Source: an uncultured Chlamydiae bacterium (GTDB taxonomy: Bacteria; Chlamydiota; Chlamydiia; Chlamydiales; Parachlamydiaceae). Taken from it: DNA of 64,000 nucleotides. Shown here piece by piece: positions 1 through 64,000 of the stretch (within the stretch, counting starts at the first letter, position 1; every line of letters starts with the position of its first letter). Both the position numbers and the translations under genes were made by a program. The notes below the pieces were generated by a model, which was not told the origin of the DNA, searched no databases, and was given only the letters and a program-made list of their open reading frames with translations. The DNA is taken from positions 1,312,001 through 1,376,000 of the forward strand of contig CAVWGN010000001.1 of assembly GCA_963754655.1 (NCBI GenBank). The letters are read 5' to 3'.

Positions 1-143
1 GAATGTTAAGCTAATTGATCTAATCAACCCTTAATGTTCATGCGGTAATGATTTAAATCAAGAAGAACTTAGAAAACACATGGAGTACACATGTTGTCAG
101 AAATGACTTTCTTTTGTAGATTTAATCTAAATGTTAAAGGATT

Positions 144-725
144 GTGAAAGTGGCATTAGAAAGAAATCAATATCGTGATGTTCGAAATATTCTAGTTGTA
201 TTAGGAATTGCGGTGATTTGTGCTGGATTGCTAGCTTCGCTACTCCTCTATTATTATGGCCCTTCAGGCCGCTATCTTGCTGGAAATACTCTTTTAGATC
301 CTGCCGTTATAGAACAAATTAATGCTCAAGATCAGCATTCACGGTCAAAAAAGAAGAGTCATTTTATATTTGATCACATTGAGTTCTCCTACTTTGAGTC
401 TCAAAAAAAGCAAATGTCTACTCACGCGATTTCAATAGAGGCTTATCAAGATTTCTATCACATAGTTGCTGTTGAAAAGAGTTTAAAAGATGTCACAAAA
501 GATGTTCAAAATTTTTTTATTACCTCGCGTCCTTCTATTTTGACTATTAATAGACGTACCATAGGAAAAACTGAAAATTCAACAAATCAATTATTTGAAA
601 TTGTGGAATTTGTTCAAGAAGATTATTTTCGCGTTCAATTGCATGAAAAAAATGAGGGAGAATGGGCTTATTTTTATCGGCCTCATCTCTATCAAGACAT
701 CATGCGTTTATTTATTCAATCTTAG
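144..725 (+). CDS. Hypothetical protein with N-terminal membrane anchor
   Basis: 193-aa ORF, GTG start after AAGGA; hydrophobic stretch ILVVLGIAVICAGLLASLLLYYY; directly upstream of the MBL hydrolase-hflX genes. Confidence 0.7.
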   Translation: MKVALERNQYRDVRNILVVLGIAVICAGLLASLLLYYYGPSGRYLAGNTLLDPAVIEQINAQDQHSRSKKKSHFIFDHIEFSYFESQKKQMSTHAISIEAYQDFYHIVAVEKSLKDVTKDVQNFFITSRPSILTINRRTIGKTENSTNQLFEIVEFVQEDYFRVQLHEKNEGEWAYFYRPHLYQDIMRLFIQS

Positions 726-738
726 TGGTTCACTTGTT

Positions 739-1512
739 ATGAAAGGAAAATTAACGTTTTTAGGAACAGGGGGATCGGTAGGTATTCCCGTCATTGGCTG
801 TTCATGCGAGGTTTGCCATTCTAACGATCCATTGAATCAACGACTGCGCCCTTCTGTGCTTTTGCATGTAGGTCAGCGGCAATTTTTGATTGATGCAGGA
901 CCCGATTTTCGCATGCAAGCTCTAAGGCATGGAATTACCAAGTTAGATGGCCTCTTATTGACACATGCTCATCACGATCATACAGCTGGAATAGATGATT
1001 TGCGCCCTATTTACTACCGGCGACAGACTCCTTTGCCTGTGCTTTTGTCATCTGCAACCGCTCAAGAGTTGCAGACGCGCTTCTTCTATTTATTTCAATC
1101 TAACGATGAGACATTTATTTCTCGTTTCCGTTTACAAGTGCTTCCAGACCAGGCAGGATCAGTGATGTTTGAAAATCTTTTGATTCAATATGTGACTTAC
1201 ACACAAGGCAACATGTTGGTGAATGGATATCGTATTGGAGATTTGGCTTATTTATCTGATATCCGCCATTTTTCACCTTCAATTTTTGACGCTTTAGAAG
1301 GAGTGCGCTATCTTATTATTAGCGCTTTACGCTATACTCCTTCTCCATTGCATTTTTCAGTAGATGAAGCAATTGATTTTGCTAAACAATTAAAGGCAGA
1401 TTTAGTTTGGTTGACTCATCTTTCGCATGACCTCGAACATCACCAAACCAGTGCCTATTTGCCTGCTCATATACATTTAGCTTATGATGGATTAGAAATT
1501 GATTTTGACTGA
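739..1512 (+). CDS. MBL-fold metallo-hydrolase (PhnP-like)
   Basis: FLGTGGSVGIPVIGCSCEVC, LIDAGPDFR, THAHHDH metal motif, THLSH, LAYDGL; start moved to ATG 739 because the longer ORF overlaps the upstream gene. Confidence 0.9.
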   Translation: MKGKLTFLGTGGSVGIPVIGCSCEVCHSNDPLNQRLRPSVLLHVGQRQFLIDAGPDFRMQALRHGITKLDGLLLTHAHHDHTAGIDDLRPIYYRRQTPLPVLLSSATAQELQTRFFYLFQSNDETFISRFRLQVLPDQAGSVMFENLLIQYVTYTQGNMLVNGYRIGDLAYLSDIRHFSPSIFDALEGVRYLIISALRYTPSPLHFSVDEAIDFAKQLKADLVWLTHLSHDLEHHQTSAYLPAHIHLAYDGLEIDFD

Positions 1513-1518
1513 GGTTTT

Positions 1519-2844
1519 ATGGAAAACGAAACTGTTACACGTGATGAATCCCATTTAGTTTTACATCAAACGCATGAGATTCCAACGGCTCTTTTAGTCT
1601 CCACTTATCATGGTTCAACACAGCGCAACATTTGCGAAGAACATTTAGAAGAATTGGAGTTGCTTGCCAAAACGTACGGGGTAGACACTGTGCATAAGGA
1701 AGCTTGTAACATCCGCAAATTCAATGCTTCTATTTATGTTGGTAAGGGAAAATTAGAACAACTTGTGCAAATTGCAAATGAAAAGAAAGTAGACTTAGTG
1801 ATTTTTGATGATGAAATTACCCCTGCTCAGCAGAGAAATTTGCAGAAGGCGTTTAATCGAAATGTCATGGATCGCACAGAAATTATTTTAGGAGTATTCG
1901 CGCAGCGCGCCCAGACCAAAGAAGCGCGCTTGCAGATAGAACTTGCACGGATCAAATATGAAGCACCTCGTTTAAAGAGAATGTGGACTCACCTTTCTCG
2001 TCAGCAAGGGACATCAGGGTCAGGAGGGGGAGGAGGAGCCTATTTGAAAGGAGAGGGGGAAAAGCAGATTGAAATTGACCGCCGCATCCTTAAACGCAAA
2101 ATTGATCAGTTGCAAAAAGAAATTCAAGAAGTGCGGGCCCATCGCGAGACTCAGCGCGTTTATCGTCTTCGCTCAGAAATTCCCGTTTTTGGCATTATTG
2201 GCTATACAAATGCTGGAAAATCGACTTTGCTCAATTCATTGACAGATGCAGGCGTTTTTGTGGAAGATAAACTGTTTGCCACGTTAGATACCACGACACG
2301 AAAGTTTACACTTAAAAATAATCAAGAAATTTTACTCATCGATACTGTAGGTTTTATTCGCAAATTGCCGCACTTGCTTGTGGCGGCTTTTAAAAGCACG
2401 TTGGAAGAAGCCATTGAGGCAGATATCTTATTGCACTTAGTGGATGCCAGTCATCCAATGGCTGAGGAACAAGCCGCCACAACGTATGAAGTTTTAAAGG
2501 AATTAAATGCCGGAAACAAGCCCATTGTGACGATTTTGAATAAAATGGACAAAGCTCCAAATCCAAGCCTGATTCATCGTTTACGCATGACTTATCCAAA
2601 AAATCTTCAAATTTCAGCACTGACTCATCAAGGATTTGATGAATTACAAGACATGATGATTCAGGAGTTAAGTCGTCAGCGTCAGCTGATAGAGGTGCGT
2701 ATTCCGCAAAGCGAATATGCAATTGTCAGCGAAATTATGAGAGTGGGCCATATTCTGCACCAAGAATATGAAGAAAATAATGTCGTATTGAAGGTAGATG
2801 TTCCAGCCCCCTTGGCAAATAAATTATCACCTTATCGCCTATGA
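1519..2844 (+). CDS. hflX: GTPase HflX
   Basis: GYTNAGKSTL, FATLDTT, DTVGFI, NKMD G-motifs; AQTKEARLQIELA and glycine-rich GEKQIEIDRR segments. Confidence 0.97.
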   Translation: MENETVTRDESHLVLHQTHEIPTALLVSTYHGSTQRNICEEHLEELELLAKTYGVDTVHKEACNIRKFNASIYVGKGKLEQLVQIANEKKVDLVIFDDEITPAQQRNLQKAFNRNVMDRTEIILGVFAQRAQTKEARLQIELARIKYEAPRLKRMWTHLSRQQGTSGSGGGGGAYLKGEGEKQIEIDRRILKRKIDQLQKEIQEVRAHRETQRVYRLRSEIPVFGIIGYTNAGKSTLLNSLTDAGVFVEDKLFATLDTTTRKFTLKNNQEILLIDTVGFIRKLPHLLVAAFKSTLEEAIEADILLHLVDASHPMAEEQAATTYEVLKELNAGNKPIVTILNKMDKAPNPSLIHRLRMTYPKNLQISALTHQGFDELQDMMIQELSRQRQLIEVRIPQSEYAIVSEIMRVGHILHQEYEENNVVLKVDVPAPLANKLSPYRL

Positions 2845-3527
2845 GCCAATATTCCATTCAACATCTACCAGAAGAAGAGCGTCCTCGAGAAAGACTCATG
2901 CGTTCTGGAGCAGAGTCATTGTCAACATCTGAACTCATTGCCATTATTTTGGGAAGTGGAACTAAAGCAAAGCCGATTTTACAATTAGCTCACGAAATTG
3001 TTGCCCGCTTTGGCGGTTTGCGTCAACTTGCAGAAGCAACCTTGTCTGAATTGTTGGAAATTAAGGGGATAGGAATCGCAAAAGCGATTCAACTCCAAGC
3101 AGCTTTTAATTTAGGGATGCGGGCTTCTAAACAAGTGGTCACTCCTAAGTATCGCATTGAACATCCCTTGCACGCCTATTATCTGCTCAAAGAGGAATTA
3201 GAACATGAAAAGCGCGAACTCTTTGTTGTCATTTTGCAAGACATTAAGGGATATGTCATTTGTCATGAAATTGTCTCCATTGGCAACCTTTCACAAACGC
3301 TTGTTCATCCAAGGGAAGTCTTTTATCCTGCAATACGCCATAAAGCAGCAAGCCTAATTGTGGCTCATAATCATCCAAGCGGAGATCCTACTCCCTCCTC
3401 TCAAGACTTTACATTGACCAAAACCCTTGTGGAAGCAAGCTTATTAATGAGCATTCCCTTGCATGATCACCTGATTATCGGTCAGCAGCGTTATATTTCG
3501 CTTCGTCAAGAAGGCTTTCCTTTTTGA
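2841..3527 (+). CDS. radC: RadC family (JAB domain) protein
   Basis: ERPRERL N-terminus, HhH GIGIAKA, VHPREVF, HNHPSGDPTPS, DHLII; ATGA overlap with hflX stop. Confidence 0.95.
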   Translation: MSQYSIQHLPEEERPRERLMRSGAESLSTSELIAIILGSGTKAKPILQLAHEIVARFGGLRQLAEATLSELLEIKGIGIAKAIQLQAAFNLGMRASKQVVTPKYRIEHPLHAYYLLKEELEHEKRELFVVILQDIKGYVICHEIVSIGNLSQTLVHPREVFYPAIRHKAASLIVAHNHPSGDPTPSSQDFTLTKTLVEASLLMSIPLHDHLIIGQQRYISLRQEGFPF

Positions 3528-3791
3528 CTCTCTTTAATATAAGGGAAAAGAACTCACAATATTTATATTTTTTTGATGTCGTGCCTTGAACTTTTTAAAG
3601 TTGGTCGATTCATTAAGAACCATTTTGGCGCGCTTATTCATTTTTTTACCAGCTGTTCGAAAATATAAATTATTAATTAATATTTACAATTTTATACACA
3701 CTTTCTTATGTGATTTACAAATTCTTTATTTTAAATTATATCTATTTTAATAATATTTCTATTATTTCACCTATACTAATATCTATCTTTC

Positions 3792-3800
3792 TGTTATAAT
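3792..3800 (+). promoter_or_regulatory. Putative extended -10 promoter (TGnTATAAT) of the 2428-aa gene
   Basis: TGTTATAAT 45 bp upstream of the ATG, with a GGAG SD; region is very AT-rich so a chance match is possible. Confidence 0.35.
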
Positions 3801-3845
3801 TTAATTATTAAAATAGCTGATTTAAATTTAATTTCGGGAGTTTCT

Positions 3846-6800
3846 ATGACCATACCTCCAATCCTTCGTAGAGGACACTCATTTTTTAAGCCTGTGAATC
3901 CATCTGAGAGTGTCAAGGGCAAAGCAGACATCCTTCATGAAGCTATTGATCAAACAGCAAAGGAAGTGCTGCCTCCACAAACTGTCCCTTCTAAGACCGA
4001 GATAGAAGGAGGTTGGTGGACTTGGTTATGGGGAACTAAAAAACAAGAGACAGTAAAAGTTCAGGAAGAGGTCGAGGAACTAGAAGAAAAAAATGTTCCC
4101 CTTCAAGTCGGAGATGAAAGTTTTTTGAGTCAAGCAGAGAGTGAAGAGCTTTCTTCTGATGAAGAGGACGACTATGATTTAAATGAATCGACAGATGAAA
4201 ACATTTCTGAAGAATCCGCGGAACAAAAAGAGCAAGTCGAAGAGACGCTTGTCAAAACCTATCAGGCGGCTCAAGCAACGAGATGGCAACGTTTAAAAGG
4301 AGGAGTTGGCAATTTAGCCGCTTGGGCCGCAGCTCCTGGGATAAGAGCATACGCAAGTAGATATAAAGGTAAAGTGGATAAAGAGAAGTCGATTACTGAA
4401 GCGAAAAAACAGATGTTGAACCAAATCCCAGATCCACAGTTTGTTGAATTTTATGATGTGACTAAAGCTGTGATCAGTCCAGCTATTCAAAATCTGCTTG
4501 ATTCGTTTAAAGGAAGCACCGATGTTGCCGCAACTCAATACATTTTGCCTAACCGTGACTTAATTATTGATTTGCTAGAAATTAACTTAGCACGTGGATT
4601 TGTCAATTTAGCGCGTCAGGTCCGACAACATCAAGCTCAAATCCCCAATTATGACAAACAACCTGCTTTGGTCAACATTCTTTCCCTATTGAGTCAAAAA
4701 GCAGGAGCGCATATTGATGCGAAGCAATTGAGCGATTTAGAGGAAAAATATCAGGATGCGCGTAGGGATTTGCTAAATCAAACCCAACAATTGTTTCCAG
4801 GAATTGATCAACAACCCGATATGGAAGAGACCATTCAAAAGTATATTAAAGAATATATCAAATCGACCGATGCGAATAGAAAAAATGTGATTAAACACAA
4901 TTTGTTCCCCAATCTCAATCATGTGGATGACCAAAAGGCAGAAGATATTCAATCCTTTTTTGCAACATTAGACACTCTCCATACAAGAGATCGGGAATTC
5001 CATCAATTATTCAATCGGATTAGTGATGATATTCTCCTTTATTTTTTTCCTAATAAATTTGCAGACATGGAAGCTCCTGGGCTGTTGCAGTATGGATGGA
5101 TTCAAGATCGAATTTATGAGACTTTTATTCGAGATCCTTTCACCAACTTTTTGCAGGAGTCTTTTGAATCTCTAGAAAATGATTCCGTTCGCAATAAGGC
5201 TTGGGAAGATGAATTACAAGCGAAGGTTGGAGCTCCTGACATGAAGACTCTCATCCAAGCGCCTTCTTCTTTACTTACAGCATTTGCTAAGAATTATATT
5301 CAAGCTGATCCAAAAGCCATGCAATTAGTGAGTCAGTCTATAGATGCCTTGATTCATCCCACACCGACAGATAAGGTCAAAAACAGCTTAAAGAATCAGA
5401 CTTCCAAAGATCTTTTAAATCAACTCTCTCAAGAACAGTTAGCCAATTGGATAATCGAATCTGCACAGGCTATTCTTAATACACAAGATCCTAATTTAGA
5501 AGGCTTAGGAAGATTTATTAAACAAGGTGTTAATAACTTGGCTTTAGCTTTAATGGCTAAAGGGGCCACCTTAGTCATTCCTGAAAAGAAAGAGATTGAA
5601 CCTAACGAATTTATTAAAGAGTTTTCAGATCATCTCGTTGGAAAAATCAGTTCTCTGAAAGACGAAGAAATGACACCTCAATTTTGGAAAGATTTTGTTA
5701 AAGATCTTCCTCTCCCGACTTTTGTCAAAGACCTGCTCGTTCCTCATTTAATTGGACATGCACAGAGTCTGCAAGAGCAATTGAATAGCCCAGATCTTCA
5801 AGAAATGCAAAACATTCATGCTGAAGTCGAAAACAAAATTCGCAATTATAAGGGAGGAGAACAGCTTCTTTCTATTACAGAAAAAATCAGCGATCAAATC
5901 ATTGAACAGGTGCTTGAACAAAATATTGGTTTAGTCACTACCCTTGGTTTAGGCGATACAATTGAAGAATTGTTTGCCCAATATTTACCAGAAGTGACCA
6001 TTAACGATGATTTGAAAACATGGTTTAAAGACAATATGAGTGCTTTAGAAGTCACTGAGGAAGGAAAATCGCCTCAGTCTATTGCTTTACTCAAACAAGG
6101 CATTCAGGCTGTATTGCGTAGGGCTATGGTTGATACCATTGAAAAGAACTTCAAAGATGATAGTCAAGACTATGCTGCGCAATTATTGAAGAATTTCCAA
6201 CAGGCATTTCAAAAAGCTTTTGTGGGCTTCGATGCAAAGCAAAGAGAAAAAATTGATCAAGCCCTACAGATTCAAGCTAATATTGAAAAGAAAAATAACG
6301 ATATTGTAGAAATCAAGAAAAAGATTGGCAAAAAGCCTGACGGATTAGAAGCCGCTCAAACTTCTTTAACTGAAGAAGTCCTCAAAGCCAATATTCGCTA
6401 TATTCGAGCTTCAAATTATGTAGAGAGTTTAATTGAAAAAAGGGATGTCCTTCTTGAAAAGTTAAATGAAGGATATGAAAATGCCCCATGGAAAGCTGAA
6501 CAGCTGCCACTTGTGAGTGAAGCGCTTGTTCTACATAATATGGAAGCTCCTAAATATGCAACTCAGAATGATTTTATACAAGAATTAGAGGGGAACATAG
6601 AGGAATATCAAGCAATTGCTAATGATCGAAAATTAACGGATGCTGAAGAGAAAGATTTAGCTCAGCATCAATTGCTTATAGATCTTTTAAAGATGCCCGT
6701 TAGTGAGCTTAAGCTGGTTTCAGATGCTCTCCATACTCATCTCACGCTGCAACATGCCAAAAAAGAGCTAGGGTATTTGAAAGGAGAATTGGACACTAAA

Positions 6801-9800
6801 AAACATGCGGTTGCTAATCTTGAACAAGATCAAATTAAAGATACAAAAGCATGGGAAGATGCAAAGGAATGGATGAATCAGGTGCTCCAAAGTCGCCAAG
6901 AAATTAATCGACTTTCTAAAGAAATTGGAGATTTACAAAATGAATTGGATGATCACTTAGCTGTTTTTCAACTGCTTTCAGAGGAATTAACGGGATTATT
7001 GGGATTAGAAAAAGAAAAATTAGATCTTCCTCCTTATTTGCAGGAGACTGTGTGGCCGTATATTCAGTCGGCAAAAAAGAGTCAGATGGCTCGTTTTTTA
7101 TTCGCCCAAATTTCTCCCTTACTCATCTCGCTGAGTGATATCCAAAAAAATAAAGATCAATTAACTCAGATTGCAAAAGGAGATCCCTTCCTAGGCCAAC
7201 TCATTCATGCAAGCGCTGAAGATGCGATCAGCCGCCTCTCAGATTTTGTGACAAGCTACAAACCTTTTGCTAAGCAAATTCTGATAATGATGGGAGAAGC
7301 CCAGCCAACAGAAGAAGAAATTGGCAGAATGGAAACAGCTCTTAATCAAACTCTTATTGAATTAGGCAAAGAAGGAATAGTCGCTTCTATGCTGAAGCCT
7401 TTAGTGAAAAGCTTAGTCTCAGAAAAAGCAGAGGATACTTTAAGCAAATCTCTTGCCGCAGAAGAAGAGGCTTTAAGCCAGTCTCTTGAGGGATTGATTA
7501 GTCAGGCAGAAGAAATAGAAATTTCAAAAGAAGATATTTTAGATCTGCTTAAAGCAAAAGTCCGAACGGCGAATAAGAAAGAGGAAAAAAAGCTCCAACA
7601 GCATGCTCAAACATTAGCTAAGAATGTTAACCACCTCTTATTAAACCGCGGGAAAACTAAATTAAAACCCGTAGATTTGCTAGAGGCCTATCAAGGTCAA
7701 GTTGAAGGCAATCAAAAAGCGATTCCAGCAGATAAGAAAGAGGGTGTTTTGCAAGCTTTAAAAAATGAGGGCGTTGTAGACAAAATCAAAGCTGTCGTCA
7801 TGACTCCAGAAGAAATCGCGCAAGCTCTCAATGACTCCATTCCAGGAGCTACCGACTTGCATACCCTCATTGCTCCTCAACTTCAAGCTGTCCTTGTGGG
7901 AGACGATCCAACTTTTAAGGAAAATCGTGATGTCTTGCAGCGCTTTTTAGAAGGAACACTCTTACGACTATTTGTCAAAATTGCTGAAGTCAATCAAGGA
8001 CAAGATGTCTTGACTGTTGTCACTCAGAAGTTGAAAGACTTGGCACAGAAGGTCGAGCCTGTGGCGGGACAGAAAACAGAAGAAGTTGCGCGTCAAATGA
8101 TTGATCAAGTCTTAGATGAAGTCTTGGGAATCGCGTCAATGCAAGATTTAGATAGTATTCCACCTGCTCTTAGAAAACTTGCTTATGATAAAATAAAAGA
8201 GCAGGCGTATCAGCAATTGACCCCCTTGATTTTGCCTATCATTGAAAGAGGGCAAAGCCGAACAGAATTGAAAGACCTATCAGGATCAAACTTCTTGGCC
8301 AATTTATGCCAAGCATTATCCAAAGATGTATTTATATTATTGCCTTTCAGTGTTAAGAGCTATCGACCTATTGCAGAGGAACTATTTAAGCTCTTATCCG
8401 TTCCTGATTATCAACCTACAGCTGCAGAAATCGATGATTTTGCAAAAGAAATTGCAACATTAGTTAAGGACAAGAATCTCAAGAATTCTTCGCTTGTAAA
8501 AGCTTATGCCAAGGTTGCAAAACAGCCTTTAGAATCGATAAATCAAGAGGAATTAAAAGCAAAACTCGAAGAGCGTAAAGTCAAAGATGAAATTAACAAT
8601 ATCCTGATGACACCCGAAGATATCGCAGCGGCTATCGGCAAAGGGGTCCCGCATCTCGATGCTAAGCTGCAACAAGCGTTGGCTGATGAGCTGCAAGCAG
8701 TTCTTCATACTGGTTCTGCGGTTTATCAGAATGTATCTGATTTTGCAGGTGCCTATATCGAAGGCGTCTTGTTAAAAGTATTCATTGGTGTAGCAAAGAA
8801 AAATCCTAAGCAAGCAAGCAAAGACACCCTCATTGTTTTAACAGAGAAACTCCTAGATGTTGCGGCTAAGAAATACCAAGAAATGAAGGGTGGCAAAACA
8901 GTTGAAGATGTGACTGAAGAGCTCGATGATGCGATCATGAAGGATATTTTGGGAATTGATTCTCCAGCTGCTTTTGAGGGACTGCCTGATGCTCTGAAAA
9001 TAATCGCTTATGATGCCATTAAAGATCAGCTAGGAGGTCTGCTCCTGAGAATTCACCAAAGCTTATCTACTGTTAAAGGTAGCAATACTCAAGTTCAAGC
9101 AGCAAAAGATAAAGTAAAAAAATATGGCATTGCCGAAGAGGCAACCAAAGGCTATGTTCAAATACTTGCTGAAGATCTCTCTAATATGGTGATGTCATCA
9201 ATTCCCAATGTCTTAACAGAGATAAGTGGAGAAAAGATGAAGGGCGTCATTCAAGTTTCTCAAGGAATAGAAAGCTATTTAGAAGATTTGTCTCGTGGCA
9301 ATCTTGAAATGGCTAAAGTATTGCTTAAGTATACAAAAGCAGATCAATTTCAAAAAATGCTCGGCGATAATCTTGACAAATTGGCTGCTAAAGATCAATT
9401 GGCAGATGATAAGCAACAAGCAGCTGATTTACTGAGCAATCTATTGCTTGAGCCTTTGAGCCAAGTGATTGAGAAAACGATCCAATTTGAAAATGATAAA
9501 GGCGCGCAATTTAATCAACAACTCATGGCTAATTTCTTGAAATTAGGGGCTGGACATTTAAAGAATCTCAATGCAGCTAAGCAATTGGCCGCAAAAGATG
9601 GCCAACCTGTCATTCGTCATCAAGACTTTGTTGCAGCAGTAGGGGATGAATTGCATCCTGGAGTCCCAAAAGAGCCTATCGCTTATCAAAAATCAATTGA
9701 AATCATTGAAGAAAGGCTGTATCGCAAACTCGATCTTGAACAGCAAAAAGCCAGTCAAAAAGTGTATGGCAGGCTAACTCTAGAACAGGCAAAAAAATGG

Positions 9801-11132
9801 GAACAAGAAAAAGGCAACGTGCGGCAATTGATGGCGAGAATGATCCAAATGGAAGGTCACGGAACAAAAGTTCTCACTCTTGATGATTTTATCGAAAAAT
9901 TTGGAGATATTCATTTAACAGTGACAGGTCAAGAGCTTACTCAAGCTCAAAAACGTTCTCTGAAAGCTTCTGATGATAAAGGATTCACTTTAAGAGATGT
10001 CATTCGTCAGGAATCCGAGGCTCCCAATAGTCAACGTCAACAAGAGGCGTATGGTCCAGCGAGTAAGCAAATCATGAACATGCTATTCCCTAATAAAGAG
10101 AATGACTTGACCTTTGTACCAGAAGAATTAAGGAGAACAGTTTGGAAGGCATTTAAGAAAAAGTTATTCCCTGTTGTTCTTCCTATGCTCACTGAAATGA
10201 TCTTAGATCCGGCGCTGATTAATAATATTGTTTTAAATAGTTTGACAGCGACGCGAAATAATTTGGAAGAATCAATCCGCGATATTCAATCAGGAAAAAT
10301 CGTAGAAGAGACAAATCATGAGCCTGCAGATCGCCTTCTGGATGATTTAGACGGAGCGGCTGGAGAATTAATCTTTGAAGTTCTCAACGCCACGACATTG
10401 CCCTCTTGGTTGAAAAAACTTCTATTAGATTCTGAGCAAAAAGGAACATCGGATGCGATGAAAAGAACGTTAGGAGCTTCACTTCGCCAGCAATTTAATG
10501 AGACTTTTATTCAAGATAAATTAAAACTCGCTTTGGAACAAGTTGTCCAACGAATCAATCCTGAAACGGGTGAAGTTGATGCAGCTGGTAAACCGGTCTT
10601 GAGCGTTGATACACGTCCTAGAGAAATCAAAAGGCAAGAAGCAGTTAAGAAAGCTCAACAAGTGCGAGCAGATCTTAAGAAAGTTTCTCGAGAAGTTGTC
10701 AACTTGAGCATTTCTTACTACATTAGCAGTACATGGGCTGCTGCTCAAAAACGTTTTGATGATCTTGTGGAAAAAATATTTGGTAAAGTTGCGCTAAAAG
10801 TTAAGCTTGCCTTAGATAAAGTGTTTGGATTTATTTTCTTCAGGATAATAGGAACAATTGTTTCAGTCATCTTTTGGCCGGTCAAACAGTTAGTAAAAGA
10901 AATGATCTATAGCGTGATTTCATTGGATAAAAATCGCGACGCTTTACTCAGCATGCTTACGGAGGTGCCTTTTGATCAGCCTTTAACAGGCACAAATACA
11001 AACAGTTATCCTGTTTATAATGAAGATCTCATCTTCAAAATGGGTAAGGCTTTAAATGAAACTGTTCAAGAATTTCTTAAAAAGCCTGTATTACCTGTTG
11101 CCACTGATAAAGAAGAAGCGGTCACAAAATAA
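3846..11132 (+). CDS. Giant alpha-helical hypothetical protein (2428 aa) with internal repeats; candidate secreted effector
   Basis: 7.3-kb ORF with SD; acidic low-complexity N-terminus, coiled-coil-like middle, repeated MTPE(E/D)IA...EG.LL..F...LP.AL...AYD.IK units, hydrophobic segment near the C-terminus; no recognisable catalytic motif. Confidence 0.85.
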   Translation: MTIPPILRRGHSFFKPVNPSESVKGKADILHEAIDQTAKEVLPPQTVPSKTEIEGGWWTWLWGTKKQETVKVQEEVEELEEKNVPLQVGDESFLSQAESEELSSDEEDDYDLNESTDENISEESAEQKEQVEETLVKTYQAAQATRWQRLKGGVGNLAAWAAAPGIRAYASRYKGKVDKEKSITEAKKQMLNQIPDPQFVEFYDVTKAVISPAIQNLLDSFKGSTDVAATQYILPNRDLIIDLLEINLARGFVNLARQVRQHQAQIPNYDKQPALVNILSLLSQKAGAHIDAKQLSDLEEKYQDARRDLLNQTQQLFPGIDQQPDMEETIQKYIKEYIKSTDANRKNVIKHNLFPNLNHVDDQKAEDIQSFFATLDTLHTRDREFHQLFNRISDDILLYFFPNKFADMEAPGLLQYGWIQDRIYETFIRDPFTNFLQESFESLENDSVRNKAWEDELQAKVGAPDMKTLIQAPSSLLTAFAKNYIQADPKAMQLVSQSIDALIHPTPTDKVKNSLKNQTSKDLLNQLSQEQLANWIIESAQAILNTQDPNLEGLGRFIKQGVNNLALALMAKGATLVIPEKKEIEPNEFIKEFSDHLVGKISSLKDEEMTPQFWKDFVKDLPLPTFVKDLLVPHLIGHAQSLQEQLNSPDLQEMQNIHAEVENKIRNYKGGEQLLSITEKISDQIIEQVLEQNIGLVTTLGLGDTIEELFAQYLPEVTINDDLKTWFKDNMSALEVTEEGKSPQSIALLKQGIQAVLRRAMVDTIEKNFKDDSQDYAAQLLKNFQQAFQKAFVGFDAKQREKIDQALQIQANIEKKNNDIVEIKKKIGKKPDGLEAAQTSLTEEVLKANIRYIRASNYVESLIEKRDVLLEKLNEGYENAPWKAEQLPLVSEALVLHNMEAPKYATQNDFIQELEGNIEEYQAIANDRKLTDAEEKDLAQHQLLIDLLKMPVSELKLVSDALHTHLTLQHAKKELGYLKGELDTKKHAVANLEQDQIKDTKAWEDAKEWMNQVLQSRQEINRLSKEIGDLQNELDDHLAVFQLLSEELTGLLGLEKEKLDLPPYLQETVWPYIQSAKKSQMARFLFAQISPLLISLSDIQKNKDQLTQIAKGDPFLGQLIHASAEDAISRLSDFVTSYKPFAKQILIMMGEAQPTEEEIGRMETALNQTLIELGKEGIVASMLKPLVKSLVSEKAEDTLSKSLAAEEEALSQSLEGLISQAEEIEISKEDILDLLKAKVRTANKKEEKKLQQHAQTLAKNVNHLLLNRGKTKLKPVDLLEAYQGQVEGNQKAIPADKKEGVLQALKNEGVVDKIKAVVMTPEEIAQALNDSIPGATDLHTLIAPQLQAVLVGDDPTFKENRDVLQRFLEGTLLRLFVKIAEVNQGQDVLTVVTQKLKDLAQKVEPVAGQKTEEVARQMIDQVLDEVLGIASMQDLDSIPPALRKLAYDKIKEQAYQQLTPLILPIIERGQSRTELKDLSGSNFLANLCQALSKDVFILLPFSVKSYRPIAEELFKLLSVPDYQPTAAEIDDFAKEIATLVKDKNLKNSSLVKAYAKVAKQPLESINQEELKAKLEERKVKDEINNILMTPEDIAAAIGKGVPHLDAKLQQALADELQAVLHTGSAVYQNVSDFAGAYIEGVLLKVFIGVAKKNPKQASKDTLIVLTEKLLDVAAKKYQEMKGGKTVEDVTEELDDAIMKDILGIDSPAAFEGLPDALKIIAYDAIKDQLGGLLLRIHQSLSTVKGSNTQVQAAKDKVKKYGIAEEATKGYVQILAEDLSNMVMSSIPNVLTEISGEKMKGVIQVSQGIESYLEDLSRGNLEMAKVLLKYTKADQFQKMLGDNLDKLAAKDQLADDKQQAADLLSNLLLEPLSQVIEKTIQFENDKGAQFNQQLMANFLKLGAGHLKNLNAAKQLAAKDGQPVIRHQDFVAAVGDELHPGVPKEPIAYQKSIEIIEERLYRKLDLEQQKASQKVYGRLTLEQAKKWEQEKGNVRQLMARMIQMEGHGTKVLTLDDFIEKFGDIHLTVTGQELTQAQKRSLKASDDKGFTLRDVIRQESEAPNSQRQQEAYGPASKQIMNMLFPNKENDLTFVPEELRRTVWKAFKKKLFPVVLPMLTEMILDPALINNIVLNSLTATRNNLEESIRDIQSGKIVEETNHEPADRLLDDLDGAAGELIFEVLNATTLPSWLKKLLLDSEQKGTSDAMKRTLGASLRQQFNETFIQDKLKLALEQVVQRINPETGEVDAAGKPVLSVDTRPREIKRQEAVKKAQQVRADLKKVSREVVNLSISYYISSTWAAAQKRFDDLVEKIFGKVALKVKLALDKVFGFIFFRIIGTIVSVIFWPVKQLVKEMIYSVISLDKNRDALLSMLTEVPFDQPLTGTNTNSYPVYNEDLIFKMGKALNETVQEFLKKPVLPVATDKEEAVTK

Positions 11133-11165
11133 GAGACTTTAAATCACCTTACGTATCGGGATCTT

Positions 11166-11199
11166 AAAAACACCCTGGCAAAAACTCCAGGGTGTTTTT
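11166..11199 (+). terminator. Rho-independent terminator
   Basis: AAAAACACCCTGG-N8-CCAGGGTGTTTTT, 33 bp after the stop codon. Confidence 0.75.
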
Positions 11200-11214
11200 A
11201 TTAAAAATATTTGA

Positions 11215-11360
11215 CACTTGCAGCTCTTTGAGGCCGACAGAAAATTGATAATTTCGGACGTATGTAATTTATTTTAACTGGTCGTGAGTATATTGTGAGT
11301 GGTTTCAAAAAATTATTTAAGGTCTGAAATTATCAATTTCCTGTCAGCCTCTTCAGGCTG
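11215..11360. repeat. Module A, copy 1 (146-bp unit with internal inverted repeat)
   Basis: Near-identical direct copy at 12362-12507; imperfect inverted arms GACAGAAAATTGATAATTTCGGAC / GTCTGAAATTATCAATTTCCTGTC. Confidence 0.9.
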
Positions 11361-11385
11361 CATGACATAACTCGTTCATACTCAC

Positions 11386-11785
11386 GGTTAGGGTGTTCAT
11401 TTTGTGCAAAAAATGAGCTTTATTTTCACAATAATTGGCATAGTTGAATTGAAGGTCGCATGTTTATGCCGTCCTTTCAGGACTCGATGTCTTTTTGATA
11501 GAACCCAGGCCTCCGCTTCGCTGCGACCTGGGCTGTAACATAACGGCCCTTCAGGCCTTAACAAGAGATGTTTAAATCCCTCTTCTATAATCCCTAAATC
11601 ATCTTTTTGTTAAGGCCTGAAGGGCCGTTATGTTACAGCCCAGGTCGCAGCGAAGCGGAGGCCTGGGTTCTATCAAAAAGACATCGAGTCCTGAAAGGAC
11701 GGCATAAACATGCGACCTTCAATTCAACTATGCCAATTATTGTGAAAATAAAGCTCATTTTTTGCACAAAATGAACACCCTAACC
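11386..11785. repeat. Long palindrome B (179-bp arms, 42-bp spacer)
   Basis: 11386-11564 reads as the exact reverse complement of 11607-11785; contains REP-like hairpins GTCCTTTCAGGAC, CCCAGG..CCTGGG and GGCCCTTCAGGCC; related copies at 33.3 and 60.5 kb. Confidence 0.95.
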
Positions 11786-12357
11786 CAGGGGCAACGTCCC
11801 ATAAGCATCAAGCTAAGAGAAGAGCGTAGGCTACGCGACGCATTCAGTCGCCGCGCCGCTTCGCTCTGGGCTCTAGGTGAGGGGTTTGAGAACCCACCGT
11901 TCGGTCGCCCTCCGGGCTCGGTCACGGTGGGCTATTACCAGTCGTCCTACGGACTCTAGCGGCATTATCAGAACGCCTTAAATAGCATTCAATGGCTTCT
12001 ACATTGCCGCTAGTGGGTCATTTTTCACGCTTCGGCGCATCCTGAAAGACTAAAAACATCTCTAAACTGATCCTTAAAGCCATTTATATAGAGTCTTATT
12101 TCGTTATGCCTACGCCAGATGACCCACTAGCGGCAATGTAGAAGCCATTGAATGCTATTTAAGGCGTTCTGATAATGCCGCTAGAGTCCGTAGGACGACT
12201 GGTAATAGCCCACCGTGACCGAGCCCGGAGGGCGACCGAACGGTGGGTTCTCAAACCCCTCACCTAGAGCCCAGAGCGAAGCGGCGCGGCGACTGAATGC
12301 GTCGCGTAGCCTACGCTCTTCTCTTAGCTTGATGCTTATGGGCGTTGCCCCTGGGTT
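11782..12357. repeat. Long GC-rich palindrome C (about 240-bp arms, 97-bp spacer)
   Basis: 11782-12021 versus 12119-12357 are reverse complements with one visible 1-nt indel; contains the GTCCTACGGAC hairpin. Confidence 0.95.
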
Positions 12358-12361
12358 TTTG

Positions 12362-12507
12362 CACTTGCAGTCCTTCGAGGCTGACAGGAAATTGATAATT
12401 TCGGACGTATATAATTTATTTTAACTGGTCTTGAGTATATTGTAAGTGATTTCAAAAAATTATTTAAGGTCTGAAATTATCAATTTTCTGTCAGCCTCTT
12501 CAGGCTG
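12362..12507. repeat. Module A, copy 2
   Basis: Direct repeat of 11215-11360 with a few substitutions. Confidence 0.9.
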
Positions 12508-12887
12508 ATGCAGGGGCTCTTAGCTGACAATATTAGACTGCGATCTACTCCTATTGTAAGCTGAGATTTCCTGCATCAGCCTCGAAGGGCTGCAAGTGTC
12601 AAATATTTTTAATAAAAACCACCCTGGTAAAAACTCCTGTAAACGAGTACGAGTCTTATCAAATCTCTAACTGAGATTTTTCTCACATCAGTTAAAGATT
12701 TTTTTGCTATGCATCTATTCTATAGCGGCGTCAGGGCTAAATGTTTTTTCAGCCTTTCCTTAATTTCTATTTAGTGTATTAACATAACAGGTGATATATT
12801 CTCTTACTAACTCTTTAATGATATCTATTAATTTGATATACTACGTTTACTCTTTTTAATTTAAATTAATTTTTTTAAGGCTGATCA

Positions 12888-15800
12888 ATGAATCTTACTC
12901 CGTTTAATATTGGATATTTGCCTCCTAATGGGGAAGAAGAATCTATTCCCTCTGTCATTTGGTTTGGGCTTCCTGTAGCTGCTTTCACTTATTATATGAT
13001 GCCGGCGATTTCTCGGAAGGTAGAAGGAGCGGCAAGTCAAATGTGGAAAAGTTTCTCATTTCTCAAGCAAAAAGCTGGAAAGGGATGGGATACCTATGCT
13101 CCTCAATCGATTAAACAAGCTGCAGAATTGACAGGCAATGTGCTCAAATGCACTGAAAAAGTTGCTTATTATGGAATAATCGCTTGTGGTGAGATGGTGG
13201 ATGTGATTAATAAGGGGGGAACGAAGGATGCATCGGCGAGTATTGATGCCAGCTATCAGCGTCTTAGCCATCATGATCAAGGTTTTGCAAAATGTTGTGA
13301 ATTTCTTGCCAATCAAGCAGCTTACTATTATGCCCAGAATGCAGACAACATCAAAGACACAATCAGCGAAGCGATTAGGAAGTGTGCCACTAGTGAACAG
13401 AAAGACTTTGATGAAGATAGTTTAAGTCCGGCTTCAATTGCAAACTTAGTTGAAAGCGCTGCAAATGGCGCAAAATGGTTCATCGACATAAGCCAAGAAT
13501 GGATTGAGCAAACAATTAAGGCCAATATTTTGCATCTATCAGCTAATTGGGCAGATCAAGCCTTTGACCAGAAGCTCTCTTTTGCAGATCAGCAGCGTAA
13601 CCCTGTCGGGCGCTTAATATCCGTTGTTGTCAATTGCCTAGAAAAGTATGAAAATCGCTTAGCAAATATTGCACAATTGCCTAAAGATCAACAAGATGCG
13701 CAATATCGAGAAGCCTTTCAAGAAATTTCCTCTGATTTATTGACAAAGTTTTTCCCAAATGGGGCTAAAGATATTCAACTTTTTCATCATACAATTCCTT
13801 TCATCAAATGGTTCAAAGACATCATATGGGATAAAATCAATCAAGAACTTCCAGGTTGGCTCGAGCGCCTTTATCTTCAGATGAGGCCTTTAAATGAAGA
13901 GTATGATGATTGGAAAGGACAATTTGATGACGAAGCATATGGTCTTCAGGCTGATCAGCTGCTTTCACTACCCTCCATCCTTCTCCAATATTTTATTAGG
14001 AATAATCAAGCCAGAGCTTTAGATGCTGTAGAGCCAATCCTTGAAAATGTGTTAGAAGAAAATGGGCTTAAACAAGCAAAGGCACGGCATTTAAGCGTCA
14101 TCTTGATCAAATATGCAAGAGAATTTCTCTTAACTAAAGATCCAGCCTTGCATAAAATGGGAGCTTTTTTTGAACGCTACTTGATGGAGCAGCTTCTTTT
14201 CAATTTATCGCAGTTTGTTCCAGATGATGTTGATATGAATACTCCTATGCCCCTTTATATTCTGAAACAATGGATAAAGGGTGATGTCTTTAAAATGTTG
14301 AGCTTAAGTTTATCTGGAAAAGCCCAGCAACCTGCAGATCAAGCAAATGCGATCAGTGAATTATTAGCTCCTTTTGGATTAGATCAAGAAGAGACGTTTC
14401 CTTTGCCACCTATTTTAAAAGAAAAGATATGGCCAGCTATTCAAAAGTTTCAAAAGGAAAAATTGCCAAGCTTAATTGCCAAAATGATTCCTCAATGGAT
14501 GGCATTAAACCACTTGGGGCAGCATCAAGGTGAGCTTACTTCTTGGTTGAATAATGATCCTTCCTTGACCCATTCAATCTCAAATCTTACTAGAATGATA
14601 TCCGATAAAGGGGTGCTTGACTTGACTCAAGCACATGGATCAATTGGAAAAAAGCTAAATGATCTGTTCTCCTCACAAGTTTTATCGCAAGAACAGCAGC
14701 AAAAGTTAGATAAGCAATGGGAAGACTTATTAAATGAGAAGGATTCTATTGATATTTTGCAAACATTTGGAAAGCATTGTTTGGAAGCTCTTGTTTTACA
14801 GTTGTGTAAAGATTTATACAGTCATTATCAAGACGCAACTCTTTTGCCTGGCTTAGATGTACTTTTTGATGAAGGAGATGAAGAGAAAGTTAAGCTCCCC
14901 TTTGATACTTGGTTACTTTTAGAAGTGGTCAATGCTTGCCAACTATTCATTCAAGGAATGAGCGATGTTGAAATAGAGACCTTGCAAAATGCCATTCAGT
15001 TAAGAAATGCTATCTACAATTCAAAAGATCCCCTACAAGCTAAGCAACATCATGATGAGTTGGAGAAGTTGAAGTCAACCCTTCAACCAAAATTTAAGCA
15101 TTTATGTCGAAATCTTTTAGAGCTTCTCGGTTATCGGCGAGCTGCGGATTTGCCATTTCCTAAACAGTTGCAGCCAATGGTTTGGAAAAAATTGATGGCA
15201 ATTCTACCCTCTCTGCTATTTGAATATTCTAGCGATCTCATGCTTCCTTTATTAGAAAAAGATGAGTTAAAAGAACAAGTTCTAGCCTTACCCCAAGGTC
15301 CGCTTATTCAACAAGGCTGCCAACTTTTGGCACAAGACATTATTTACCATTTTCCCGATTGGATAGAGGGAAGAACGGAAACCGTGCCAGAAAAAATAAT
15401 GGAAGCGATACCAGAGGTTGATTTATCAGATAAAGCTCAGGAACACCTCGTCAATACTTTGAATGCAATTGTACAGGTGGATGACCCTATCTATGAACCT
15501 CTCTGGCAATGGGTGCAATCTTATCTGGAAGGACTCTTCTTAAAACTAGCCGTTAAAATGAGTCAAATGAATCAACAAGATCTTAATGCGATTCAAAGTC
15601 TTGTCCAAAAAATAAAAGATCGTTTCCTCGCCTTGGAAAAAAAAGAAGAGGAAAATTTTAGTGAAGAGTATGACAATCAAGATAAGGAACCGCTGGAAGA
15701 TAAACATGACCAAGAGGTTCAAGCCATTCTCATGGAGTTTACCCATCAGCTCTTTGCTTGTGTAGGAATTCAAACAAATCAAGATCTTTTTGGTATTCCT

Positions 15801-17387
15801 CCAGTTTTACAAAAGCCTGTGTTGAAAGAAATAAAAGCAAAAATTACTCAAGGATTATTGGGAATCGAGCGATTAGGGAATAAAATCCGCCATTATATTT
15901 TGCCTTCTAATCCTGTAGAAGACCAGCTGCCAACTTCTCAAGTGGCCAGTGCTATGCTTTCTTTGACCCATTTGATTTTGGACAAAGCAAAAGATACACT
16001 AGCTAATGGAGTAGAGGGAAAAGTTGAATTTAGGATTGATCAACTGTATGATTCTCTGAAAACCGGGCTTAGTAAACTAGAAGAGAAGGGATATCAGATT
16101 GCAACTCTCTTGCAAACAGTCATCGATGAACAAATTCCAACTCCGTTTCTCATCAATTTGTTTGATTTATTGAATACAGCCTTTTCACAGAATGTCAAAC
16201 AGAATTTAGCTGATGACATTAATCCAGCGTTAACTGATCAAGTGATTCAACGCTTAGTGCCTCTTTTAGAAACGGAAAAGGATGGCCAAGCAGCTTTTGA
16301 CCAAGGACTGCTCATGGCAGTATTGCCTGTCTTGGTTCGTCATTTTCAACAACTTAATCAAGCTTCCCATTCAGTTGATGGATTAAATATTGAAAATGTT
16401 CTCGATATTGCTAACAATGACATTCATCGAAAAGATCATTTCTACAAAAAGCAAGCTCATTTAATCTTCAAGTTAATTTTTCCTAATGGTCAAGAAGATT
16501 TAGCAAAAATCATGCCTGAAATTGAATTAACGGCTGAACAATGGGCGGCAGCCTCGAATTCAGCAGAGGATCTGGTCGCTGGGCAATTGCCCAAAGTACT
16601 CGACACTCTTTTTAATAAGGAAACATTAGTTAAAAATTTTAATAGCCTCTTTGAGAGTATAACAAAGCAAAAAGAAATCGGTAGTCAAAATCAATCCGAA
16701 GAACATTTTAAAGAACTACAGAAAAAGTTAGCTCAAACAATCTTGAGCAATCTTTTCCGCGATCTTGGTGCACGCTTTGAGGATGCAACTGATATTTTTA
16801 CTCATCCAGTTTTAACATTCCTACGCAAGGTGATATTGACGATGAGTTCATTTGTGATAGTGAGATTAATCGGATCTACTTTGCGCTTTTTAAAAATAGA
16901 GCGTTTTGTAGTGAATCGTCTGCATGAAATCATTCAATATGCAAGCGAAAAGTCCATCGCTGTCTTTTCGCTGCCTGAGTTGCATGAAGAGGCAGTCTAC
17001 CAAGGAGTAGAAGCTCTCGAAAAATTTTTAACAGATCAAATCGCAACTCTTGATCAATCGATTCAAATGAAATCCGAGATAGCAGCCCTACTTACAGAAG
17101 AGGAGGAACTCATTGCAGAAGAAGAGCGTCAAAATCAAATGGATCAATTAATAGGAGAATTAGTCATAGAGGTTGCTCGATTCATAGATTTACCTGTGGA
17201 AAGAGCGGAAAAACTTCCAGGATGGACAAAGCGCTTAGTAGATATCAATGACATTCAGAAGAAGGCTGGTCGAGCTATTGGAGCTGCAATACGTAAACAA
17301 CTCGATGGGGAATTAATAGCTAAGAGTTTGCAACTCGTGTTGTCTAAGTTAGCCCAGCAGGAATATGTCCAAAAACAGGAGGTTTAA
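12888..17387 (+). CDS. Large alpha-helical hypothetical protein (1499 aa), distant paralogue of 3846-11132
   Basis: 4.5-kb ORF; shares blocks such as ISSDLLTKFFPN/ISDDILLYFFPN and DQLIGELVIEV/DGAAGELIFEV with the upstream protein. Confidence 0.85.
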   Translation: MNLTPFNIGYLPPNGEEESIPSVIWFGLPVAAFTYYMMPAISRKVEGAASQMWKSFSFLKQKAGKGWDTYAPQSIKQAAELTGNVLKCTEKVAYYGIIACGEMVDVINKGGTKDASASIDASYQRLSHHDQGFAKCCEFLANQAAYYYAQNADNIKDTISEAIRKCATSEQKDFDEDSLSPASIANLVESAANGAKWFIDISQEWIEQTIKANILHLSANWADQAFDQKLSFADQQRNPVGRLISVVVNCLEKYENRLANIAQLPKDQQDAQYREAFQEISSDLLTKFFPNGAKDIQLFHHTIPFIKWFKDIIWDKINQELPGWLERLYLQMRPLNEEYDDWKGQFDDEAYGLQADQLLSLPSILLQYFIRNNQARALDAVEPILENVLEENGLKQAKARHLSVILIKYAREFLLTKDPALHKMGAFFERYLMEQLLFNLSQFVPDDVDMNTPMPLYILKQWIKGDVFKMLSLSLSGKAQQPADQANAISELLAPFGLDQEETFPLPPILKEKIWPAIQKFQKEKLPSLIAKMIPQWMALNHLGQHQGELTSWLNNDPSLTHSISNLTRMISDKGVLDLTQAHGSIGKKLNDLFSSQVLSQEQQQKLDKQWEDLLNEKDSIDILQTFGKHCLEALVLQLCKDLYSHYQDATLLPGLDVLFDEGDEEKVKLPFDTWLLLEVVNACQLFIQGMSDVEIETLQNAIQLRNAIYNSKDPLQAKQHHDELEKLKSTLQPKFKHLCRNLLELLGYRRAADLPFPKQLQPMVWKKLMAILPSLLFEYSSDLMLPLLEKDELKEQVLALPQGPLIQQGCQLLAQDIIYHFPDWIEGRTETVPEKIMEAIPEVDLSDKAQEHLVNTLNAIVQVDDPIYEPLWQWVQSYLEGLFLKLAVKMSQMNQQDLNAIQSLVQKIKDRFLALEKKEEENFSEEYDNQDKEPLEDKHDQEVQAILMEFTHQLFACVGIQTNQDLFGIPPVLQKPVLKEIKAKITQGLLGIERLGNKIRHYILPSNPVEDQLPTSQVASAMLSLTHLILDKAKDTLANGVEGKVEFRIDQLYDSLKTGLSKLEEKGYQIATLLQTVIDEQIPTPFLINLFDLLNTAFSQNVKQNLADDINPALTDQVIQRLVPLLETEKDGQAAFDQGLLMAVLPVLVRHFQQLNQASHSVDGLNIENVLDIANNDIHRKDHFYKKQAHLIFKLIFPNGQEDLAKIMPEIELTAEQWAAASNSAEDLVAGQLPKVLDTLFNKETLVKNFNSLFESITKQKEIGSQNQSEEHFKELQKKLAQTILSNLFRDLGARFEDATDIFTHPVLTFLRKVILTMSSFVIVRLIGSTLRFLKIERFVVNRLHEIIQYASEKSIAVFSLPELHEEAVYQGVEALEKFLTDQIATLDQSIQMKSEIAALLTEEEELIAEEERQNQMDQLIGELVIEVARFIDLPVERAEKLPGWTKRLVDINDIQKKAGRAIGAAIRKQLDGELIAKSLQLVLSKLAQQEYVQKQEV

Positions 17388-17586
17388 AAAATGATTGCTA
17401 TCAAGCGACGTTAGCTGCATAGGGCGCTAGCAGTGTGCAAACACGCCCCTCGACTAGCAAATATTTGCTCAGAAATCTTAGAAAGCTTAATCTAATTTGA
17501 CATTTAACTTAACTCATAGGAGTTATGTAGAAAATGATGCTAATTCTGTATTAGATCCTTTATGTTTTGATATTAATTAAAGTTTT

Positions 17587-18870
17587 ATGGACGAATCGAT
17601 AGAAAAAAAATTTAAAATTGTTTCATTGGGTTGTCGCACCAATCAATATGAATCTCAAGCCTATCATGATCAATTAATCGCATTGGGCTATACAGCTGCT
17701 CACGAAGATGAAAAGGCAGAGATTTGCATTGTCAATACCTGCACAGTGACGGAATCAGCCGATAGCAGCAGCCGTCATGCTATTCGCCAGTTGGCTCGAG
17801 AAAATGGAGGAGCGAAGCTTTTGGTTACAGGCTGTTTTGCTGAGCGCCAGCCTCAAGTTGTTGGGCAAATTGAAGGAGTCACCCATGTTGTTTCGAATCG
17901 CGATAAAGATCAATTGCTTGCCAATTTGTTTCCTCAAGAAGATCTGCCAGAGTTTTCTATTAAAAACTTTGATGCACATACACGAGCATTTGTCAAAGTT
18001 CAAGATGGCTGCAATTCCTTTTGCACTTATTGCATTATTCCCTATGTGCGTGGCCGCTCTCGTTCGCGATCGGTGTCGGACATCCTCCAAGAGGTAGAGG
18101 TTTTAATTGCCAATGGTTATAAAGAAATTGTGCTTACAGGTATTAATATTGGCGACTTTGATGGAGGGGTTGCCAAAGATGAGACGCCTGTTCGTCTAGC
18201 CGAATTAGTACGCTTGGTAGATCAAGTGCCAGGTCTTGAGCGCTTGCGCATTTCGTCTATCGACCCCGATGAAGTCGATGATGAGTTAGCCGATGCCGTC
18301 TTAAATGGAGCCAACACATGTCCTTCCATGCATGTTGTCTTGCAATCGGGATCCAATGTCATTCTTAAACGAATGAATCGTAAGTACACACGCCAAATAT
18401 TTTTTGATACGATTGATCGCTTACGCGCCGCCAACCCCGATTTTACTTTTACAACAGATATTATTGTAGGTTTTCCTGGAGAAACAGAGATTGACTTTGC
18501 TGATACTCTAGAAGTCATGCAGCAAGTCCAATTTGCCAAAGTACACATGTTTCCCTATAGTGATCGTCCACGTACGCGCTCGGCTCTAATGCCCAATAAA
18601 GTGCCACAGGAAGTCATTAAAGAGCGCAAGCAAGAAGTTTTACGACTAGCTGAGCGGCTGTCATTTGAAATGCGTCAGCGCTACCTCCATCGACGTATGC
18701 TGGTTTTAACAGAAAGGAGGGAACAGAGTTGTCCTCATGAAATCGCTGGGCATACAGCTAACTTTTTACCTGTTTTGGTCCAAGATGGGGCTTTAAATTC
18801 CAATCAAGTTGTAGAAGTAGAATTGACGGCCAATACGCCAAATGGTTTAGTAGGTCATCTCGTTTCATAG
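17587..18870 (+). CDS. mtaB: tRNA t6A37 methylthiotransferase MtaB (radical SAM)
   Basis: SLGCRTNQYES, NTCTVT, KVQDGCNSFCTYCIIP, LTGINIG, VHMFPYS; C-terminal TRAM-like region. Confidence 0.92.
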   Translation: MDESIEKKFKIVSLGCRTNQYESQAYHDQLIALGYTAAHEDEKAEICIVNTCTVTESADSSSRHAIRQLARENGGAKLLVTGCFAERQPQVVGQIEGVTHVVSNRDKDQLLANLFPQEDLPEFSIKNFDAHTRAFVKVQDGCNSFCTYCIIPYVRGRSRSRSVSDILQEVEVLIANGYKEIVLTGINIGDFDGGVAKDETPVRLAELVRLVDQVPGLERLRISSIDPDEVDDELADAVLNGANTCPSMHVVLQSGSNVILKRMNRKYTRQIFFDTIDRLRAANPDFTFTTDIIVGFPGETEIDFADTLEVMQQVQFAKVHMFPYSDRPRTRSALMPNKVPQEVIKERKQEVLRLAERLSFEMRQRYLHRRMLVLTERREQSCPHEIAGHTANFLPVLVQDGALNSNQVVEVELTANTPNGLVGHLVS

Positions 18871-18886
18871 AGGAGAAAGGATAATA

Positions 18887-19990
18887 ATGCGAATCTCTAT
18901 TGCCGAGCGTTTGCGGCCATTCTCCCACGTGCCGGGGATATCAACCATTCTTCCCGGCAGAGGTTACCAAATCCAAATTTTTCCGTGTTTAATTCGCCTT
19001 TATCATGTTAATAAAGGACTTCCCTTCCTCTTAACTGAACTCAGCTTAAATTTTAAAGGCCCTGTTGAGCAATTTACTGTTTGTAATGATTTAGAAAAGG
19101 GGCGCCTGACTGTCTCTGGAAAAACTGCTGAAGGATGGATGCGCTATCACTTAATCAGCGCACAAAGGCATGAAGGAGTTCGCCTCTTTGTCGATCGAGC
19201 TCCTCTCAATGGCTTTTTAGTGGAAGAAGAGGGAAGACGCCACGTGTTGTGTGATAAAGAATGGATAGATCTTTTGGAAGCCAGTTTTCCCTTTGAACCT
19301 TTTCAAATTCCCCTTTGTGATCGTCTTTCGTTGGGCAGTCATAAAGCTCAAGATTGGGAATTAATCAAGCGCAGATTCAATTTAACAGAGATTTTGCCTT
19401 TGGTGCATCGTCTTGGGCAATTAGTTCCTGCAACGAGTAAGGTACCATTTCCAGAAGGAACTTTAAACCTATTAGAAGATTGTCGGCAAAGTTTTACCCA
19501 AGACAGGCCAGAAAGAGGGCAGGAAAAATGGCGCCACTTTCTCCTAGGTTGCTTTAACAACCTGCTTGTTCCCCAGTTGAAAGATAATCATTATCAGGGA
19601 CTTGTTTCAGTTCAATCTTTGGATTTGTTGGATATTTCGCCTTTACTTCTTCTGTCTGAGGCAGCGCGCCTGATTCGAGAGTTATTTGTTCAGCACAAAG
19701 AAAATACACTTTGGATTCTTCCCTATCTGCTTCCCTCATTGCCATTTGGTCGCTTGCTCGATGTCCCTCTAGAGGGAGGAGGATGGATAAGTTTAGAATG
19801 GACAAAAAAGACAATTCGACGTTTGGTTCTTTATGCAGGGCACGATCAAGAAATGGTGCTGAGATTTCGCCATGATGTCCGTCAATATCGTTTGCGACAG
19901 CATATGAGAGATAAAGGTGAAAGAAAAAGCAGTTCCTCTTTGTTGATTTTACAAAAAAATTGTCATTACTTCTTTGACAATTTTCAATAA
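18887..19990 (+). CDS. Conserved chlamydial-type hypothetical protein upstream of glgB
   Basis: 367-aa ORF with AGGAG SD; same strand and close to glgB, resembling the CT865-glgB arrangement of Chlamydia (from recall). Confidence 0.75.
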   Translation: MRISIAERLRPFSHVPGISTILPGRGYQIQIFPCLIRLYHVNKGLPFLLTELSLNFKGPVEQFTVCNDLEKGRLTVSGKTAEGWMRYHLISAQRHEGVRLFVDRAPLNGFLVEEEGRRHVLCDKEWIDLLEASFPFEPFQIPLCDRLSLGSHKAQDWELIKRRFNLTEILPLVHRLGQLVPATSKVPFPEGTLNLLEDCRQSFTQDRPERGQEKWRHFLLGCFNNLLVPQLKDNHYQGLVSVQSLDLLDISPLLLLSEAARLIRELFVQHKENTLWILPYLLPSLPFGRLLDVPLEGGGWISLEWTKKTIRRLVLYAGHDQEMVLRFRHDVRQYRLRQHMRDKGERKSSSSLLILQKNCHYFFDNFQ

Positions 19991-20035
19991 TGCAGTAAGA
20001 TTCACCTTCAGATCAATTTAATTTTAATTACCACT

Positions 20036-22213
20036 ATGATGATGATGCAGCCAACCACGTTTGAAGAACATTTTTATGATCAACTTTTGCGCATTATCGA
20101 GGCAAGACATCATCAGCCTCATGCTCTTTTAGGCCTCCACCCTTTTTTTGGAGAAAGCAAAGTCATTCGCCTTTGGCGTCCAGGTGCTCAGCAAATTTTC
20201 TTAGAAGTTTTTGGAACTCTTGTGGAAGCGCGTAAAATTCACGAAGCAGGAATTTTTGAATATGTGGTTCCTCAGCATACAACTCTGCATGATTATCGCG
20301 TCTTTCATCAAAACGGGCTTTTAGCGCATGATCCCTATGCCTTTTTGCCTACATTTGGCGATTTAGATCAATATTTGTTTGGTAAAGGAGTGCATTATCA
20401 GCTTTATCAGAATATGGGAGGACGCCTCACTCATCACCAAGGGGTAGCAGGCGCTAAATTTTCTGTTTGGGCACCCAATGCCAGGGGAGTTTCTGTTATT
20501 GGTGATTTCAATTATTGGGATGGCCGATTGAATCCTATGCGTATCATGGGTTATTCTGGTGTCTGGGAGCTTTTCATTCCAGGATTGGTGGAAGGGCAGA
20601 AGTATAAATTTGAAATCCAAACTCAGCAAGGCGAGCGGCTTGTCAAAGCTGACCCTTATGCTTTGATGAGCGAAATGCGGCCGGCCACAGCTTCGGTTCT
20701 CGCCAATATTGAGCGTTTCCAATGGAGTGATCATAGCTGGATGATTGAACGTAGCCATCGGAATATTCAATCGCATCCCATGAGTATTTATGAAGTGCAT
20801 CTCGGTTCTTGGCGTAAACAGGATGATCATTTTCTTAATTATCGAGACCTTGCACATCGGCTAGCCCTCTATTGCCTAGAAATGGGATTTAACTACATTG
20901 AACTTCTTCCCATTCAAGAACATCCGCTGGATGAATCATGGGGATACCAAGTATCGGGTTTTTATGCCCCGACAAGCCGTTTTGGAATGCCTGAAGATTT
21001 TATGTACTTTGTCAATCATTTGCACCAAAACGGGATTGGAGTTATTCTCGATTGGGTGCCAGGCCATTTTCCCACAGATGATTTTTCACTGGGCCGATTC
21101 GATGGTTCTGCTCTCTACGAACATGCCGATCCTCGCCAAGGATATCATCCTCATTGGCATACGCATATTTTTAATTTCGGACGGCATGAAGTCACAAATT
21201 TTCTAATTGCCAATGCCTTATTTTGGTTTGAAGCAATGCATGTGGATGGCTTAAGAGTGGATGCCGTAGCTTCAATGCTTTATTTGGATTACGGACGTGA
21301 AAGTGGTGAATGGATTCCCAATTTGTATGGAGGAAAAGAAAATTTACAGGCCATTGAGTTTATCAAGCACATGAACTCCATTGTCCATTCTCGTTGTCCG
21401 GGGATCCTTACGATTGCTGAGGAATCGACCTCCTTTACAGGAGTCACCCATCCAGTTGACAAAGAAGGGCTGGGATTCGATCTCAAATGGAACATGGGGT
21501 GGATGAATGATACCTTGCGTTATTTTTCCAAAGATCCTATTTACCGACATTACCACCATCACGATTTAACGTTTGGATTGATTTACGCTTTTTCTGAACA
21601 TTTTATCCTTGTCTTTTCTCATGATGAAGTTGTGCATGGCAAGCGAGCGTTATTAAGTAAAATGCCGGGGGACATATGGCAGCAGTTTGCCAATTTACGC
21701 TTGCTTTTGAGTTACATGATGTGCCAGCCAGGAAAAAAATTGATCTTCATGGGAGGGGAAATTGGACAATGGAATGAGTGGAATTGCAAGCGCGAAATCG
21801 AATGGTCTTTATTGGATTACCCCACTCACCATGGCATTCAACAGATGGTCAAAGAGTTGAATCACTTTTATCAGGAGCATCCGGCTCTGTGGGAAAGAGA
21901 CTTTCATTACGACTCTTTCCAATGGGTCGATTTTTTCGATACTCAAAATAGCGTCATCAGTTATTTGCGTAAAGGAGAAAACGAGAAGCTCTTTTGCGTG
22001 CACAATTTTACCTCTGCTTATCATCCCCAGTATGTCTTTCATTTTGGCTCTTTCCACCATATCGAGGAAATTTTTAATTCCGATGCGGAAAGATATGGCG
22101 GATCAAGCAAGTTAAACACACAGCCAGAGGTGATTCAGGATTCAGAGGGTCAAACCATTGGATTAAGAATTGCTTTAGCTCCTCTTGCCACTATGATTTT
22201 CAAAATCCACTAG
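20036..22213 (+). CDS. glgB: 1,4-alpha-glucan branching enzyme
   Basis: FSVWAPNA, IYEVHLGSW, SWGYQ, DWVPGHFP, DGLRVDAVASM, AEEST, SHDEVVHGK GH13 motifs. Confidence 0.98.
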   Translation: MMMMQPTTFEEHFYDQLLRIIEARHHQPHALLGLHPFFGESKVIRLWRPGAQQIFLEVFGTLVEARKIHEAGIFEYVVPQHTTLHDYRVFHQNGLLAHDPYAFLPTFGDLDQYLFGKGVHYQLYQNMGGRLTHHQGVAGAKFSVWAPNARGVSVIGDFNYWDGRLNPMRIMGYSGVWELFIPGLVEGQKYKFEIQTQQGERLVKADPYALMSEMRPATASVLANIERFQWSDHSWMIERSHRNIQSHPMSIYEVHLGSWRKQDDHFLNYRDLAHRLALYCLEMGFNYIELLPIQEHPLDESWGYQVSGFYAPTSRFGMPEDFMYFVNHLHQNGIGVILDWVPGHFPTDDFSLGRFDGSALYEHADPRQGYHPHWHTHIFNFGRHEVTNFLIANALFWFEAMHVDGLRVDAVASMLYLDYGRESGEWIPNLYGGKENLQAIEFIKHMNSIVHSRCPGILTIAEESTSFTGVTHPVDKEGLGFDLKWNMGWMNDTLRYFSKDPIYRHYHHHDLTFGLIYAFSEHFILVFSHDEVVHGKRALLSKMPGDIWQQFANLRLLLSYMMCQPGKKLIFMGGEIGQWNEWNCKREIEWSLLDYPTHHGIQQMVKELNHFYQEHPALWERDFHYDSFQWVDFFDTQNSVISYLRKGENEKLFCVHNFTSAYHPQYVFHFGSFHHIEEIFNSDAERYGGSSKLNTQPEVIQDSEGQTIGLRIALAPLATMIFKIH

Positions 22214-22423
22214 TACTCAACCACACTAGTTTTGTGTATTTAGATTGCTTGAAAGCGCCCGCGGTTGAATTGGCGTAAGTGGGTCAATATTAGCACAATA
22301 TGGACCCAGTTACGCCAATTCAACCCCGGGGCTAGGGTGTTCATTTTTTGCACAAAATGAACACCCTAGCCCCGGGCTTTGAAGCAGTTCCAATGGGCAA
22401 AAACTAATGTGGTTGAGTACTAG
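22210..22423. mobile_element. MITE-like element D (CTAG ends) carrying palindromic cassettes E and F
   Basis: Terminal inverted repeat CTAGTACTCAACCACACTAGTTTT...AAAACTAATGTGGTTGAGTACTAG; left CTAG overlaps the glgB TAG stop; related copies at 33223, 54171 and 60402. Confidence 0.85.
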
Positions 22424-22501
22424 AGGAAGAATAAATATTAGACAGAACTGATGCAACTCAATCCGTTTGGCGCTATTCTCAAATGTCTCTATTTTGTATA
22501 A

Positions 22502-24538
<2,037 letters not shown>

Positions 24539-24600
24539 ACTCATGGAACAGAGTACTGGTTGCGATAAAATAAAGAGAATGATAAATAGTTATTTAAATT

Positions 24601-25278
24601 ATGTATTTTACAAAGGATTATGCTATGTTGAAAAAATCGCTTTTTTTTAAATCTTTCTCTTCTTGTCTCCTTTCCTCAGGTTTTCTCATGCTGATTGTCA
24701 CAAGTTGTGCTTGCACGGATAACCGTAAGCCCGAAGCAAATAATCAAGATAATCAGAATAAAAATAATGAAGTTGCGCAAGTCACCGCCATAGGTGCTGT
24801 TCAGACGTCTGTTAAGAAAGCTATCGCTAAAGTCACACCCTATCCAGATCATGAAGTCTCAGGTCAGGTGACCTTTACAAAGGTTCCCCAGGGAATCAGA
24901 GTGGTCGCCGATGTCAATGGATTAAAGCCCGGCAAACATGGATTTCACGTTCATGAACATGGCGATTGCAGTGGAAAGGATGGAATGAAAGCAGGTGGCC
25001 ACTTTAATCCAACTAATAACAAACATGGAGGGCCTGATAGCCCAGAACGCCATGTCGGAGATTTGGGTAATTTAGAGGCAGATGAAAATGGTCATGCCTA
25101 TTATGAACGTATTGATAAACTTATTAGCTTTGAGGGAAAAAATTCTATTTTGGGAAAATCTATTATTATTCATGCTGATCCAGATGATTATGTCACTCAA
25201 CCTACAGGCAATTCTGGTCCTAGAATTGCTTGTGGTAAGGTTGAGGCGATTGGAGATCAATTATCCCCAACTGAATAA
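24601..25278 (+). CDS. sodC: Cu/Zn superoxide dismutase, exported (probable lipoprotein)
   Basis: HGFHVHE, AGGHFNP, RHVGDLGN, IIIH, GNSGPRIACG; signal peptide with lipobox-like VTSC; start may be ATG 24625. Confidence 0.95.
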   Translation: MYFTKDYAMLKKSLFFKSFSSCLLSSGFLMLIVTSCACTDNRKPEANNQDNQNKNNEVAQVTAIGAVQTSVKKAIAKVTPYPDHEVSGQVTFTKVPQGIRVVADVNGLKPGKHGFHVHEHGDCSGKDGMKAGGHFNPTNNKHGGPDSPERHVGDLGNLEADENGHAYYERIDKLISFEGKNSILGKSIIIHADPDDYVTQPTGNSGPRIACGKVEAIGDQLSPTE

Positions 25279-25393
25279 ATCTTTTTCATAGAGAGCTAAC
25301 AACCGATATTCGTCACGTAGGCATCAAGCTAAGATGCCTACATCTTAGATAGAATAAATTGATAAATTTCTGTTCACTCTTTTTCTGAAAGGA

Positions 25394-26242
25394 ATGTCGA
25401 TGCCAACAATAACAAAAATTCATTTGCCTTCCGGAAGATCGATTCCCGTTTTAGGACAAGGAACATGGATGATAGGAGAAGATTCACATCACAGGCAAGC
25501 AGAGATTGAAGCTCTGCGGATTGGATTAGATTTAGGATTGTCATTGATCGATACAGCCGAAATGTATGCAGAGGGCAGAGCGGAAGACTTGGTTGCAGAG
25601 GCAATTGGAAATCGGCGAAAAGAAGTTTTTCTTGTGAGTAAGGTTCTTCCACAAAACGCCACGCGAAGAGGTGTCATTGAGGCTTGTGAAAAAAGTTTGA
25701 GGCGCCTGAAAACTGATTACCTAGATCTTTACTTATTACACTGGCGAGGAACAATTCCTTTAAGAGAAACTCTTGAAGCTTTTCAAATCCTTAAAAAAGC
25801 AGGAAAAATCCTAGATTATGGTGTGAGCAATTTTGATGTGAATGAGATGGAAGAAGCGACGCTCTTAGAAGGTGGTAATGAAATTGTTGTGAATCAAATT
25901 CTATATAATTTACTACGGCGGGGAATCGAATGGGATCTCATTCCCTGGAGTCACACGCATAAAGTGCTACTTATGGCTTATTCTCCTATTGAGCAAGGAA
26001 AGCTTCTCGATCATCCTATGTTAAAAACGATTGCTGCTCGGCATCGAGCCACTCCAGCCCAAATTGCTTTAGCCTGGGTCCTCCAGCAAAAAGGAATGGT
26101 CGTCATTCCTAAGTCGGGGAGTGTGGCACACGTAAAGGAAAATGTTGCGGCCTTGGAGATTAAACTGACTAAGGATGATAACAGAGAACTTAATCAATCT
26201 TTTCCCTTTCCTACTCATCAAATGCCGTTGGAAACTCTTTAA
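25394..26242 (+). CDS. Aldo/keto reductase
   Basis: LGQGTW, IDTAEMY, LVSKV, DLYLLHW, GVSNF, AYSP, VIPKS. Confidence 0.95.
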   Translation: MSMPTITKIHLPSGRSIPVLGQGTWMIGEDSHHRQAEIEALRIGLDLGLSLIDTAEMYAEGRAEDLVAEAIGNRRKEVFLVSKVLPQNATRRGVIEACEKSLRRLKTDYLDLYLLHWRGTIPLRETLEAFQILKKAGKILDYGVSNFDVNEMEEATLLEGGNEIVVNQILYNLLRRGIEWDLIPWSHTHKVLLMAYSPIEQGKLLDHPMLKTIAARHRATPAQIALAWVLQQKGMVVIPKSGSVAHVKENVAALEIKLTKDDNRELNQSFPFPTHQMPLETL

Positions 26243-26259
26243 AAAGAGAAAGTAAATCC

Positions 26260-27600
26260 TTAAGCTGTTTGTGCGCACGGAGTCGAAACGAGCTCGCCTA
26301 GCAAAGTTTGGTGGCTATAGCTATGAATTTGAACTTGCTGCAGGGTCCCAATTAATTCATCACCACCCGGAAATAAGACATTTTTCCAACAGCGTGTTTT
26401 ACCCTTAAGGAAACTATTGTCTTTGAAGTTGCGTTTTTCGACTAAGATCTCGATTGTTTGTCCAAGAAAGGTTTGACGTTGTTTGATGTAAATTTCTTCT
26501 TGAAGCTTGAGTAGGCGTTGGAGGCGATCTTGCTTGACTTCCTCTGAAATATCATCGCGCCAGCGCATAGCGGGTGTTCCTTTACGGGGACTATAAGCGA
26601 AAAGAAAGGCGACAGAATATTCAATTTCTTTTAGAAGGCGGTAAGTTTCCTGGAATTCTTCTTCTGTTTCAGTTGGAAAGCCAACAATAATGTCAGTTCC
26701 TAAGGAAACATGGGGAACAATTTCCCTAAAAAGATGGATTTTTTCTAAATACTGCTCGACCGTGTAAATGCGATGCATTTTTCTGAGAATGCGATTAGAT
26801 CCTGCTTGCAAAGGGAAGTGAACGAATTCACAGAGAGATTTCAAATCGCGAATGGCTTCCATTAATTCGCGCGTAATGTCAACAGGATGGCTGGTCATAA
26901 AGCGGACGCGCTCTAGCCCTGGAATCTGGTCCAATTGGTAGAGAAGATCGTGAAAGAGGCATTTCCATTCAGGTTGATCTTTCCCATAGCTATTGACATT
27001 TTGGCCTAGCAAGGTGACTTCTTTATAGCCTTGATGAACCAGCTGACGACACTCTTCGACAATACTTGCAGGTAGGCGAGAGACCTCGGAGCCACGCGTA
27101 TAGGGAACGACACAGTAAGTGCAAAATTTATCGCAACCGCGAATAATAGAGACATAAGCTTTGACTTTGTCTTCACGTTTTGCGCTAAGATAATCGAGTT
27201 CATAAGTAAAATGGTCATCTGTACGAACCATTTGCTTGCCGGTCGCTAAAACTTCATCTAACACATGGTTGAGTTCGTGGATATTATTAGTTCCGAGGAC
27301 AAAATCAATATGAGGCAATTTTTGAAAAAGAGACTCTTTTTTAGCGTTAGCCATGCAGCCCGTGACACCAATGATGGCTTTGCTTTGATGGGTGCGACCA
27401 AGTAGACCCAATTTGCCCATGACTTTACGCTCTGCAAGATCGCGAATTGAGCACGTGTTGTATAAAAGGAGGTCGGCATCTAATTCATCATGACAGCGCA
27501 CAAGGCCTCGGTTTTCAAGCTGACCAATCATAATTTCAGAATCCAACTCATTCATTTGGCAGCCGTAAGTACGGATATAAAAATTTTTAAGTTCTCGCAT
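26260..27600 (-). CDS. miaB: tRNA i6A37 methylthiotransferase MiaB
   Basis: TYGCQMNELDS, NTCSIR, GCDKFCTYCVVP, LLGQNVNSY, FMTSHP; TRAM domain. Confidence 0.97.
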   Translation of the reverse strand: MRELKNFYIRTYGCQMNELDSEIMIGQLENRGLVRCHDELDADLLLYNTCSIRDLAERKVMGKLGLLGRTHQSKAIIGVTGCMANAKKESLFQKLPHIDFVLGTNNIHELNHVLDEVLATGKQMVRTDDHFTYELDYLSAKREDKVKAYVSIIRGCDKFCTYCVVPYTRGSEVSRLPASIVEECRQLVHQGYKEVTLLGQNVNSYGKDQPEWKCLFHDLLYQLDQIPGLERVRFMTSHPVDITRELMEAIRDLKSLCEFVHFPLQAGSNRILRKMHRIYTVEQYLEKIHLFREIVPHVSLGTDIIVGFPTETEEEFQETYRLLKEIEYSVAFLFAYSPRKGTPAMRWRDDISEEVKQDRLQRLLKLQEEIYIKQRQTFLGQTIEILVEKRNFKDNSFLKGKTRCWKNVLFPGGDELIGTLQQVQIHSYSHQTLLGELVSTPCAQTA

Positions 27601-27684
27601 AATTCTTTTCTAAGTTAAGGATGAAGGGAATCAAAAGGATGATTTTAAAAGGAAACGCCCTTTTATTCAACTATGAAAAAAAGC

Positions 27685-27797
27685 TTGGCAAAAATAAGTC
27701 AAAATCGTTATTATAGCACTTTATTTCTAGTAAAATCACAGGCTTATCTAAAAATTTAAGATTAAGCCGAACTTTTCTTTATAAGAAAAGTTAACTT
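27685..27797 (+). promoter_or_regulatory. Putative rplM promoter and structured leader
   Basis: TTGGCA-N18-TATTAT followed by two hairpins (27741-27768 and 27770-27792). Confidence 0.4.
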
Positions 27798-28256
27798 ATG
27801 CATAAGGTCGGAAACATGCACAAACTGGCAAAGACATTTATTCCAAATAAGAAAGAGACAAAGCTCCATTGGTTTATTTTGGATGCTTCTGGGAAAACGT
27901 TAGGTCGTTTGACCTGTGAAATTTCTAAAATTCTACGAGGAAAACACAAGCCGATTTATACCACATATTTAGATTGTGGCGATGGAGTGATTGTCATCAA
28001 CGCAGAGAAAGTGAAAGTAACCGGTTCAAAAGAAGCACAAAAGGTTTACCGTTATTACACAGGTTCAATGAGTGGTTTGCGTGAAATTCCTTTTCGTACC
28101 ATGAAAGCGCGCAAACCTCAGTATATTATTGAACATGCTGTCAAAGGAATGATGCCTAAAACACGTCTTGGAAGACAACAATTGAAGAAATTGCGCGTTT
28201 TTGCAGGAGAGCAACATGATCTTGCTGCGCAGCAGCCCATTCAAGTTAACATTTAA
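27798..28256 (+). CDS. rplM: 50S ribosomal protein L13
   Basis: [40 protein letters not shown]; start may be the second Met (27816). Confidence 0.97.
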
Positions 28257-28272
28257 GCGAGAATAAAAGACT

Positions 28273-28662
28273 ATGGTAGAAGAAACTTTAGCAACCGGAC
28301 GACGCAAAACAGCTGTTGCGTCTATCAGACTAAGAAGCGGTAATGGCAATGTCGATATTAATGGGCGAAAACTCGAAGAATATTTTCCCCTTGAACTTCA
28401 GCGCAAAACCGTTTTTGCTCCTCTCGTAAAATTAGGCGGTCATGGCCGTTATGACATGATTATCCGTGTGAGAGGAGGGGGGCTTGAAGCTCAAGCGATT
28501 GCCATTCGTTTAGGTTTAGCAAGAGCGCTTGTGCAAAACGATGAAAATCTTCGTCATGATTTTAAAGAGCATGGTTATTTGACGAGAGATTCGCGCAAGA
28601 AAGAACGTAAAAAATATGGTCGAGCAGGAGCTCGTAAGCGCTTCCAATTCTCTAAGCGCTAA
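28273..28662 (+). CDS. rpsI: 30S ribosomal protein S9
   Basis: [33 protein letters not shown]. Confidence 0.98.
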
Positions 28663-28695
28663 ATTCTGTCTTGTATACATGGATATACTTCAAGT

Positions 28696-28727
28696 AAAAG
28701 CACAAAGTTTTTCTTTGTGCTTTTTTT
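28696..28727 (+). terminator. Rho-independent terminator, probably bidirectional
   Basis: AAAAGCACAAAG-TTTTT-CTTTGTGC-T7 between the convergent rpsI and yqgE genes. Confidence 0.85.
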
Positions 28728-28782
28728 ATGGAATGAACTCGGTTACAGTACAGGTTAAGCAGTCCAATAGGAAAAACTCATT

Positions 28783-29352
28783 CTAATTCAGTGAGAGATC
28801 TTCAGGAATCATAGAGAGAGTGGCATATTTCCCTCCCATTTCTCGTAGTAATGTTTGCCATAATTTATCGGCAGGAGTGTAAAAGATGTGGTTCACGTCA
28901 GCAGGATGTAAAAACCAGTGTCCATCTAGGAATTCGCGCTCCAGTTGTCCTGTTCCCCAGCCTGCATAGCCAAAGCAAAGATGAATATAGGGGCCATTGG
29001 GATCTAAAATGGATTCTTGCAGAAATTGCAAGTCCCCACCTAAATAGACACCCTCGCAAATTTTTAATGTTTGATTCTCAATTTGATTAGAGCTATGCAA
29101 TAGCATCATTTGGTTGGTTTGAACAGGGCCTCCTGCTCGAATGCCAATGTGTGGATTGGCAAGTTGATTGATGTTAATGATTTCATCGGGCAATTCTAAA
29201 TCTAGCGCTTTATTAATCAATAGACCAAAGGATCCATTTGCGTTGTGTTCACAAACCATAATGACACCACGAAAGAAAAAGCCTGCGTCAATGTCAGGAG
29301 TGGCAATTAAAAAAGTTCCTTTTTGAATTTGCGAATAAGAGATAGAATCCAT
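28783..29352 (-). CDS. YqgE/AlgH family protein (UPF0301)
   Basis: [31 protein letters not shown], terminal SLN; start placed at MDSIS after an AAGGAG SD. Confidence 0.92.
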
Positions 29353-29366
29353 CCACTTCGCTCCTT

Positions 29367-30692
29367 TTATTGTGTTGTACAAGGACAAGGCAGTTGATCT
29401 TGCGATATGACTTGTTCGTTATAAATTTTTAACGTTTCTTCCATGTTTTCTACGCGCCGAAGAACCTCTGCAAAACGCTGAGTAAAATGACGATTATAAA
29501 TTAAAGATTGGGGGTAACACTCTGATTCATTTTCATTTAATACCATAGAAACTCGAGAAAGGGAAGCAGAAATTTGATCCATTTCTTGGTTAAAATACTT
29601 TGCAAATTCATCAGGACTTGAGAGCTTTTCAAGTAAGCGAAGTCGACGCCCTTGTAGTCTTTGCCAACGCTTATCCAAATGGAACAAAAGGCCATAAGAA
29701 TTCATATCATTCATAACCACTTCGCCTTTATGTAAAATGGATTTAAGGCGTAAGTATAACTCATCTCCGATAAAGAGCTGTCCTAACGTTCCCTTTCCTT
29801 GCTGCGTATAATCAATGATTTGATTGGCTTTTTCAGTAAAAGCTACCGCGTTACGGGCTGTTGTATGAAAGTTATCGAAGGCATGCTCAACTATCGACCA
29901 AGAGCGCTGGACTTGAAGACTTAAGTCATGAAAATGATCTAATGATTTATCGATTGTGGACCAGCTGCGATGCGCACGCTCTGTTAAACTATAAATATTG
30001 TGTATAGAAGCATCTATTGCATTCCAAGAATGATTAGCTCTTTCTGATAATGTCAATATATTGTCTAAGGTTTGCCGCAATTTTTCAGGCTGGTTTAGAG
30101 CAGTTGTCATGTCTAAGATGTTATCCGCACTTCTACCAATTTTTGCTACAATTTCAGTGCGTTTGATATCTGCCATTACCTCATGAAAATCGTCCAAGAC
30201 GACGCCAAATTTTTTAGAAAGAGTTCCAATTTGCTTCATGGTATCTTCAATAGAAGTTGTTTGCGCAGCATAGAGGACCTCATCTTCTACTTTTTTGAGT
30301 TTTTCGCCAGGCTGTAAAGGACGAGGGGTAATTTCAATATTGCGCTCGCCAAGTAGCCCTGAAGTGCGTAAAGTAATGTCATCAGTATTAAAGACATCTA
30401 CTCCAGAATCCACTTTAAGAACAAGTTCATAAATGTAGACATCGCCATGATTGCTGAGGCGGCCTATACGTGCTTCAGGCAGTTCTTGAATCGAAACGAC
30501 CTCTCCCATTGGTTTCCCCGCAAAAGTCACTCGAGTTCCAACGTTGACTTTATCAATATCAGTAAATCGAACACGTAATGTTTTTGCATTATCTCCTACG
30601 CTGGGATGGAGAAAAAGAAGCATAAAGATAATAATGCTGATGGCGGCAATGACAAAAAGGCCAATCAGGATGTTCTTGATTGAAGCGACCAT
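29367..30692 (-). CDS. mlaD: MCE/MlaD family protein with long coiled-coil
   Basis: N-terminal [36 protein letters not shown]. Confidence 0.88.
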
Positions 30693-30697
30693 AATAA

Positions 30698-31471
30698 TTA
30701 AGAGCCTCCAGCTTGTTTATATTTCTCCCAATCTCTTTTATCAATAATGGCATTGTTAAAAAAGTCTCGAAGAAGAGGATCGTCAATTTGTAAAAATTCG
30801 GATTTAGGAGCAATTTGTGCAATTTTGCCATCAGAATGGAAAGCCAATCGATCGCCAACCTCTAAAGCAGAGCGGATATCATGAGTGACGACAATGCTTG
30901 TTGCCTTTAATTCTTTTTTCGTTTGATTGATCAATTCATTAATCTGCATGGAAGTAATAGGGTCAAGACCTGTTGTGGGTTCATCATATAAAATAATCTC
31001 GGGACCATAAACAATGAGTCTTGCCAAAGCTGCTCGTTTGCGCATTCCTCCTGATAATTCTGAAGGCATTTTACTTTCAGTGCCTCCTAGTCCCACCATT
31101 TCTAAGGCATGTGCGACTCTATCTTTTACTTCAGCCTGTGTGAGCGAAGGATAATGCTGACGGAGGTAAAACGCAGTATTTTGACCCACATCCATGGAAT
31201 CAAACAAAGCAGATCCTTGAAATAACATTCCCATGGGTTTAAGACTAGGCCGCATGGTTCTTTTTGTTAAATCAGTGACTTTTTGACCATCTACTTCGAT
31301 ATAACCTTTATCTGGTGATTCAAGTCCAATGATTTGCTTGAGTAAAACACTTTTACCTACTCCAGATCTTCCTAGAATAATTAATGTTTCGCCATCCAAA
31401 ATATCTAGGCAAAGTCCTTTTAAGACTTCAAGTTTGCCATAGCGCTTCCAAACGTCGTGAACATGAATCAT
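30698..31471 (-). CDS. mlaF: MlaF/Mkl ABC transporter ATPase
   Basis: GRSGVGKS, LFQGSALFDS, LSGGMRKR, YDEPTTGLDP, VTHD. Confidence 0.93.
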   Translation of the reverse strand: MIHVHDVWKRYGKLEVLKGLCLDILDGETLIILGRSGVGKSVLLKQIIGLESPDKGYIEVDGQKVTDLTKRTMRPSLKPMGMLFQGSALFDSMDVGQNTAFYLRQHYPSLTQAEVKDRVAHALEMVGLGGTESKMPSELSGGMRKRAALARLIVYGPEIILYDEPTTGLDPITSMQINELINQTKKELKATSIVVTHDIRSALEVGDRLAFHSDGKIAQIAPKSEFLQIDDPLLRDFFNNAIIDKRDWEKYKQAGGS

Positions 31472-31492
31472 ATTATTATCTGTAGTAAGGAG

Positions 31493-32284
31493 TTAAAACC
31501 ATTTTGCCAAGAAATCATTAATACAGTTATAAGAGGTATTCAATGCGAGTGTCAGTACAAAGTTGACAATTAAAATGATTGAATAACAAATCACAACGCT
31601 ATTTGTCGTTGAGCGACCTACACCTGCAGCTCCTCCTTGCGTAGTCATTCCTTTATAGCAAGAAATGGTAACGATAATAAGGGCAAATACCATCGATTTA
31701 ACCATTCCACTGACAAAATCGAATGTGGTGACATGAATAGGAAGAGGGTCGAGAAAAGAACTTGGCGCCATTTTATAAAAACCCACCGCAATAAGATAGC
31801 CCCCTAAAACTCCCATGATGGAACTAAAGACAGTTAAAAGAGGCATCATCAAAATACCAGCAATAAAACGGGGAGCTACGAGATAGCGCAGAGGATTGAC
31901 TGACATGGAACGCATAGCATCAATTTGTTCAGTGACACGCATAGTCCCTAATTCTGCACACATTGAAGCGCCGACTCTGCCCGTGACCATAAAAGCTGTT
32001 AAAACAGGGCCTAATTCGACCAACATAGCCTTCGCAACCATTAATCCCGTTGCACTGGCTAATCCTTTATCGGATAGTTGGAAAAAAGCTTGTGTTGCTA
32101 ATACCATGCCCGTTGAAAATCCTGTAATGGCTACGACAGGTAAGGACATGACACCAATATCAAACATTTGATCGCGAATTAAAATCCAAGCAGGCGGACG
32201 ACGCATTGAAACCCAAATCACGCCTGTAATCAGAAGGATATAATCCCCAACGGCAGATAGAAATTGCAAAATAGCATTATTCAT
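31493..32284 (-). CDS. mlaE: MlaE family ABC permease
   Basis: ELGPVLTA, GRVGASMCAELGTMRVTEQIDA, GGAAGVGRSTT. Confidence 0.95.
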   Translation of the reverse strand: MNNAILQFLSAVGDYILLITGVIWVSMRRPPAWILIRDQMFDIGVMSLPVVAITGFSTGMVLATQAFFQLSDKGLASATGLMVAKAMLVELGPVLTAFMVTGRVGASMCAELGTMRVTEQIDAMRSMSVNPLRYLVAPRFIAGILMMPLLTVFSSIMGVLGGYLIAVGFYKMAPSSFLDPLPIHVTTFDFVSGMVKSMVFALIIVTISCYKGMTTQGGAAGVGRSTTNSVVICYSIILIVNFVLTLALNTSYNCINDFLAKWF

Positions 32285-32404
32285 TAAGAAACTTAAGCGG
32301 TTGAATTCATTAAATGAATAATAGAAAATGGTTAGATTAGAGTCAAGTTAAGCAGCGAGGCACAGCATGCCATGTGAAGATGTCTCAATCATGATGACGT
32401 AGAT

Positions 32405-33001
32405 TTAAGACTTTTCATTCTTAATTAAAAACTCGCGCAAAAATTCAGCTTCCTCACGGTGAGTATAGTCTCTTAAAACAAAAGTGTCTGGTCGATTCAT
32501 CGAAGGATCGATTGGATTAAATAAATCAGGAGTAAAATAATCGATTTTACAACTCGTTAAAGGAATAGATTGAGTTGGAAAAGCTTGAAGCCATTGATTT
32601 TTAGTGTAAAATTCAAATAAATTCTTTGTTGCAACAATTTCTCTTTCTTCCCACTTCCATCTGGGTGTATGAGAGTTCAAATTGAGCTCACGAATAAAAT
32701 TTAAAAATCGTGTAAAAAAATTGCTGTTTTTGATTTTATCGTCTGTCTTTGAATAAAACTGAGTAATTTTAGCAGCAATATTTCTTCCCCGAAATCTTTC
32801 CGTCTCATCATAATCCCAATTACGGCAGATAATTGAATAGACAAGATCCGACAAAAAATCAATCGAGATATCTGCTTCATAACCTTGTACCATCACTTTA
32901 CGACCTCCCCAAAAACTCACCTCGGCTTGAGCTTGATCTAATAAATTATCCAGATCCTCAAAAGTTAAATTTGGATCATTGAGTTTTTCTTTAATATTCA
33001 C
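32405..33001 (-). CDS. Hypothetical protein
   Basis: 198-aa ORF, GTG start after AAGGA; AT-rich; no known motif. Confidence 0.65.
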   Translation of the reverse strand: MNIKEKLNDPNLTFEDLDNLLDQAQAEVSFWGGRKVMVQGYEADISIDFLSDLVYSIICRNWDYDETERFRGRNIAAKITQFYSKTDDKIKNSNFFTRFLNFIRELNLNSHTPRWKWEEREIVATKNLFEFYTKNQWLQAFPTQSIPLTSCKIDYFTPDLFNPIDPSMNRPDTFVLRDYTHREEAEFLREFLIKNEKS

Positions 33002-33222
33002 TTGATTTCCTTACAATTCATACATAGGATAAAGAGGTATCCTTTTTCTTTCAACTTTAAACCCACCTCTATCATTGGCTTGCAAAGAGGAAATCGGAGC
33101 ACTTCCCTGTCTCACAATCTGTGAGGAGCTGCGTGAACAGGTCAATACCTTTATTGAAAACTCCCTTAAAAAGAAAGGTCTCCATAGGAGTGCCATTCCT
33201 GTTTAATGAAGCTACCGGTTCA

Positions 33223-33682
33223 CTAGTACTCAACCACACTAGTTTTGTGTATTTAGACTCTTCAAAGCCCCGGGGCTAGGGTGTTCATTTTGTGCAAAAA
33301 ATGAGCTTTATTTTTCACAATAATTGGCATAGTTAAATTGAAGGTCGCATGTTTATGCCGTCCTTTCAGGACTCGATGTCTTTTTGATAGAACCCAGGCC
33401 TCCGCTTCGCTGCGACCTGGGCTGTAACATGACGGCCCTTCAGGCCTTAACAAAAAGATGATTTAGGGACTATAGAAGAGGGACTTAAACATCTCTTGTT
33501 AAGGCCTGAAGGGCCGGCCCTTTAAGCCTTAACAAAAGGACTATTTATGGACTATAGAAGAGGGACTTAAACATCTCTTGTTAGGCCTGAAGGGCCGTTA
33601 TGTTACAGCCCAGGTCGCAGCGAAGCGGAGGCCTGGGTTCTATCAAAAAGACATCGAGTCCTGAAAGGACGGCATAAACTAG
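33223..33682. mobile_element. Element D left end plus palindrome B with duplicated core, right side truncated
   Basis: Begins CTAGTACTCAACCACACTAG; B left arm, two core spacers, then B right arm stopping at GGCATAAACTAG. Confidence 0.85.
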
Positions 33683-33751
33683 TCCCACAAATAGTTGGTA
33701 TTCTTTTTGAGAAGAAAGATCATCTTTTTTCCTTCTAGACTTAGGATAGAG

Positions 33752-33900
33752 ATACAAAATCCTCCATGACCGTTCTATAACTTATGGACAAATATACCAT
33801 TCATTACTTCTTGCTTCATCGATACATTGCTAATAGACTTTTGGCCTATCCCACAAGAGGAATCTCCACAAGCGTAAATTCCTGTGGAACTCACGGTACT
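33752..33900 (-). ncRNA. Putative TnpB omega/reRNA (right-end scaffold plus flank-derived guide)
   Basis: Inferred from position only: TnpB guide RNAs overlap the tnpB 3' end and run past the element's right end; boundaries approximate. Confidence 0.4.
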
Positions 33901-34983
33901 CAATTTTAATAAATTTTTGGCTGCATTAATGTCTCTATCGTGTTGTGTACTGCAACGTTGACAGACCCATTCCCTGATGTTCAGCGGCATTTGGATGGCT
34001 TTATGCTGACAATGAGAACAGATTTTTGAAGAAGAATAATACCTTGGCGCTCTTATTAGCTTCGAGCCATACCATTCTGTCTTATAGGCAAGCATGCGTA
34101 TAAATCCGCTCCATCCTGCATCGGCAATCCCTCTACTCAACCTATTCTTTTGCTGCAAAGTTTGTACATCCAAATCTTCAACAACAATAATTGACTTGGT
34201 TTTCGCCAATCTTGTTGATAATTTATGATGGAAATCAGTGCGTTGATTGCCGATTTTTCGATGCTGTCTGGCTAACAAAAGAGATGATTTCTTATAATTA
34301 CTAGAACCCTTTTGTTTGCGACTTTGTTTTTTATTTAACACTCTTATCTTTTTAAGCGATTTATTTAAAGGCTTTGGTGAAATAGTTTTTTCACCTTCTG
34401 AAGTTGTAACAAAAGAGGTTAGCCCGACATCAATGCCAATCGCTGGTCCTTCAACTGGCTGGGAATTTTCTATTTCACACTCTACCGTTACACTAACATA
34501 CCACCGATCTGCTTGACGAGAAACTGTAGCTGAAAGAATTCTTCCTCGTACTTCTGCACACTCTTTAAGTCGAATGATATCCAAACGAGGTAATTGAATG
34601 GATTGCTTATTAACTTTAATGGTTCCCGTTAATCGGAAATGATCGTTGATCCCCTTTCTCTTAAATTTTGGGAATCCTCCTTTCTTACCACTCTTCTGGC
34701 GGTGGAAAAAATTCTGAAAAGCTCGATCAAGATCTCTTAAAGCCTCTTGGGGCGCACATTTTGACACCTCATACATCCAAGAAAATTGTGACCCCTTCAA
34801 ACTATTGAGTAATCGGTGCTGTTCAATAGCGTTAGTAGATATTCCATCTTTTTCATATTTTTCAATTCTTGCAGCAAGCCCCCAGTTATAAGCAAACCGA
34901 GCAGATCCTGCATGCTTGGCTAAGAGGATGCGCTGAGCGATATTCGGCTTTAATTCATGTCGGTAAGCTCTTTTAATTAGCAT
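33775..34983 (-). CDS. tnpB: RNA-guided endonuclease TnpB
   Basis: HAGSARFAYNW, GFPKFK, RuvC motifs GIDVG / VVEDL / DRDINAAKN, zinc finger CSHC..CQRC; start at the ATG overlapping the tnpA end (402 aa). Confidence 0.95.
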   Translation of the reverse strand: MLIKRAYRHELKPNIAQRILLAKHAGSARFAYNWGLAARIEKYEKDGISTNAIEQHRLLNSLKGSQFSWMYEVSKCAPQEALRDLDRAFQNFFHRQKSGKKGGFPKFKRKGINDHFRLTGTIKVNKQSIQLPRLDIIRLKECAEVRGRILSATVSRQADRWYVSVTVECEIENSQPVEGPAIGIDVGLTSFVTTSEGEKTISPKPLNKSLKKIRVLNKKQSRKQKGSSNYKKSSLLLARQHRKIGNQRTDFHHKLSTRLAKTKSIIVVEDLDVQTLQQKNRLSRGIADAGWSGFIRMLAYKTEWYGSKLIRAPRYYSSSKICSHCQHKAIQMPLNIREWVCQRCSTQHDRDINAAKNLLKLSTVSSTGIYACGDSSCGIGQKSISNVSMKQEVMNGIFVHKL

Positions 34984-35539
34984 TTTGCATGGTTTCCAAT
35001 GCTTTTTTAGCTTTGTTCTTTGCCGATCTTCGTCCGTATAGTCTAGCACAAAAAGAAGTTAACACTTCTATCATATCTTGAACTAAATCATCCTTTAACT
35101 CAGAACCATCTGCAACTATTAATTTTCTTCCTTGTGCAGCTAATGCTGACTCCACATATTCAGCACCAAATCTCATCAATCGATCTCGATGTTCGACTAA
35201 AATAATCCGGATCTTTGGATTGTTCAATAATTTTATTAATTTAGGACGATGGCCATTGAGGCCAGAGCCTATTTCTGTTACTGTGTGAGCCACAAGATAG
35301 CCTTTTTGATTGGCAAAAGTGACTAGCCGGCTTACTTGCCCGTTAAGATCATTTTTTTGATCGGCTGAGGACACACGTGCATAGATAGCAACAGCATTTG
35401 GCTCAAGCATTTCCTCTTTGATTAGAATTGTTCCTGTTTTTGTTTGCTCGGCAGGAACAGGGAGTTGTCCTGCTTTGAACCAGCGCCAAGCAGTCCTATA
35501 GCTTATGCCTTGTTTTTTTGCCCATTTACTTAGTTTCAT
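34973..35539 (-). CDS. tnpA: IS607 transposase (N-terminal HTH plus serine recombinase)
   Basis: MKLSKWAKKQGISYRTAWRW HTH, YARVSS, EIGSGLN, EHRDRLMRFG, SFCARLYGRRS. Confidence 0.96.
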   Translation of the reverse strand: MKLSKWAKKQGISYRTAWRWFKAGQLPVPAEQTKTGTILIKEEMLEPNAVAIYARVSSADQKNDLNGQVSRLVTFANQKGYLVAHTVTEIGSGLNGHRPKLIKLLNNPKIRIILVEHRDRLMRFGAEYVESALAAQGRKLIVADGSELKDDLVQDMIEVLTSFCARLYGRRSAKNKAKKALETMQNAN

Positions 35540-35643
35540 GCTAATGAAATATCAAATTCGAACATATATGTCTATAAATTTGTCAACAGTTCGCAGCCCA
35601 CATTCCGCTTCAGGCCTACCGGTCTACAGCGTCAAAACGCATG

Positions 35644-38600
35644 TTAATAGTCTTTTTTCCACTTAATTGACATCCGAATGGGAGTGTCTTCTACAAATCC
35701 TGCTTCAGCTTGGGCTTTGAGATTCTTACGCAATTTAGCCTCAACGGCAATAATGGGAGAAAGCGAGGTCATGCTCTGATTGACGGACACCATAATATCT
35801 TCTGTGATGTGTTTGCCCACTTGTAATCCAAAGTCATTGTTTTCTTGATTAGTATTTGTCGTAAAGTCCAGGCGATCGATTCCAATGTTGTTGCGCAAAC
35901 GAGAAAGGAAATCATCGGAGCTTTTTGTTTGATCACTGGAATTTAAAGAAATGAACGATTGACTGAGTTGGTCTCCTTGATCTTGGGTGATATCAGAAAT
36001 TCCGCGATTAAAAAGAATATAAGATAAAACTTCCCTTTGAGACAAAGGAGGATTAGAGCGAAAGCTAACCACAGGTTTAGTGACAGGTCCTTTCACAATA
36101 ATCTCTGCTGTAATGCGATCAATCTCTTTGCTTGCTACAACATATAAAGTCGTTTTTTTATCAGCTGCACCTGCAAAATGAATGTTGCCTTGACTGAGAT
36201 TAAAGATTTTGCCATTAAAATCATATTCTCCTTGTGCAATGCGTAAATCTCCATGCAATTGTGGATTTTCAGACGTTCCCATCACTGCAATGTTTCCTCT
36301 CCATTCAGTTTTTAAATTTTTGCTTTGGATATAAAAATTTTGAGGGACATTAAGTTTGATATCGAGTTCTATTGCAGAGGCAGTTTCATGTTTTTCTAAA
36401 TAATTGGGTAACGTTTCTCCTTGCGCAACATTGATGTATTTAATATCGATAGTTTTGATTTGCTGAGGCAAAGCCTCTTCTAAGCGGATCGTTGCCTGAT
36501 CAAGTGTTAATTCCCCTTGGAGTTTAGCTTTCTTTGTATTTCCTATTAATTTGAGGGGTCCGCTGACTGAAATAGCGGCATAGTCTGAATCTAAAATAAA
36601 AATGCGAGCAGGATGAATTTGAAACTCAAAAGGAAAATGCTTGCCTGCATCTAAGTTAATTGCTCCGGTTGCTGTAATCAACCCTTTTTTATTGTCTTGA
36701 GCGGAAAATTTCGTTAAAAGCACTCTAGAGCCATCGCCTTCTAAGTGAGCTTGAATATTGTGATAGAGAGCTCCTGTGCTCAAACTTTCATAGGCTCCGT
36801 TGACTAAGTCAATTGTTCCTTTAATTTGTGGCGCATCCATTTGACCCCCTACTCTTAAGGCAATTTTTGTATGCCCAGAAAGATTAGTCGTATCATGGTA
36901 AAAGAGGTGTAAATAGGGATCTAATTCTCCTTCAGCATTTAAGGTAAGGTCGAAGAGAAGACGAGGATCTTTTTTTAGATTCAAAGGATCTAGGCTTAAA
37001 CTAAAGGGTAAATGACCCGAAATCAATAGAGGACTACGGCCAATACCGTTTAACTCACTCTTAAGTTGTACTCCTTTTTCATTTAAACTCAAAAGCAGCT
37101 GTCCTGCTAGATGGGATTTTTGAGCAAAAATATCTTCTGTAATTTGAATATTATGCAGATAGATTTGAAGTTCACCCTTAGGTTGATGGACATTTCCTTC
37201 TAAGTGTCCTTGGAAACTAGCTCGCCCTACCAAAGGAAGATCTGGAGCAATAAAATGGAAAAACTCTGAGGGGATGGCATTGGTTTTAAAACTGCTCGTC
37301 ACTTCTTGATGATCGCGGTGAAATTCGCCTTGAATTTCAGCTTCTCCCCATTGCAACCACAGTCCTGCTAAGTGCAGATCATGAGCATGCTGCAACACAT
37401 AAACAGGTTGTTTAAGTTGTAGAGGATAAGGTCCAAATCGACCGCTCAAGTGCTGTGCCTGCACTTCTAGATTTTCATGTTGGTAATGCCAATTACCCGC
37501 AACATCAAATAACAAATCTTCTTTCCAAATTCCTTTTCCCTGGATCTGAAAAGGCCAATGGGATTGCGAAGGATGAATAGTTGTAGAACCCAAGAGTTCA
37601 GGCAAACGGAGAGATGATGTTTGAATATCATGGATAGCAAATTGAAGGCTGCCTTCAATAGATTCAAGAGGATGTTGTAAATTGACCTTTCCTGTTGCTT
37701 TTGATGCTTCACCTTCCGGCCATTGAATATGTTGAGCTTTCCAATCGGCTGAAATATGGCTCAGATTGCGCTGAGCAAGATTTAGGGTTTGAATAGAATG
37801 CGTCGTGCATTGGCCAACAAAATAATCCTTCCAATGGATGCCCTGTCCTTCAAGGAATGTGTGAACTTGAAAAAAATCGGTCCCTTCTTTTAGAGGATCT
37901 AAATGTAAATTAAGGACGAGCTGCTGAGCTTGCCAATCCATCCAGCGCAGCTTTCTTCCCATAAATTCAGCATGGAAACCCTGCCTTTTTTGATGATTGG
38001 AATCAACTACAGATGCCAGTTGCACTTTAAATTTGCCCTCGCCATTGATCGGAGAAGGTAAAAAATTTGTGATCTCACTCAGATTGCCTGTATGAGCCTC
38101 TAAGAAGCCTTCCCAAATAAAATCGGAAGCAGAACAAGTCATTTCACCTTCTATAAGCGAATGCATGGCGTCGATTTGCAAATGTGAAAGGGTTAAACGC
38201 TTTTGATTATTCCAATCCCATGAACTTGCAAATTTCCAGGGGATAGTTTGATAATCGAAAGATAGGGTCAACCCCCCATTTAGAGACTGATTGCGAGGAG
38301 ATGCTTGGAAAGTTGACTGAATGTTTTGAAAGAGTTGTTGCGCTATCAGAAGATGGGGGCTTTCAATATTCAATAAAAAAGAAGGCGCTATTAAGGGGCC
38401 GCTGACATGTCCTTCAATGGCAATCTTGCCTTGAATATCCTTTGCAAGCCACGCCTGAAAGCGATTGAGATGGTGGATTTCTCCTTGAAAATGCCCTTGT
38501 TGAATTTCACCGGAGGCATTGACAATAGCCCCTCCCTTTAAGAAGAAGCTCGGATTATTCATTTTTAAATCGATCAATTCTATTTCTTTTTTAGATTTCA

Positions 38601-39510
38601 AAAGATATCGACTTCGCACAATTGTTTGCTCTCCAACCAAACAAGAAAGCAATGTAGCGTCTTCAATAGGTGATTGAAGAGTGAGTTTAAAATGCCCTTC
38701 AATGGGTTTTTCTTGTTGTAAAGGATCTTGAACTAGCCTTTGCCATGCCGATACTGGTGCAGAAGCATATAATGCCAAATGAGCTTTTATGTTAGAAGGC
38801 AGGGTGTGATCTAGGGTTCGCAAGGGAAGATGATTAGAGTGAAAAGAAAGAGAGAGTTGATGATTTTGCGTATCGACTCCTAAGCTACAGGGAAATACAT
38901 CGTTTTGATCACTCTTTGCCGTAAGGAGTAAATGAGCAGTTAGCGCTGATTTAAATGGATTATTGCTAAGCATTCCTTGTAAGCTAAAAGATGCTTGTTT
39001 AATCACCTGGTTAACCTCTTGAGGGAAATTAAACGCGTTAAGGATAACTGGATCAAACTTTAATCTTTGAATATCAATATTTTCAAATTTGACATAAAAG
39101 GGTAAGGGGGGAGTGTCCCAAGGAACAGATCGCTCACTATGAGACATGTCTGAATCATGAGGCAATTGAAAAATGTCAATGCCAGAGGCTTGTAGCTTTG
39201 AAAAGATCACTCTTCCTTGGAGCAACTTAGAATAGGTGCAAGAAAGTTCTAGATTTTGAATGGCAAGAACAGAATGATTGTCTTGCTTAATGATGACATC
39301 TTCAAGGCTCAATTTAAGTGGAAATGAAAAATGAAAATTCTTGATTTGAATTTGAGTTTGAGTGGTGCGTTCAACATAGTTCTTCACTTCGGCAAAAGCC
39401 CATTGTTGTCCCTTTTCTGTTTGGAGTGTAGTCAGAATCATTACCCAAAAAATCAATATCACTAAGAGAAAGCTGAGCAAACATTTTCCAAAAAATTTAA
39501 GAATCCTCAT
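35644..39510 (-). CDS. tamB: Translocation and assembly module TamB (DUF490-like)
   Basis: N-terminal anchor, beta-rich body, C-terminal SNPPLSQREVLSYILF..GIDRL..VGKHI..WKKDY; downstream of a TamA-like gene. Confidence 0.9.
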   Translation of the reverse strand: MRILKFFGKCLLSFLLVILIFWVMILTTLQTEKGQQWAFAEVKNYVERTTQTQIQIKNFHFSFPLKLSLEDVIIKQDNHSVLAIQNLELSCTYSKLLQGRVIFSKLQASGIDIFQLPHDSDMSHSERSVPWDTPPLPFYVKFENIDIQRLKFDPVILNAFNFPQEVNQVIKQASFSLQGMLSNNPFKSALTAHLLLTAKSDQNDVFPCSLGVDTQNHQLSLSFHSNHLPLRTLDHTLPSNIKAHLALYASAPVSAWQRLVQDPLQQEKPIEGHFKLTLQSPIEDATLLSCLVGEQTIVRSRYLLKSKKEIELIDLKMNNPSFFLKGGAIVNASGEIQQGHFQGEIHHLNRFQAWLAKDIQGKIAIEGHVSGPLIAPSFLLNIESPHLLIAQQLFQNIQSTFQASPRNQSLNGGLTLSFDYQTIPWKFASSWDWNNQKRLTLSHLQIDAMHSLIEGEMTCSASDFIWEGFLEAHTGNLSEITNFLPSPINGEGKFKVQLASVVDSNHQKRQGFHAEFMGRKLRWMDWQAQQLVLNLHLDPLKEGTDFFQVHTFLEGQGIHWKDYFVGQCTTHSIQTLNLAQRNLSHISADWKAQHIQWPEGEASKATGKVNLQHPLESIEGSLQFAIHDIQTSSLRLPELLGSTTIHPSQSHWPFQIQGKGIWKEDLLFDVAGNWHYQHENLEVQAQHLSGRFGPYPLQLKQPVYVLQHAHDLHLAGLWLQWGEAEIQGEFHRDHQEVTSSFKTNAIPSEFFHFIAPDLPLVGRASFQGHLEGNVHQPKGELQIYLHNIQITEDIFAQKSHLAGQLLLSLNEKGVQLKSELNGIGRSPLLISGHLPFSLSLDPLNLKKDPRLLFDLTLNAEGELDPYLHLFYHDTTNLSGHTKIALRVGGQMDAPQIKGTIDLVNGAYESLSTGALYHNIQAHLEGDGSRVLLTKFSAQDNKKGLITATGAINLDAGKHFPFEFQIHPARIFILDSDYAAISVSGPLKLIGNTKKAKLQGELTLDQATIRLEEALPQQIKTIDIKYINVAQGETLPNYLEKHETASAIELDIKLNVPQNFYIQSKNLKTEWRGNIAVMGTSENPQLHGDLRIAQGEYDFNGKIFNLSQGNIHFAGAADKKTTLYVVASKEIDRITAEIIVKGPVTKPVVSFRSNPPLSQREVLSYILFNRGISDITQDQGDQLSQSFISLNSSDQTKSSDDFLSRLRNNIGIDRLDFTTNTNQENNDFGLQVGKHITEDIMVSVNQSMTSLSPIIAVEAKLRKNLKAQAEAGFVEDTPIRMSIKWKKDY

Positions 39511-39535
39511 CTTTTCTCCTTTTTCTCTTTTTTAA

Positions 39536-41344
39536 CTAAAATGATTGTCCAATACTAAAATAAGCTTCAAACGATTTATCGATATGGCGTTTATTAAGAG
39601 GGAAAGCAAGATCTAAGCGTAAGGGGCCAACGGGTGTATAATAGCGAATTCCCAAACCTACAGATTGGCGAATGCCATGTTTGAAATCAGGATAGGGTTG
39701 CATATAGACATTTCCAATATCATAAAAGAGGGTTAAGCCAAAATTTTCCCCAATGCGATTGCGCAATTCCAGAGAATAAATCAACATAGAGCGTCCCCCT
39801 AAGGGCTTATCATGCCTCAAAGGACTTACTGTCAAATAACGATAACCGCGTAAAGTTGACTCAGATCCTGCATAAAAACGCTCAGGAGGAGGAATTTCAT
39901 GCTTACTGGCTCCAAAAATAGAGCCCAACATCAACTTTGCAGCAAACACATGACGCTTATCTTTTGTCAAAGCTTGATAAATTGTCCCTATAAACATATT
40001 GATGCAATAGGCAAATTGAGGGCGAAGAATTTGAAAAGAGGGGATCGTCTTGAGCTGTATCGTTCCCCCTTTGGTCGGTTCCAAAATGCTATCTGCATTG
40101 CTCCAACGTAACTGAAGAGGGACTTTTAATAAATTAAAGGTTCCATTGAAATCGGAGCGTTGGCTGCGTAATCTCTTATACATTCCGCCATAAGAAATAC
40201 GAAGGTGGTCATTAATTTTGCGCTCAATCGTTCCTGAAAAAGAGGTGGCATTTTCGGTAAATGACTTGGTACGGTCGTGATGATAATCAAGCAACCAAAT
40301 TAAATTTTGATCTTGCCTTCCGAAATCGGGTATTAAATAAGTAACGCTTCCTTCTTGCAGCTTTTGCCAAAGGTCTGTTCGAATGCTGAGTTTTTGTCCC
40401 TCACCCAAAATGTTGCGGTCCTCCCATTCTGCAGTAATGCCAGGACCTAATGAAGTTGTATAGTTAAGGCCAAACCCAATGCTGCGCTGCTTGCCTTCCA
40501 ATACAGAAATCTCAATGGGAATTAAATTGCCATCAGCAGGTTCTTCTGCATGCTTAATATTGACAGAGCGAAAGAGACCGGAAAGTTCTAATGCTTCCTG
40601 TGTCTTCTCAATGGCTTTAGGATGATATAAATTTCCTTCACGCCACCGAAGCTTTTTATAGAAAAAACCTTCTTTTACTCTCTCTAGTCCAGTGATTTTA
40701 AGAGGACCAAAATAGCTCAAAGGACCTGTTTCAACTACAATCCAGATAATGACATTTTTTGCTTGTTGATCAGCAAAAGCATCGCGCTTTTTAATTGAAG
40801 CAAAGGCAAAGCCTGCCAAATTGAGTTTATCTAGTAAAAGATCTTCAGCTGTCAGAATTGTCTCAGGCAAGGCAGGTGCCCCCAAGGTGACTTTGAGATC
40901 TTCAAGAGGAATGGGGTACGGAAGCTTATCTTCGGAGATTTCTTCGCCATTTTGTAAGTAACGTATATTAAAAGCTGCAAATGGATAAACAGGACCTGGC
41001 TGAATGTGGACAATGACACGTGAGCGAGTGGGATCGGTTGAAAAATTGACTTGAGCGCCATAGTAAGCTTGGCTATGCAAGGCCTGAATAATATTTGTCA
41101 TATCGCCCTCAGCGCGTCGTTTGAGTCCAAGTAAAGTAGCGGGAGGCGAGGCTTTCAATTTTTCAAGCTGAGAAGCAGCTTGAACTAATTGTAATAAGTC
41201 TGGTTCGTTAATTCCTTCAAATACAACATCATAAGACCAAAGAGTAGAATTAAAAACACAAAAAAAGACTATCCAAATAAACACTCTTATTTTAGAGTGG
41301 GAGGTTCTTTTTACGAAATGATAAGTAGTAGGTTTTAAATCCAT
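39536..41344 (-). CDS. tamA: Omp85-family TamA-like outer-membrane protein
   Basis: POTRA-like region, RFYAGSESTLRGY, YYTPVGPLRLDLAFP, terminal IGQSF. Confidence 0.88.
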   Translation of the reverse strand: MDLKPTTYHFVKRTSHSKIRVFIWIVFFCVFNSTLWSYDVVFEGINEPDLLQLVQAASQLEKLKASPPATLLGLKRRAEGDMTNIIQALHSQAYYGAQVNFSTDPTRSRVIVHIQPGPVYPFAAFNIRYLQNGEEISEDKLPYPIPLEDLKVTLGAPALPETILTAEDLLLDKLNLAGFAFASIKKRDAFADQQAKNVIIWIVVETGPLSYFGPLKITGLERVKEGFFYKKLRWREGNLYHPKAIEKTQEALELSGLFRSVNIKHAEEPADGNLIPIEISVLEGKQRSIGFGLNYTTSLGPGITAEWEDRNILGEGQKLSIRTDLWQKLQEGSVTYLIPDFGRQDQNLIWLLDYHHDRTKSFTENATSFSGTIERKINDHLRISYGGMYKRLRSQRSDFNGTFNLLKVPLQLRWSNADSILEPTKGGTIQLKTIPSFQILRPQFAYCINMFIGTIYQALTKDKRHVFAAKLMLGSIFGASKHEIPPPERFYAGSESTLRGYRYLTVSPLRHDKPLGGRSMLIYSLELRNRIGENFGLTLFYDIGNVYMQPYPDFKHGIRQSVGLGIRYYTPVGPLRLDLAFPLNKRHIDKSFEAYFSIGQSF

Positions 41345-41430
41345 GAGGCAGTCACATAAATGTTTAACTTAGAATATTATAAAATGACTGGAAATAAAAA
41401 AACCCTCTTTTTTATTTTTATGAGAGTTTT

Positions 41431-42732
41431 ATGAAAGAACGTCCCTCTAGTCAAAAAATTTATCAACAGATGTGCCAGGTAATTCCGGGAGGAGTGAATT
41501 CTCCCGTTCGTTCCTGTAAAAGCATGGGGCAGGTGCCGTTGGTTGCCGATCGTGCTTACCGCGATAAGGTTATCGATGCAGATGGTCATGAATATATTGA
41601 TTACTGCGGATCATGGGGTGCGCTTATTCATGGACATGCTCATCCAATCATTCTTGAAGCAGTGCGCAAGCGCTTGGAAAAAGGAACGAGTTTTGGGATT
41701 ACGACTTCTCTAGAAGGAGAACTAGCGCATGAAGTTGTCAATCGCATCGATTCTGTTGAAAAAATTCGCTTTGTTTCTTCCGGAACTGAAGCCACGATGA
41801 CGGTTGCACGTTTAGCCAGAGGATTTACTAAACGGGAGATGATTGTCAAATTTAGCGGCAACTATCATGGGCATGCCGATTTTTTTCTTGTGCAGGCAGG
41901 GTCGGGAGTATTAGAAGTGTCGCCTACAGCCTCTTCCGCGGGCATTCCTGAAGACATTGTCAAACACACTGCGAGTTTGCCATATAATGATATCGAGGCT
42001 TGTCAAAGACTTTTTTCTGATTCTGATTATCGCAATCGCATTGCGGCCGTTATCTTAGAGCCCATTGCAGGCAATATGGGTGTTATTCCTGCTGATCCTG
42101 CTTTCATTCAGTTTCTAAGGAATGAAACAGAGAAAATAGGAGCTTTGCTTATCTTTGATGAAGTCATGACAGGGTTCCGCGTTGATGCGAAAGGAGCTCA
42201 AAAGCTGTATGCAGTTAAACCCGATTTGACTTGCTTTGGAAAAATCATTGGCGGAGGATTTCCGGCAGCAGCTTTTGGAGGACGCAAGGAAGTGATGGAT
42301 TGCCTTGCGCCGCTTGGAGCAGTCTACCAAGCGGGAACGTTGTCCGGCAATCCCATTGCAATGGAAGCTGGATTGCAAAGCTTGCGCCTTTTGCAGCGTC
42401 CTGGATTCTATGATGACCTGCAACGCAAGGTTGACCGCCTTTTAGAGCCAATCAAGGCGAGGATTAAGAAAAAAGAATGGAATGCATGCATTCAGCAGGT
42501 GGGCTCGATGTTTACCTTTTTCTTTGGAAAAAAACAGGTACGCAATTTGCAAGAAGCATTAGAAGTGGATAGTGCCTTATTTGCTCGTTTTTTCCGCACC
42601 ATGTTCGATCAGGGAATTTATATTCCGCCGTCTCCGCATGAAGCTTGGTTTATTTCAGATGCACATGAAGACAAAAACTTGGATCAGACAAGAGAGGCTG
42701 TGTTAGCTTTTATGGAAGAGGCTTATGCATAG
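41431..42732 (+). CDS. hemL: Glutamate-1-semialdehyde 2,1-aminomutase
   Basis: IPGGVNSPVR, SSGTEATM, YHGHAD, FDEVMTGFR, FGKIIGGG, YQAGTLSGNP. Confidence 0.97.
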   Translation: MKERPSSQKIYQQMCQVIPGGVNSPVRSCKSMGQVPLVADRAYRDKVIDADGHEYIDYCGSWGALIHGHAHPIILEAVRKRLEKGTSFGITTSLEGELAHEVVNRIDSVEKIRFVSSGTEATMTVARLARGFTKREMIVKFSGNYHGHADFFLVQAGSGVLEVSPTASSAGIPEDIVKHTASLPYNDIEACQRLFSDSDYRNRIAAVILEPIAGNMGVIPADPAFIQFLRNETEKIGALLIFDEVMTGFRVDAKGAQKLYAVKPDLTCFGKIIGGGFPAAAFGGRKEVMDCLAPLGAVYQAGTLSGNPIAMEAGLQSLRLLQRPGFYDDLQRKVDRLLEPIKARIKKKEWNACIQQVGSMFTFFFGKKQVRNLQEALEVDSALFARFFRTMFDQGIYIPPSPHEAWFISDAHEDKNLDQTREAVLAFMEEAYA

Positions 42733-43887
42733 TGCATATGGATTCTACAAACGAACTGGTGGAAGGGACTATTAGCCCCTATTTTCATTAATGTAACTTC
42801 AGTTGTTGTTGTAGGGAGTATTCTCATTGGAACGACAACTCTCATGATGGACACGAGTCTATATCTTTTACTTAAAGAATATTCTAATTTTTATTTCTGG
42901 ATTTTAACTTTTTTGATTACTACTCTTATTACAATTAGTATGAAGGATTTGCACTCACTCTTTATTGCGAAACACACGGGTTTGTAAAACCAAACTTATT
43001 CTTCCTTCTTTTTCTCGCATTTGGTTAGGTTTAAATCCTGCAAATTTACTTAGCGTTGCTATTGCTTTTTTTCCATATTTGCCAATGAATAGGATAAGCA
43101 TGCAGAGTCTTTTTACTAAAAATATTTGACCAAACATGCTATTTAGCTTGTTTACTTATTGAGCATTTAACTTTTGAATTTTGCAAGTATCTCTAAAGTA
43201 TTCAAGATCACGATCTTCAATATAAATTATCCTTTTAATTATGGTATGCTTTTGTTAGTGTAACTAAAGCTCTATAAAATTTTTTTTGAATCAATGTTTA
43301 AATTTAAAAAGGAATTATATGAATGTAGGAAGTTTAACTAGTCATAATTTCAGTGCGGAGCTAATAGCACCTTCCACTTCTAAGGCAAAAAAGATTAAGA
43401 AAAAATGGACGGCGGCTGAAAATACTCAATTAACTCAGTATGTTCAAGAATTTGGAAAAAATTGGAAGAAAATTGCACAGCACATGGTTGATAAAGATCC
43501 TACTCAATGTAATCTTCATTGGATACGTGAATTGAAGCCTACCCTCACAAATGGAAGAAGATATGGAAAATGGTCAGCAGAAGAAAATGAGCAATTGAAA
43601 AAGCTCGTGAATCAGCACAAGAAAAATTGGGTAGAGATAGCCAAACACATTCCCGGTAGGACGAATAATCAGTGCAGGGCACATTATGAGAGGCTTTTAA
43701 GACCAGATATCAATCATGGACTTTGGACAGCAGAAGAAGATGAGCGATTACAGGAAGCCGTTCAACGCATCGGATTTGGCGCGTGGGGGCAATGGAGTGC
43801 CATTGCAAATGAGTTGCCTAATAGACTCGCTTTTCAATGCTCAAACCGCTGGTACACATTGAATAAAAAATCCAATAAGCATACTAG

Positions 43888-44725
43888 GGAGCGTACCTAA
43901 AAGATTAACCATTGTATAATACAAGCGATCGTCAACATTCCTGCATAATTTTGAGCTTTCATTTCGTATCTTATTCCAATACGCCTAAATCGTTTTATAA
44001 ACTGAAAAAAATTTTCTACCAAGCAACGCTCTCTGTAGATATGTTTATCATGTTCAATTAGTTCAGCTCTTGATACTTTGCTGGGTATGACTGCTTGACT
44101 TCCCATCTTTTCTATAAAATTTCTGATTTCATTTGAGTCGTAAGCTTTATCAGCTATAACATTTTTTGGATTTTTTCCACTGAGTAAAAGCTTCATTTGA
44201 GTGCTCTCGTGTACTTGACCTTCTGTCAAGATAAAATCAATACAACGACCTAATCCATCTGTTACTGCATGAATTTTTGTGGTTGTTCCGGCCCTTGATT
44301 TTCCCATGGCTTCTTCGGCTTTTTTTTTATCCTACAAGCATCTTGATGCGCTTCAACAATTGAGCTGTCTACAGAGTAATTTTCTTCGTCAATTTCATCT
44401 TTTAAAGCTTGCCAAATCGTTTGCCAGATTCCAGCCTTTGTCCATCGATTAAAGCGATTATAACATGTGCTCCAAGGACCATACTTGGGTGGTAGATCCC
44501 TCCAAGCGGCTCCTGTTCTTAAAATCCAAATAATGCCTTCTAAAATCTTACGATGAGGCCGACTTGGTCTGCCCCAATATCCTCGTTCTTTTGGCAATAA
44601 AGGTTTTATTTTTATCCATCTTTCATTAGTTAATACTATCCTACTCATTCAAATTTCCCCCTTGTTTTATCAGAGAAAATTATAAATCATAAGAGTTATT
44701 ATTTTAAATCTTTTAGGTACGTTCC
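43888..44725 (-). mobile_element. IS5-family element (IS427-like), 838 bp
   Basis: TIRs GGAGCGTACCTAAAAGATT / GGAACGTACCTAAAAGATT; CTAG on both sides where copy 2 has a single CTAG. Confidence 0.95.
43897..44648 (-). CDS. IS5-family transposase in two ORFs joined by a probable -1 frameshift
   Basis: OrfA GIIWILRTGAAWRDLP..YGPW..YNRFNRW..VDSS; OrfB TTKIH, ADKAYD, YRERCLVENFF; A9G run at 44319-44328; OrfB is in the -1 frame. Confidence 0.9.
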
Positions 44726-45582
44726 CTAGAAACGAAACAGATGATAAGTCTGTTAATTAAAAAAATTTAAAAAAATTTAAGAAAGATGTGAATCCTGATT
44801 CTAAATTCACGATATACCCTCCTATTCTGAATCCCACAAACTTGAATCAATCTGCCTCTCAAAAAGTTGAGCAGTCGCTAGGTTCTATTGATTTTAATTC
44901 TACTTTTCAACCCATGGAAAGTCTTATTGATGGAGATTTTAAGTTTCCACAAACTGATCAATATTCATTTCTTAACAATCATACTTCTCAATTATTATTG
45001 AATTCGGACGAAGCTATTCCTAGCCATATAAATTCTATACAAGAGGATTTGACGACTTCTTCAATCGGGCAGTTAGAAGCTGTTTTTATGAATTTTAATA
45101 ATCCGCAAGCGGTGACTTCACCTACTGATCACTCTATTTTAATCCCTGCAGGTGAAGATTTGACTACGCCACCATTTAATCAAGACATAGAACCTAATGA
45201 AATCAATGATTTTATGAATCAAATTTTAATAGATTCTATGACATTCGATTTGGATAGACTGGTTGAAAATCCCTGCGATTGGTGATCCATAAGCAGGTCA
45301 ATGTTGACTTAGTGGACTTTTGGCAAATTTTAGCCACCACTCATCAATAAAAAAAGCCATAGGTGTTAAAATTGTGTTAGAAGGAAATGAACCTTAACTC
45401 TTAATTGTGACTATTTTTTTAAATTGATTTCTATTCCTTGTTCATTTAATATGCTTTTTTTGATTCAAAATTATGATCTTTAATTCAATATAATTATCTT
45501 GTTAATTTTGTTTATTTTTTTTTGTTTTAAATAAAAATTTATAAATTTTTTTTAATTAATATTAAATTTAAAAAGGAATCAT

Positions 45583-46785
45583 ATGAATGTAGGAAGTTTA
45601 ACTAGTCATAATGTCAGTGCAGAGCTAATCGCACCTTCCACCCCTAAGGCAAAAAAGGCTAAAAAAAAATGGACGGCGGCTGAAGATGCTCAATTAACTC
45701 AGTATGTTCAAGAATTTGGAAAAAATTGGAATAAAATTGCACAGAACATGCTTGATAAAACTCCTGCTCAATGTAGTTGTCATTGGATACGTGTATTGAA
45801 GCCTAGCCTCACAGATGGAAAAAAATATGGAAAATGGTCAGCAAAAGAAAATGAGCAATTGAAAATGCTGGTGAATCAGCACAAGAAAGATTGGGTAGAA
45901 ATAGCCAAGCACATTCCTGGTAGAACAAATTATCAGTGCAGGGATCATTATGAGAAATATTTAAGAGCAGATATGAATCATGAACCTTGGACAGCAGAAG
46001 AAGATGAGCGATTAAAAAAAGCCGTTCAACGCATCGGATTTGGTAAGTGGGGGCAGTGGGGTGCCATTGCACAGGAGTTGCCTGGTAGAGTAATGTCTCA
46101 ATGCGCAGGTCGCTGGTATCATTTAAATAAAAAATCCAAGAAGCGGACTAGAAACGAAACAGATGATAAGGCTGTTACTAGAAAAAATTTAAAAAAATTT
46201 AAGAAGGATGTGAATCCTGATCTTAAATTCACAACATACCCTCCTACATACCCTATATACCCTCCTATATACCCTCCTATATACCCTCCTATATACCCTC
46301 CTATTCCGAACCCCACAAACTTGAATCTATCTACCTCTCAAAAAGTTGAGCAATCGCTAAGTTCTATTGATGTTAATTCTATTTTTCAACCAACACAAAC
46401 TCTTATTGATGGAGATTTTAACTTTCCACAAACTAATCAATATTCATTTCTTACAAATCATGATTCTCAATTATTATTGGATTCGGACGAAGCTATTCTT
46501 AGCCATACAAATTCTATACAAGAGGATCTGACGTCTTCTTCATATCTCGAGCAGTTAGAAACTGTTTTTATGAATTTTAATAATCCGCAAGCGGTGACTT
46601 CACCTACTGATCACTCAATTTTAATCCCTGCAGGTGAAGATTTGACTACGCTACCATTCAATCAAGACATAGAACCTAAAAATCAAGATAGAGAATCTGA
46701 TGAAATCAATAATTTTATGAATCAAGTTTTAATAGAGTCTGTGGAATGCGATTTGGATAAAATGGCTGACCCCCGCGAGTGGTGA
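45583..46785 (+). CDS. Eukaryote-like three-repeat Myb DNA-binding protein, copy 2
   Basis: KWTAAED..W..IA..QC..W / GKWSAKEN..W..IA..GRT..QCR..Y / PWTAEEDE..W..IA..GR..QC..RW; basic KKSKKRTR and KKFKK; PPIY repeats; acidic tail. Confidence 0.92.
   Translation: MNVGSLTSHNVSAELIAPSTPKAKKAKKKWTAAEDAQLTQYVQEFGKNWNKIAQNMLDKTPAQCSCHWIRVLKPSLTDGKKYGKWSAKENEQLKMLVNQHKKDWVEIAKHIPGRTNYQCRDHYEKYLRADMNHEPWTAEEDERLKKAVQRIGFGKWGQWGAIAQELPGRVMSQCAGRWYHLNKKSKKRTRNETDDKAVTRKNLKKFKKDVNPDLKFTTYPPTYPIYPPIYPPIYPPIYPPIPNPTNLNLSTSQKVEQSLSSIDVNSIFQPTQTLIDGDFNFPQTNQYSFLTNHDSQLLLDSDEAILSHTNSIQEDLTSSSYLEQLETVFMNFNNPQAVTSPTDHSILIPAGEDLTTLPFNQDIEPKNQDRESDEINNFMNQVLIESVECDLDKMADPREW
46237..46304 (+). repeat. 12-bp coding tandem repeat TACCCTCCTATA encoding (YPPI)n
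   Basis: About five units including variants; single-copy at the equivalent position in copies 1 and 3. Confidence 0.9.
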
Positions 46786-47084
46786 TTCACAAGCAGGTCA
46801 ATGTTGACTTACTAGACTTTTGACAAATTTTAGCCGCCACTCAATAAAAAAGCCATAAGTATAAAAATTGTATTATAAGTAAATAAAGGTTAACTCTTAA
46901 TGATTACTAATTTTTTTAAATTGATTTCTATTCCTTGTTCATTTAATATGATTTTTTTTTGATTCAAGATCAATATCGTTAATTCAATATAATTATCTTG
47001 TTAATTTTATTTTTTTTGTTGTTGTTTTTAGATAAAAATTTATAAATTTTTTTTAATCAATATTTAAATTTAAAAAGGAATCAT

Positions 47085-48209
47085 ATGAATGTAGGAAGCT
47101 TAAATAGTGATAATATCAGTGCGGAGCTTATAACACCTCCTATCTCTAACGAGAATAAGACCAGGAAAAAATGGACAGAGGCTGAGAATGCTCAATTAGC
47201 TCAGTATGTTCAAGAATTTGGAGAGAATTGGCATAAAATTGCAGAGAACATGCTTGGTACAACCCATATTCAATGTAAGTATCATTGGGTACGTGTATTG
47301 AAGCCTACCCTCACAGATGGAAGATATGGAAAATGGTCTGAAGAAGAAGATGAGCAATTGACAAGGCTTGTGAATCAGCACAAGACAAATTGGATGGAGA
47401 TAGCCAAACACATTCCTGGTAGGACAGCTTCTCAGTGCAGGGAACGTTATGAGAGGTCTTTAAGACCAGGTATCAATCGTGGACCTTGGACAGCAGAAGA
47501 AGATGAGCGATTAAAGGAAGCCGTTCAACGCATCGGATTTGGCGAGTGGGGACAGTGGGTTGCCATTGCAAAGGAGTTGCCTGGTAGAATAGCTTCTCAA
47601 TGCTCAAATCACTGGAAAACATTGAATACATCATCTAAGAAGCGTACTAGAAAAGAAGTAGATGAGTCTATTACTAAAACAAATGTAAAAAAATTTAAAA
47701 ATGTTGTAGATCCTGATTTTGAATTCAGCATACCTCCTCCTATTTTGAATCCCACAAACTTGAATCAATCTCTCCCTCAAAAAGTTGAGCAACCACTAAT
47801 TTCCATTCATTTTAATTCTATTTTTCAACCAAAGACAACTCTGACTGCTGAATATTCTAACTCTCTACCGACTCATCAATATTCATTTCTTACAACCCAG
47901 TATGCTCAATTATTGAATGCGGACAAAGTTATTCATAGCCATACAAGTTCTATACAAAGGAATCGAACGACTTCTTCCCATTTGGAGCAGGACTTAGAAG
48001 CTGTTGTGATAAATTCTAATACTCCGCAAGCAGTGGCGTCGCCTGCTGATCCCTCTAGTTTAAACCCTATGGGTGCAGATTTGACTATGCAACCGCAACC
48101 ATTAAATCAAGAGATAGAACCTGATATAGAACCTAAAAATCAAGAGATAGAAACTAATAAAGTCTATCATTTTATGATTCAAATTTTAATGAATTCAATG
48201 AAAGGCTAA
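47085..48209 (+). CDS. Eukaryote-like three-repeat Myb DNA-binding protein, copy 3
   Basis: KWTEAEN, GKWSEEEDE..GRTASQCRERY..L.P.I..GPWTAEEDE..GRIASQCSNHW; SKKRTRK and KKFK basic patches. Confidence 0.92.
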   Translation: MNVGSLNSDNISAELITPPISNENKTRKKWTEAENAQLAQYVQEFGENWHKIAENMLGTTHIQCKYHWVRVLKPTLTDGRYGKWSEEEDEQLTRLVNQHKTNWMEIAKHIPGRTASQCRERYERSLRPGINRGPWTAEEDERLKEAVQRIGFGEWGQWVAIAKELPGRIASQCSNHWKTLNTSSKKRTRKEVDESITKTNVKKFKNVVDPDFEFSIPPPILNPTNLNQSLPQKVEQPLISIHFNSIFQPKTTLTAEYSNSLPTHQYSFLTTQYAQLLNADKVIHSHTSSIQRNRTTSSHLEQDLEAVVINSNTPQAVASPADPSSLNPMGADLTMQPQPLNQEIEPDIEPKNQEIETNKVYHFMIQILMNSMKG

Positions 48210-48275
48210 AATTCTTTGACACTCACTTTGAGTAAACTGGCTTGAAAAATTCCCGCGATTGGGTGATCCACAAGT

Positions 48276-48302
48276 GGATCAATATTAACTTAATATTGAT
48301 CC
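48276..48302. other. Perfect inverted repeat after the Myb array (possible terminator or operator)
   Basis: GGATCAATATTAA-C-TTAATATTGATCC. Confidence 0.5.
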
Positions 48303-48440
48303 TCTTGCGTAAGCTCAATCCTCATCAACAGCGAAGGATTTAAAGAATGAGAGTGCGGCTTTTCAGGACTTTGCTTTCCCCTTTTATACATTTTATGTTA
48401 ATAAGGATGAAGAAACTGAGATTTAAGCTGTTTGGATTCT

Positions 48441-50717
48441 ATGAAACAATATTGCTTGTTTTGCCTTTGCCTCCTCCTTGTATTTCTTCCACTCATTGGA
48501 AAAGAGCAAACGAATCCTACTTTCTTGAGTTTAAAGGGTTTTTTGGGCAAAGAAAAGATAGCTACAGCCAAAAGCTCTTTAGATCCTCTTTCTCAAACTT
48601 CCCTTCAAAGGGCAACACTTCTCTTAGAAATTAATTCAACTGGCGGCGACTTAAGTCAGGTGATAGATTTTGCAAAAAAGATTTATGAATTGAAAAAGTT
48701 GAACCAACTCAAAGTCGTCGTCTATCTCCATGACAATGCACTTGGTCCCTCTGCAGTTCTTCCTTTCTTAGCGGATGAACTTTATTGCTCTTTATTTGTT
48801 TCTTGGGGAGATATTCCTTTAGGAGCCGAAGGGGCACTTCCTCCTAACATTTTGCGCAACCAAGTGCGAAGCTTAATCGATCCTCAAAACACCCATGCGG
48901 CGATGTTGAATCTATTAGCAGATGCCATGTCGGATCCATCGTTGCAGGTGGTTAATGACCAGGGGTGGAAAATTGTTTCTGGTCCTCAACATCCAGGAGG
49001 ATCGCTGATCTCTACAGCCGGGCAAACTTTGGTTCTTAATCAAAACCAATTACAGGAATTAGCGTTAGTCAAAGCAGTTTTCCCTCCGGAACAGTTTGAA
49101 AAGCGATATGCTGTGCATTTCGAGTCAAGCTCTAATACTTTGCAAGAGAAGACCTTCCCTTTACAAGCAACAGCTCAGTCTGTAGAGAATAAACTCCAAC
49201 AAGCGATTCACTTTAATCATCAGGGGCCCAATCAAGTTGGGTACCTTTACATTGGCGATCATGAAACTGCGATTAGTCAATCCACCTGGCTATATGTTAA
49301 GCAAGCATTGAATTTTTATCAGAAGCAACATCCCCATCCCATTTTTATTATTCTGGAATTAAACACTCCTGGTGGCGAAGTCTTTGCTGCACAAAAAATT
49401 TCTGATGCTCTCAAAGAGATGGATATCCAGTTTAACATTCCAATTGTAGCTTTTATCAACAATTGGGCCATTTCGGCTGGAGCGATGCTGGCTTATTCAT
49501 GTCGCATCATAACCACTGCTAAAGATGGGAGTATGGGGGCTGCAGAACCTGTCTATGCCGGGGCAGAGGGAAAAATGGAGACCGCTTCCGAAAAAGTGAA
49601 TTCTGCCTTACGCGCCGACTTTGCTAATCGTGCCCGTTTTTTTGATCGCAATCCTTTAATTGCAGAAGCGATGGTGGATAAAGATATGATTCTTGTCCTC
49701 CGCCATGGCGAAGTCATGCAGCTTGAAAATGAAAATCAAATGCGCTTGACAGGTCCTGATCCCGATATTGTCATGACAACCAAAGGCAAACTGTTAACCT
49801 TAAATGCTGAACAAATGATTGATGATGGAGTCGCCGATTTGCTTCTGCCTCCTAATAAGCTAGATAAAATCACAGCTGAGGAAAAAAACATAGGCCAATG
49901 GCCCGCAAGTAAAATGCTTCTTTTTCAATCCTCTTTTTTTTCTAGCATTCCACAAGTCACTATTCAAGCTTATAAAATGGATTGGAAGACGCAGTTTTTT
50001 GTCTTTTTAGCCACGCCGCTTGTTTCCTCTCTTTTATTTATGGGATTGATCGTAGGAGTGTATATCGAAATGAATCATCCAGGACTAAGCTTGCCAGGTT
50101 TTATAGCTGGAACATGCCTTTTGCTGATGATTCTTTCAAGCTTTTCTCTTGAACTTGCTAACTGGCTTGAATTGATTATGCTTCTGACAGGACTCGTTCT
50201 CATTCTTGCCGAGCTCTTTGTCTTACCTACATTTGGATTATTGGGAGTCTTGGGCATTATTTTATTTTTTGCTGGTTTGTTTGGCATGTTATTGCCAAGC
50301 TTGAGTTCTGTTAAGTTTGAATATGACACGCAAACACTCAATGCAGCTGGACAATATTTTATAGAGCGTTTAGCTTGGCTTTGTGGGTCATTAATTCTGA
50401 GTGTCATCATTATTGCTATCTTAGCCCGCTATGTCTTTCCAAGTTTTCCTATTTTTAATCGTTTTGTTTTAGTTGGGCATGAGCAAGAGGCTTCTAGAGG
50501 ATTTGTCGCAGGGGATAATCCCGCTGATTTGCCACAGCCTGGCACTCGTGCAGAAGTTTTTGCTACGTTGCGTCCCGCTGGAAAAATTATCACTCAGGAT
50601 CGCATTTACGATGCAGTGAGTACCGGAGATTTTATTAATGCCGGAGAGCAGGTGATCATTGTCCGATTAGAAGGCAGCGTCATTTTTGTGAATCGTGAAA
50701 GGGGAACACAAGCATGA
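48441..50717 (+). CDS. Long NfeD family membrane-bound ClpP-class serine protease
   Basis: Signal peptide, LELNTPGG, AISAGA, MGAAEP, TM bundle, OB-fold LRPAGK..YDAVS.G; start placed at ATG 48441. Confidence 0.9.
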   Translation: MKQYCLFCLCLLLVFLPLIGKEQTNPTFLSLKGFLGKEKIATAKSSLDPLSQTSLQRATLLLEINSTGGDLSQVIDFAKKIYELKKLNQLKVVVYLHDNALGPSAVLPFLADELYCSLFVSWGDIPLGAEGALPPNILRNQVRSLIDPQNTHAAMLNLLADAMSDPSLQVVNDQGWKIVSGPQHPGGSLISTAGQTLVLNQNQLQELALVKAVFPPEQFEKRYAVHFESSSNTLQEKTFPLQATAQSVENKLQQAIHFNHQGPNQVGYLYIGDHETAISQSTWLYVKQALNFYQKQHPHPIFIILELNTPGGEVFAAQKISDALKEMDIQFNIPIVAFINNWAISAGAMLAYSCRIITTAKDGSMGAAEPVYAGAEGKMETASEKVNSALRADFANRARFFDRNPLIAEAMVDKDMILVLRHGEVMQLENENQMRLTGPDPDIVMTTKGKLLTLNAEQMIDDGVADLLLPPNKLDKITAEEKNIGQWPASKMLLFQSSFFSSIPQVTIQAYKMDWKTQFFVFLATPLVSSLLFMGLIVGVYIEMNHPGLSLPGFIAGTCLLLMILSSFSLELANWLELIMLLTGLVLILAELFVLPTFGLLGVLGIILFFAGLFGMLLPSLSSVKFEYDTQTLNAAGQYFIERLAWLCGSLILSVIIIAILARYVFPSFPIFNRFVLVGHEQEASRGFVAGDNPADLPQPGTRAEVFATLRPAGKIITQDRIYDAVSTGDFINAGEQVIIVRLEGSVIFVNRERGTQA

Positions 50718-51193
50718 TTCCCTTTTTACTTGTTTTACTAGGTTTGGCTCTCATTTTATTTGAGTTCTATCTTCCAGGAGCTATATTGGGAACTTTAGGA
50801 GGAATTTCCATTTTGGCCGGAATCCTCTTATTTGCTTCTCAAACTTCTTCTCTATTAGCCATTGTCTTATTCGTCCTAGGAACTGCTGTGGCTGTTGGGC
50901 TATTGATTCGTTTTGCCATTTGGCGCATTGTCCATGCCAAACCGCAATACAGTATTTATTCAAATGCCAATCAAGAAGGCTATCAAGCTTCTAGCTATGA
51001 CAAAAGTGCTATTGGAAAAACAGGCGTTGTCATTGCCGATCTTAAACCCGGCGGGTATATTTTAGTAGAAGGACGCCAGCATCCTGCGATTTCCATTAGC
51101 GGTTATCTTGTAAAAGGAGAGACTGTCATTGTGATAGGAGGCCAAGAACAAAGCTTAATGGTTCAACTCACCAAAAAGGAACAGACACCATGA
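50714..51193 (+). CDS. Short NfeD family protein
   Basis: TM helices (LFEFYLPG) plus OB-fold IGKTG..DLKPGG. Confidence 0.88.
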
Positions 51194-52218
51194 TCCATTT
51201 ATTGCAAACAGCAACGCCCGAAATGAATATAGGATTTTATTTTATCATTTTTATCGTTGCCATTATTTTATTGATCATCCTAAGTATTTTAGGAAAATTC
51301 ATCAGCTTGTGGTTTCAAGCTTTTGTTTCCGGGACTCCGATTCCCTTATTTAATATCATTGGAATGAGCCTGCGTAAAATCCCTCCACGCGTGATTGTGA
51401 ATGCTCGCATTAATTTATTTAAAGCGGGACTTAAGGAAATTAGTGTGTCAGATCTCGAAACCCACTATTTAGCAGGGGGGCATATTTCTAATGTCGTTGA
51501 GGCCCTTATTGCAGCAGACAAAGCCAATATCCCGCTTGATTGGCGTCGTGCCACAGCTATCGACTTAGCGGGACGCGACTTAAAAGATGCCGTACAGACT
51601 TCTGTCAATCCACGTGTGATCGATTGCCCTAATCATGGAGGATATATTACAGGTGTGGCAAAAGATGGTATTCAATTGAATTGCCGAGCTCGAGTGACAG
51701 TGCGCACAAATATCGCTCAATTAGTAGGAGGAGCAACGGAAGAGACAATTATTGCTCGTGTTGGAGAGGGAATTGTCAGTGCCATTGGGGGATCTGATAC
51801 TCATAAACAAGTGCTAGAATCTCCTCAAAGAATTTCTAAATTGGTCTTAGAAAAAGGATTAGATGCTTCTACGGCATTTTTAATTTTGTCCATTGATATT
51901 GTCGAAATCAATCTTGGAGAAAATATCGGTGCTAGATTGCGAACTGATCAAGCGGAGTCCGATATTCGCATTGCCAAAGCAGAAGCAGAGAAACGGCGTA
52001 CTATGGCAGTTGCGATGGAACAAGAAAATTTAGCAAAGGTGCGTGATATGGAAGCTAAACTTGTCGAAGCACAAGCGGCTGTTCCGTTGGCAATGGCTGA
52101 AGCCTTTAGATCGGGAAGATTGGGTATTATGGACTATCAACGTATTCAGAATGTTCAAGCCGATACTGATATGCGCAATGCGCTTGCTAAGCCAGAAGGT
52201 GAACAAAAGCAAACTTAG
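51190..52218 (+). CDS. floA: Flotillin-like protein FloA (YqfA)
   Basis: [60 protein letters not shown]. Confidence 0.95.
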
Positions 52219-52224
52219 AGGTTA

Positions 52225-52740
52225 ATGGCCATGGTGGAATTCATCGGATTTATCATTAGCCTATTGGCACTTTTTTATCTTTTCATCAAGCAAAATAGCC
52301 GTACTGAACGCCAAACGCAGCCAACAGACGATTCAATTGAGGGAAAGGAAGAGTATCCTTTTAAGCAGTTTCTAAGAGAGATAAAAAAGGAAGTGGAGGC
52401 AAGGGAGAATGTTCAGCGCCTGCCACCGCCTCCTTCTCCTCCTAAAGTTGCCAAGCAGTCTAAAAAGCCTCGTCCTGTATTGGAAGAGGGTCGTTTGAAA
52501 AATCAAATTGAACAGCATCGCATGAAAACTTCTGTGGAAGATCGGCGCGTAAAATCAAGGGTTCATCAAGAAGAGCAGCCAGGACGCATGGTGATGTTGC
52601 CTACAAGGCATCCTCACATCGAAGAAAATAGAATAAAAGGACCCTCTAGAGTTCAATTAGCACTTCATCGCTTAGCCAGCAGGAAGGATTTGATCATTTA
52701 TCAAGAAATTATTGATAAGCCCAAAAGCATGCGACCATGA
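52225..52740 (+). CDS. Hypothetical protein with N-terminal TM (YqfB-like position)
   Basis: TM, proline-rich middle, C-terminal IIYQEIIDKPKS; follows floA. Confidence 0.75.
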   Translation: MAMVEFIGFIISLLALFYLFIKQNSRTERQTQPTDDSIEGKEEYPFKQFLREIKKEVEARENVQRLPPPPSPPKVAKQSKKPRPVLEEGRLKNQIEQHRMKTSVEDRRVKSRVHQEEQPGRMVMLPTRHPHIEENRIKGPSRVQLALHRLASRKDLIIYQEIIDKPKSMRP

Positions 52741-53423
52741 GCGTTGATACGCATTATTGCCAGGTTGCTCAACTTGTTGAAGAAAAAGCTCTGGCTTGCG
52801 GACGCCGGCCTGCAGAAATCACTTTAATTGCCGTCTCCAAAACATACTCTATTAACTCTCTGCAATCTGTTTACCAGAAAGGGGGTAGGAATTTTGGAGA
52901 AAGCCGCATTCAAGAGGCATTAGACAAGATCCCTTATTTGCCCAAGGACTGCAAATGGCATTTAATTGGGACCTTACAAAGCAATAAAGTGGTTAAAGCC
53001 ATTTCCGCTTTTCAGCTTATTCATTCAGTTGATACCCCTTTATTGGCTCAGAAGATTTCGCTAGTAAGTCAAACGAAAGGAATCACAACATCCATTCTTT
53101 TACAAGTCAATACATCGGGCGAAAAGACAAAGCATGGCTTATCCCCAAACGAATGGGAACGTGCTCTTGAAACAATCAACCAATTCCCGTCTCTTAAAAT
53201 TGAGGGGTTGATGACCATGGCTCCCTATACAGATGATCAAGAGAGTATTCGCGCCTGCTTTCACCAGCTATATCAGTTACGTGAATCTTGGCGCAAACAA
53301 ATGAAAAATCCTATAGATTTTCAACATTTATCTATGGGAATGTCACAGGATTATCTCATTGCAATTGAAGAAGGTGCTACTCTATTGAGAGTAGGCACAG
53401 CTATTTTTGGATCACGCCTTTAA
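52737..53423 (+). CDS. yggS: PLP homeostasis protein, YggS family
   Basis: LIAVSK, FGESRIQE, WHLIGTLQSNK, HSVD, GLMTM, LSMGMS.DY, RVGTAIFG. Confidence 0.96.
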   Translation: MSVDTHYCQVAQLVEEKALACGRRPAEITLIAVSKTYSINSLQSVYQKGGRNFGESRIQEALDKIPYLPKDCKWHLIGTLQSNKVVKAISAFQLIHSVDTPLLAQKISLVSQTKGITTSILLQVNTSGEKTKHGLSPNEWERALETINQFPSLKIEGLMTMAPYTDDQESIRACFHQLYQLRESWRKQMKNPIDFQHLSMGMSQDYLIAIEEGATLLRVGTAIFGSRL

Positions 53424-53439
53424 TGACGCAGCGGCTCTG

Positions 53440-54144
53440 TTATTCTTTTGCTTTGATAGAATTGAATAAGGCTGGAAGTAAAGAAAGCAAAGCAAGGCCA
53501 ATTAAAGCGATGATCAAGTGAAGATTAAACAGGTGGATAGGATTGATAGGATTTGGCTGCTCGAGAAGAAAACTAAAGCCCCGTCCTGCTTGGGTATAGA
53601 TAAAAACGGATGGAATCATGCCCACAAATGTTGTCCAAGCAAAAACCCAAAAAGAAACTCCAAAAAATGCGCCTGCAAGATTGACAATCCAAAATGGAAA
53701 AAGAGGAATTAAGCGCAAAAAGAGAAGATAGCTAGCGGCGTTTTCGCGAAAGCCTTTTTCAAAGCGATTCAAAAGAGGGGCTGATCGCCGATAAAATAAT
53801 TCTCCAAATGCTGTTCGAGATGCCAAAAAAAGAAGGGAAGATCCAATTGTTGCAGCAGTCGTGACATAGAGGGTACTAAAAGGCTGTATAAAAAGAAAAC
53901 CAGCAATTAAAGAAAGAATAAAAATTCCTGGTAAAGATAATAAGGCATAAAAAATATAGACACCTATAAAAAGAAGAGCGGTAATAATAGGATGATGCTC
54001 ATCAAAATTCTTTAGACTTGAATATAATTGTCTCAAGTTTTCCCATGTCAGAGGATGAAAATGAGCAAAAGCATAAGCAATTGCCATCAAAAAAAGAATG
54101 AATATGAAGGGAAGAAAAGGCTTTAATTGAAGATTCGTCGACAT
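53440..54144 (-). CDS. TVP38/TMEM64 (DedA superfamily) membrane protein
   Basis: SLPG..LSLIAGFLF, ATIGS, LFLRLIPLFPFWIVNL, TFVGMIP. Confidence 0.92.
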   Translation of the reverse strand: MSTNLQLKPFLPFIFILFLMAIAYAFAHFHPLTWENLRQLYSSLKNFDEHHPIITALLFIGVYIFYALLSLPGIFILSLIAGFLFIQPFSTLYVTTAATIGSSLLFLASRTAFGELFYRRSAPLLNRFEKGFRENAASYLLFLRLIPLFPFWIVNLAGAFFGVSFWVFAWTTFVGMIPSVFIYTQAGRGFSFLLEQPNPINPIHLFNLHLIIALIGLALLSLLPALFNSIKAKE

Positions 54145-54170
54145 ATTATCCTGATTTACTCGCTTCAGTC

Positions 54171-54320
54171 CTAGTACTACTCAACCACACTAGTTTTGTG
54201 TATTTAGACTGCTTCAAAGCCCCGGGGTTAGGGTGCTCATTTTTTGCAAAAAATGAGCACCCTAACCCCGGGGCTTTGAAGCAGTCCCAATAGGCTAAAA
54301 CTAATGTAATGGAGTGCTAG
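54171..54320. mobile_element. Minimal element D plus cassette F
   Basis: CTAG..TCAACCACACTAGTTTTG left end, degenerate right end ..GGAGTGCTAG; central CCCCGGGG-TTAGGGTG..CACCCTAA-CCCCGGGG. Confidence 0.85.
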
Positions 54321-54421
54321 ATTTTTAGTTGTGCACTTTCGTCCTTATTAATTCATAATTTAATTGCTGAAAAGAAATTTTTATTTTAAAATTTTTATCT
54401 AATAATCGAGAGGTTTGAATC

Positions 54422-55690
54422 ATGTGTGCTGATATAAAACGCAAAATTAATCCAAATATTTTTTTTGCAATAGCGATTCTTTTAGGTGTCCTAACAGGTT
54501 ATATGCAAAATGCTTTCCTATTCCGCTTAGCGGAAGCAGTCTCTCAGCTATTTATCAATTTGCTTAAACTTGTCAGTTTGCCTATTATTTTTCTCTCAAT
54601 TGTCTCAACGGCTGCTGGAATGGAAAATATGGAACAAATTAGACGTTTGGGACAAAAAGTAGTCAAATATACGCTTTTAACGACTCTCATTGCAGCTTCT
54701 ATTGCATTAGCTTTATTTATTGGCATTAATCCCGTTCGAGAAGGTGTCGTAATGGGTTCAATCCAGGAGTCTGCTTCACCAACCTCTCAACCGAGTTATT
54801 TATCATTTTTTATGCAAATTGTGCCTTCCAATATCATTCAACCCTTTAATGAAAATAATGTCATTGGCGTTCTATTCCTAGCCATGCTGCTAAGCTTTGC
54901 CATCATTTCGCTCCCTTCCCCACATCGTTCGATTTTGCATTCCTTCTTTTCAAGTATTTATGCCGCCATCATCGCAATTACCCGTTGGATTGTTGCGATT
55001 ATGCCCATTGCAATTTGGGCATTTATCACGCTGTTTATGCGAGATTTAAATGAGGGATTGAATGTTAAGAGTTTAGCTCTTTATTTAACGTGTGTGCTTG
55101 CCGCTAACTTCATTCAAGCACTTGTTGTATTGCCGACTCTACTCAAATTGAAAAAAATTTCTCCATGGCGTATGGCTAAAGGAATGTTTCCGGCTTTATC
55201 TGTGGCATTTTTTACCAAATCGTCGGCAGCAGCTCTTCCGATGGCGATGCGGTGTGCAGAGGAAAACGTAGGGATTTCTAGACGCGTTGCGAGTTTTACC
55301 CTGCCGCTTTGCACAACCATCAATATGAATGCTTGTGCAGCTTTTATCTTGATCACTGTTCTCTTTGTTTCCATGAGTCAGGGAGTTGTCTATACCTATC
55401 CTGAAATGGGGTTATGGATTATCCTTTCGACAATAGCAGCCATAGGAAATGCTGGAGTTCCGATGGGGTGTTATTTTTTGGCCAGTGCCTTTTTAGCTGC
55501 TATGAACGTTCCCTTGCACATTTTAGGCGTGATTCTTCCTTTCTATACGTTGATTGATATGTTGGAAAGCGCCATTAATGTGTGGTCTGATTCGTGTGTT
55601 GCAGCTGTGGTGCAGCAAGAAATTTCCAGAGAAATTTCTGTTGAAGCCTCTTCAAAAAACCCTTTACAGGAACCTATCCCCATCGTTTGA
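54422..55690 (+). CDS. Dicarboxylate/amino acid:cation symporter (DAACS)
   Basis: AFFTKSSAAALP, PLCTTINMNA, AIGNAGVP, DMLESAINVWSD. Confidence 0.93.
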   Translation: MCADIKRKINPNIFFAIAILLGVLTGYMQNAFLFRLAEAVSQLFINLLKLVSLPIIFLSIVSTAAGMENMEQIRRLGQKVVKYTLLTTLIAASIALALFIGINPVREGVVMGSIQESASPTSQPSYLSFFMQIVPSNIIQPFNENNVIGVLFLAMLLSFAIISLPSPHRSILHSFFSSIYAAIIAITRWIVAIMPIAIWAFITLFMRDLNEGLNVKSLALYLTCVLAANFIQALVVLPTLLKLKKISPWRMAKGMFPALSVAFFTKSSAAALPMAMRCAEENVGISRRVASFTLPLCTTINMNACAAFILITVLFVSMSQGVVYTYPEMGLWIILSTIAAIGNAGVPMGCYFLASAFLAAMNVPLHILGVILPFYTLIDMLESAINVWSDSCVAAVVQQEISREISVEASSKNPLQEPIPIV

Positions 55691-56011
55691 GGGGATTTAG
55701 CTCATGAGCAGCATGAGTCACTTTCAATATAAAAGAAAATAATGTATAACTTGATATAAAGAGGTTTTGAAATGATACTGCCTATTCCGCCTATCAATAA
55801 CCTTTCAATTTGATCTCATGATTGTTAAGTTAGCCTGTTCATTTCACTTCAAAAAAATGATCAATTAGTTTAATTTCTAATCTTTTTTATTCGCTTGAGC
55901 GAAATTTTTGACATTTCAACCATAAGTGCAAGAATCCTCTGCCTGGTAATTGTGCTTTTTTTATCCAATTTGTTAAAATTGAGTTTAAAATGTCTATTAT
56001 AAAGGAATAAA

Positions 56012-57025
56012 ATGAGCACTTCATCTCCGCTGATGTTCAAGGTCGATCGCCAAACTATCATTCAGCAATTGGGTCCAAATGTTTTAAAAGAATGTTTGGG
56101 TCGTATGCTTTTAATTCGCAATTTTGAGCTGCGAGCAGAAGCAGCTTACCAACGAGGAGAAATCGGAGGTTTTTTTCATGCTTATATTGGACAGGAGGCC
56201 ATTCAAATGGCAGCTGTTCAAGCTTTAGGACCTAATAATTGGTATACGACGTCTTATCGCTGTCACGCACTGGCCCTTCTCCTGGGGGCTACTCCAGAAG
56301 AGCTTATGGCGGAACTTTTTGGAAGAGCAACGGGAAATGCAAAGGGGCGCGGCGGTTCCATGCATTTTTTTACCGATCGCTTGCTGGGCGGTTTTGGAAT
56401 CGTTACGGGGCAAGTGCCTATTGCAACAGGAGCTGCTTTTACTCTTAAATATAAAGGCATTAAAGGTGAAGTGTCGACATGCTTTTTGGGAGATGGAGCT
56501 GTGCCGCAAGGAGCGTTTCATGAGTCTTTAAATTTGGCTGCTCTTTGGAATCTTCCTTGCATTTATGTCATTGAAAATAATCAATGGGGAATGGGCACTG
56601 CTGTTCAGCGGGCTGTCTCTGTGCCTCACTTGGCAGAAGATAAGGCACCTTCTTATAATATGAAAGGGTATACTTTTGATGGAATGGACTTTTTTACTTG
56701 CTATGGAGGGTTTAAATATTTTTTTAATGAAGTTCTTGAAACCGGAAGACCTGTCTTGGTGGAAGCTGTGACAGAGCGCTTTAAGGGACACTCTATTTCT
56801 GATCCAGCCCTTTATCGCACCAAAGATGCGCTTAAGCAAATTATGCAGCGTGACCCCATTGGGATCATGCAACACGCTCTTTTAGAAGCGGGAATCATGA
56901 CAGAAGAAGAAATGAAGGTTCTTGATAAGCAAATGCGAGAACGAGTTTTGGCTGCTATTGATTTTGCTGACAAAAGTCCTTGGCCAGATCCACAAACTCT
57001 GGAAGAAGATGTTTTTGCTCCTTAA
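56012..57025 (+). CDS. pdhA: Pyruvate dehydrogenase E1 alpha
   Basis: GFFHAYIGQEA, GRGGSMH, GDGA..ENN TPP motif, GHSISDP. Confidence 0.96.
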   Translation: MSTSSPLMFKVDRQTIIQQLGPNVLKECLGRMLLIRNFELRAEAAYQRGEIGGFFHAYIGQEAIQMAAVQALGPNNWYTTSYRCHALALLLGATPEELMAELFGRATGNAKGRGGSMHFFTDRLLGGFGIVTGQVPIATGAAFTLKYKGIKGEVSTCFLGDGAVPQGAFHESLNLAALWNLPCIYVIENNQWGMGTAVQRAVSVPHLAEDKAPSYNMKGYTFDGMDFFTCYGGFKYFFNEVLETGRPVLVEAVTERFKGHSISDPALYRTKDALKQIMQRDPIGIMQHALLEAGIMTEEEMKVLDKQMRERVLAAIDFADKSPWPDPQTLEEDVFAP

Positions 57026-57048
57026 AGCTGAAATTGAGGAATTAATCC

Positions 57049-58035
57049 ATGAGTAATGGAAAACAACTTGTAGAATTACGCGAGGCTTTACGCCAAGCAA
57101 TTGATGAAGAGATGGAGCGCGATTCCAATGTTTTTGTGATGGGCGAAGAAGTAGGTGAATACAATGGAGCTTATAAAGTCACTAAAGGGTTATTAGATAA
57201 ATGGGGGCCTAAGCGGATTGTTGATACTCCTATCTCTGAATTAGGATTTGCAGGTCTTTGTGTAGGAGCCGCTATGACAGGTCTTCGTCCTATAGTAGAA
57301 TTCATGAGCTTTAATTTTTCATTTGTAGCGGCTGACCAGCTGATTTCGAATGCCATTAAAATGTATTATATGTCGGGCAATCGGTTTTCTGTCCCTATTG
57401 TTTTCCGAGGTCCAAATGGAGCGGCTGCTCAAGTCTCTAGCCAACACTCCCATTGTGTTGAGGCAATTTATGGCAATTTACCGGGTTGGATTATCCTGGC
57501 TCCCAGCAATCCTTATGATGCCAAAGGGTTGCTCAAGTCCGCCATTCGTAACAATAATCCTATTCTTTTTTTGGAGTCAGAGCTTTCTTATGGTGATAAA
57601 ATGGAGATCCCAGAAGAGGAATATCTGGTTCCCATTGGAAAGGCACGCATTGTTCAAGAGGGAAAAGATGTCACTCTCATTTCGCATAGCCGCATGGTCG
57701 TGATCTGTCAAGAAGTTGTTAGAGAATTGGCAAAGAAAGGAATAAAAGCCGAACTCATTGATCTGCGGACGGTCAAACCCCTTGACATTCCCACTATTGT
57801 GACTTCAGTTAAAAAAACCAATCATGTTGTGTTAGTTGAGGAAGGACATATTTTTGCGGGCATAGCTGCAGAGATGGCATTTCAAATCATGGAACATTGT
57901 TTTGACTATTTAGATGCCCCTATAGAACGAGTGTGTCAACGCGAAACACCTATGCCTTATTCTAAATTTTTAGAACAAGAGACACTTCCTAATGTCAATA
58001 GAATCTTAAAGGCTGTATATAAAAGCCTTCAATAA
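57049..58035 (+). CDS. pdhB: Pyruvate dehydrogenase E1 beta
   Basis: GEEVGEYNGAYKVT, DTPISE, EFMSFNF, FRGPNG, QHS. Confidence 0.96.
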   Translation: MSNGKQLVELREALRQAIDEEMERDSNVFVMGEEVGEYNGAYKVTKGLLDKWGPKRIVDTPISELGFAGLCVGAAMTGLRPIVEFMSFNFSFVAADQLISNAIKMYYMSGNRFSVPIVFRGPNGAAAQVSSQHSHCVEAIYGNLPGWIILAPSNPYDAKGLLKSAIRNNNPILFLESELSYGDKMEIPEEEYLVPIGKARIVQEGKDVTLISHSRMVVICQEVVRELAKKGIKAELIDLRTVKPLDIPTIVTSVKKTNHVVLVEEGHIFAGIAAEMAFQIMEHCFDYLDAPIERVCQRETPMPYSKFLEQETLPNVNRILKAVYKSLQ

Positions 58036-58097
58036 ATTATACTACTCTTCCGGCTAAGTGAATCTGGATGAGCACCTAATAGGATAGGAGAATTTTT

Positions 58098-59417
58098 ATG
58101 CCTTTTACGTTAACCATGCCAAAGCTTTCTCCGACAATGGAAGAAGGTACAATTGTGAAATGGCATAAGAAAGTAGGGGACTTTGTTCAGCCGAGTGATG
58201 TCCTTTTAGAAATTGCCACCGATAAAGCAACTTTAGAATATAATGCTCTTGATGAAGGTTGGCTGCGCCAAATTTTAGTCGAAGAAGGTCAAGAAGCAGT
58301 TGTCAATCAGCCACTCGCCATCTTAACTACGGAAGAAAAAGAAAGGATAGAAGGATATCAACTCCAAGGAATTGCCCCTTCACTCAAAGTTGAACAACAG
58401 GAGAAAGCGCCAGCAGCCCAAGTTCAAGAGAAAGTGCCAATAGCTTCGCAAGAAGGTGTTAAAACAAGAGGAGAAAGCGTTCTCAATCAACCGCAATTTT
58501 TGCCAGAACCTCCTTTGGAAAGTCACACATTTGAGTATCCAACTGAGCGCTTGGAAAAACGTATTTTGGCCTCTCCTCTAGCCAAAAAGCTTGCCAAGGA
58601 GAAAGGGTTAGATCTTTCCACTATTAAGGGGACAGGACCCAACCAAAGGATTATGAGCCGGGATTTAGTGAAAGCTCAATCCGCTGGTCGAGTCAATTTT
58701 GGCCATCGCGAAGTGCCTTCATTTTCTGCTGGAGCGTATGAAGAACAACCTCTTTCACCTATGCGTAAAGTCATTGGTCAGCGTTTACAAGAATCTAAAT
58801 CTTTTATTCCTCACTTTTATGTGACCTACACTTTGGATGCTGACCCTTTGGTTGCCCTACGTGAGCAGCTTAAAAATCAAGAAATTAAACTGACTATTAA
58901 TGATTTCATTATTAAAGCTTGTGCTTTAGCTTTAAGGCAGCATCCTATCATCAATTCGGGTTTTAATTCTGTCAATCAATCTATTATTAAATTTAAAACT
59001 ATTGATATTGCCATTGCGGTGAGTGTTGAAGCGGGTCTCATCACTCCTATTATCCGACAGGCCGACTTTAAAAATTTAGGGGAAATTTCAGTTGAAATTC
59101 GCCACTTAGCTCAAAAGGCAAAAGAAGGTCAATTACAACCCCAAGAGTACAAAGGAGGATCCTTCACCATTTCTAACTTGGGAATGTATGGCGTTGCTGA
59201 ATTTCAGGCTATTCTTAACCCACCGCAAGCAGCAATTTTAGCTGTCAGTGGAATTCAAGATGCCCCTGTTATACGCAATTGTGCTGTTGTACCTGGAAAA
59301 ATTTTAAATTTGACTCTATCTGTTGATCATCGTGTCATTGATGGGGTAGCAGCTGCTCTATTCCTTCAAACGTTAAAAAAAGTATTAGAAAATCCTGCAA
59401 TCTTATTAATTAGTTAA
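58098..59417 (+). CDS. pdhC: Dihydrolipoamide acetyltransferase (PDH E2)
   Basis: MPKLSPTMEEG, lipoyl site TDKA, ASPLAKKLA..GTGP, DHRVIDG. Confidence 0.96.
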   Translation: MPFTLTMPKLSPTMEEGTIVKWHKKVGDFVQPSDVLLEIATDKATLEYNALDEGWLRQILVEEGQEAVVNQPLAILTTEEKERIEGYQLQGIAPSLKVEQQEKAPAAQVQEKVPIASQEGVKTRGESVLNQPQFLPEPPLESHTFEYPTERLEKRILASPLAKKLAKEKGLDLSTIKGTGPNQRIMSRDLVKAQSAGRVNFGHREVPSFSAGAYEEQPLSPMRKVIGQRLQESKSFIPHFYVTYTLDADPLVALREQLKNQEIKLTINDFIIKACALALRQHPIINSGFNSVNQSIIKFKTIDIAIAVSVEAGLITPIIRQADFKNLGEISVEIRHLAQKAKEGQLQPQEYKGGSFTISNLGMYGVAEFQAILNPPQAAILAVSGIQDAPVIRNCAVVPGKILNLTLSVDHRVIDGVAAALFLQTLKKVLENPAILLIS

Positions 59418-59535
59418 CTTGTTCAGGAGTGCAACTTTTATTTATTAATATATTTATCAGTTCTTAACAATGTTTTTATTTGTTTTTTATTAACTTTTAT
59501 TAAATTGTATAATAAATAAATTATGGAAGTGTAAA

Positions 59536-60405
59536 ATGGTTAAAATTAGTAGAGAGCCTCCTTATGATTTTTACACTTATTTCGAGAAGGAAGAAAGTGG
59601 CGTATTGCTAGACGATTGGTATGATGAAAATGTAACTTCTGATCGGGTCTTTGAAGAGGCAGAATTAGCTGATCTTATCTCTCCCTTGATGAAAGGACAA
59701 AATGGAGATAGGATTGAAAAAATTACAAATCAATTTATTGAGAGTTTGTATGCAGTTGCGAATCAAGACCAGCAAACGGAAGGTGAGATTGCAACGGGAC
59801 CTTATCATTCTCCTGGCTCACCGAAGCTAGAAAGTCTTAAATTTACTCAGTCTATTGCCTCACGTTCTTATTCAAGAGATACTAATTTTTATGAAGAAAG
59901 TCATTTAGAGCAACCTTTACGCATACAACATGTTGTCAGTGATATTTTATCTACAGCAGCTTATCTTTTCTTGGGCTGGGATCCGTTAAATGGTCAGAAG
60001 GACGATAAAACAATCAAAGAAATAAAAGCAAATTTGTATAAGAATCGCGTATTTTGGCAGAAGGAGTTAAAAAACTATTACTCTTCTTATTTCCAAGATA
60101 AAATGGAACTAGCCTTTTATAAAGCGGAGCAATTAATCCAAAGTCAGATGGAAGCTCAAAAGTGGGCATTTATTCAACGATTGACACTTTATGCGACTTT
60201 AATTATTGCTGCCGTTGGAAAGTTACAGGGAAACAGGATGATGCTAATGTTCGGATTAAGTGCTTCTGTCGTTACCATTCTCTTTATGATTATCCATTAT
60301 GGATCGACTTCTTTTAAGCACGCGCAACAAGGAGCGGATTTAAGACAATCTCTTACATTAGCCGAAAACTTAAAAAATCTATTTAATGAATGGAATAATG
60401 GCTAG
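59536..60405 (+). CDS. Hypothetical protein with bilobed hydrophobic segment (Inc-like candidate)
   Basis: LTLYATLIIAAVG-KLQGNR-MMLMFGLSASVVTILFMII hydrophobic hairpin; hydrophilic N-terminus with no signal peptide. Confidence 0.7.
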   Translation: MVKISREPPYDFYTYFEKEESGVLLDDWYDENVTSDRVFEEAELADLISPLMKGQNGDRIEKITNQFIESLYAVANQDQQTEGEIATGPYHSPGSPKLESLKFTQSIASRSYSRDTNFYEESHLEQPLRIQHVVSDILSTAAYLFLGWDPLNGQKDDKTIKEIKANLYKNRVFWQKELKNYYSSYFQDKMELAFYKAEQLIQSQMEAQKWAFIQRLTLYATLIIAAVGKLQGNRMMLMFGLSASVVTILFMIIHYGSTSFKHAQQGADLRQSLTLAENLKNLFNEWNNG

Positions 60406-61108
60406 TACTCAACCACACTAGTTTTGTGTATTTAGACTGCTTCAAAGCCCCGGGGTTGAATTGGCGTAAGTGGTCAATATTAGCACAATATGGACCCAAT
60501 TACGCCAATTCAACCGTGGGGCTAGGGTGTTCATTTTGTGCAAAAAATAAGCGTAATAATTGGCATAATTAAATTGAAGGTCGCATGTTTATGCCGTCCT
60601 TTCAGGACTCGATGTCTTTTTGATAGAACCCAGGCCTCCGCTTCGCTGCGACCTGGGCTGTAACATGACGGCCCTTCAGGCCTTAACAAAAGAGATTTAA
60701 GTCCCTCTTCTATAGTCCATAAATAGTCCTTTTGTTAAGGCTTAAAGGGCCGGCCCTTCAGGCTTAACAAGAGATGTTTAAGTCCCTCTTCTATAGTCCC
60801 TAAATCATCTTTTTGTTAAGGCTTGAAGGGCCGTCATGTTACAGCCCAGGTCGCAGCGAAGCGGAGGCCTGGGTTCTATCAAAAAGACATCGAGTCCTGA
60901 AAGGACGGCATAAACATACGACTTTCAATTTAACTATGCCAATTATTGTAAAAAATAAAGCTCATTTTTTGCACAAAATGAACACCCTAGCCCCGGATTG
61001 AATTGGCGTAACTGGGTCCATATTGCTAATATTGACCCACTTACGCCAATTCAACCCCGGGGCTTTGAAGCAGTCTAAATACACAAAACTAATGTGGTTG
61101 AGTACTAG
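60402..61108. mobile_element. Full nested palindrome D-E-B-E'-D' (707 bp)
   Basis: CTAG ends; inverted arms from the termini to a duplicated central core; left CTAG overlaps the TAG stop of 59536-60405. Confidence 0.92.
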
Positions 61109-61153
61109 TCTATAGTTCTTATATATTTTGAATAAGTTAAAATTAGTATCAAT

Positions 61154-62218
61154 TTAAGTTTTTTTAGCGGATTTAAGAGTTTCTAAAATTTCAACTCGTT
61201 TAGATAAAGCCTTTAGCTGTTCAATGAATTTTTCAATATTACGTAAAAACACTCGATTGCGATTATACTCTTCTATAGGAACGGCAGGTGTTCCTCCATA
61301 CTTGCCCGTAGGAAGTGATTTTGTCACTCCGCCTTGGCCGGCTACCGTGACGCCATCACTTAAACGCAAGTGACCTGCAATTGCTACATGTCCAGCTAAG
61401 ACAACATAGCGGCCAGTCGTCGTAGAACCTGCAATTCCAGTTTGCGCGACAATAATGTTATGGGCCCCTAGAATAACACCATGCCCTAATTGAACAAGAT
61501 TATCTAATTTGCTTCCTTGCCCTACGGTTGTGCTTTTGAATCTCGATCTATCAATGGTTGAATTAGCGCCTATTTCGACATCATCCTCAATGATCACAAT
61601 GCCGACTTGATTTAATTTAATATGTCTGCCTTGCTGGTCAGTCGTATAGCCGAATCCGCAAGATCCAATCACTGCTCCTGGTTGAATAATGACCCGTTGG
61701 CCGATTTGGCACCTTTCCCGAATAATGACTCGCGGATGAATCAGGCAATCAGATTTAATTATTGTATCAGGTCCAATATAAGCACCCGCTCCAATAAAAG
61801 TTCTTGCCCCAATTTTTACTCCTTCATCAATGACTGCATAGGGTCCAATCGTGACACCTTCTTCTAATATTGCTGTTTCATGAATCACTGCCGAAGGATG
61901 AATGCCTTTAAAACCCGATGGGGTAAGACGCACTGGATGAAGAATGTCGACCAATTGTTGAAAAGCACGTGAGGGTTGTTCAGAAATAAGATAGTTTTTG
62001 CCCTCGATTAAAGAGGTTTGAGGATCTATAAAAATCACGCCAGCATTTGAGTTTCTTAGGGCTTGTTGATAGCGTGGATTAGAAAAAAAAGAACCATCTT
62101 GAAGAGTTGCTGTTTCTAAATCGGCAACACCAAAAATCAGGTGTTGAGGATTCCCTACCAGCCGACAACTCGTCAAAGTTGCAAGAGTCGCAAGATCAAA
62201 AGATTTTTTGGAAATCAT
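61154..62218 (-). CDS. lpxD: UDP-3-O-acyl-glucosamine N-acyltransferase
   Basis: Hexapeptide repeats, IGSCGFGY, EIGANSTIDR, KLDNLVQLGH, AQTGIAGS. Confidence 0.96.
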   Translation of the reverse strand: MISKKSFDLATLATLTSCRLVGNPQHLIFGVADLETATLQDGSFFSNPRYQQALRNSNAGVIFIDPQTSLIEGKNYLISEQPSRAFQQLVDILHPVRLTPSGFKGIHPSAVIHETAILEEGVTIGPYAVIDEGVKIGARTFIGAGAYIGPDTIIKSDCLIHPRVIIRERCQIGQRVIIQPGAVIGSCGFGYTTDQQGRHIKLNQVGIVIIEDDVEIGANSTIDRSRFKSTTVGQGSKLDNLVQLGHGVILGAHNIIVAQTGIAGSTTTGRYVVLAGHVAIAGHLRLSDGVTVAGQGGVTKSLPTGKYGGTPAVPIEEYNRNRVFLRNIEKFIEQLKALSKRVEILETLKSAKKT

Positions 62219-62285
62219 ATCACCAATTGTTTATTTGATAGTTGAAAAAGCTAATGTGCCAGAGTGTTAAGGAGAGGCTAAAAGG

Positions 62286-62327
62286 ACCTAAAGGACAAGA
62301 GGTATGTTTTCCCTTTGTCCTTTAGGT
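62286..62327. other. Intergenic hairpin between skp and lpxD
   Basis: ACCTAAAGGACAA-N16-TTGTCCTTTAGGT (13-bp arms). Confidence 0.5.
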
Positions 62328-62347
62328 ATTTGATTCCCATAGTCAAA

Positions 62348-63058
62348 TTAACGTTGCTTAGAGGGATTTTCCTTTTGCTCTGCATCAAAAATGATATTCA
62401 TTTTAGCAATGATGCGATCTGAAATATCAAGACGAGGAACATAAAAAGTACAGGCCTCATCAGTGAAAATGACATCAACGGGTTGCCCGTTGGAGGTGTC
62501 TTGAGCGACTTGAGCAGAAGCTCTGCCAATCACATCTGTCAGCTTTTGGATAATTTTGACATTAGCTTGTTGAAGAGTCTGCATGTATTGACTTTGCAAT
62601 TGCATTCCTTCATTGCGCATCGTGCGTCTTTTGCTTTTGAGTTCGCTAGCTGCTTCATCTGAAATGCTATCCATATAGTCATCATCATTCAATTTGGATT
62701 CCATTTCCTCTAAAGCTTTTTCCTTTCCTTGCAGCACAGATTCCATTTGGCTTTTCATTTTTTCAAAATTGACTTGTTCTTGTTTTCCTAATTTCGATTC
62801 TTCTAAACATTTTTTTGTATTGACAATCCCAATTCTAAGAGATTGATTCGTTGCATTATTTTGATTACCAACTGAGTAGGTTTGCTGAGCAGTCGAAACT
62901 TGATTTCCTGTTGGATAGTTTTGTTGAGGAGTTGCTGTGTAGTTTTGAGAGGTGCCGACTGAATAATTGGAATTAGGTTGTTGAGCATAAGCCAAGATAT
63001 TTAAAACGCCAACCATTAAAGTAGCGAGACTAAACGATAAAAAACGTAAATGTTTCAT
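62348..63058 (-). CDS. skp: OmpH/Skp periplasmic chaperone
   Basis: Signal peptide, RIGIVN..CLEESKLGK, coiled-coil, DISDRII; lies between bamA and lpxD; start at MKHLRF after a GGAG SD. Confidence 0.9.
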   Translation of the reverse strand: MKHLRFLSFSLATLMVGVLNILAYAQQPNSNYSVGTSQNYTATPQQNYPTGNQVSTAQQTYSVGNQNNATNQSLRIGIVNTKKCLEESKLGKQEQVNFEKMKSQMESVLQGKEKALEEMESKLNDDDYMDSISDEAASELKSKRRTMRNEGMQLQSQYMQTLQQANVKIIQKLTDVIGRASAQVAQDTSNGQPVDVIFTDEACTFYVPRLDISDRIIAKMNIIFDAEQKENPSKQR

Positions 63059-63094
63059 AATTTCTCCTTGTTGTAATTCCTTTATCATGCCATT

Positions 63095-64000
63095 TTAAAA
63101 ATTTCCGCCGAAAGAAAAAAAGAATTTTTTCACATCGCTGCGACTATGGGCGTTAAGGGGATAACCCATGCCGATTGTAACAGGCGGAATACTGTCAATC
63201 AATTTAAAGCGCAAGCCATAACCAATAGAGACACTCATCCGGCCAAATTCCCATGTATCTGCAGAGAGGTGTCCTGCATCTAAGAAAGCAAAAGCTTCCC
63301 AATCCTGTATGATTCGGCGAGCCATTTCAACTGAATAAAATTGCATAGAAAGACCTCCACGCGGAACGTCCCGATGATGGGGATAATGAGGGCCCAACCG
63401 ATAGGGGCGGTAACCACGTACCATAAAATCTCCACCCAAAAAGATTCTTTCATCTAAAGGAAGTGTCTCATAGCGTGTCTGTCCTAAAGGTTGAATGAAT
63501 CGAAAGTCAGCTCGATATTTAATGACTAAGCGGCTCCCTACAGGAAAGTAATAACTATTCATATAACCTACATTAAGGAACTGGTGATCCCCTCCTAGAC
63601 CTGCATATTCAAGGAACAGTCTAGAGCGAAATCCTTGAGAGGGTTTAATAGGATGATTGGTTGAGTCATATGTAAGAGAAGTTCCAATAGCGGAAATTAA
63701 TCCATGGATATTGGCCTCTCTTTCCAAATCATCAATATGGCTTGCATGATGATGAAGATCAACCGAACCATTTTTTAAACGATATTGAAGTCCCCAACGC
63801 AAAAATGAATTAATGTCATAGTTGGCTCGTAATGCTAAACAGACAGTTTCAAGATCGTATTTTTTAGAAATATACCGCGTGGTCGATTTGGATAAATCAA
63901 AACCAATTGTCCATTTCGTGTCCATAAAATAGGGTTTGGTCCAAGATAACGTATAATTACGGCTCTTTTGTCCAATCTGGGTGGATAGTTGAATATACTC
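63095..64000 (-). CDS. bamA: Outer-membrane assembly factor BamA, C-terminal part (runs off the window)
   Basis: ERIFLGGDFMVRGY, AFLDAG, terminal FSFGGNF; bamA-skp-lpxD order. Confidence 0.93.
   Translation of the reverse strand, partial: EYIQLSTQIGQKSRNYTLSWTKPYFMDTKWTIGFDLSKSTTRYISKKYDLETVCLALRANYDINSFLRWGLQYRLKNGSVDLHHHASHIDDLEREANIHGLISAIGTSLTYDSTNHPIKPSQGFRSRLFLEYAGLGGDHQFLNVGYMNSYYFPVGSRLVIKYRADFRFIQPLGQTRYETLPLDERIFLGGDFMVRGYRPYRLGPHYPHHRDVPRGGLSMQFYSVEMARRIIQDWEAFAFLDAGHLSADTWEFGRMSVSIGYGLRFKLIDSIPPVTIGMGYPLNAHSRSDVKKFFFSFGGNF

Follow-up and report, generated by a model that had tools for sequence, protein, structure and literature searches.

To our knowledge, bacterial effectors that bind the DNA of their host directly are rare. 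The textbook case is the TAL effectors, which altered the course of plant pathology as well as that of genome engineering, and which are laid out as a leader, a central run of DNA-binding repeats that varies in number, specificity residues, NLS clusters and an acidic C-terminal tail. In the C2H2 zinc-finger arrays of animals, the tandem scaffold is conserved, the residues that contact bases are hypervariable and the number of repeats turns over. The Myb domain of SNAPC4 consists of 4.5 repeats, and is accompanied by regions for SNAPc assembly. A review of nucleomodulins (PMC7819608) names the TAL effectors of Xanthomonas and Ralstonia, and covers two chlamydial type III-secreted proteins with actions inside the host nucleus or at its boundary: NUE, a SET-domain histone methyltransferase, and SinC, which binds proteins of the inner nuclear membrane. 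Neither of them is built of DNA-binding repeats. Myb-like transcription factors are recorded in Legionella, Chlamydiota and the clostridial endosymbionts of termite-gut protists (PMC10579323, citing Gomez-Valero 2019 and Martyn 2022). No description of the expanded, variable-repeat Myb family analysed here was found in the literature, in which co-mentions of 'MYB' and chlamydial genera concern growth medium or occur in reference lists.

The window, i.e. the whole 64,000-nucleotide stretch of DNA that was analysed, contains members of this family lying between two bacterial genes (Table 1). A sequence-only reading had described three paralogues beginning MNVGSL, each with three Myb repeats, at 43319-48209 between hemL and nfeD, and both the open reading frames (ORFs) and the PF00249 matches agree with this. 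The bacterial nature of the flanks is borne out by their Pfam domains and by the named relatives of the hemL-type product, glutamate-1-semialdehyde 2,1-aminomutases of Parachlamydiaceae and Protochlamydia (72-79% identity), which mark the genome as chlamydial. The Shine-Dalgarno (SD) sequences that had been claimed are also present: AGGA is found 8 nt upstream of the ATG of copy 1, and the regions upstream of the array genes contain conserved, purine-rich, SD-like sequences. A promoter consensus scan was uninformative on promoters, returning 14 sites where 22.8 would be expected by chance. The proposed amplification in place is consistent with the tandem units, flanks included, being 87-90% identical; copies 2 and 3 are 62% identical, and their alignment with copy 1 reveals the YPPI repeat in copy 2 only.

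Table 1. Features of the Myb array and its flanks (positions are those of the window)
Feature	Position	Strand	Basis
Left flank: hemL-type aminotransferase class III gene, 433 aa	41431..42732	+	Pfam PF00202, E 2.6e-70
Copy 1, N-terminal piece: leader, basic cluster, three Myb repeats; cut at codon 190	43319..43887	+	ORF; PF00249 in 3 stretches, E 1e-41
IS5-family insertion sequence, 838 bp; two overlapping transposase frames, 44648-44262 and 44307-43897	43888..44725	-	Pfam DUF4096 and DDE_Tnp_1; NCBIfam NF033580
Copy 1, C-terminal piece, in the frame of the N-terminal piece; acidic tail; in-frame TAA at 44758-44760	44730..45285	+	Translation
Copy 2, intact, 400 aa	45583..46785	+	ORF; PF00249 in 3 stretches, E 7e-40
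Layout of copy 2: leader, residues 1-28; Myb repeats, about 29-83, 84-134 and 135-187; basic block, about 183-212; disordered acidic tail; C-terminal helix, 368-391			
Tandem repeat of a 12-nt unit (6 copies), coding for YPPI x6 in the copy 2 tail	46236..46304	+	Tandem Repeats Finder, score 110
Copy 3, intact, 374 aa; layout as copy 2	47085..48209	+	ORF; PF00249 in 3 stretches, E 2e-42
Right flank: NfeD-family membrane protease gene, 761 aa, three domains	48432..50717	+	Pfam NfeD1b_N, NfeD_membrane and NfeD

All three paralogues can thus be recognised, but one of them is dead. The alignment of copy 1 with copy 2 runs up to 43887, where copy 1 is interrupted by an insertion sequence (IS) with imperfect terminal inverted repeats, bounded by a duplicated CTAG (43884-43887 and 44726-44729). 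Beyond the element, the C-terminal piece is 90% identical at the DNA level to copy 2 from 46148 onward, with one TAA falling within the tblastn match. Two lesions, the IS split and this in-frame stop, thus make copy 1 a pseudogene. The element, already noticed within one paralogue from the sequence, belongs to the IS5 family (NF033580, 140.9 and 133.4 bits for its two frames against a cut-off of 110 bits) and occurs in full length 23 times in the chromosome; six of these copies, this one counted, are at 100% identity.

A domain typical of eukaryotes, in an array with a GC content (0.30-0.40) slightly below that of its flanks, is what might be seen if host DNA had been misassembled into a bacterial contig. 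Next to no weight can be given to this explanation. The contig is 3.12 Mb long and holds the Myb family at six separate chromosomal sites, bacterial genes adjoin the array on both sides, and two different bacterial mobile elements, one being the multicopy IS, are inserted into members of the family; furthermore, the genes have no introns, and both the GC and GC3 of the array genes lie within one standard deviation of those of the long ORFs of the genome. Contamination, against which the sequence-only reading had argued, is rejected on the flanks, the mobile elements, the GC3 and the lack of introns. No RNA run was listed as containing the array, and the one run that was listed, a soil metagenome (7% of sampled words), yielded only short contigs, some of which match stretches of copy 1, copy 3 and nfeD exactly, with the IS at a depth of 21; as no contig spans the array, these data give no independent support for its contiguity.

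In each window copy, PF00249 matches three stretches, scoring 135-143 bits against a cut-off of 24.4 bits, while no NCBIfam family was found for copy 2. A search of PDB sequences with copy 2 placed c-Myb (1h88, E 1e-23) and SNAPC4 (E 6e-22) at the top, and the corresponding values for a 13-repeat paralogue elsewhere in the genome are 5e-33 and 1e-36; solved relatives further include CDC5L/CEF1 of the spliceosome. The AlphaFold2 model of copy 2 comprises nine helices, three per repeat, with a pLDDT above 90 over residues 30-190 and low confidence in the leader and tail, and its best Foldseek match is the c-Myb R1R2R3-DNA complex (E 6e-9), followed by SNAPC4 of mini-SNAPc (E 2.4e-8). Across the family, the three aromatic residues by which a Myb/SANT repeat is recognised (W2, W21 and Y40) are invariant in all 45 middle repeats. 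Judged by sequence and predicted structure together, the window proteins are composed of true eukaryote-type tandem Myb repeats, sharing with c-Myb and SNAPC4 (7xur, 7zwc) the fold, the repeat spacing, a conserved aromatic core and the Q-C pair with which helix 3 begins, at about 33% identity over 155-165 columns.

The original label of '3R-Myb mimics' can therefore be kept insofar as it denotes eukaryote-type tandem Myb repeats, but not insofar as it implies orthology to c-Myb-type 3R-Myb proteins. The best sequence alignment of copy 2 sets its repeats 2-3 on R1-R2 of c-Myb, a shift of one repeat, and Foldseek aligns all three repeats. In either register, K128, K182 and N183 of c-Myb are not kept in copy 2, which has Y or S at the position of K128 and R/D or A/G at those of K182/N183. 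SNAPC4 is equally close, the similarity being confined to its Myb region, within which one repeat has the same Tyr at the third aromatic position as the chlamydial middle repeat. Given the shifted alignment, the differing base-contact residues and the equally close second relative, the window proteins do not qualify as orthologues of c-Myb. They contain nothing of c-Myb or SNAPC4 outside the Myb region, and they differ from both in being encoded by bacterial genes and in belonging to a family of proteins with 3 to 13 repeats, through amplification of one type of repeat.

The description of an array of three, although correct for the window, understates this family. Searching the whole genome with PF00249 gives 82 matches, 81 of them over the cut-off, at 14 loci, with 13, 8, 8, 9, 6, 3+2, 9, 3, 3, 3, 5, 6, 3 and 1 repeats per ORF. 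The genome has 14 occurrences of the leader motif, every one of them within the Myb family, and the shared layout is a leader, a first repeat, one to eleven middle repeats, a last repeat, a basic block of two clusters and an acidic tail. Eleven genes are open (306-825 aa), two are split by insertion sequences (copy 1 and one of the large cluster) and one is a decayed remnant; in one member the last repeat is shortened, and the C-terminal motif is missing from two. The window genes form the small, three-repeat branch of this species-specific family.

Orthologues of the family were found in none of three congeners, and matches in only four of 72 genomes of the bacterial family, all of them weak (27-39% identity). 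Other Parachlamydiaceae have Myb ORFs with K/R clusters, but these differ in having a basic disordered N-terminus followed by 3-4 C-terminal Myb repeats, and in being present in one to a few copies. A word-indexed protein search returned metagenome proteins (36-39% identity) as the best outside matches, followed by fungi and plants; its silence on close relatives is weak evidence, because copy 2 and its paralogues were themselves not returned, although a hemL query did return itself. Every match from an Atlas look-up was a eukaryotic Myb cluster scoring below 0.9 (Parabasalia, Ascomycota, Bacillariophyta, Ciliophora and Streptophyta), which is treated only as a lead to the putative donor, a protist host in the original proposal.

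This patchy distribution bears on the idea that the proteins have a nucleoid-associated or regulatory role inside the bacterium, for which the chlamydial histone-like proteins provide the nucleoid comparison. PF00249 is not strictly eukaryotic, a control search having matched Bacillus subtilis, and the genes carry bacterial expression signals. Nevertheless, such a role appears improbable: the family is missing from all three congeners, it is hypervariable and its members are freely lost to IS, which is unexpected of a core regulator, and the acidic disordered tails and paired basic clusters are better suited to a eukaryotic target.

The pattern of variation between repeats is informative about what they might recognise. 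The base contacts of c-Myb are given as K128, E132, K182, N183, N186 and S187 (PMC2673439), which were mapped to columns 34, 37, 38, 41 and 42 of the 51-aa middle repeat through the PDB-search alignments, this set being fixed a priori. Among the 45 middle repeats these columns rank 1, 3, 5, 11 and 2 of 51 for entropy, and the five residues occur in 42 distinct combinations. Their mean pN of 0.446 was equalled by none of 20000 random five-column sets. Likewise, the three window copies differ from one another at 12 of the 15 columns equivalent to contacts and at 47 of the 145 remaining Myb columns (one-sided Fisher p = 4.7e-4). Variation is hence concentrated at the equivalents of c-Myb base contacts, over a constrained scaffold.

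Whether diversifying selection has driven this is a separate matter. At the contact columns dN is 0.656, compared with 0.12 elsewhere, and the ratio of contact dN to dS over all columns is 1.95 (bootstrap 1.70-2.19); however, local dS at the contact columns is also high (0.572), such that dN/dS there is only 1.15, and it is hypervariability, rather than positive selection, that these figures demonstrate; gene conversion among repeats, moreover, makes pairwise estimates unreliable. The scaffold columns, with a dN/dS of 0.38, are under purifying selection. Between copies 2 and 3, dN/dS is high throughout, at 0.83 for the whole, 0.79 for the Myb domain and 1.08 for the tail; relaxed constraint could be an alternative source of these high values. 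They would suit the view that the genes are functionless, decaying relics of an old gene transfer, as would the two members split by mobile elements and the single remnant. This seems slightly less probable still than an intrabacterial role. When random substitutions were simulated in copy 2, its ORF stayed open in 57 of 2000 runs with 60 changes and in 2 of 2000 with 120, meaning that neutral change closes it almost always, whereas eleven ORFs have remained open in the genome; the constraint on the scaffold and the conservation of leader, basic block and aromatic core also argue against decay.

A different possibility is that the proteins are secreted, but that the repeats bind proteins in the manner of SANT domains, or act as decoys for histones, remodellers or host Myb or SNAPc partners, with the variable helix 3 tracking host proteins. 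The middle repeat consensus is nearly charge-neutral overall, with a very acidic first helix, and R2 of c-Myb is more basic. Among the relatives, SNAPC4 works within a complex of several proteins, CDC5L/CEF1 belongs to the spliceosome, and the weak, sub-threshold Pfam matches are to the SANT_DAMP1_like, Myb_DNA-bind_7 and Rap1 families. By contrast, it is precisely the base-contact columns of c-Myb that vary, helix 3 remains basic, with an invariant R31 and with K or R predominating at columns 37, 41 and 42, and the top-scoring solved relatives are DNA-bound Myb domains. Protein binding is accordingly regarded as unlikely, though the least unlikely of the alternatives to DNA binding.

The regions surrounding the repeats agree with the layout originally proposed, both in sequence and in the AlphaFold2 model: a leader, a candidate DNA-binding domain with basic clusters on either side, and a disordered acidic tail. 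The leader is family-specific and has no hydrophobic signal peptide. Two basic clusters, about 15 residues apart, are conserved across the family, and the basic block contains invariant residues; such clusters are in themselves weak evidence for an NLS. The tails are all acidic, with net charges from -3 to -22 (-22 in copy 2 and -9 in copy 3); those of copies 2 and 3 consist of 45-46% S/T/N/Q/P, in line with the rich composition first described, and a C-terminal amphipathic helix is conserved in the family. The only real match to the tail of copy 2 (residues 200-400) in a phmmer search of 1.84 billion representatives is the tail of copy 1, leaving it with no outside relative in that set; three further matches, of 10 to 13 stretches each, were rejected as relatives since they look like low complexity. 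The genome encodes core components of a type III secretion system, SctU and SctV both scoring above the NCBIfam cut-offs.

On balance, and with moderate confidence, these proteins are interpreted as type III-secreted, nucleus-targeted DNA binders of diversified specificity, that is, as nucleomodulins (secreted host-nucleus effectors) of a Parachlamydiaceae symbiont. As variation peaks at the base-contact equivalents, they are probably injected and reprogramme host genes. The unstructured leader would direct export by the type III system, and the two basic clusters would form a putative nuclear import signal. From 3 to 13 Myb repeats would then lie along the host DNA, each with its third helix in the major groove, while the acidic tail and its amphipathic helix may recruit or disturb the host transcription machinery. 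Arrays would grow by tandem duplication of the 51-aa middle repeat, and the divergence of paralogues mainly at base-contact positions suggests that each might read a different host sequence.

The resemblance to TAL effectors is one of layout only: a type III context, a leader, repeats with few variable residues, basic clusters and an acidic tail. In place of TAL repeats of 33-35 aa with a two-residue variable site there are 50-51-aa three-helix Myb units, with no homology, and a TAL repeat reads 1 bp where a Myb repeat, by analogy with c-Myb R2R3, probably covers about 3 bp; the target is a plant in the one case and likely a protist in the other. The evolutionary pattern is the same as in C2H2 arrays, which have a different fold and are host rather than symbiont genes. 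A more speculative proposal, rather doubtful at present, is that the family constitutes a modular Myb DNA reader, in which each 51-aa repeat would address some 3 bp through four or five helix-3 residues, giving sites of about 9 to 40 bp that could be retargeted by repeat duplication and contact change.

In any case, a chlamydia of the amoeba-symbiont type has adopted a eukaryotic transcription-factor domain and multiplied it to 82 repeats at 14 loci. Read conservatively, this represents a lineage-specific effector expansion with recent births, in the form of tandem duplicates, and deaths through IS insertion. Were the proteins a modular reader, they would add to TAL effectors and zinc-finger arrays a third form of DNA recognition coded in repeats, with which a chlamydia rewrites protist transcription. 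If they are secreted and bind DNA, they would be the first Myb-based nucleomodulin family found in print, would lead directly to the host genes under the control of environmental chlamydiae, and might offer a new repeat scaffold with specificity rules to be drawn from 45 or more natural variants.

The tandem Myb paralogues that the sequence-only reading placed at 43319-48209 are borne out by open reading frames, PF00249 matches, a structure model and Foldseek. Three paralogues lie there as direct repeats on the plus strand, each with three stretches matching PF00249 (cut-off 24.4 bits; E 1e-41, 7e-40 and 2e-42 for copies 1, 2 and 3). Among solved structures, copy 2 comes closest in sequence to c-Myb (1h88, E 1e-23), with SNAPC4 (E 6e-22) behind it. 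In the AlphaFold2 model of copy 2, which rests on a 31-row alignment, nine helices exceed pLDDT 90 across residues 30-190, confidence is low in the leader and tail, and another helix lies at 368-391. The top Foldseek hit is the c-Myb R1R2R3-DNA complex (E 6e-9, 155 columns), with mini-SNAPc SNAPC4 next (E 2.4e-8, 165 columns, rmsd 3.2). Orthology with c-Myb was rejected, because the key contact residues are missing in both repeat registers and SNAPC4 scores equally or higher. The YPPI repeats in the copy 2 tail give PPxY-like strings that resemble WW-domain ligands.

'Array of three' is correct for the window, but describes a small share of a far larger genome-wide family. Searching the whole genome with PF00249 gave 82 matches, 81 of them above the cut-off. 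The core of the family is a seven-gene cluster outside the window, the largest member of which has 13 Myb repeats in an 825-aa protein; the three window genes (three repeats each), three dispersed genes (5, 6 and 3 repeats) and one remnant locus complete it. Alignment reveals a single layout common to all members: a family-specific leader, found at 14 genomic sites and nowhere else in the genome, is followed by a basic cluster, a distinct first repeat, 1-11 middle repeats of 50-51 aa, a distinct last repeat carrying a short insertion, two conserved basic clusters approximately 15 residues apart, and an S/T/N/Q/P-rich tail (net charge -3 to -22), the end of which is marked by a conserved hydrophobic-acidic motif in most members.

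Positions of the Myb-repeat genes and associated features (window coordinates unless a locus or the contig is named)
Feature	Position	Strand	Details
Copy 1	start 43319	+	split ORF
Insertion element in copy 1	43888-44725	- (frames)	838 bp; near-perfect terminal inverted repeats; CTAG each side
Stop codon (TAA) in copy 1 downstream piece	44758-44760		
Copy 2	45583-46785	+	intact, 400 aa
12-nt tandem repeat, copy 2 tail	46236-46304		encodes YPPI x6; not in copies 1, 3
Copy 3	47085-48209	+	intact, 374 aa
Seven-gene cluster	contig 1211906-1228919 (genes at 1407-18423 of source-genome locus L027, contig 1210500-1230000)		~100 kb upstream of window; 13, 8, 8, 9, 6, 3+2, 9 repeats
Interruption of 3+2-repeat gene	L027:13749-15514		serine resolvase and OrfB_IS605/Cas12f1-like TnpB protein (IS607-like)
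Further IS5-family copy	source-genome locus L028:511-1262		~670 bp from dispersed five-repeat gene
Relative's Myb ORF	L017:973-1989		KRK-type clusters in disordered N-terminal region
Relative's Myb ORF	L018:1420-2613	-	as L017
Relative's Myb ORF	L022:1078-2223		as L017

The array has the bacterial flanks previously claimed for it, with a class III aminotransferase in the hemL position on one side and a three-domain NfeD gene on the other (Pfam). Upstream regions of the family are conserved, with purine-rich SD-like sequences, and its GC (0.35-0.38) and GC3 (0.29-0.34) lie inside one SD of the genome's own values, taken from 1211 long ORFs (0.397 ± 0.034 and 0.328 ± 0.047). The source genome comprises 3.12 Mb plus a 35-kb contig at 38.8% GC, and the named relatives of its hemL protein are Parachlamydiaceae bacterium (79%), Candidatus Protochlamydia phocaeensis (74%) and Protochlamydia sp. 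(72%). Contamination as the source of the array has a negligible probability.

The bacterial IS said to interrupt one array gene is an IS5-family element, and copy 1 is a dead gene. Its DNA alignment with copy 2 reaches 43887 and restarts at 44726, the two pieces sharing four copy 2 bases. Against the NCBIfam model NF033580 (IS5 family), the element's two overlapping frames align at positions 2-115 and 119-258, both above the cut-off. As the chromosome contains 23 full-length copies, six at 100% identity including that in copy 1, the element is native to the genome and entered copy 1 recently. The downstream piece of copy 1 matches the upstream piece in frame, but is closed by a stop codon. 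A different, second kind of mobile element interrupts the 3+2-repeat cluster gene, and a further copy of the IS5-family element lies near a dispersed gene.

Copies 2 and 3 are undergoing rapid protein evolution, with a pairwise dN/dS of 0.83 overall, 0.30 in the leader, 0.79 in the Myb domain and 1.08 in the tail. Under random substitution at the observed scale the ORF stayed open in 57 of 2000 runs with 60 changes and 2 of 2000 with 120; because it so rarely survives, the frames are kept open by selection. That the family consists of decaying relics, as copy 1 might suggest, is very improbable.

Variation among the middle repeats was studied in 45 of approximately 47, drawn from the seven-gene cluster and a single dispersed gene, a length and motif filter having removed two. 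No variation occurs in the aromatic core or at several scaffold residues, and entropy is highest at column 34 (3.24 bits), followed by 42, 37, 51 and 38. Base contacts in c-Myb, listed in an excerpt of PMC2673439 as K128, K182 and N183 with additional ones from E132, N186 and S187, fall at columns 34, 37, 38, 41 and 42 via the copy 2/c-Myb alignments. The mean pN of this a priori set (0.446) was reached by none of 20000 random five-column sets, and the 45 repeats carry 42 distinct five-residue combinations. Nei-Gojobori estimates, which gene conversion among repeats makes less reliable, give a dN/dS of 1.15 at contact columns (dN 0.656, dS 0.572) and 0.38 at all others (dN 0.12, dS 0.318), while the ratio of contact-column dN to all-column dS is 1.95 (bootstrap 1.70-2.19). 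The scaffold is thus constrained and the contact positions hypervariable, a pattern that by itself does not prove positive selection. Among copies 1-3, 12 of 15 contact-equivalent columns differ, against 47 of 145 other Myb columns (Fisher one-sided p 4.7e-4). Homology with TAL effectors was rejected; the likeness is one of layout and variation pattern only. Secreted SANT-like proteins that bind other proteins or serve as decoys are an unlikely alternative to DNA binders with paralogue-specific contacts.

Sequence searches mark the family as lineage-specific. A copy 2 query matched none of three congeners and only four of 72 other Parachlamydiaceae genomes, in each of the four at 27-39% identity in the Myb region; the PF00249 model matched 10 of 40 relatives, with at most nine matches in any genome. 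ORFs at three relatives' loci have another layout, a basic disordered N-terminus followed by 3-4 C-terminal Myb repeats, and Myb proteins may thus be a recurrent theme in Parachlamydiaceae. The hemL-nfeD interval differs in each congener readable there, and holds a Myb array in the source genome only: in one (L038) it spans ~2.3 kb with a semialdehyde dehydrogenase (asd-like) and a DUF202 gene, in a second (L039-L040) ~29 kb with glycosyltransferases, an ABC transporter, an LRR protein and a beta-lactamase-fold protein, and in the third hemL and nfeD are on separate contigs. The closest outside proteins, three from metagenomes (P0001-P0003), are arrays of 5-8 Myb repeats in which helix-3 residues also vary between repeats. 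No relative of the copy 2 tail outside the source genome was found among 1.84 billion representatives, a collection whose search also missed copy 2 itself. The large protein collections returned the 165-aa copy 1 tail ORF and the hemL self-match, and not copy 2, copy 3 or the other paralogues; these gaps give their absences limited weight.

The Myb domain in chlamydiae is already known in outline: one sentence in the excerpted text of a 2023 paper (PMC10579323) mentions Myb-like transcription factors in Legionella, Chlamydiota and clostridial endosymbionts of protists, and in passages of a nucleomodulin review (PMC7819608) Myb figures as a host target only. Searches of the searchable full-text literature turned up no account of an expanded family of Myb-repeat proteins in chlamydiae, and the family itself, the variation in its repeat number and the hypervariability of its contact sites seem absent from those papers. 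The sequence-only interpretation is upheld in part and much enlarged; its Myb repeats, bacterial flanks and IS stand.

Adjacent SctU and SctV genes, both above NCBIfam cut-offs, are present in the source genome. DNA-binding proteins acting inside the bacterium are a doubtful explanation, somewhat less probable than the secreted protein binders. Beyond the existence of the proteins and their Myb-repeat fold, we infer every step of the favoured account, which on balance is probable: the conserved leader would direct type III secretion, the paired basic clusters nuclear import and the repeat array DNA binding with a specificity differing by paralogue, and the acidic tail would act on transcription. 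The family would then belong to the known class of eukaryotic-like nuclear effectors.
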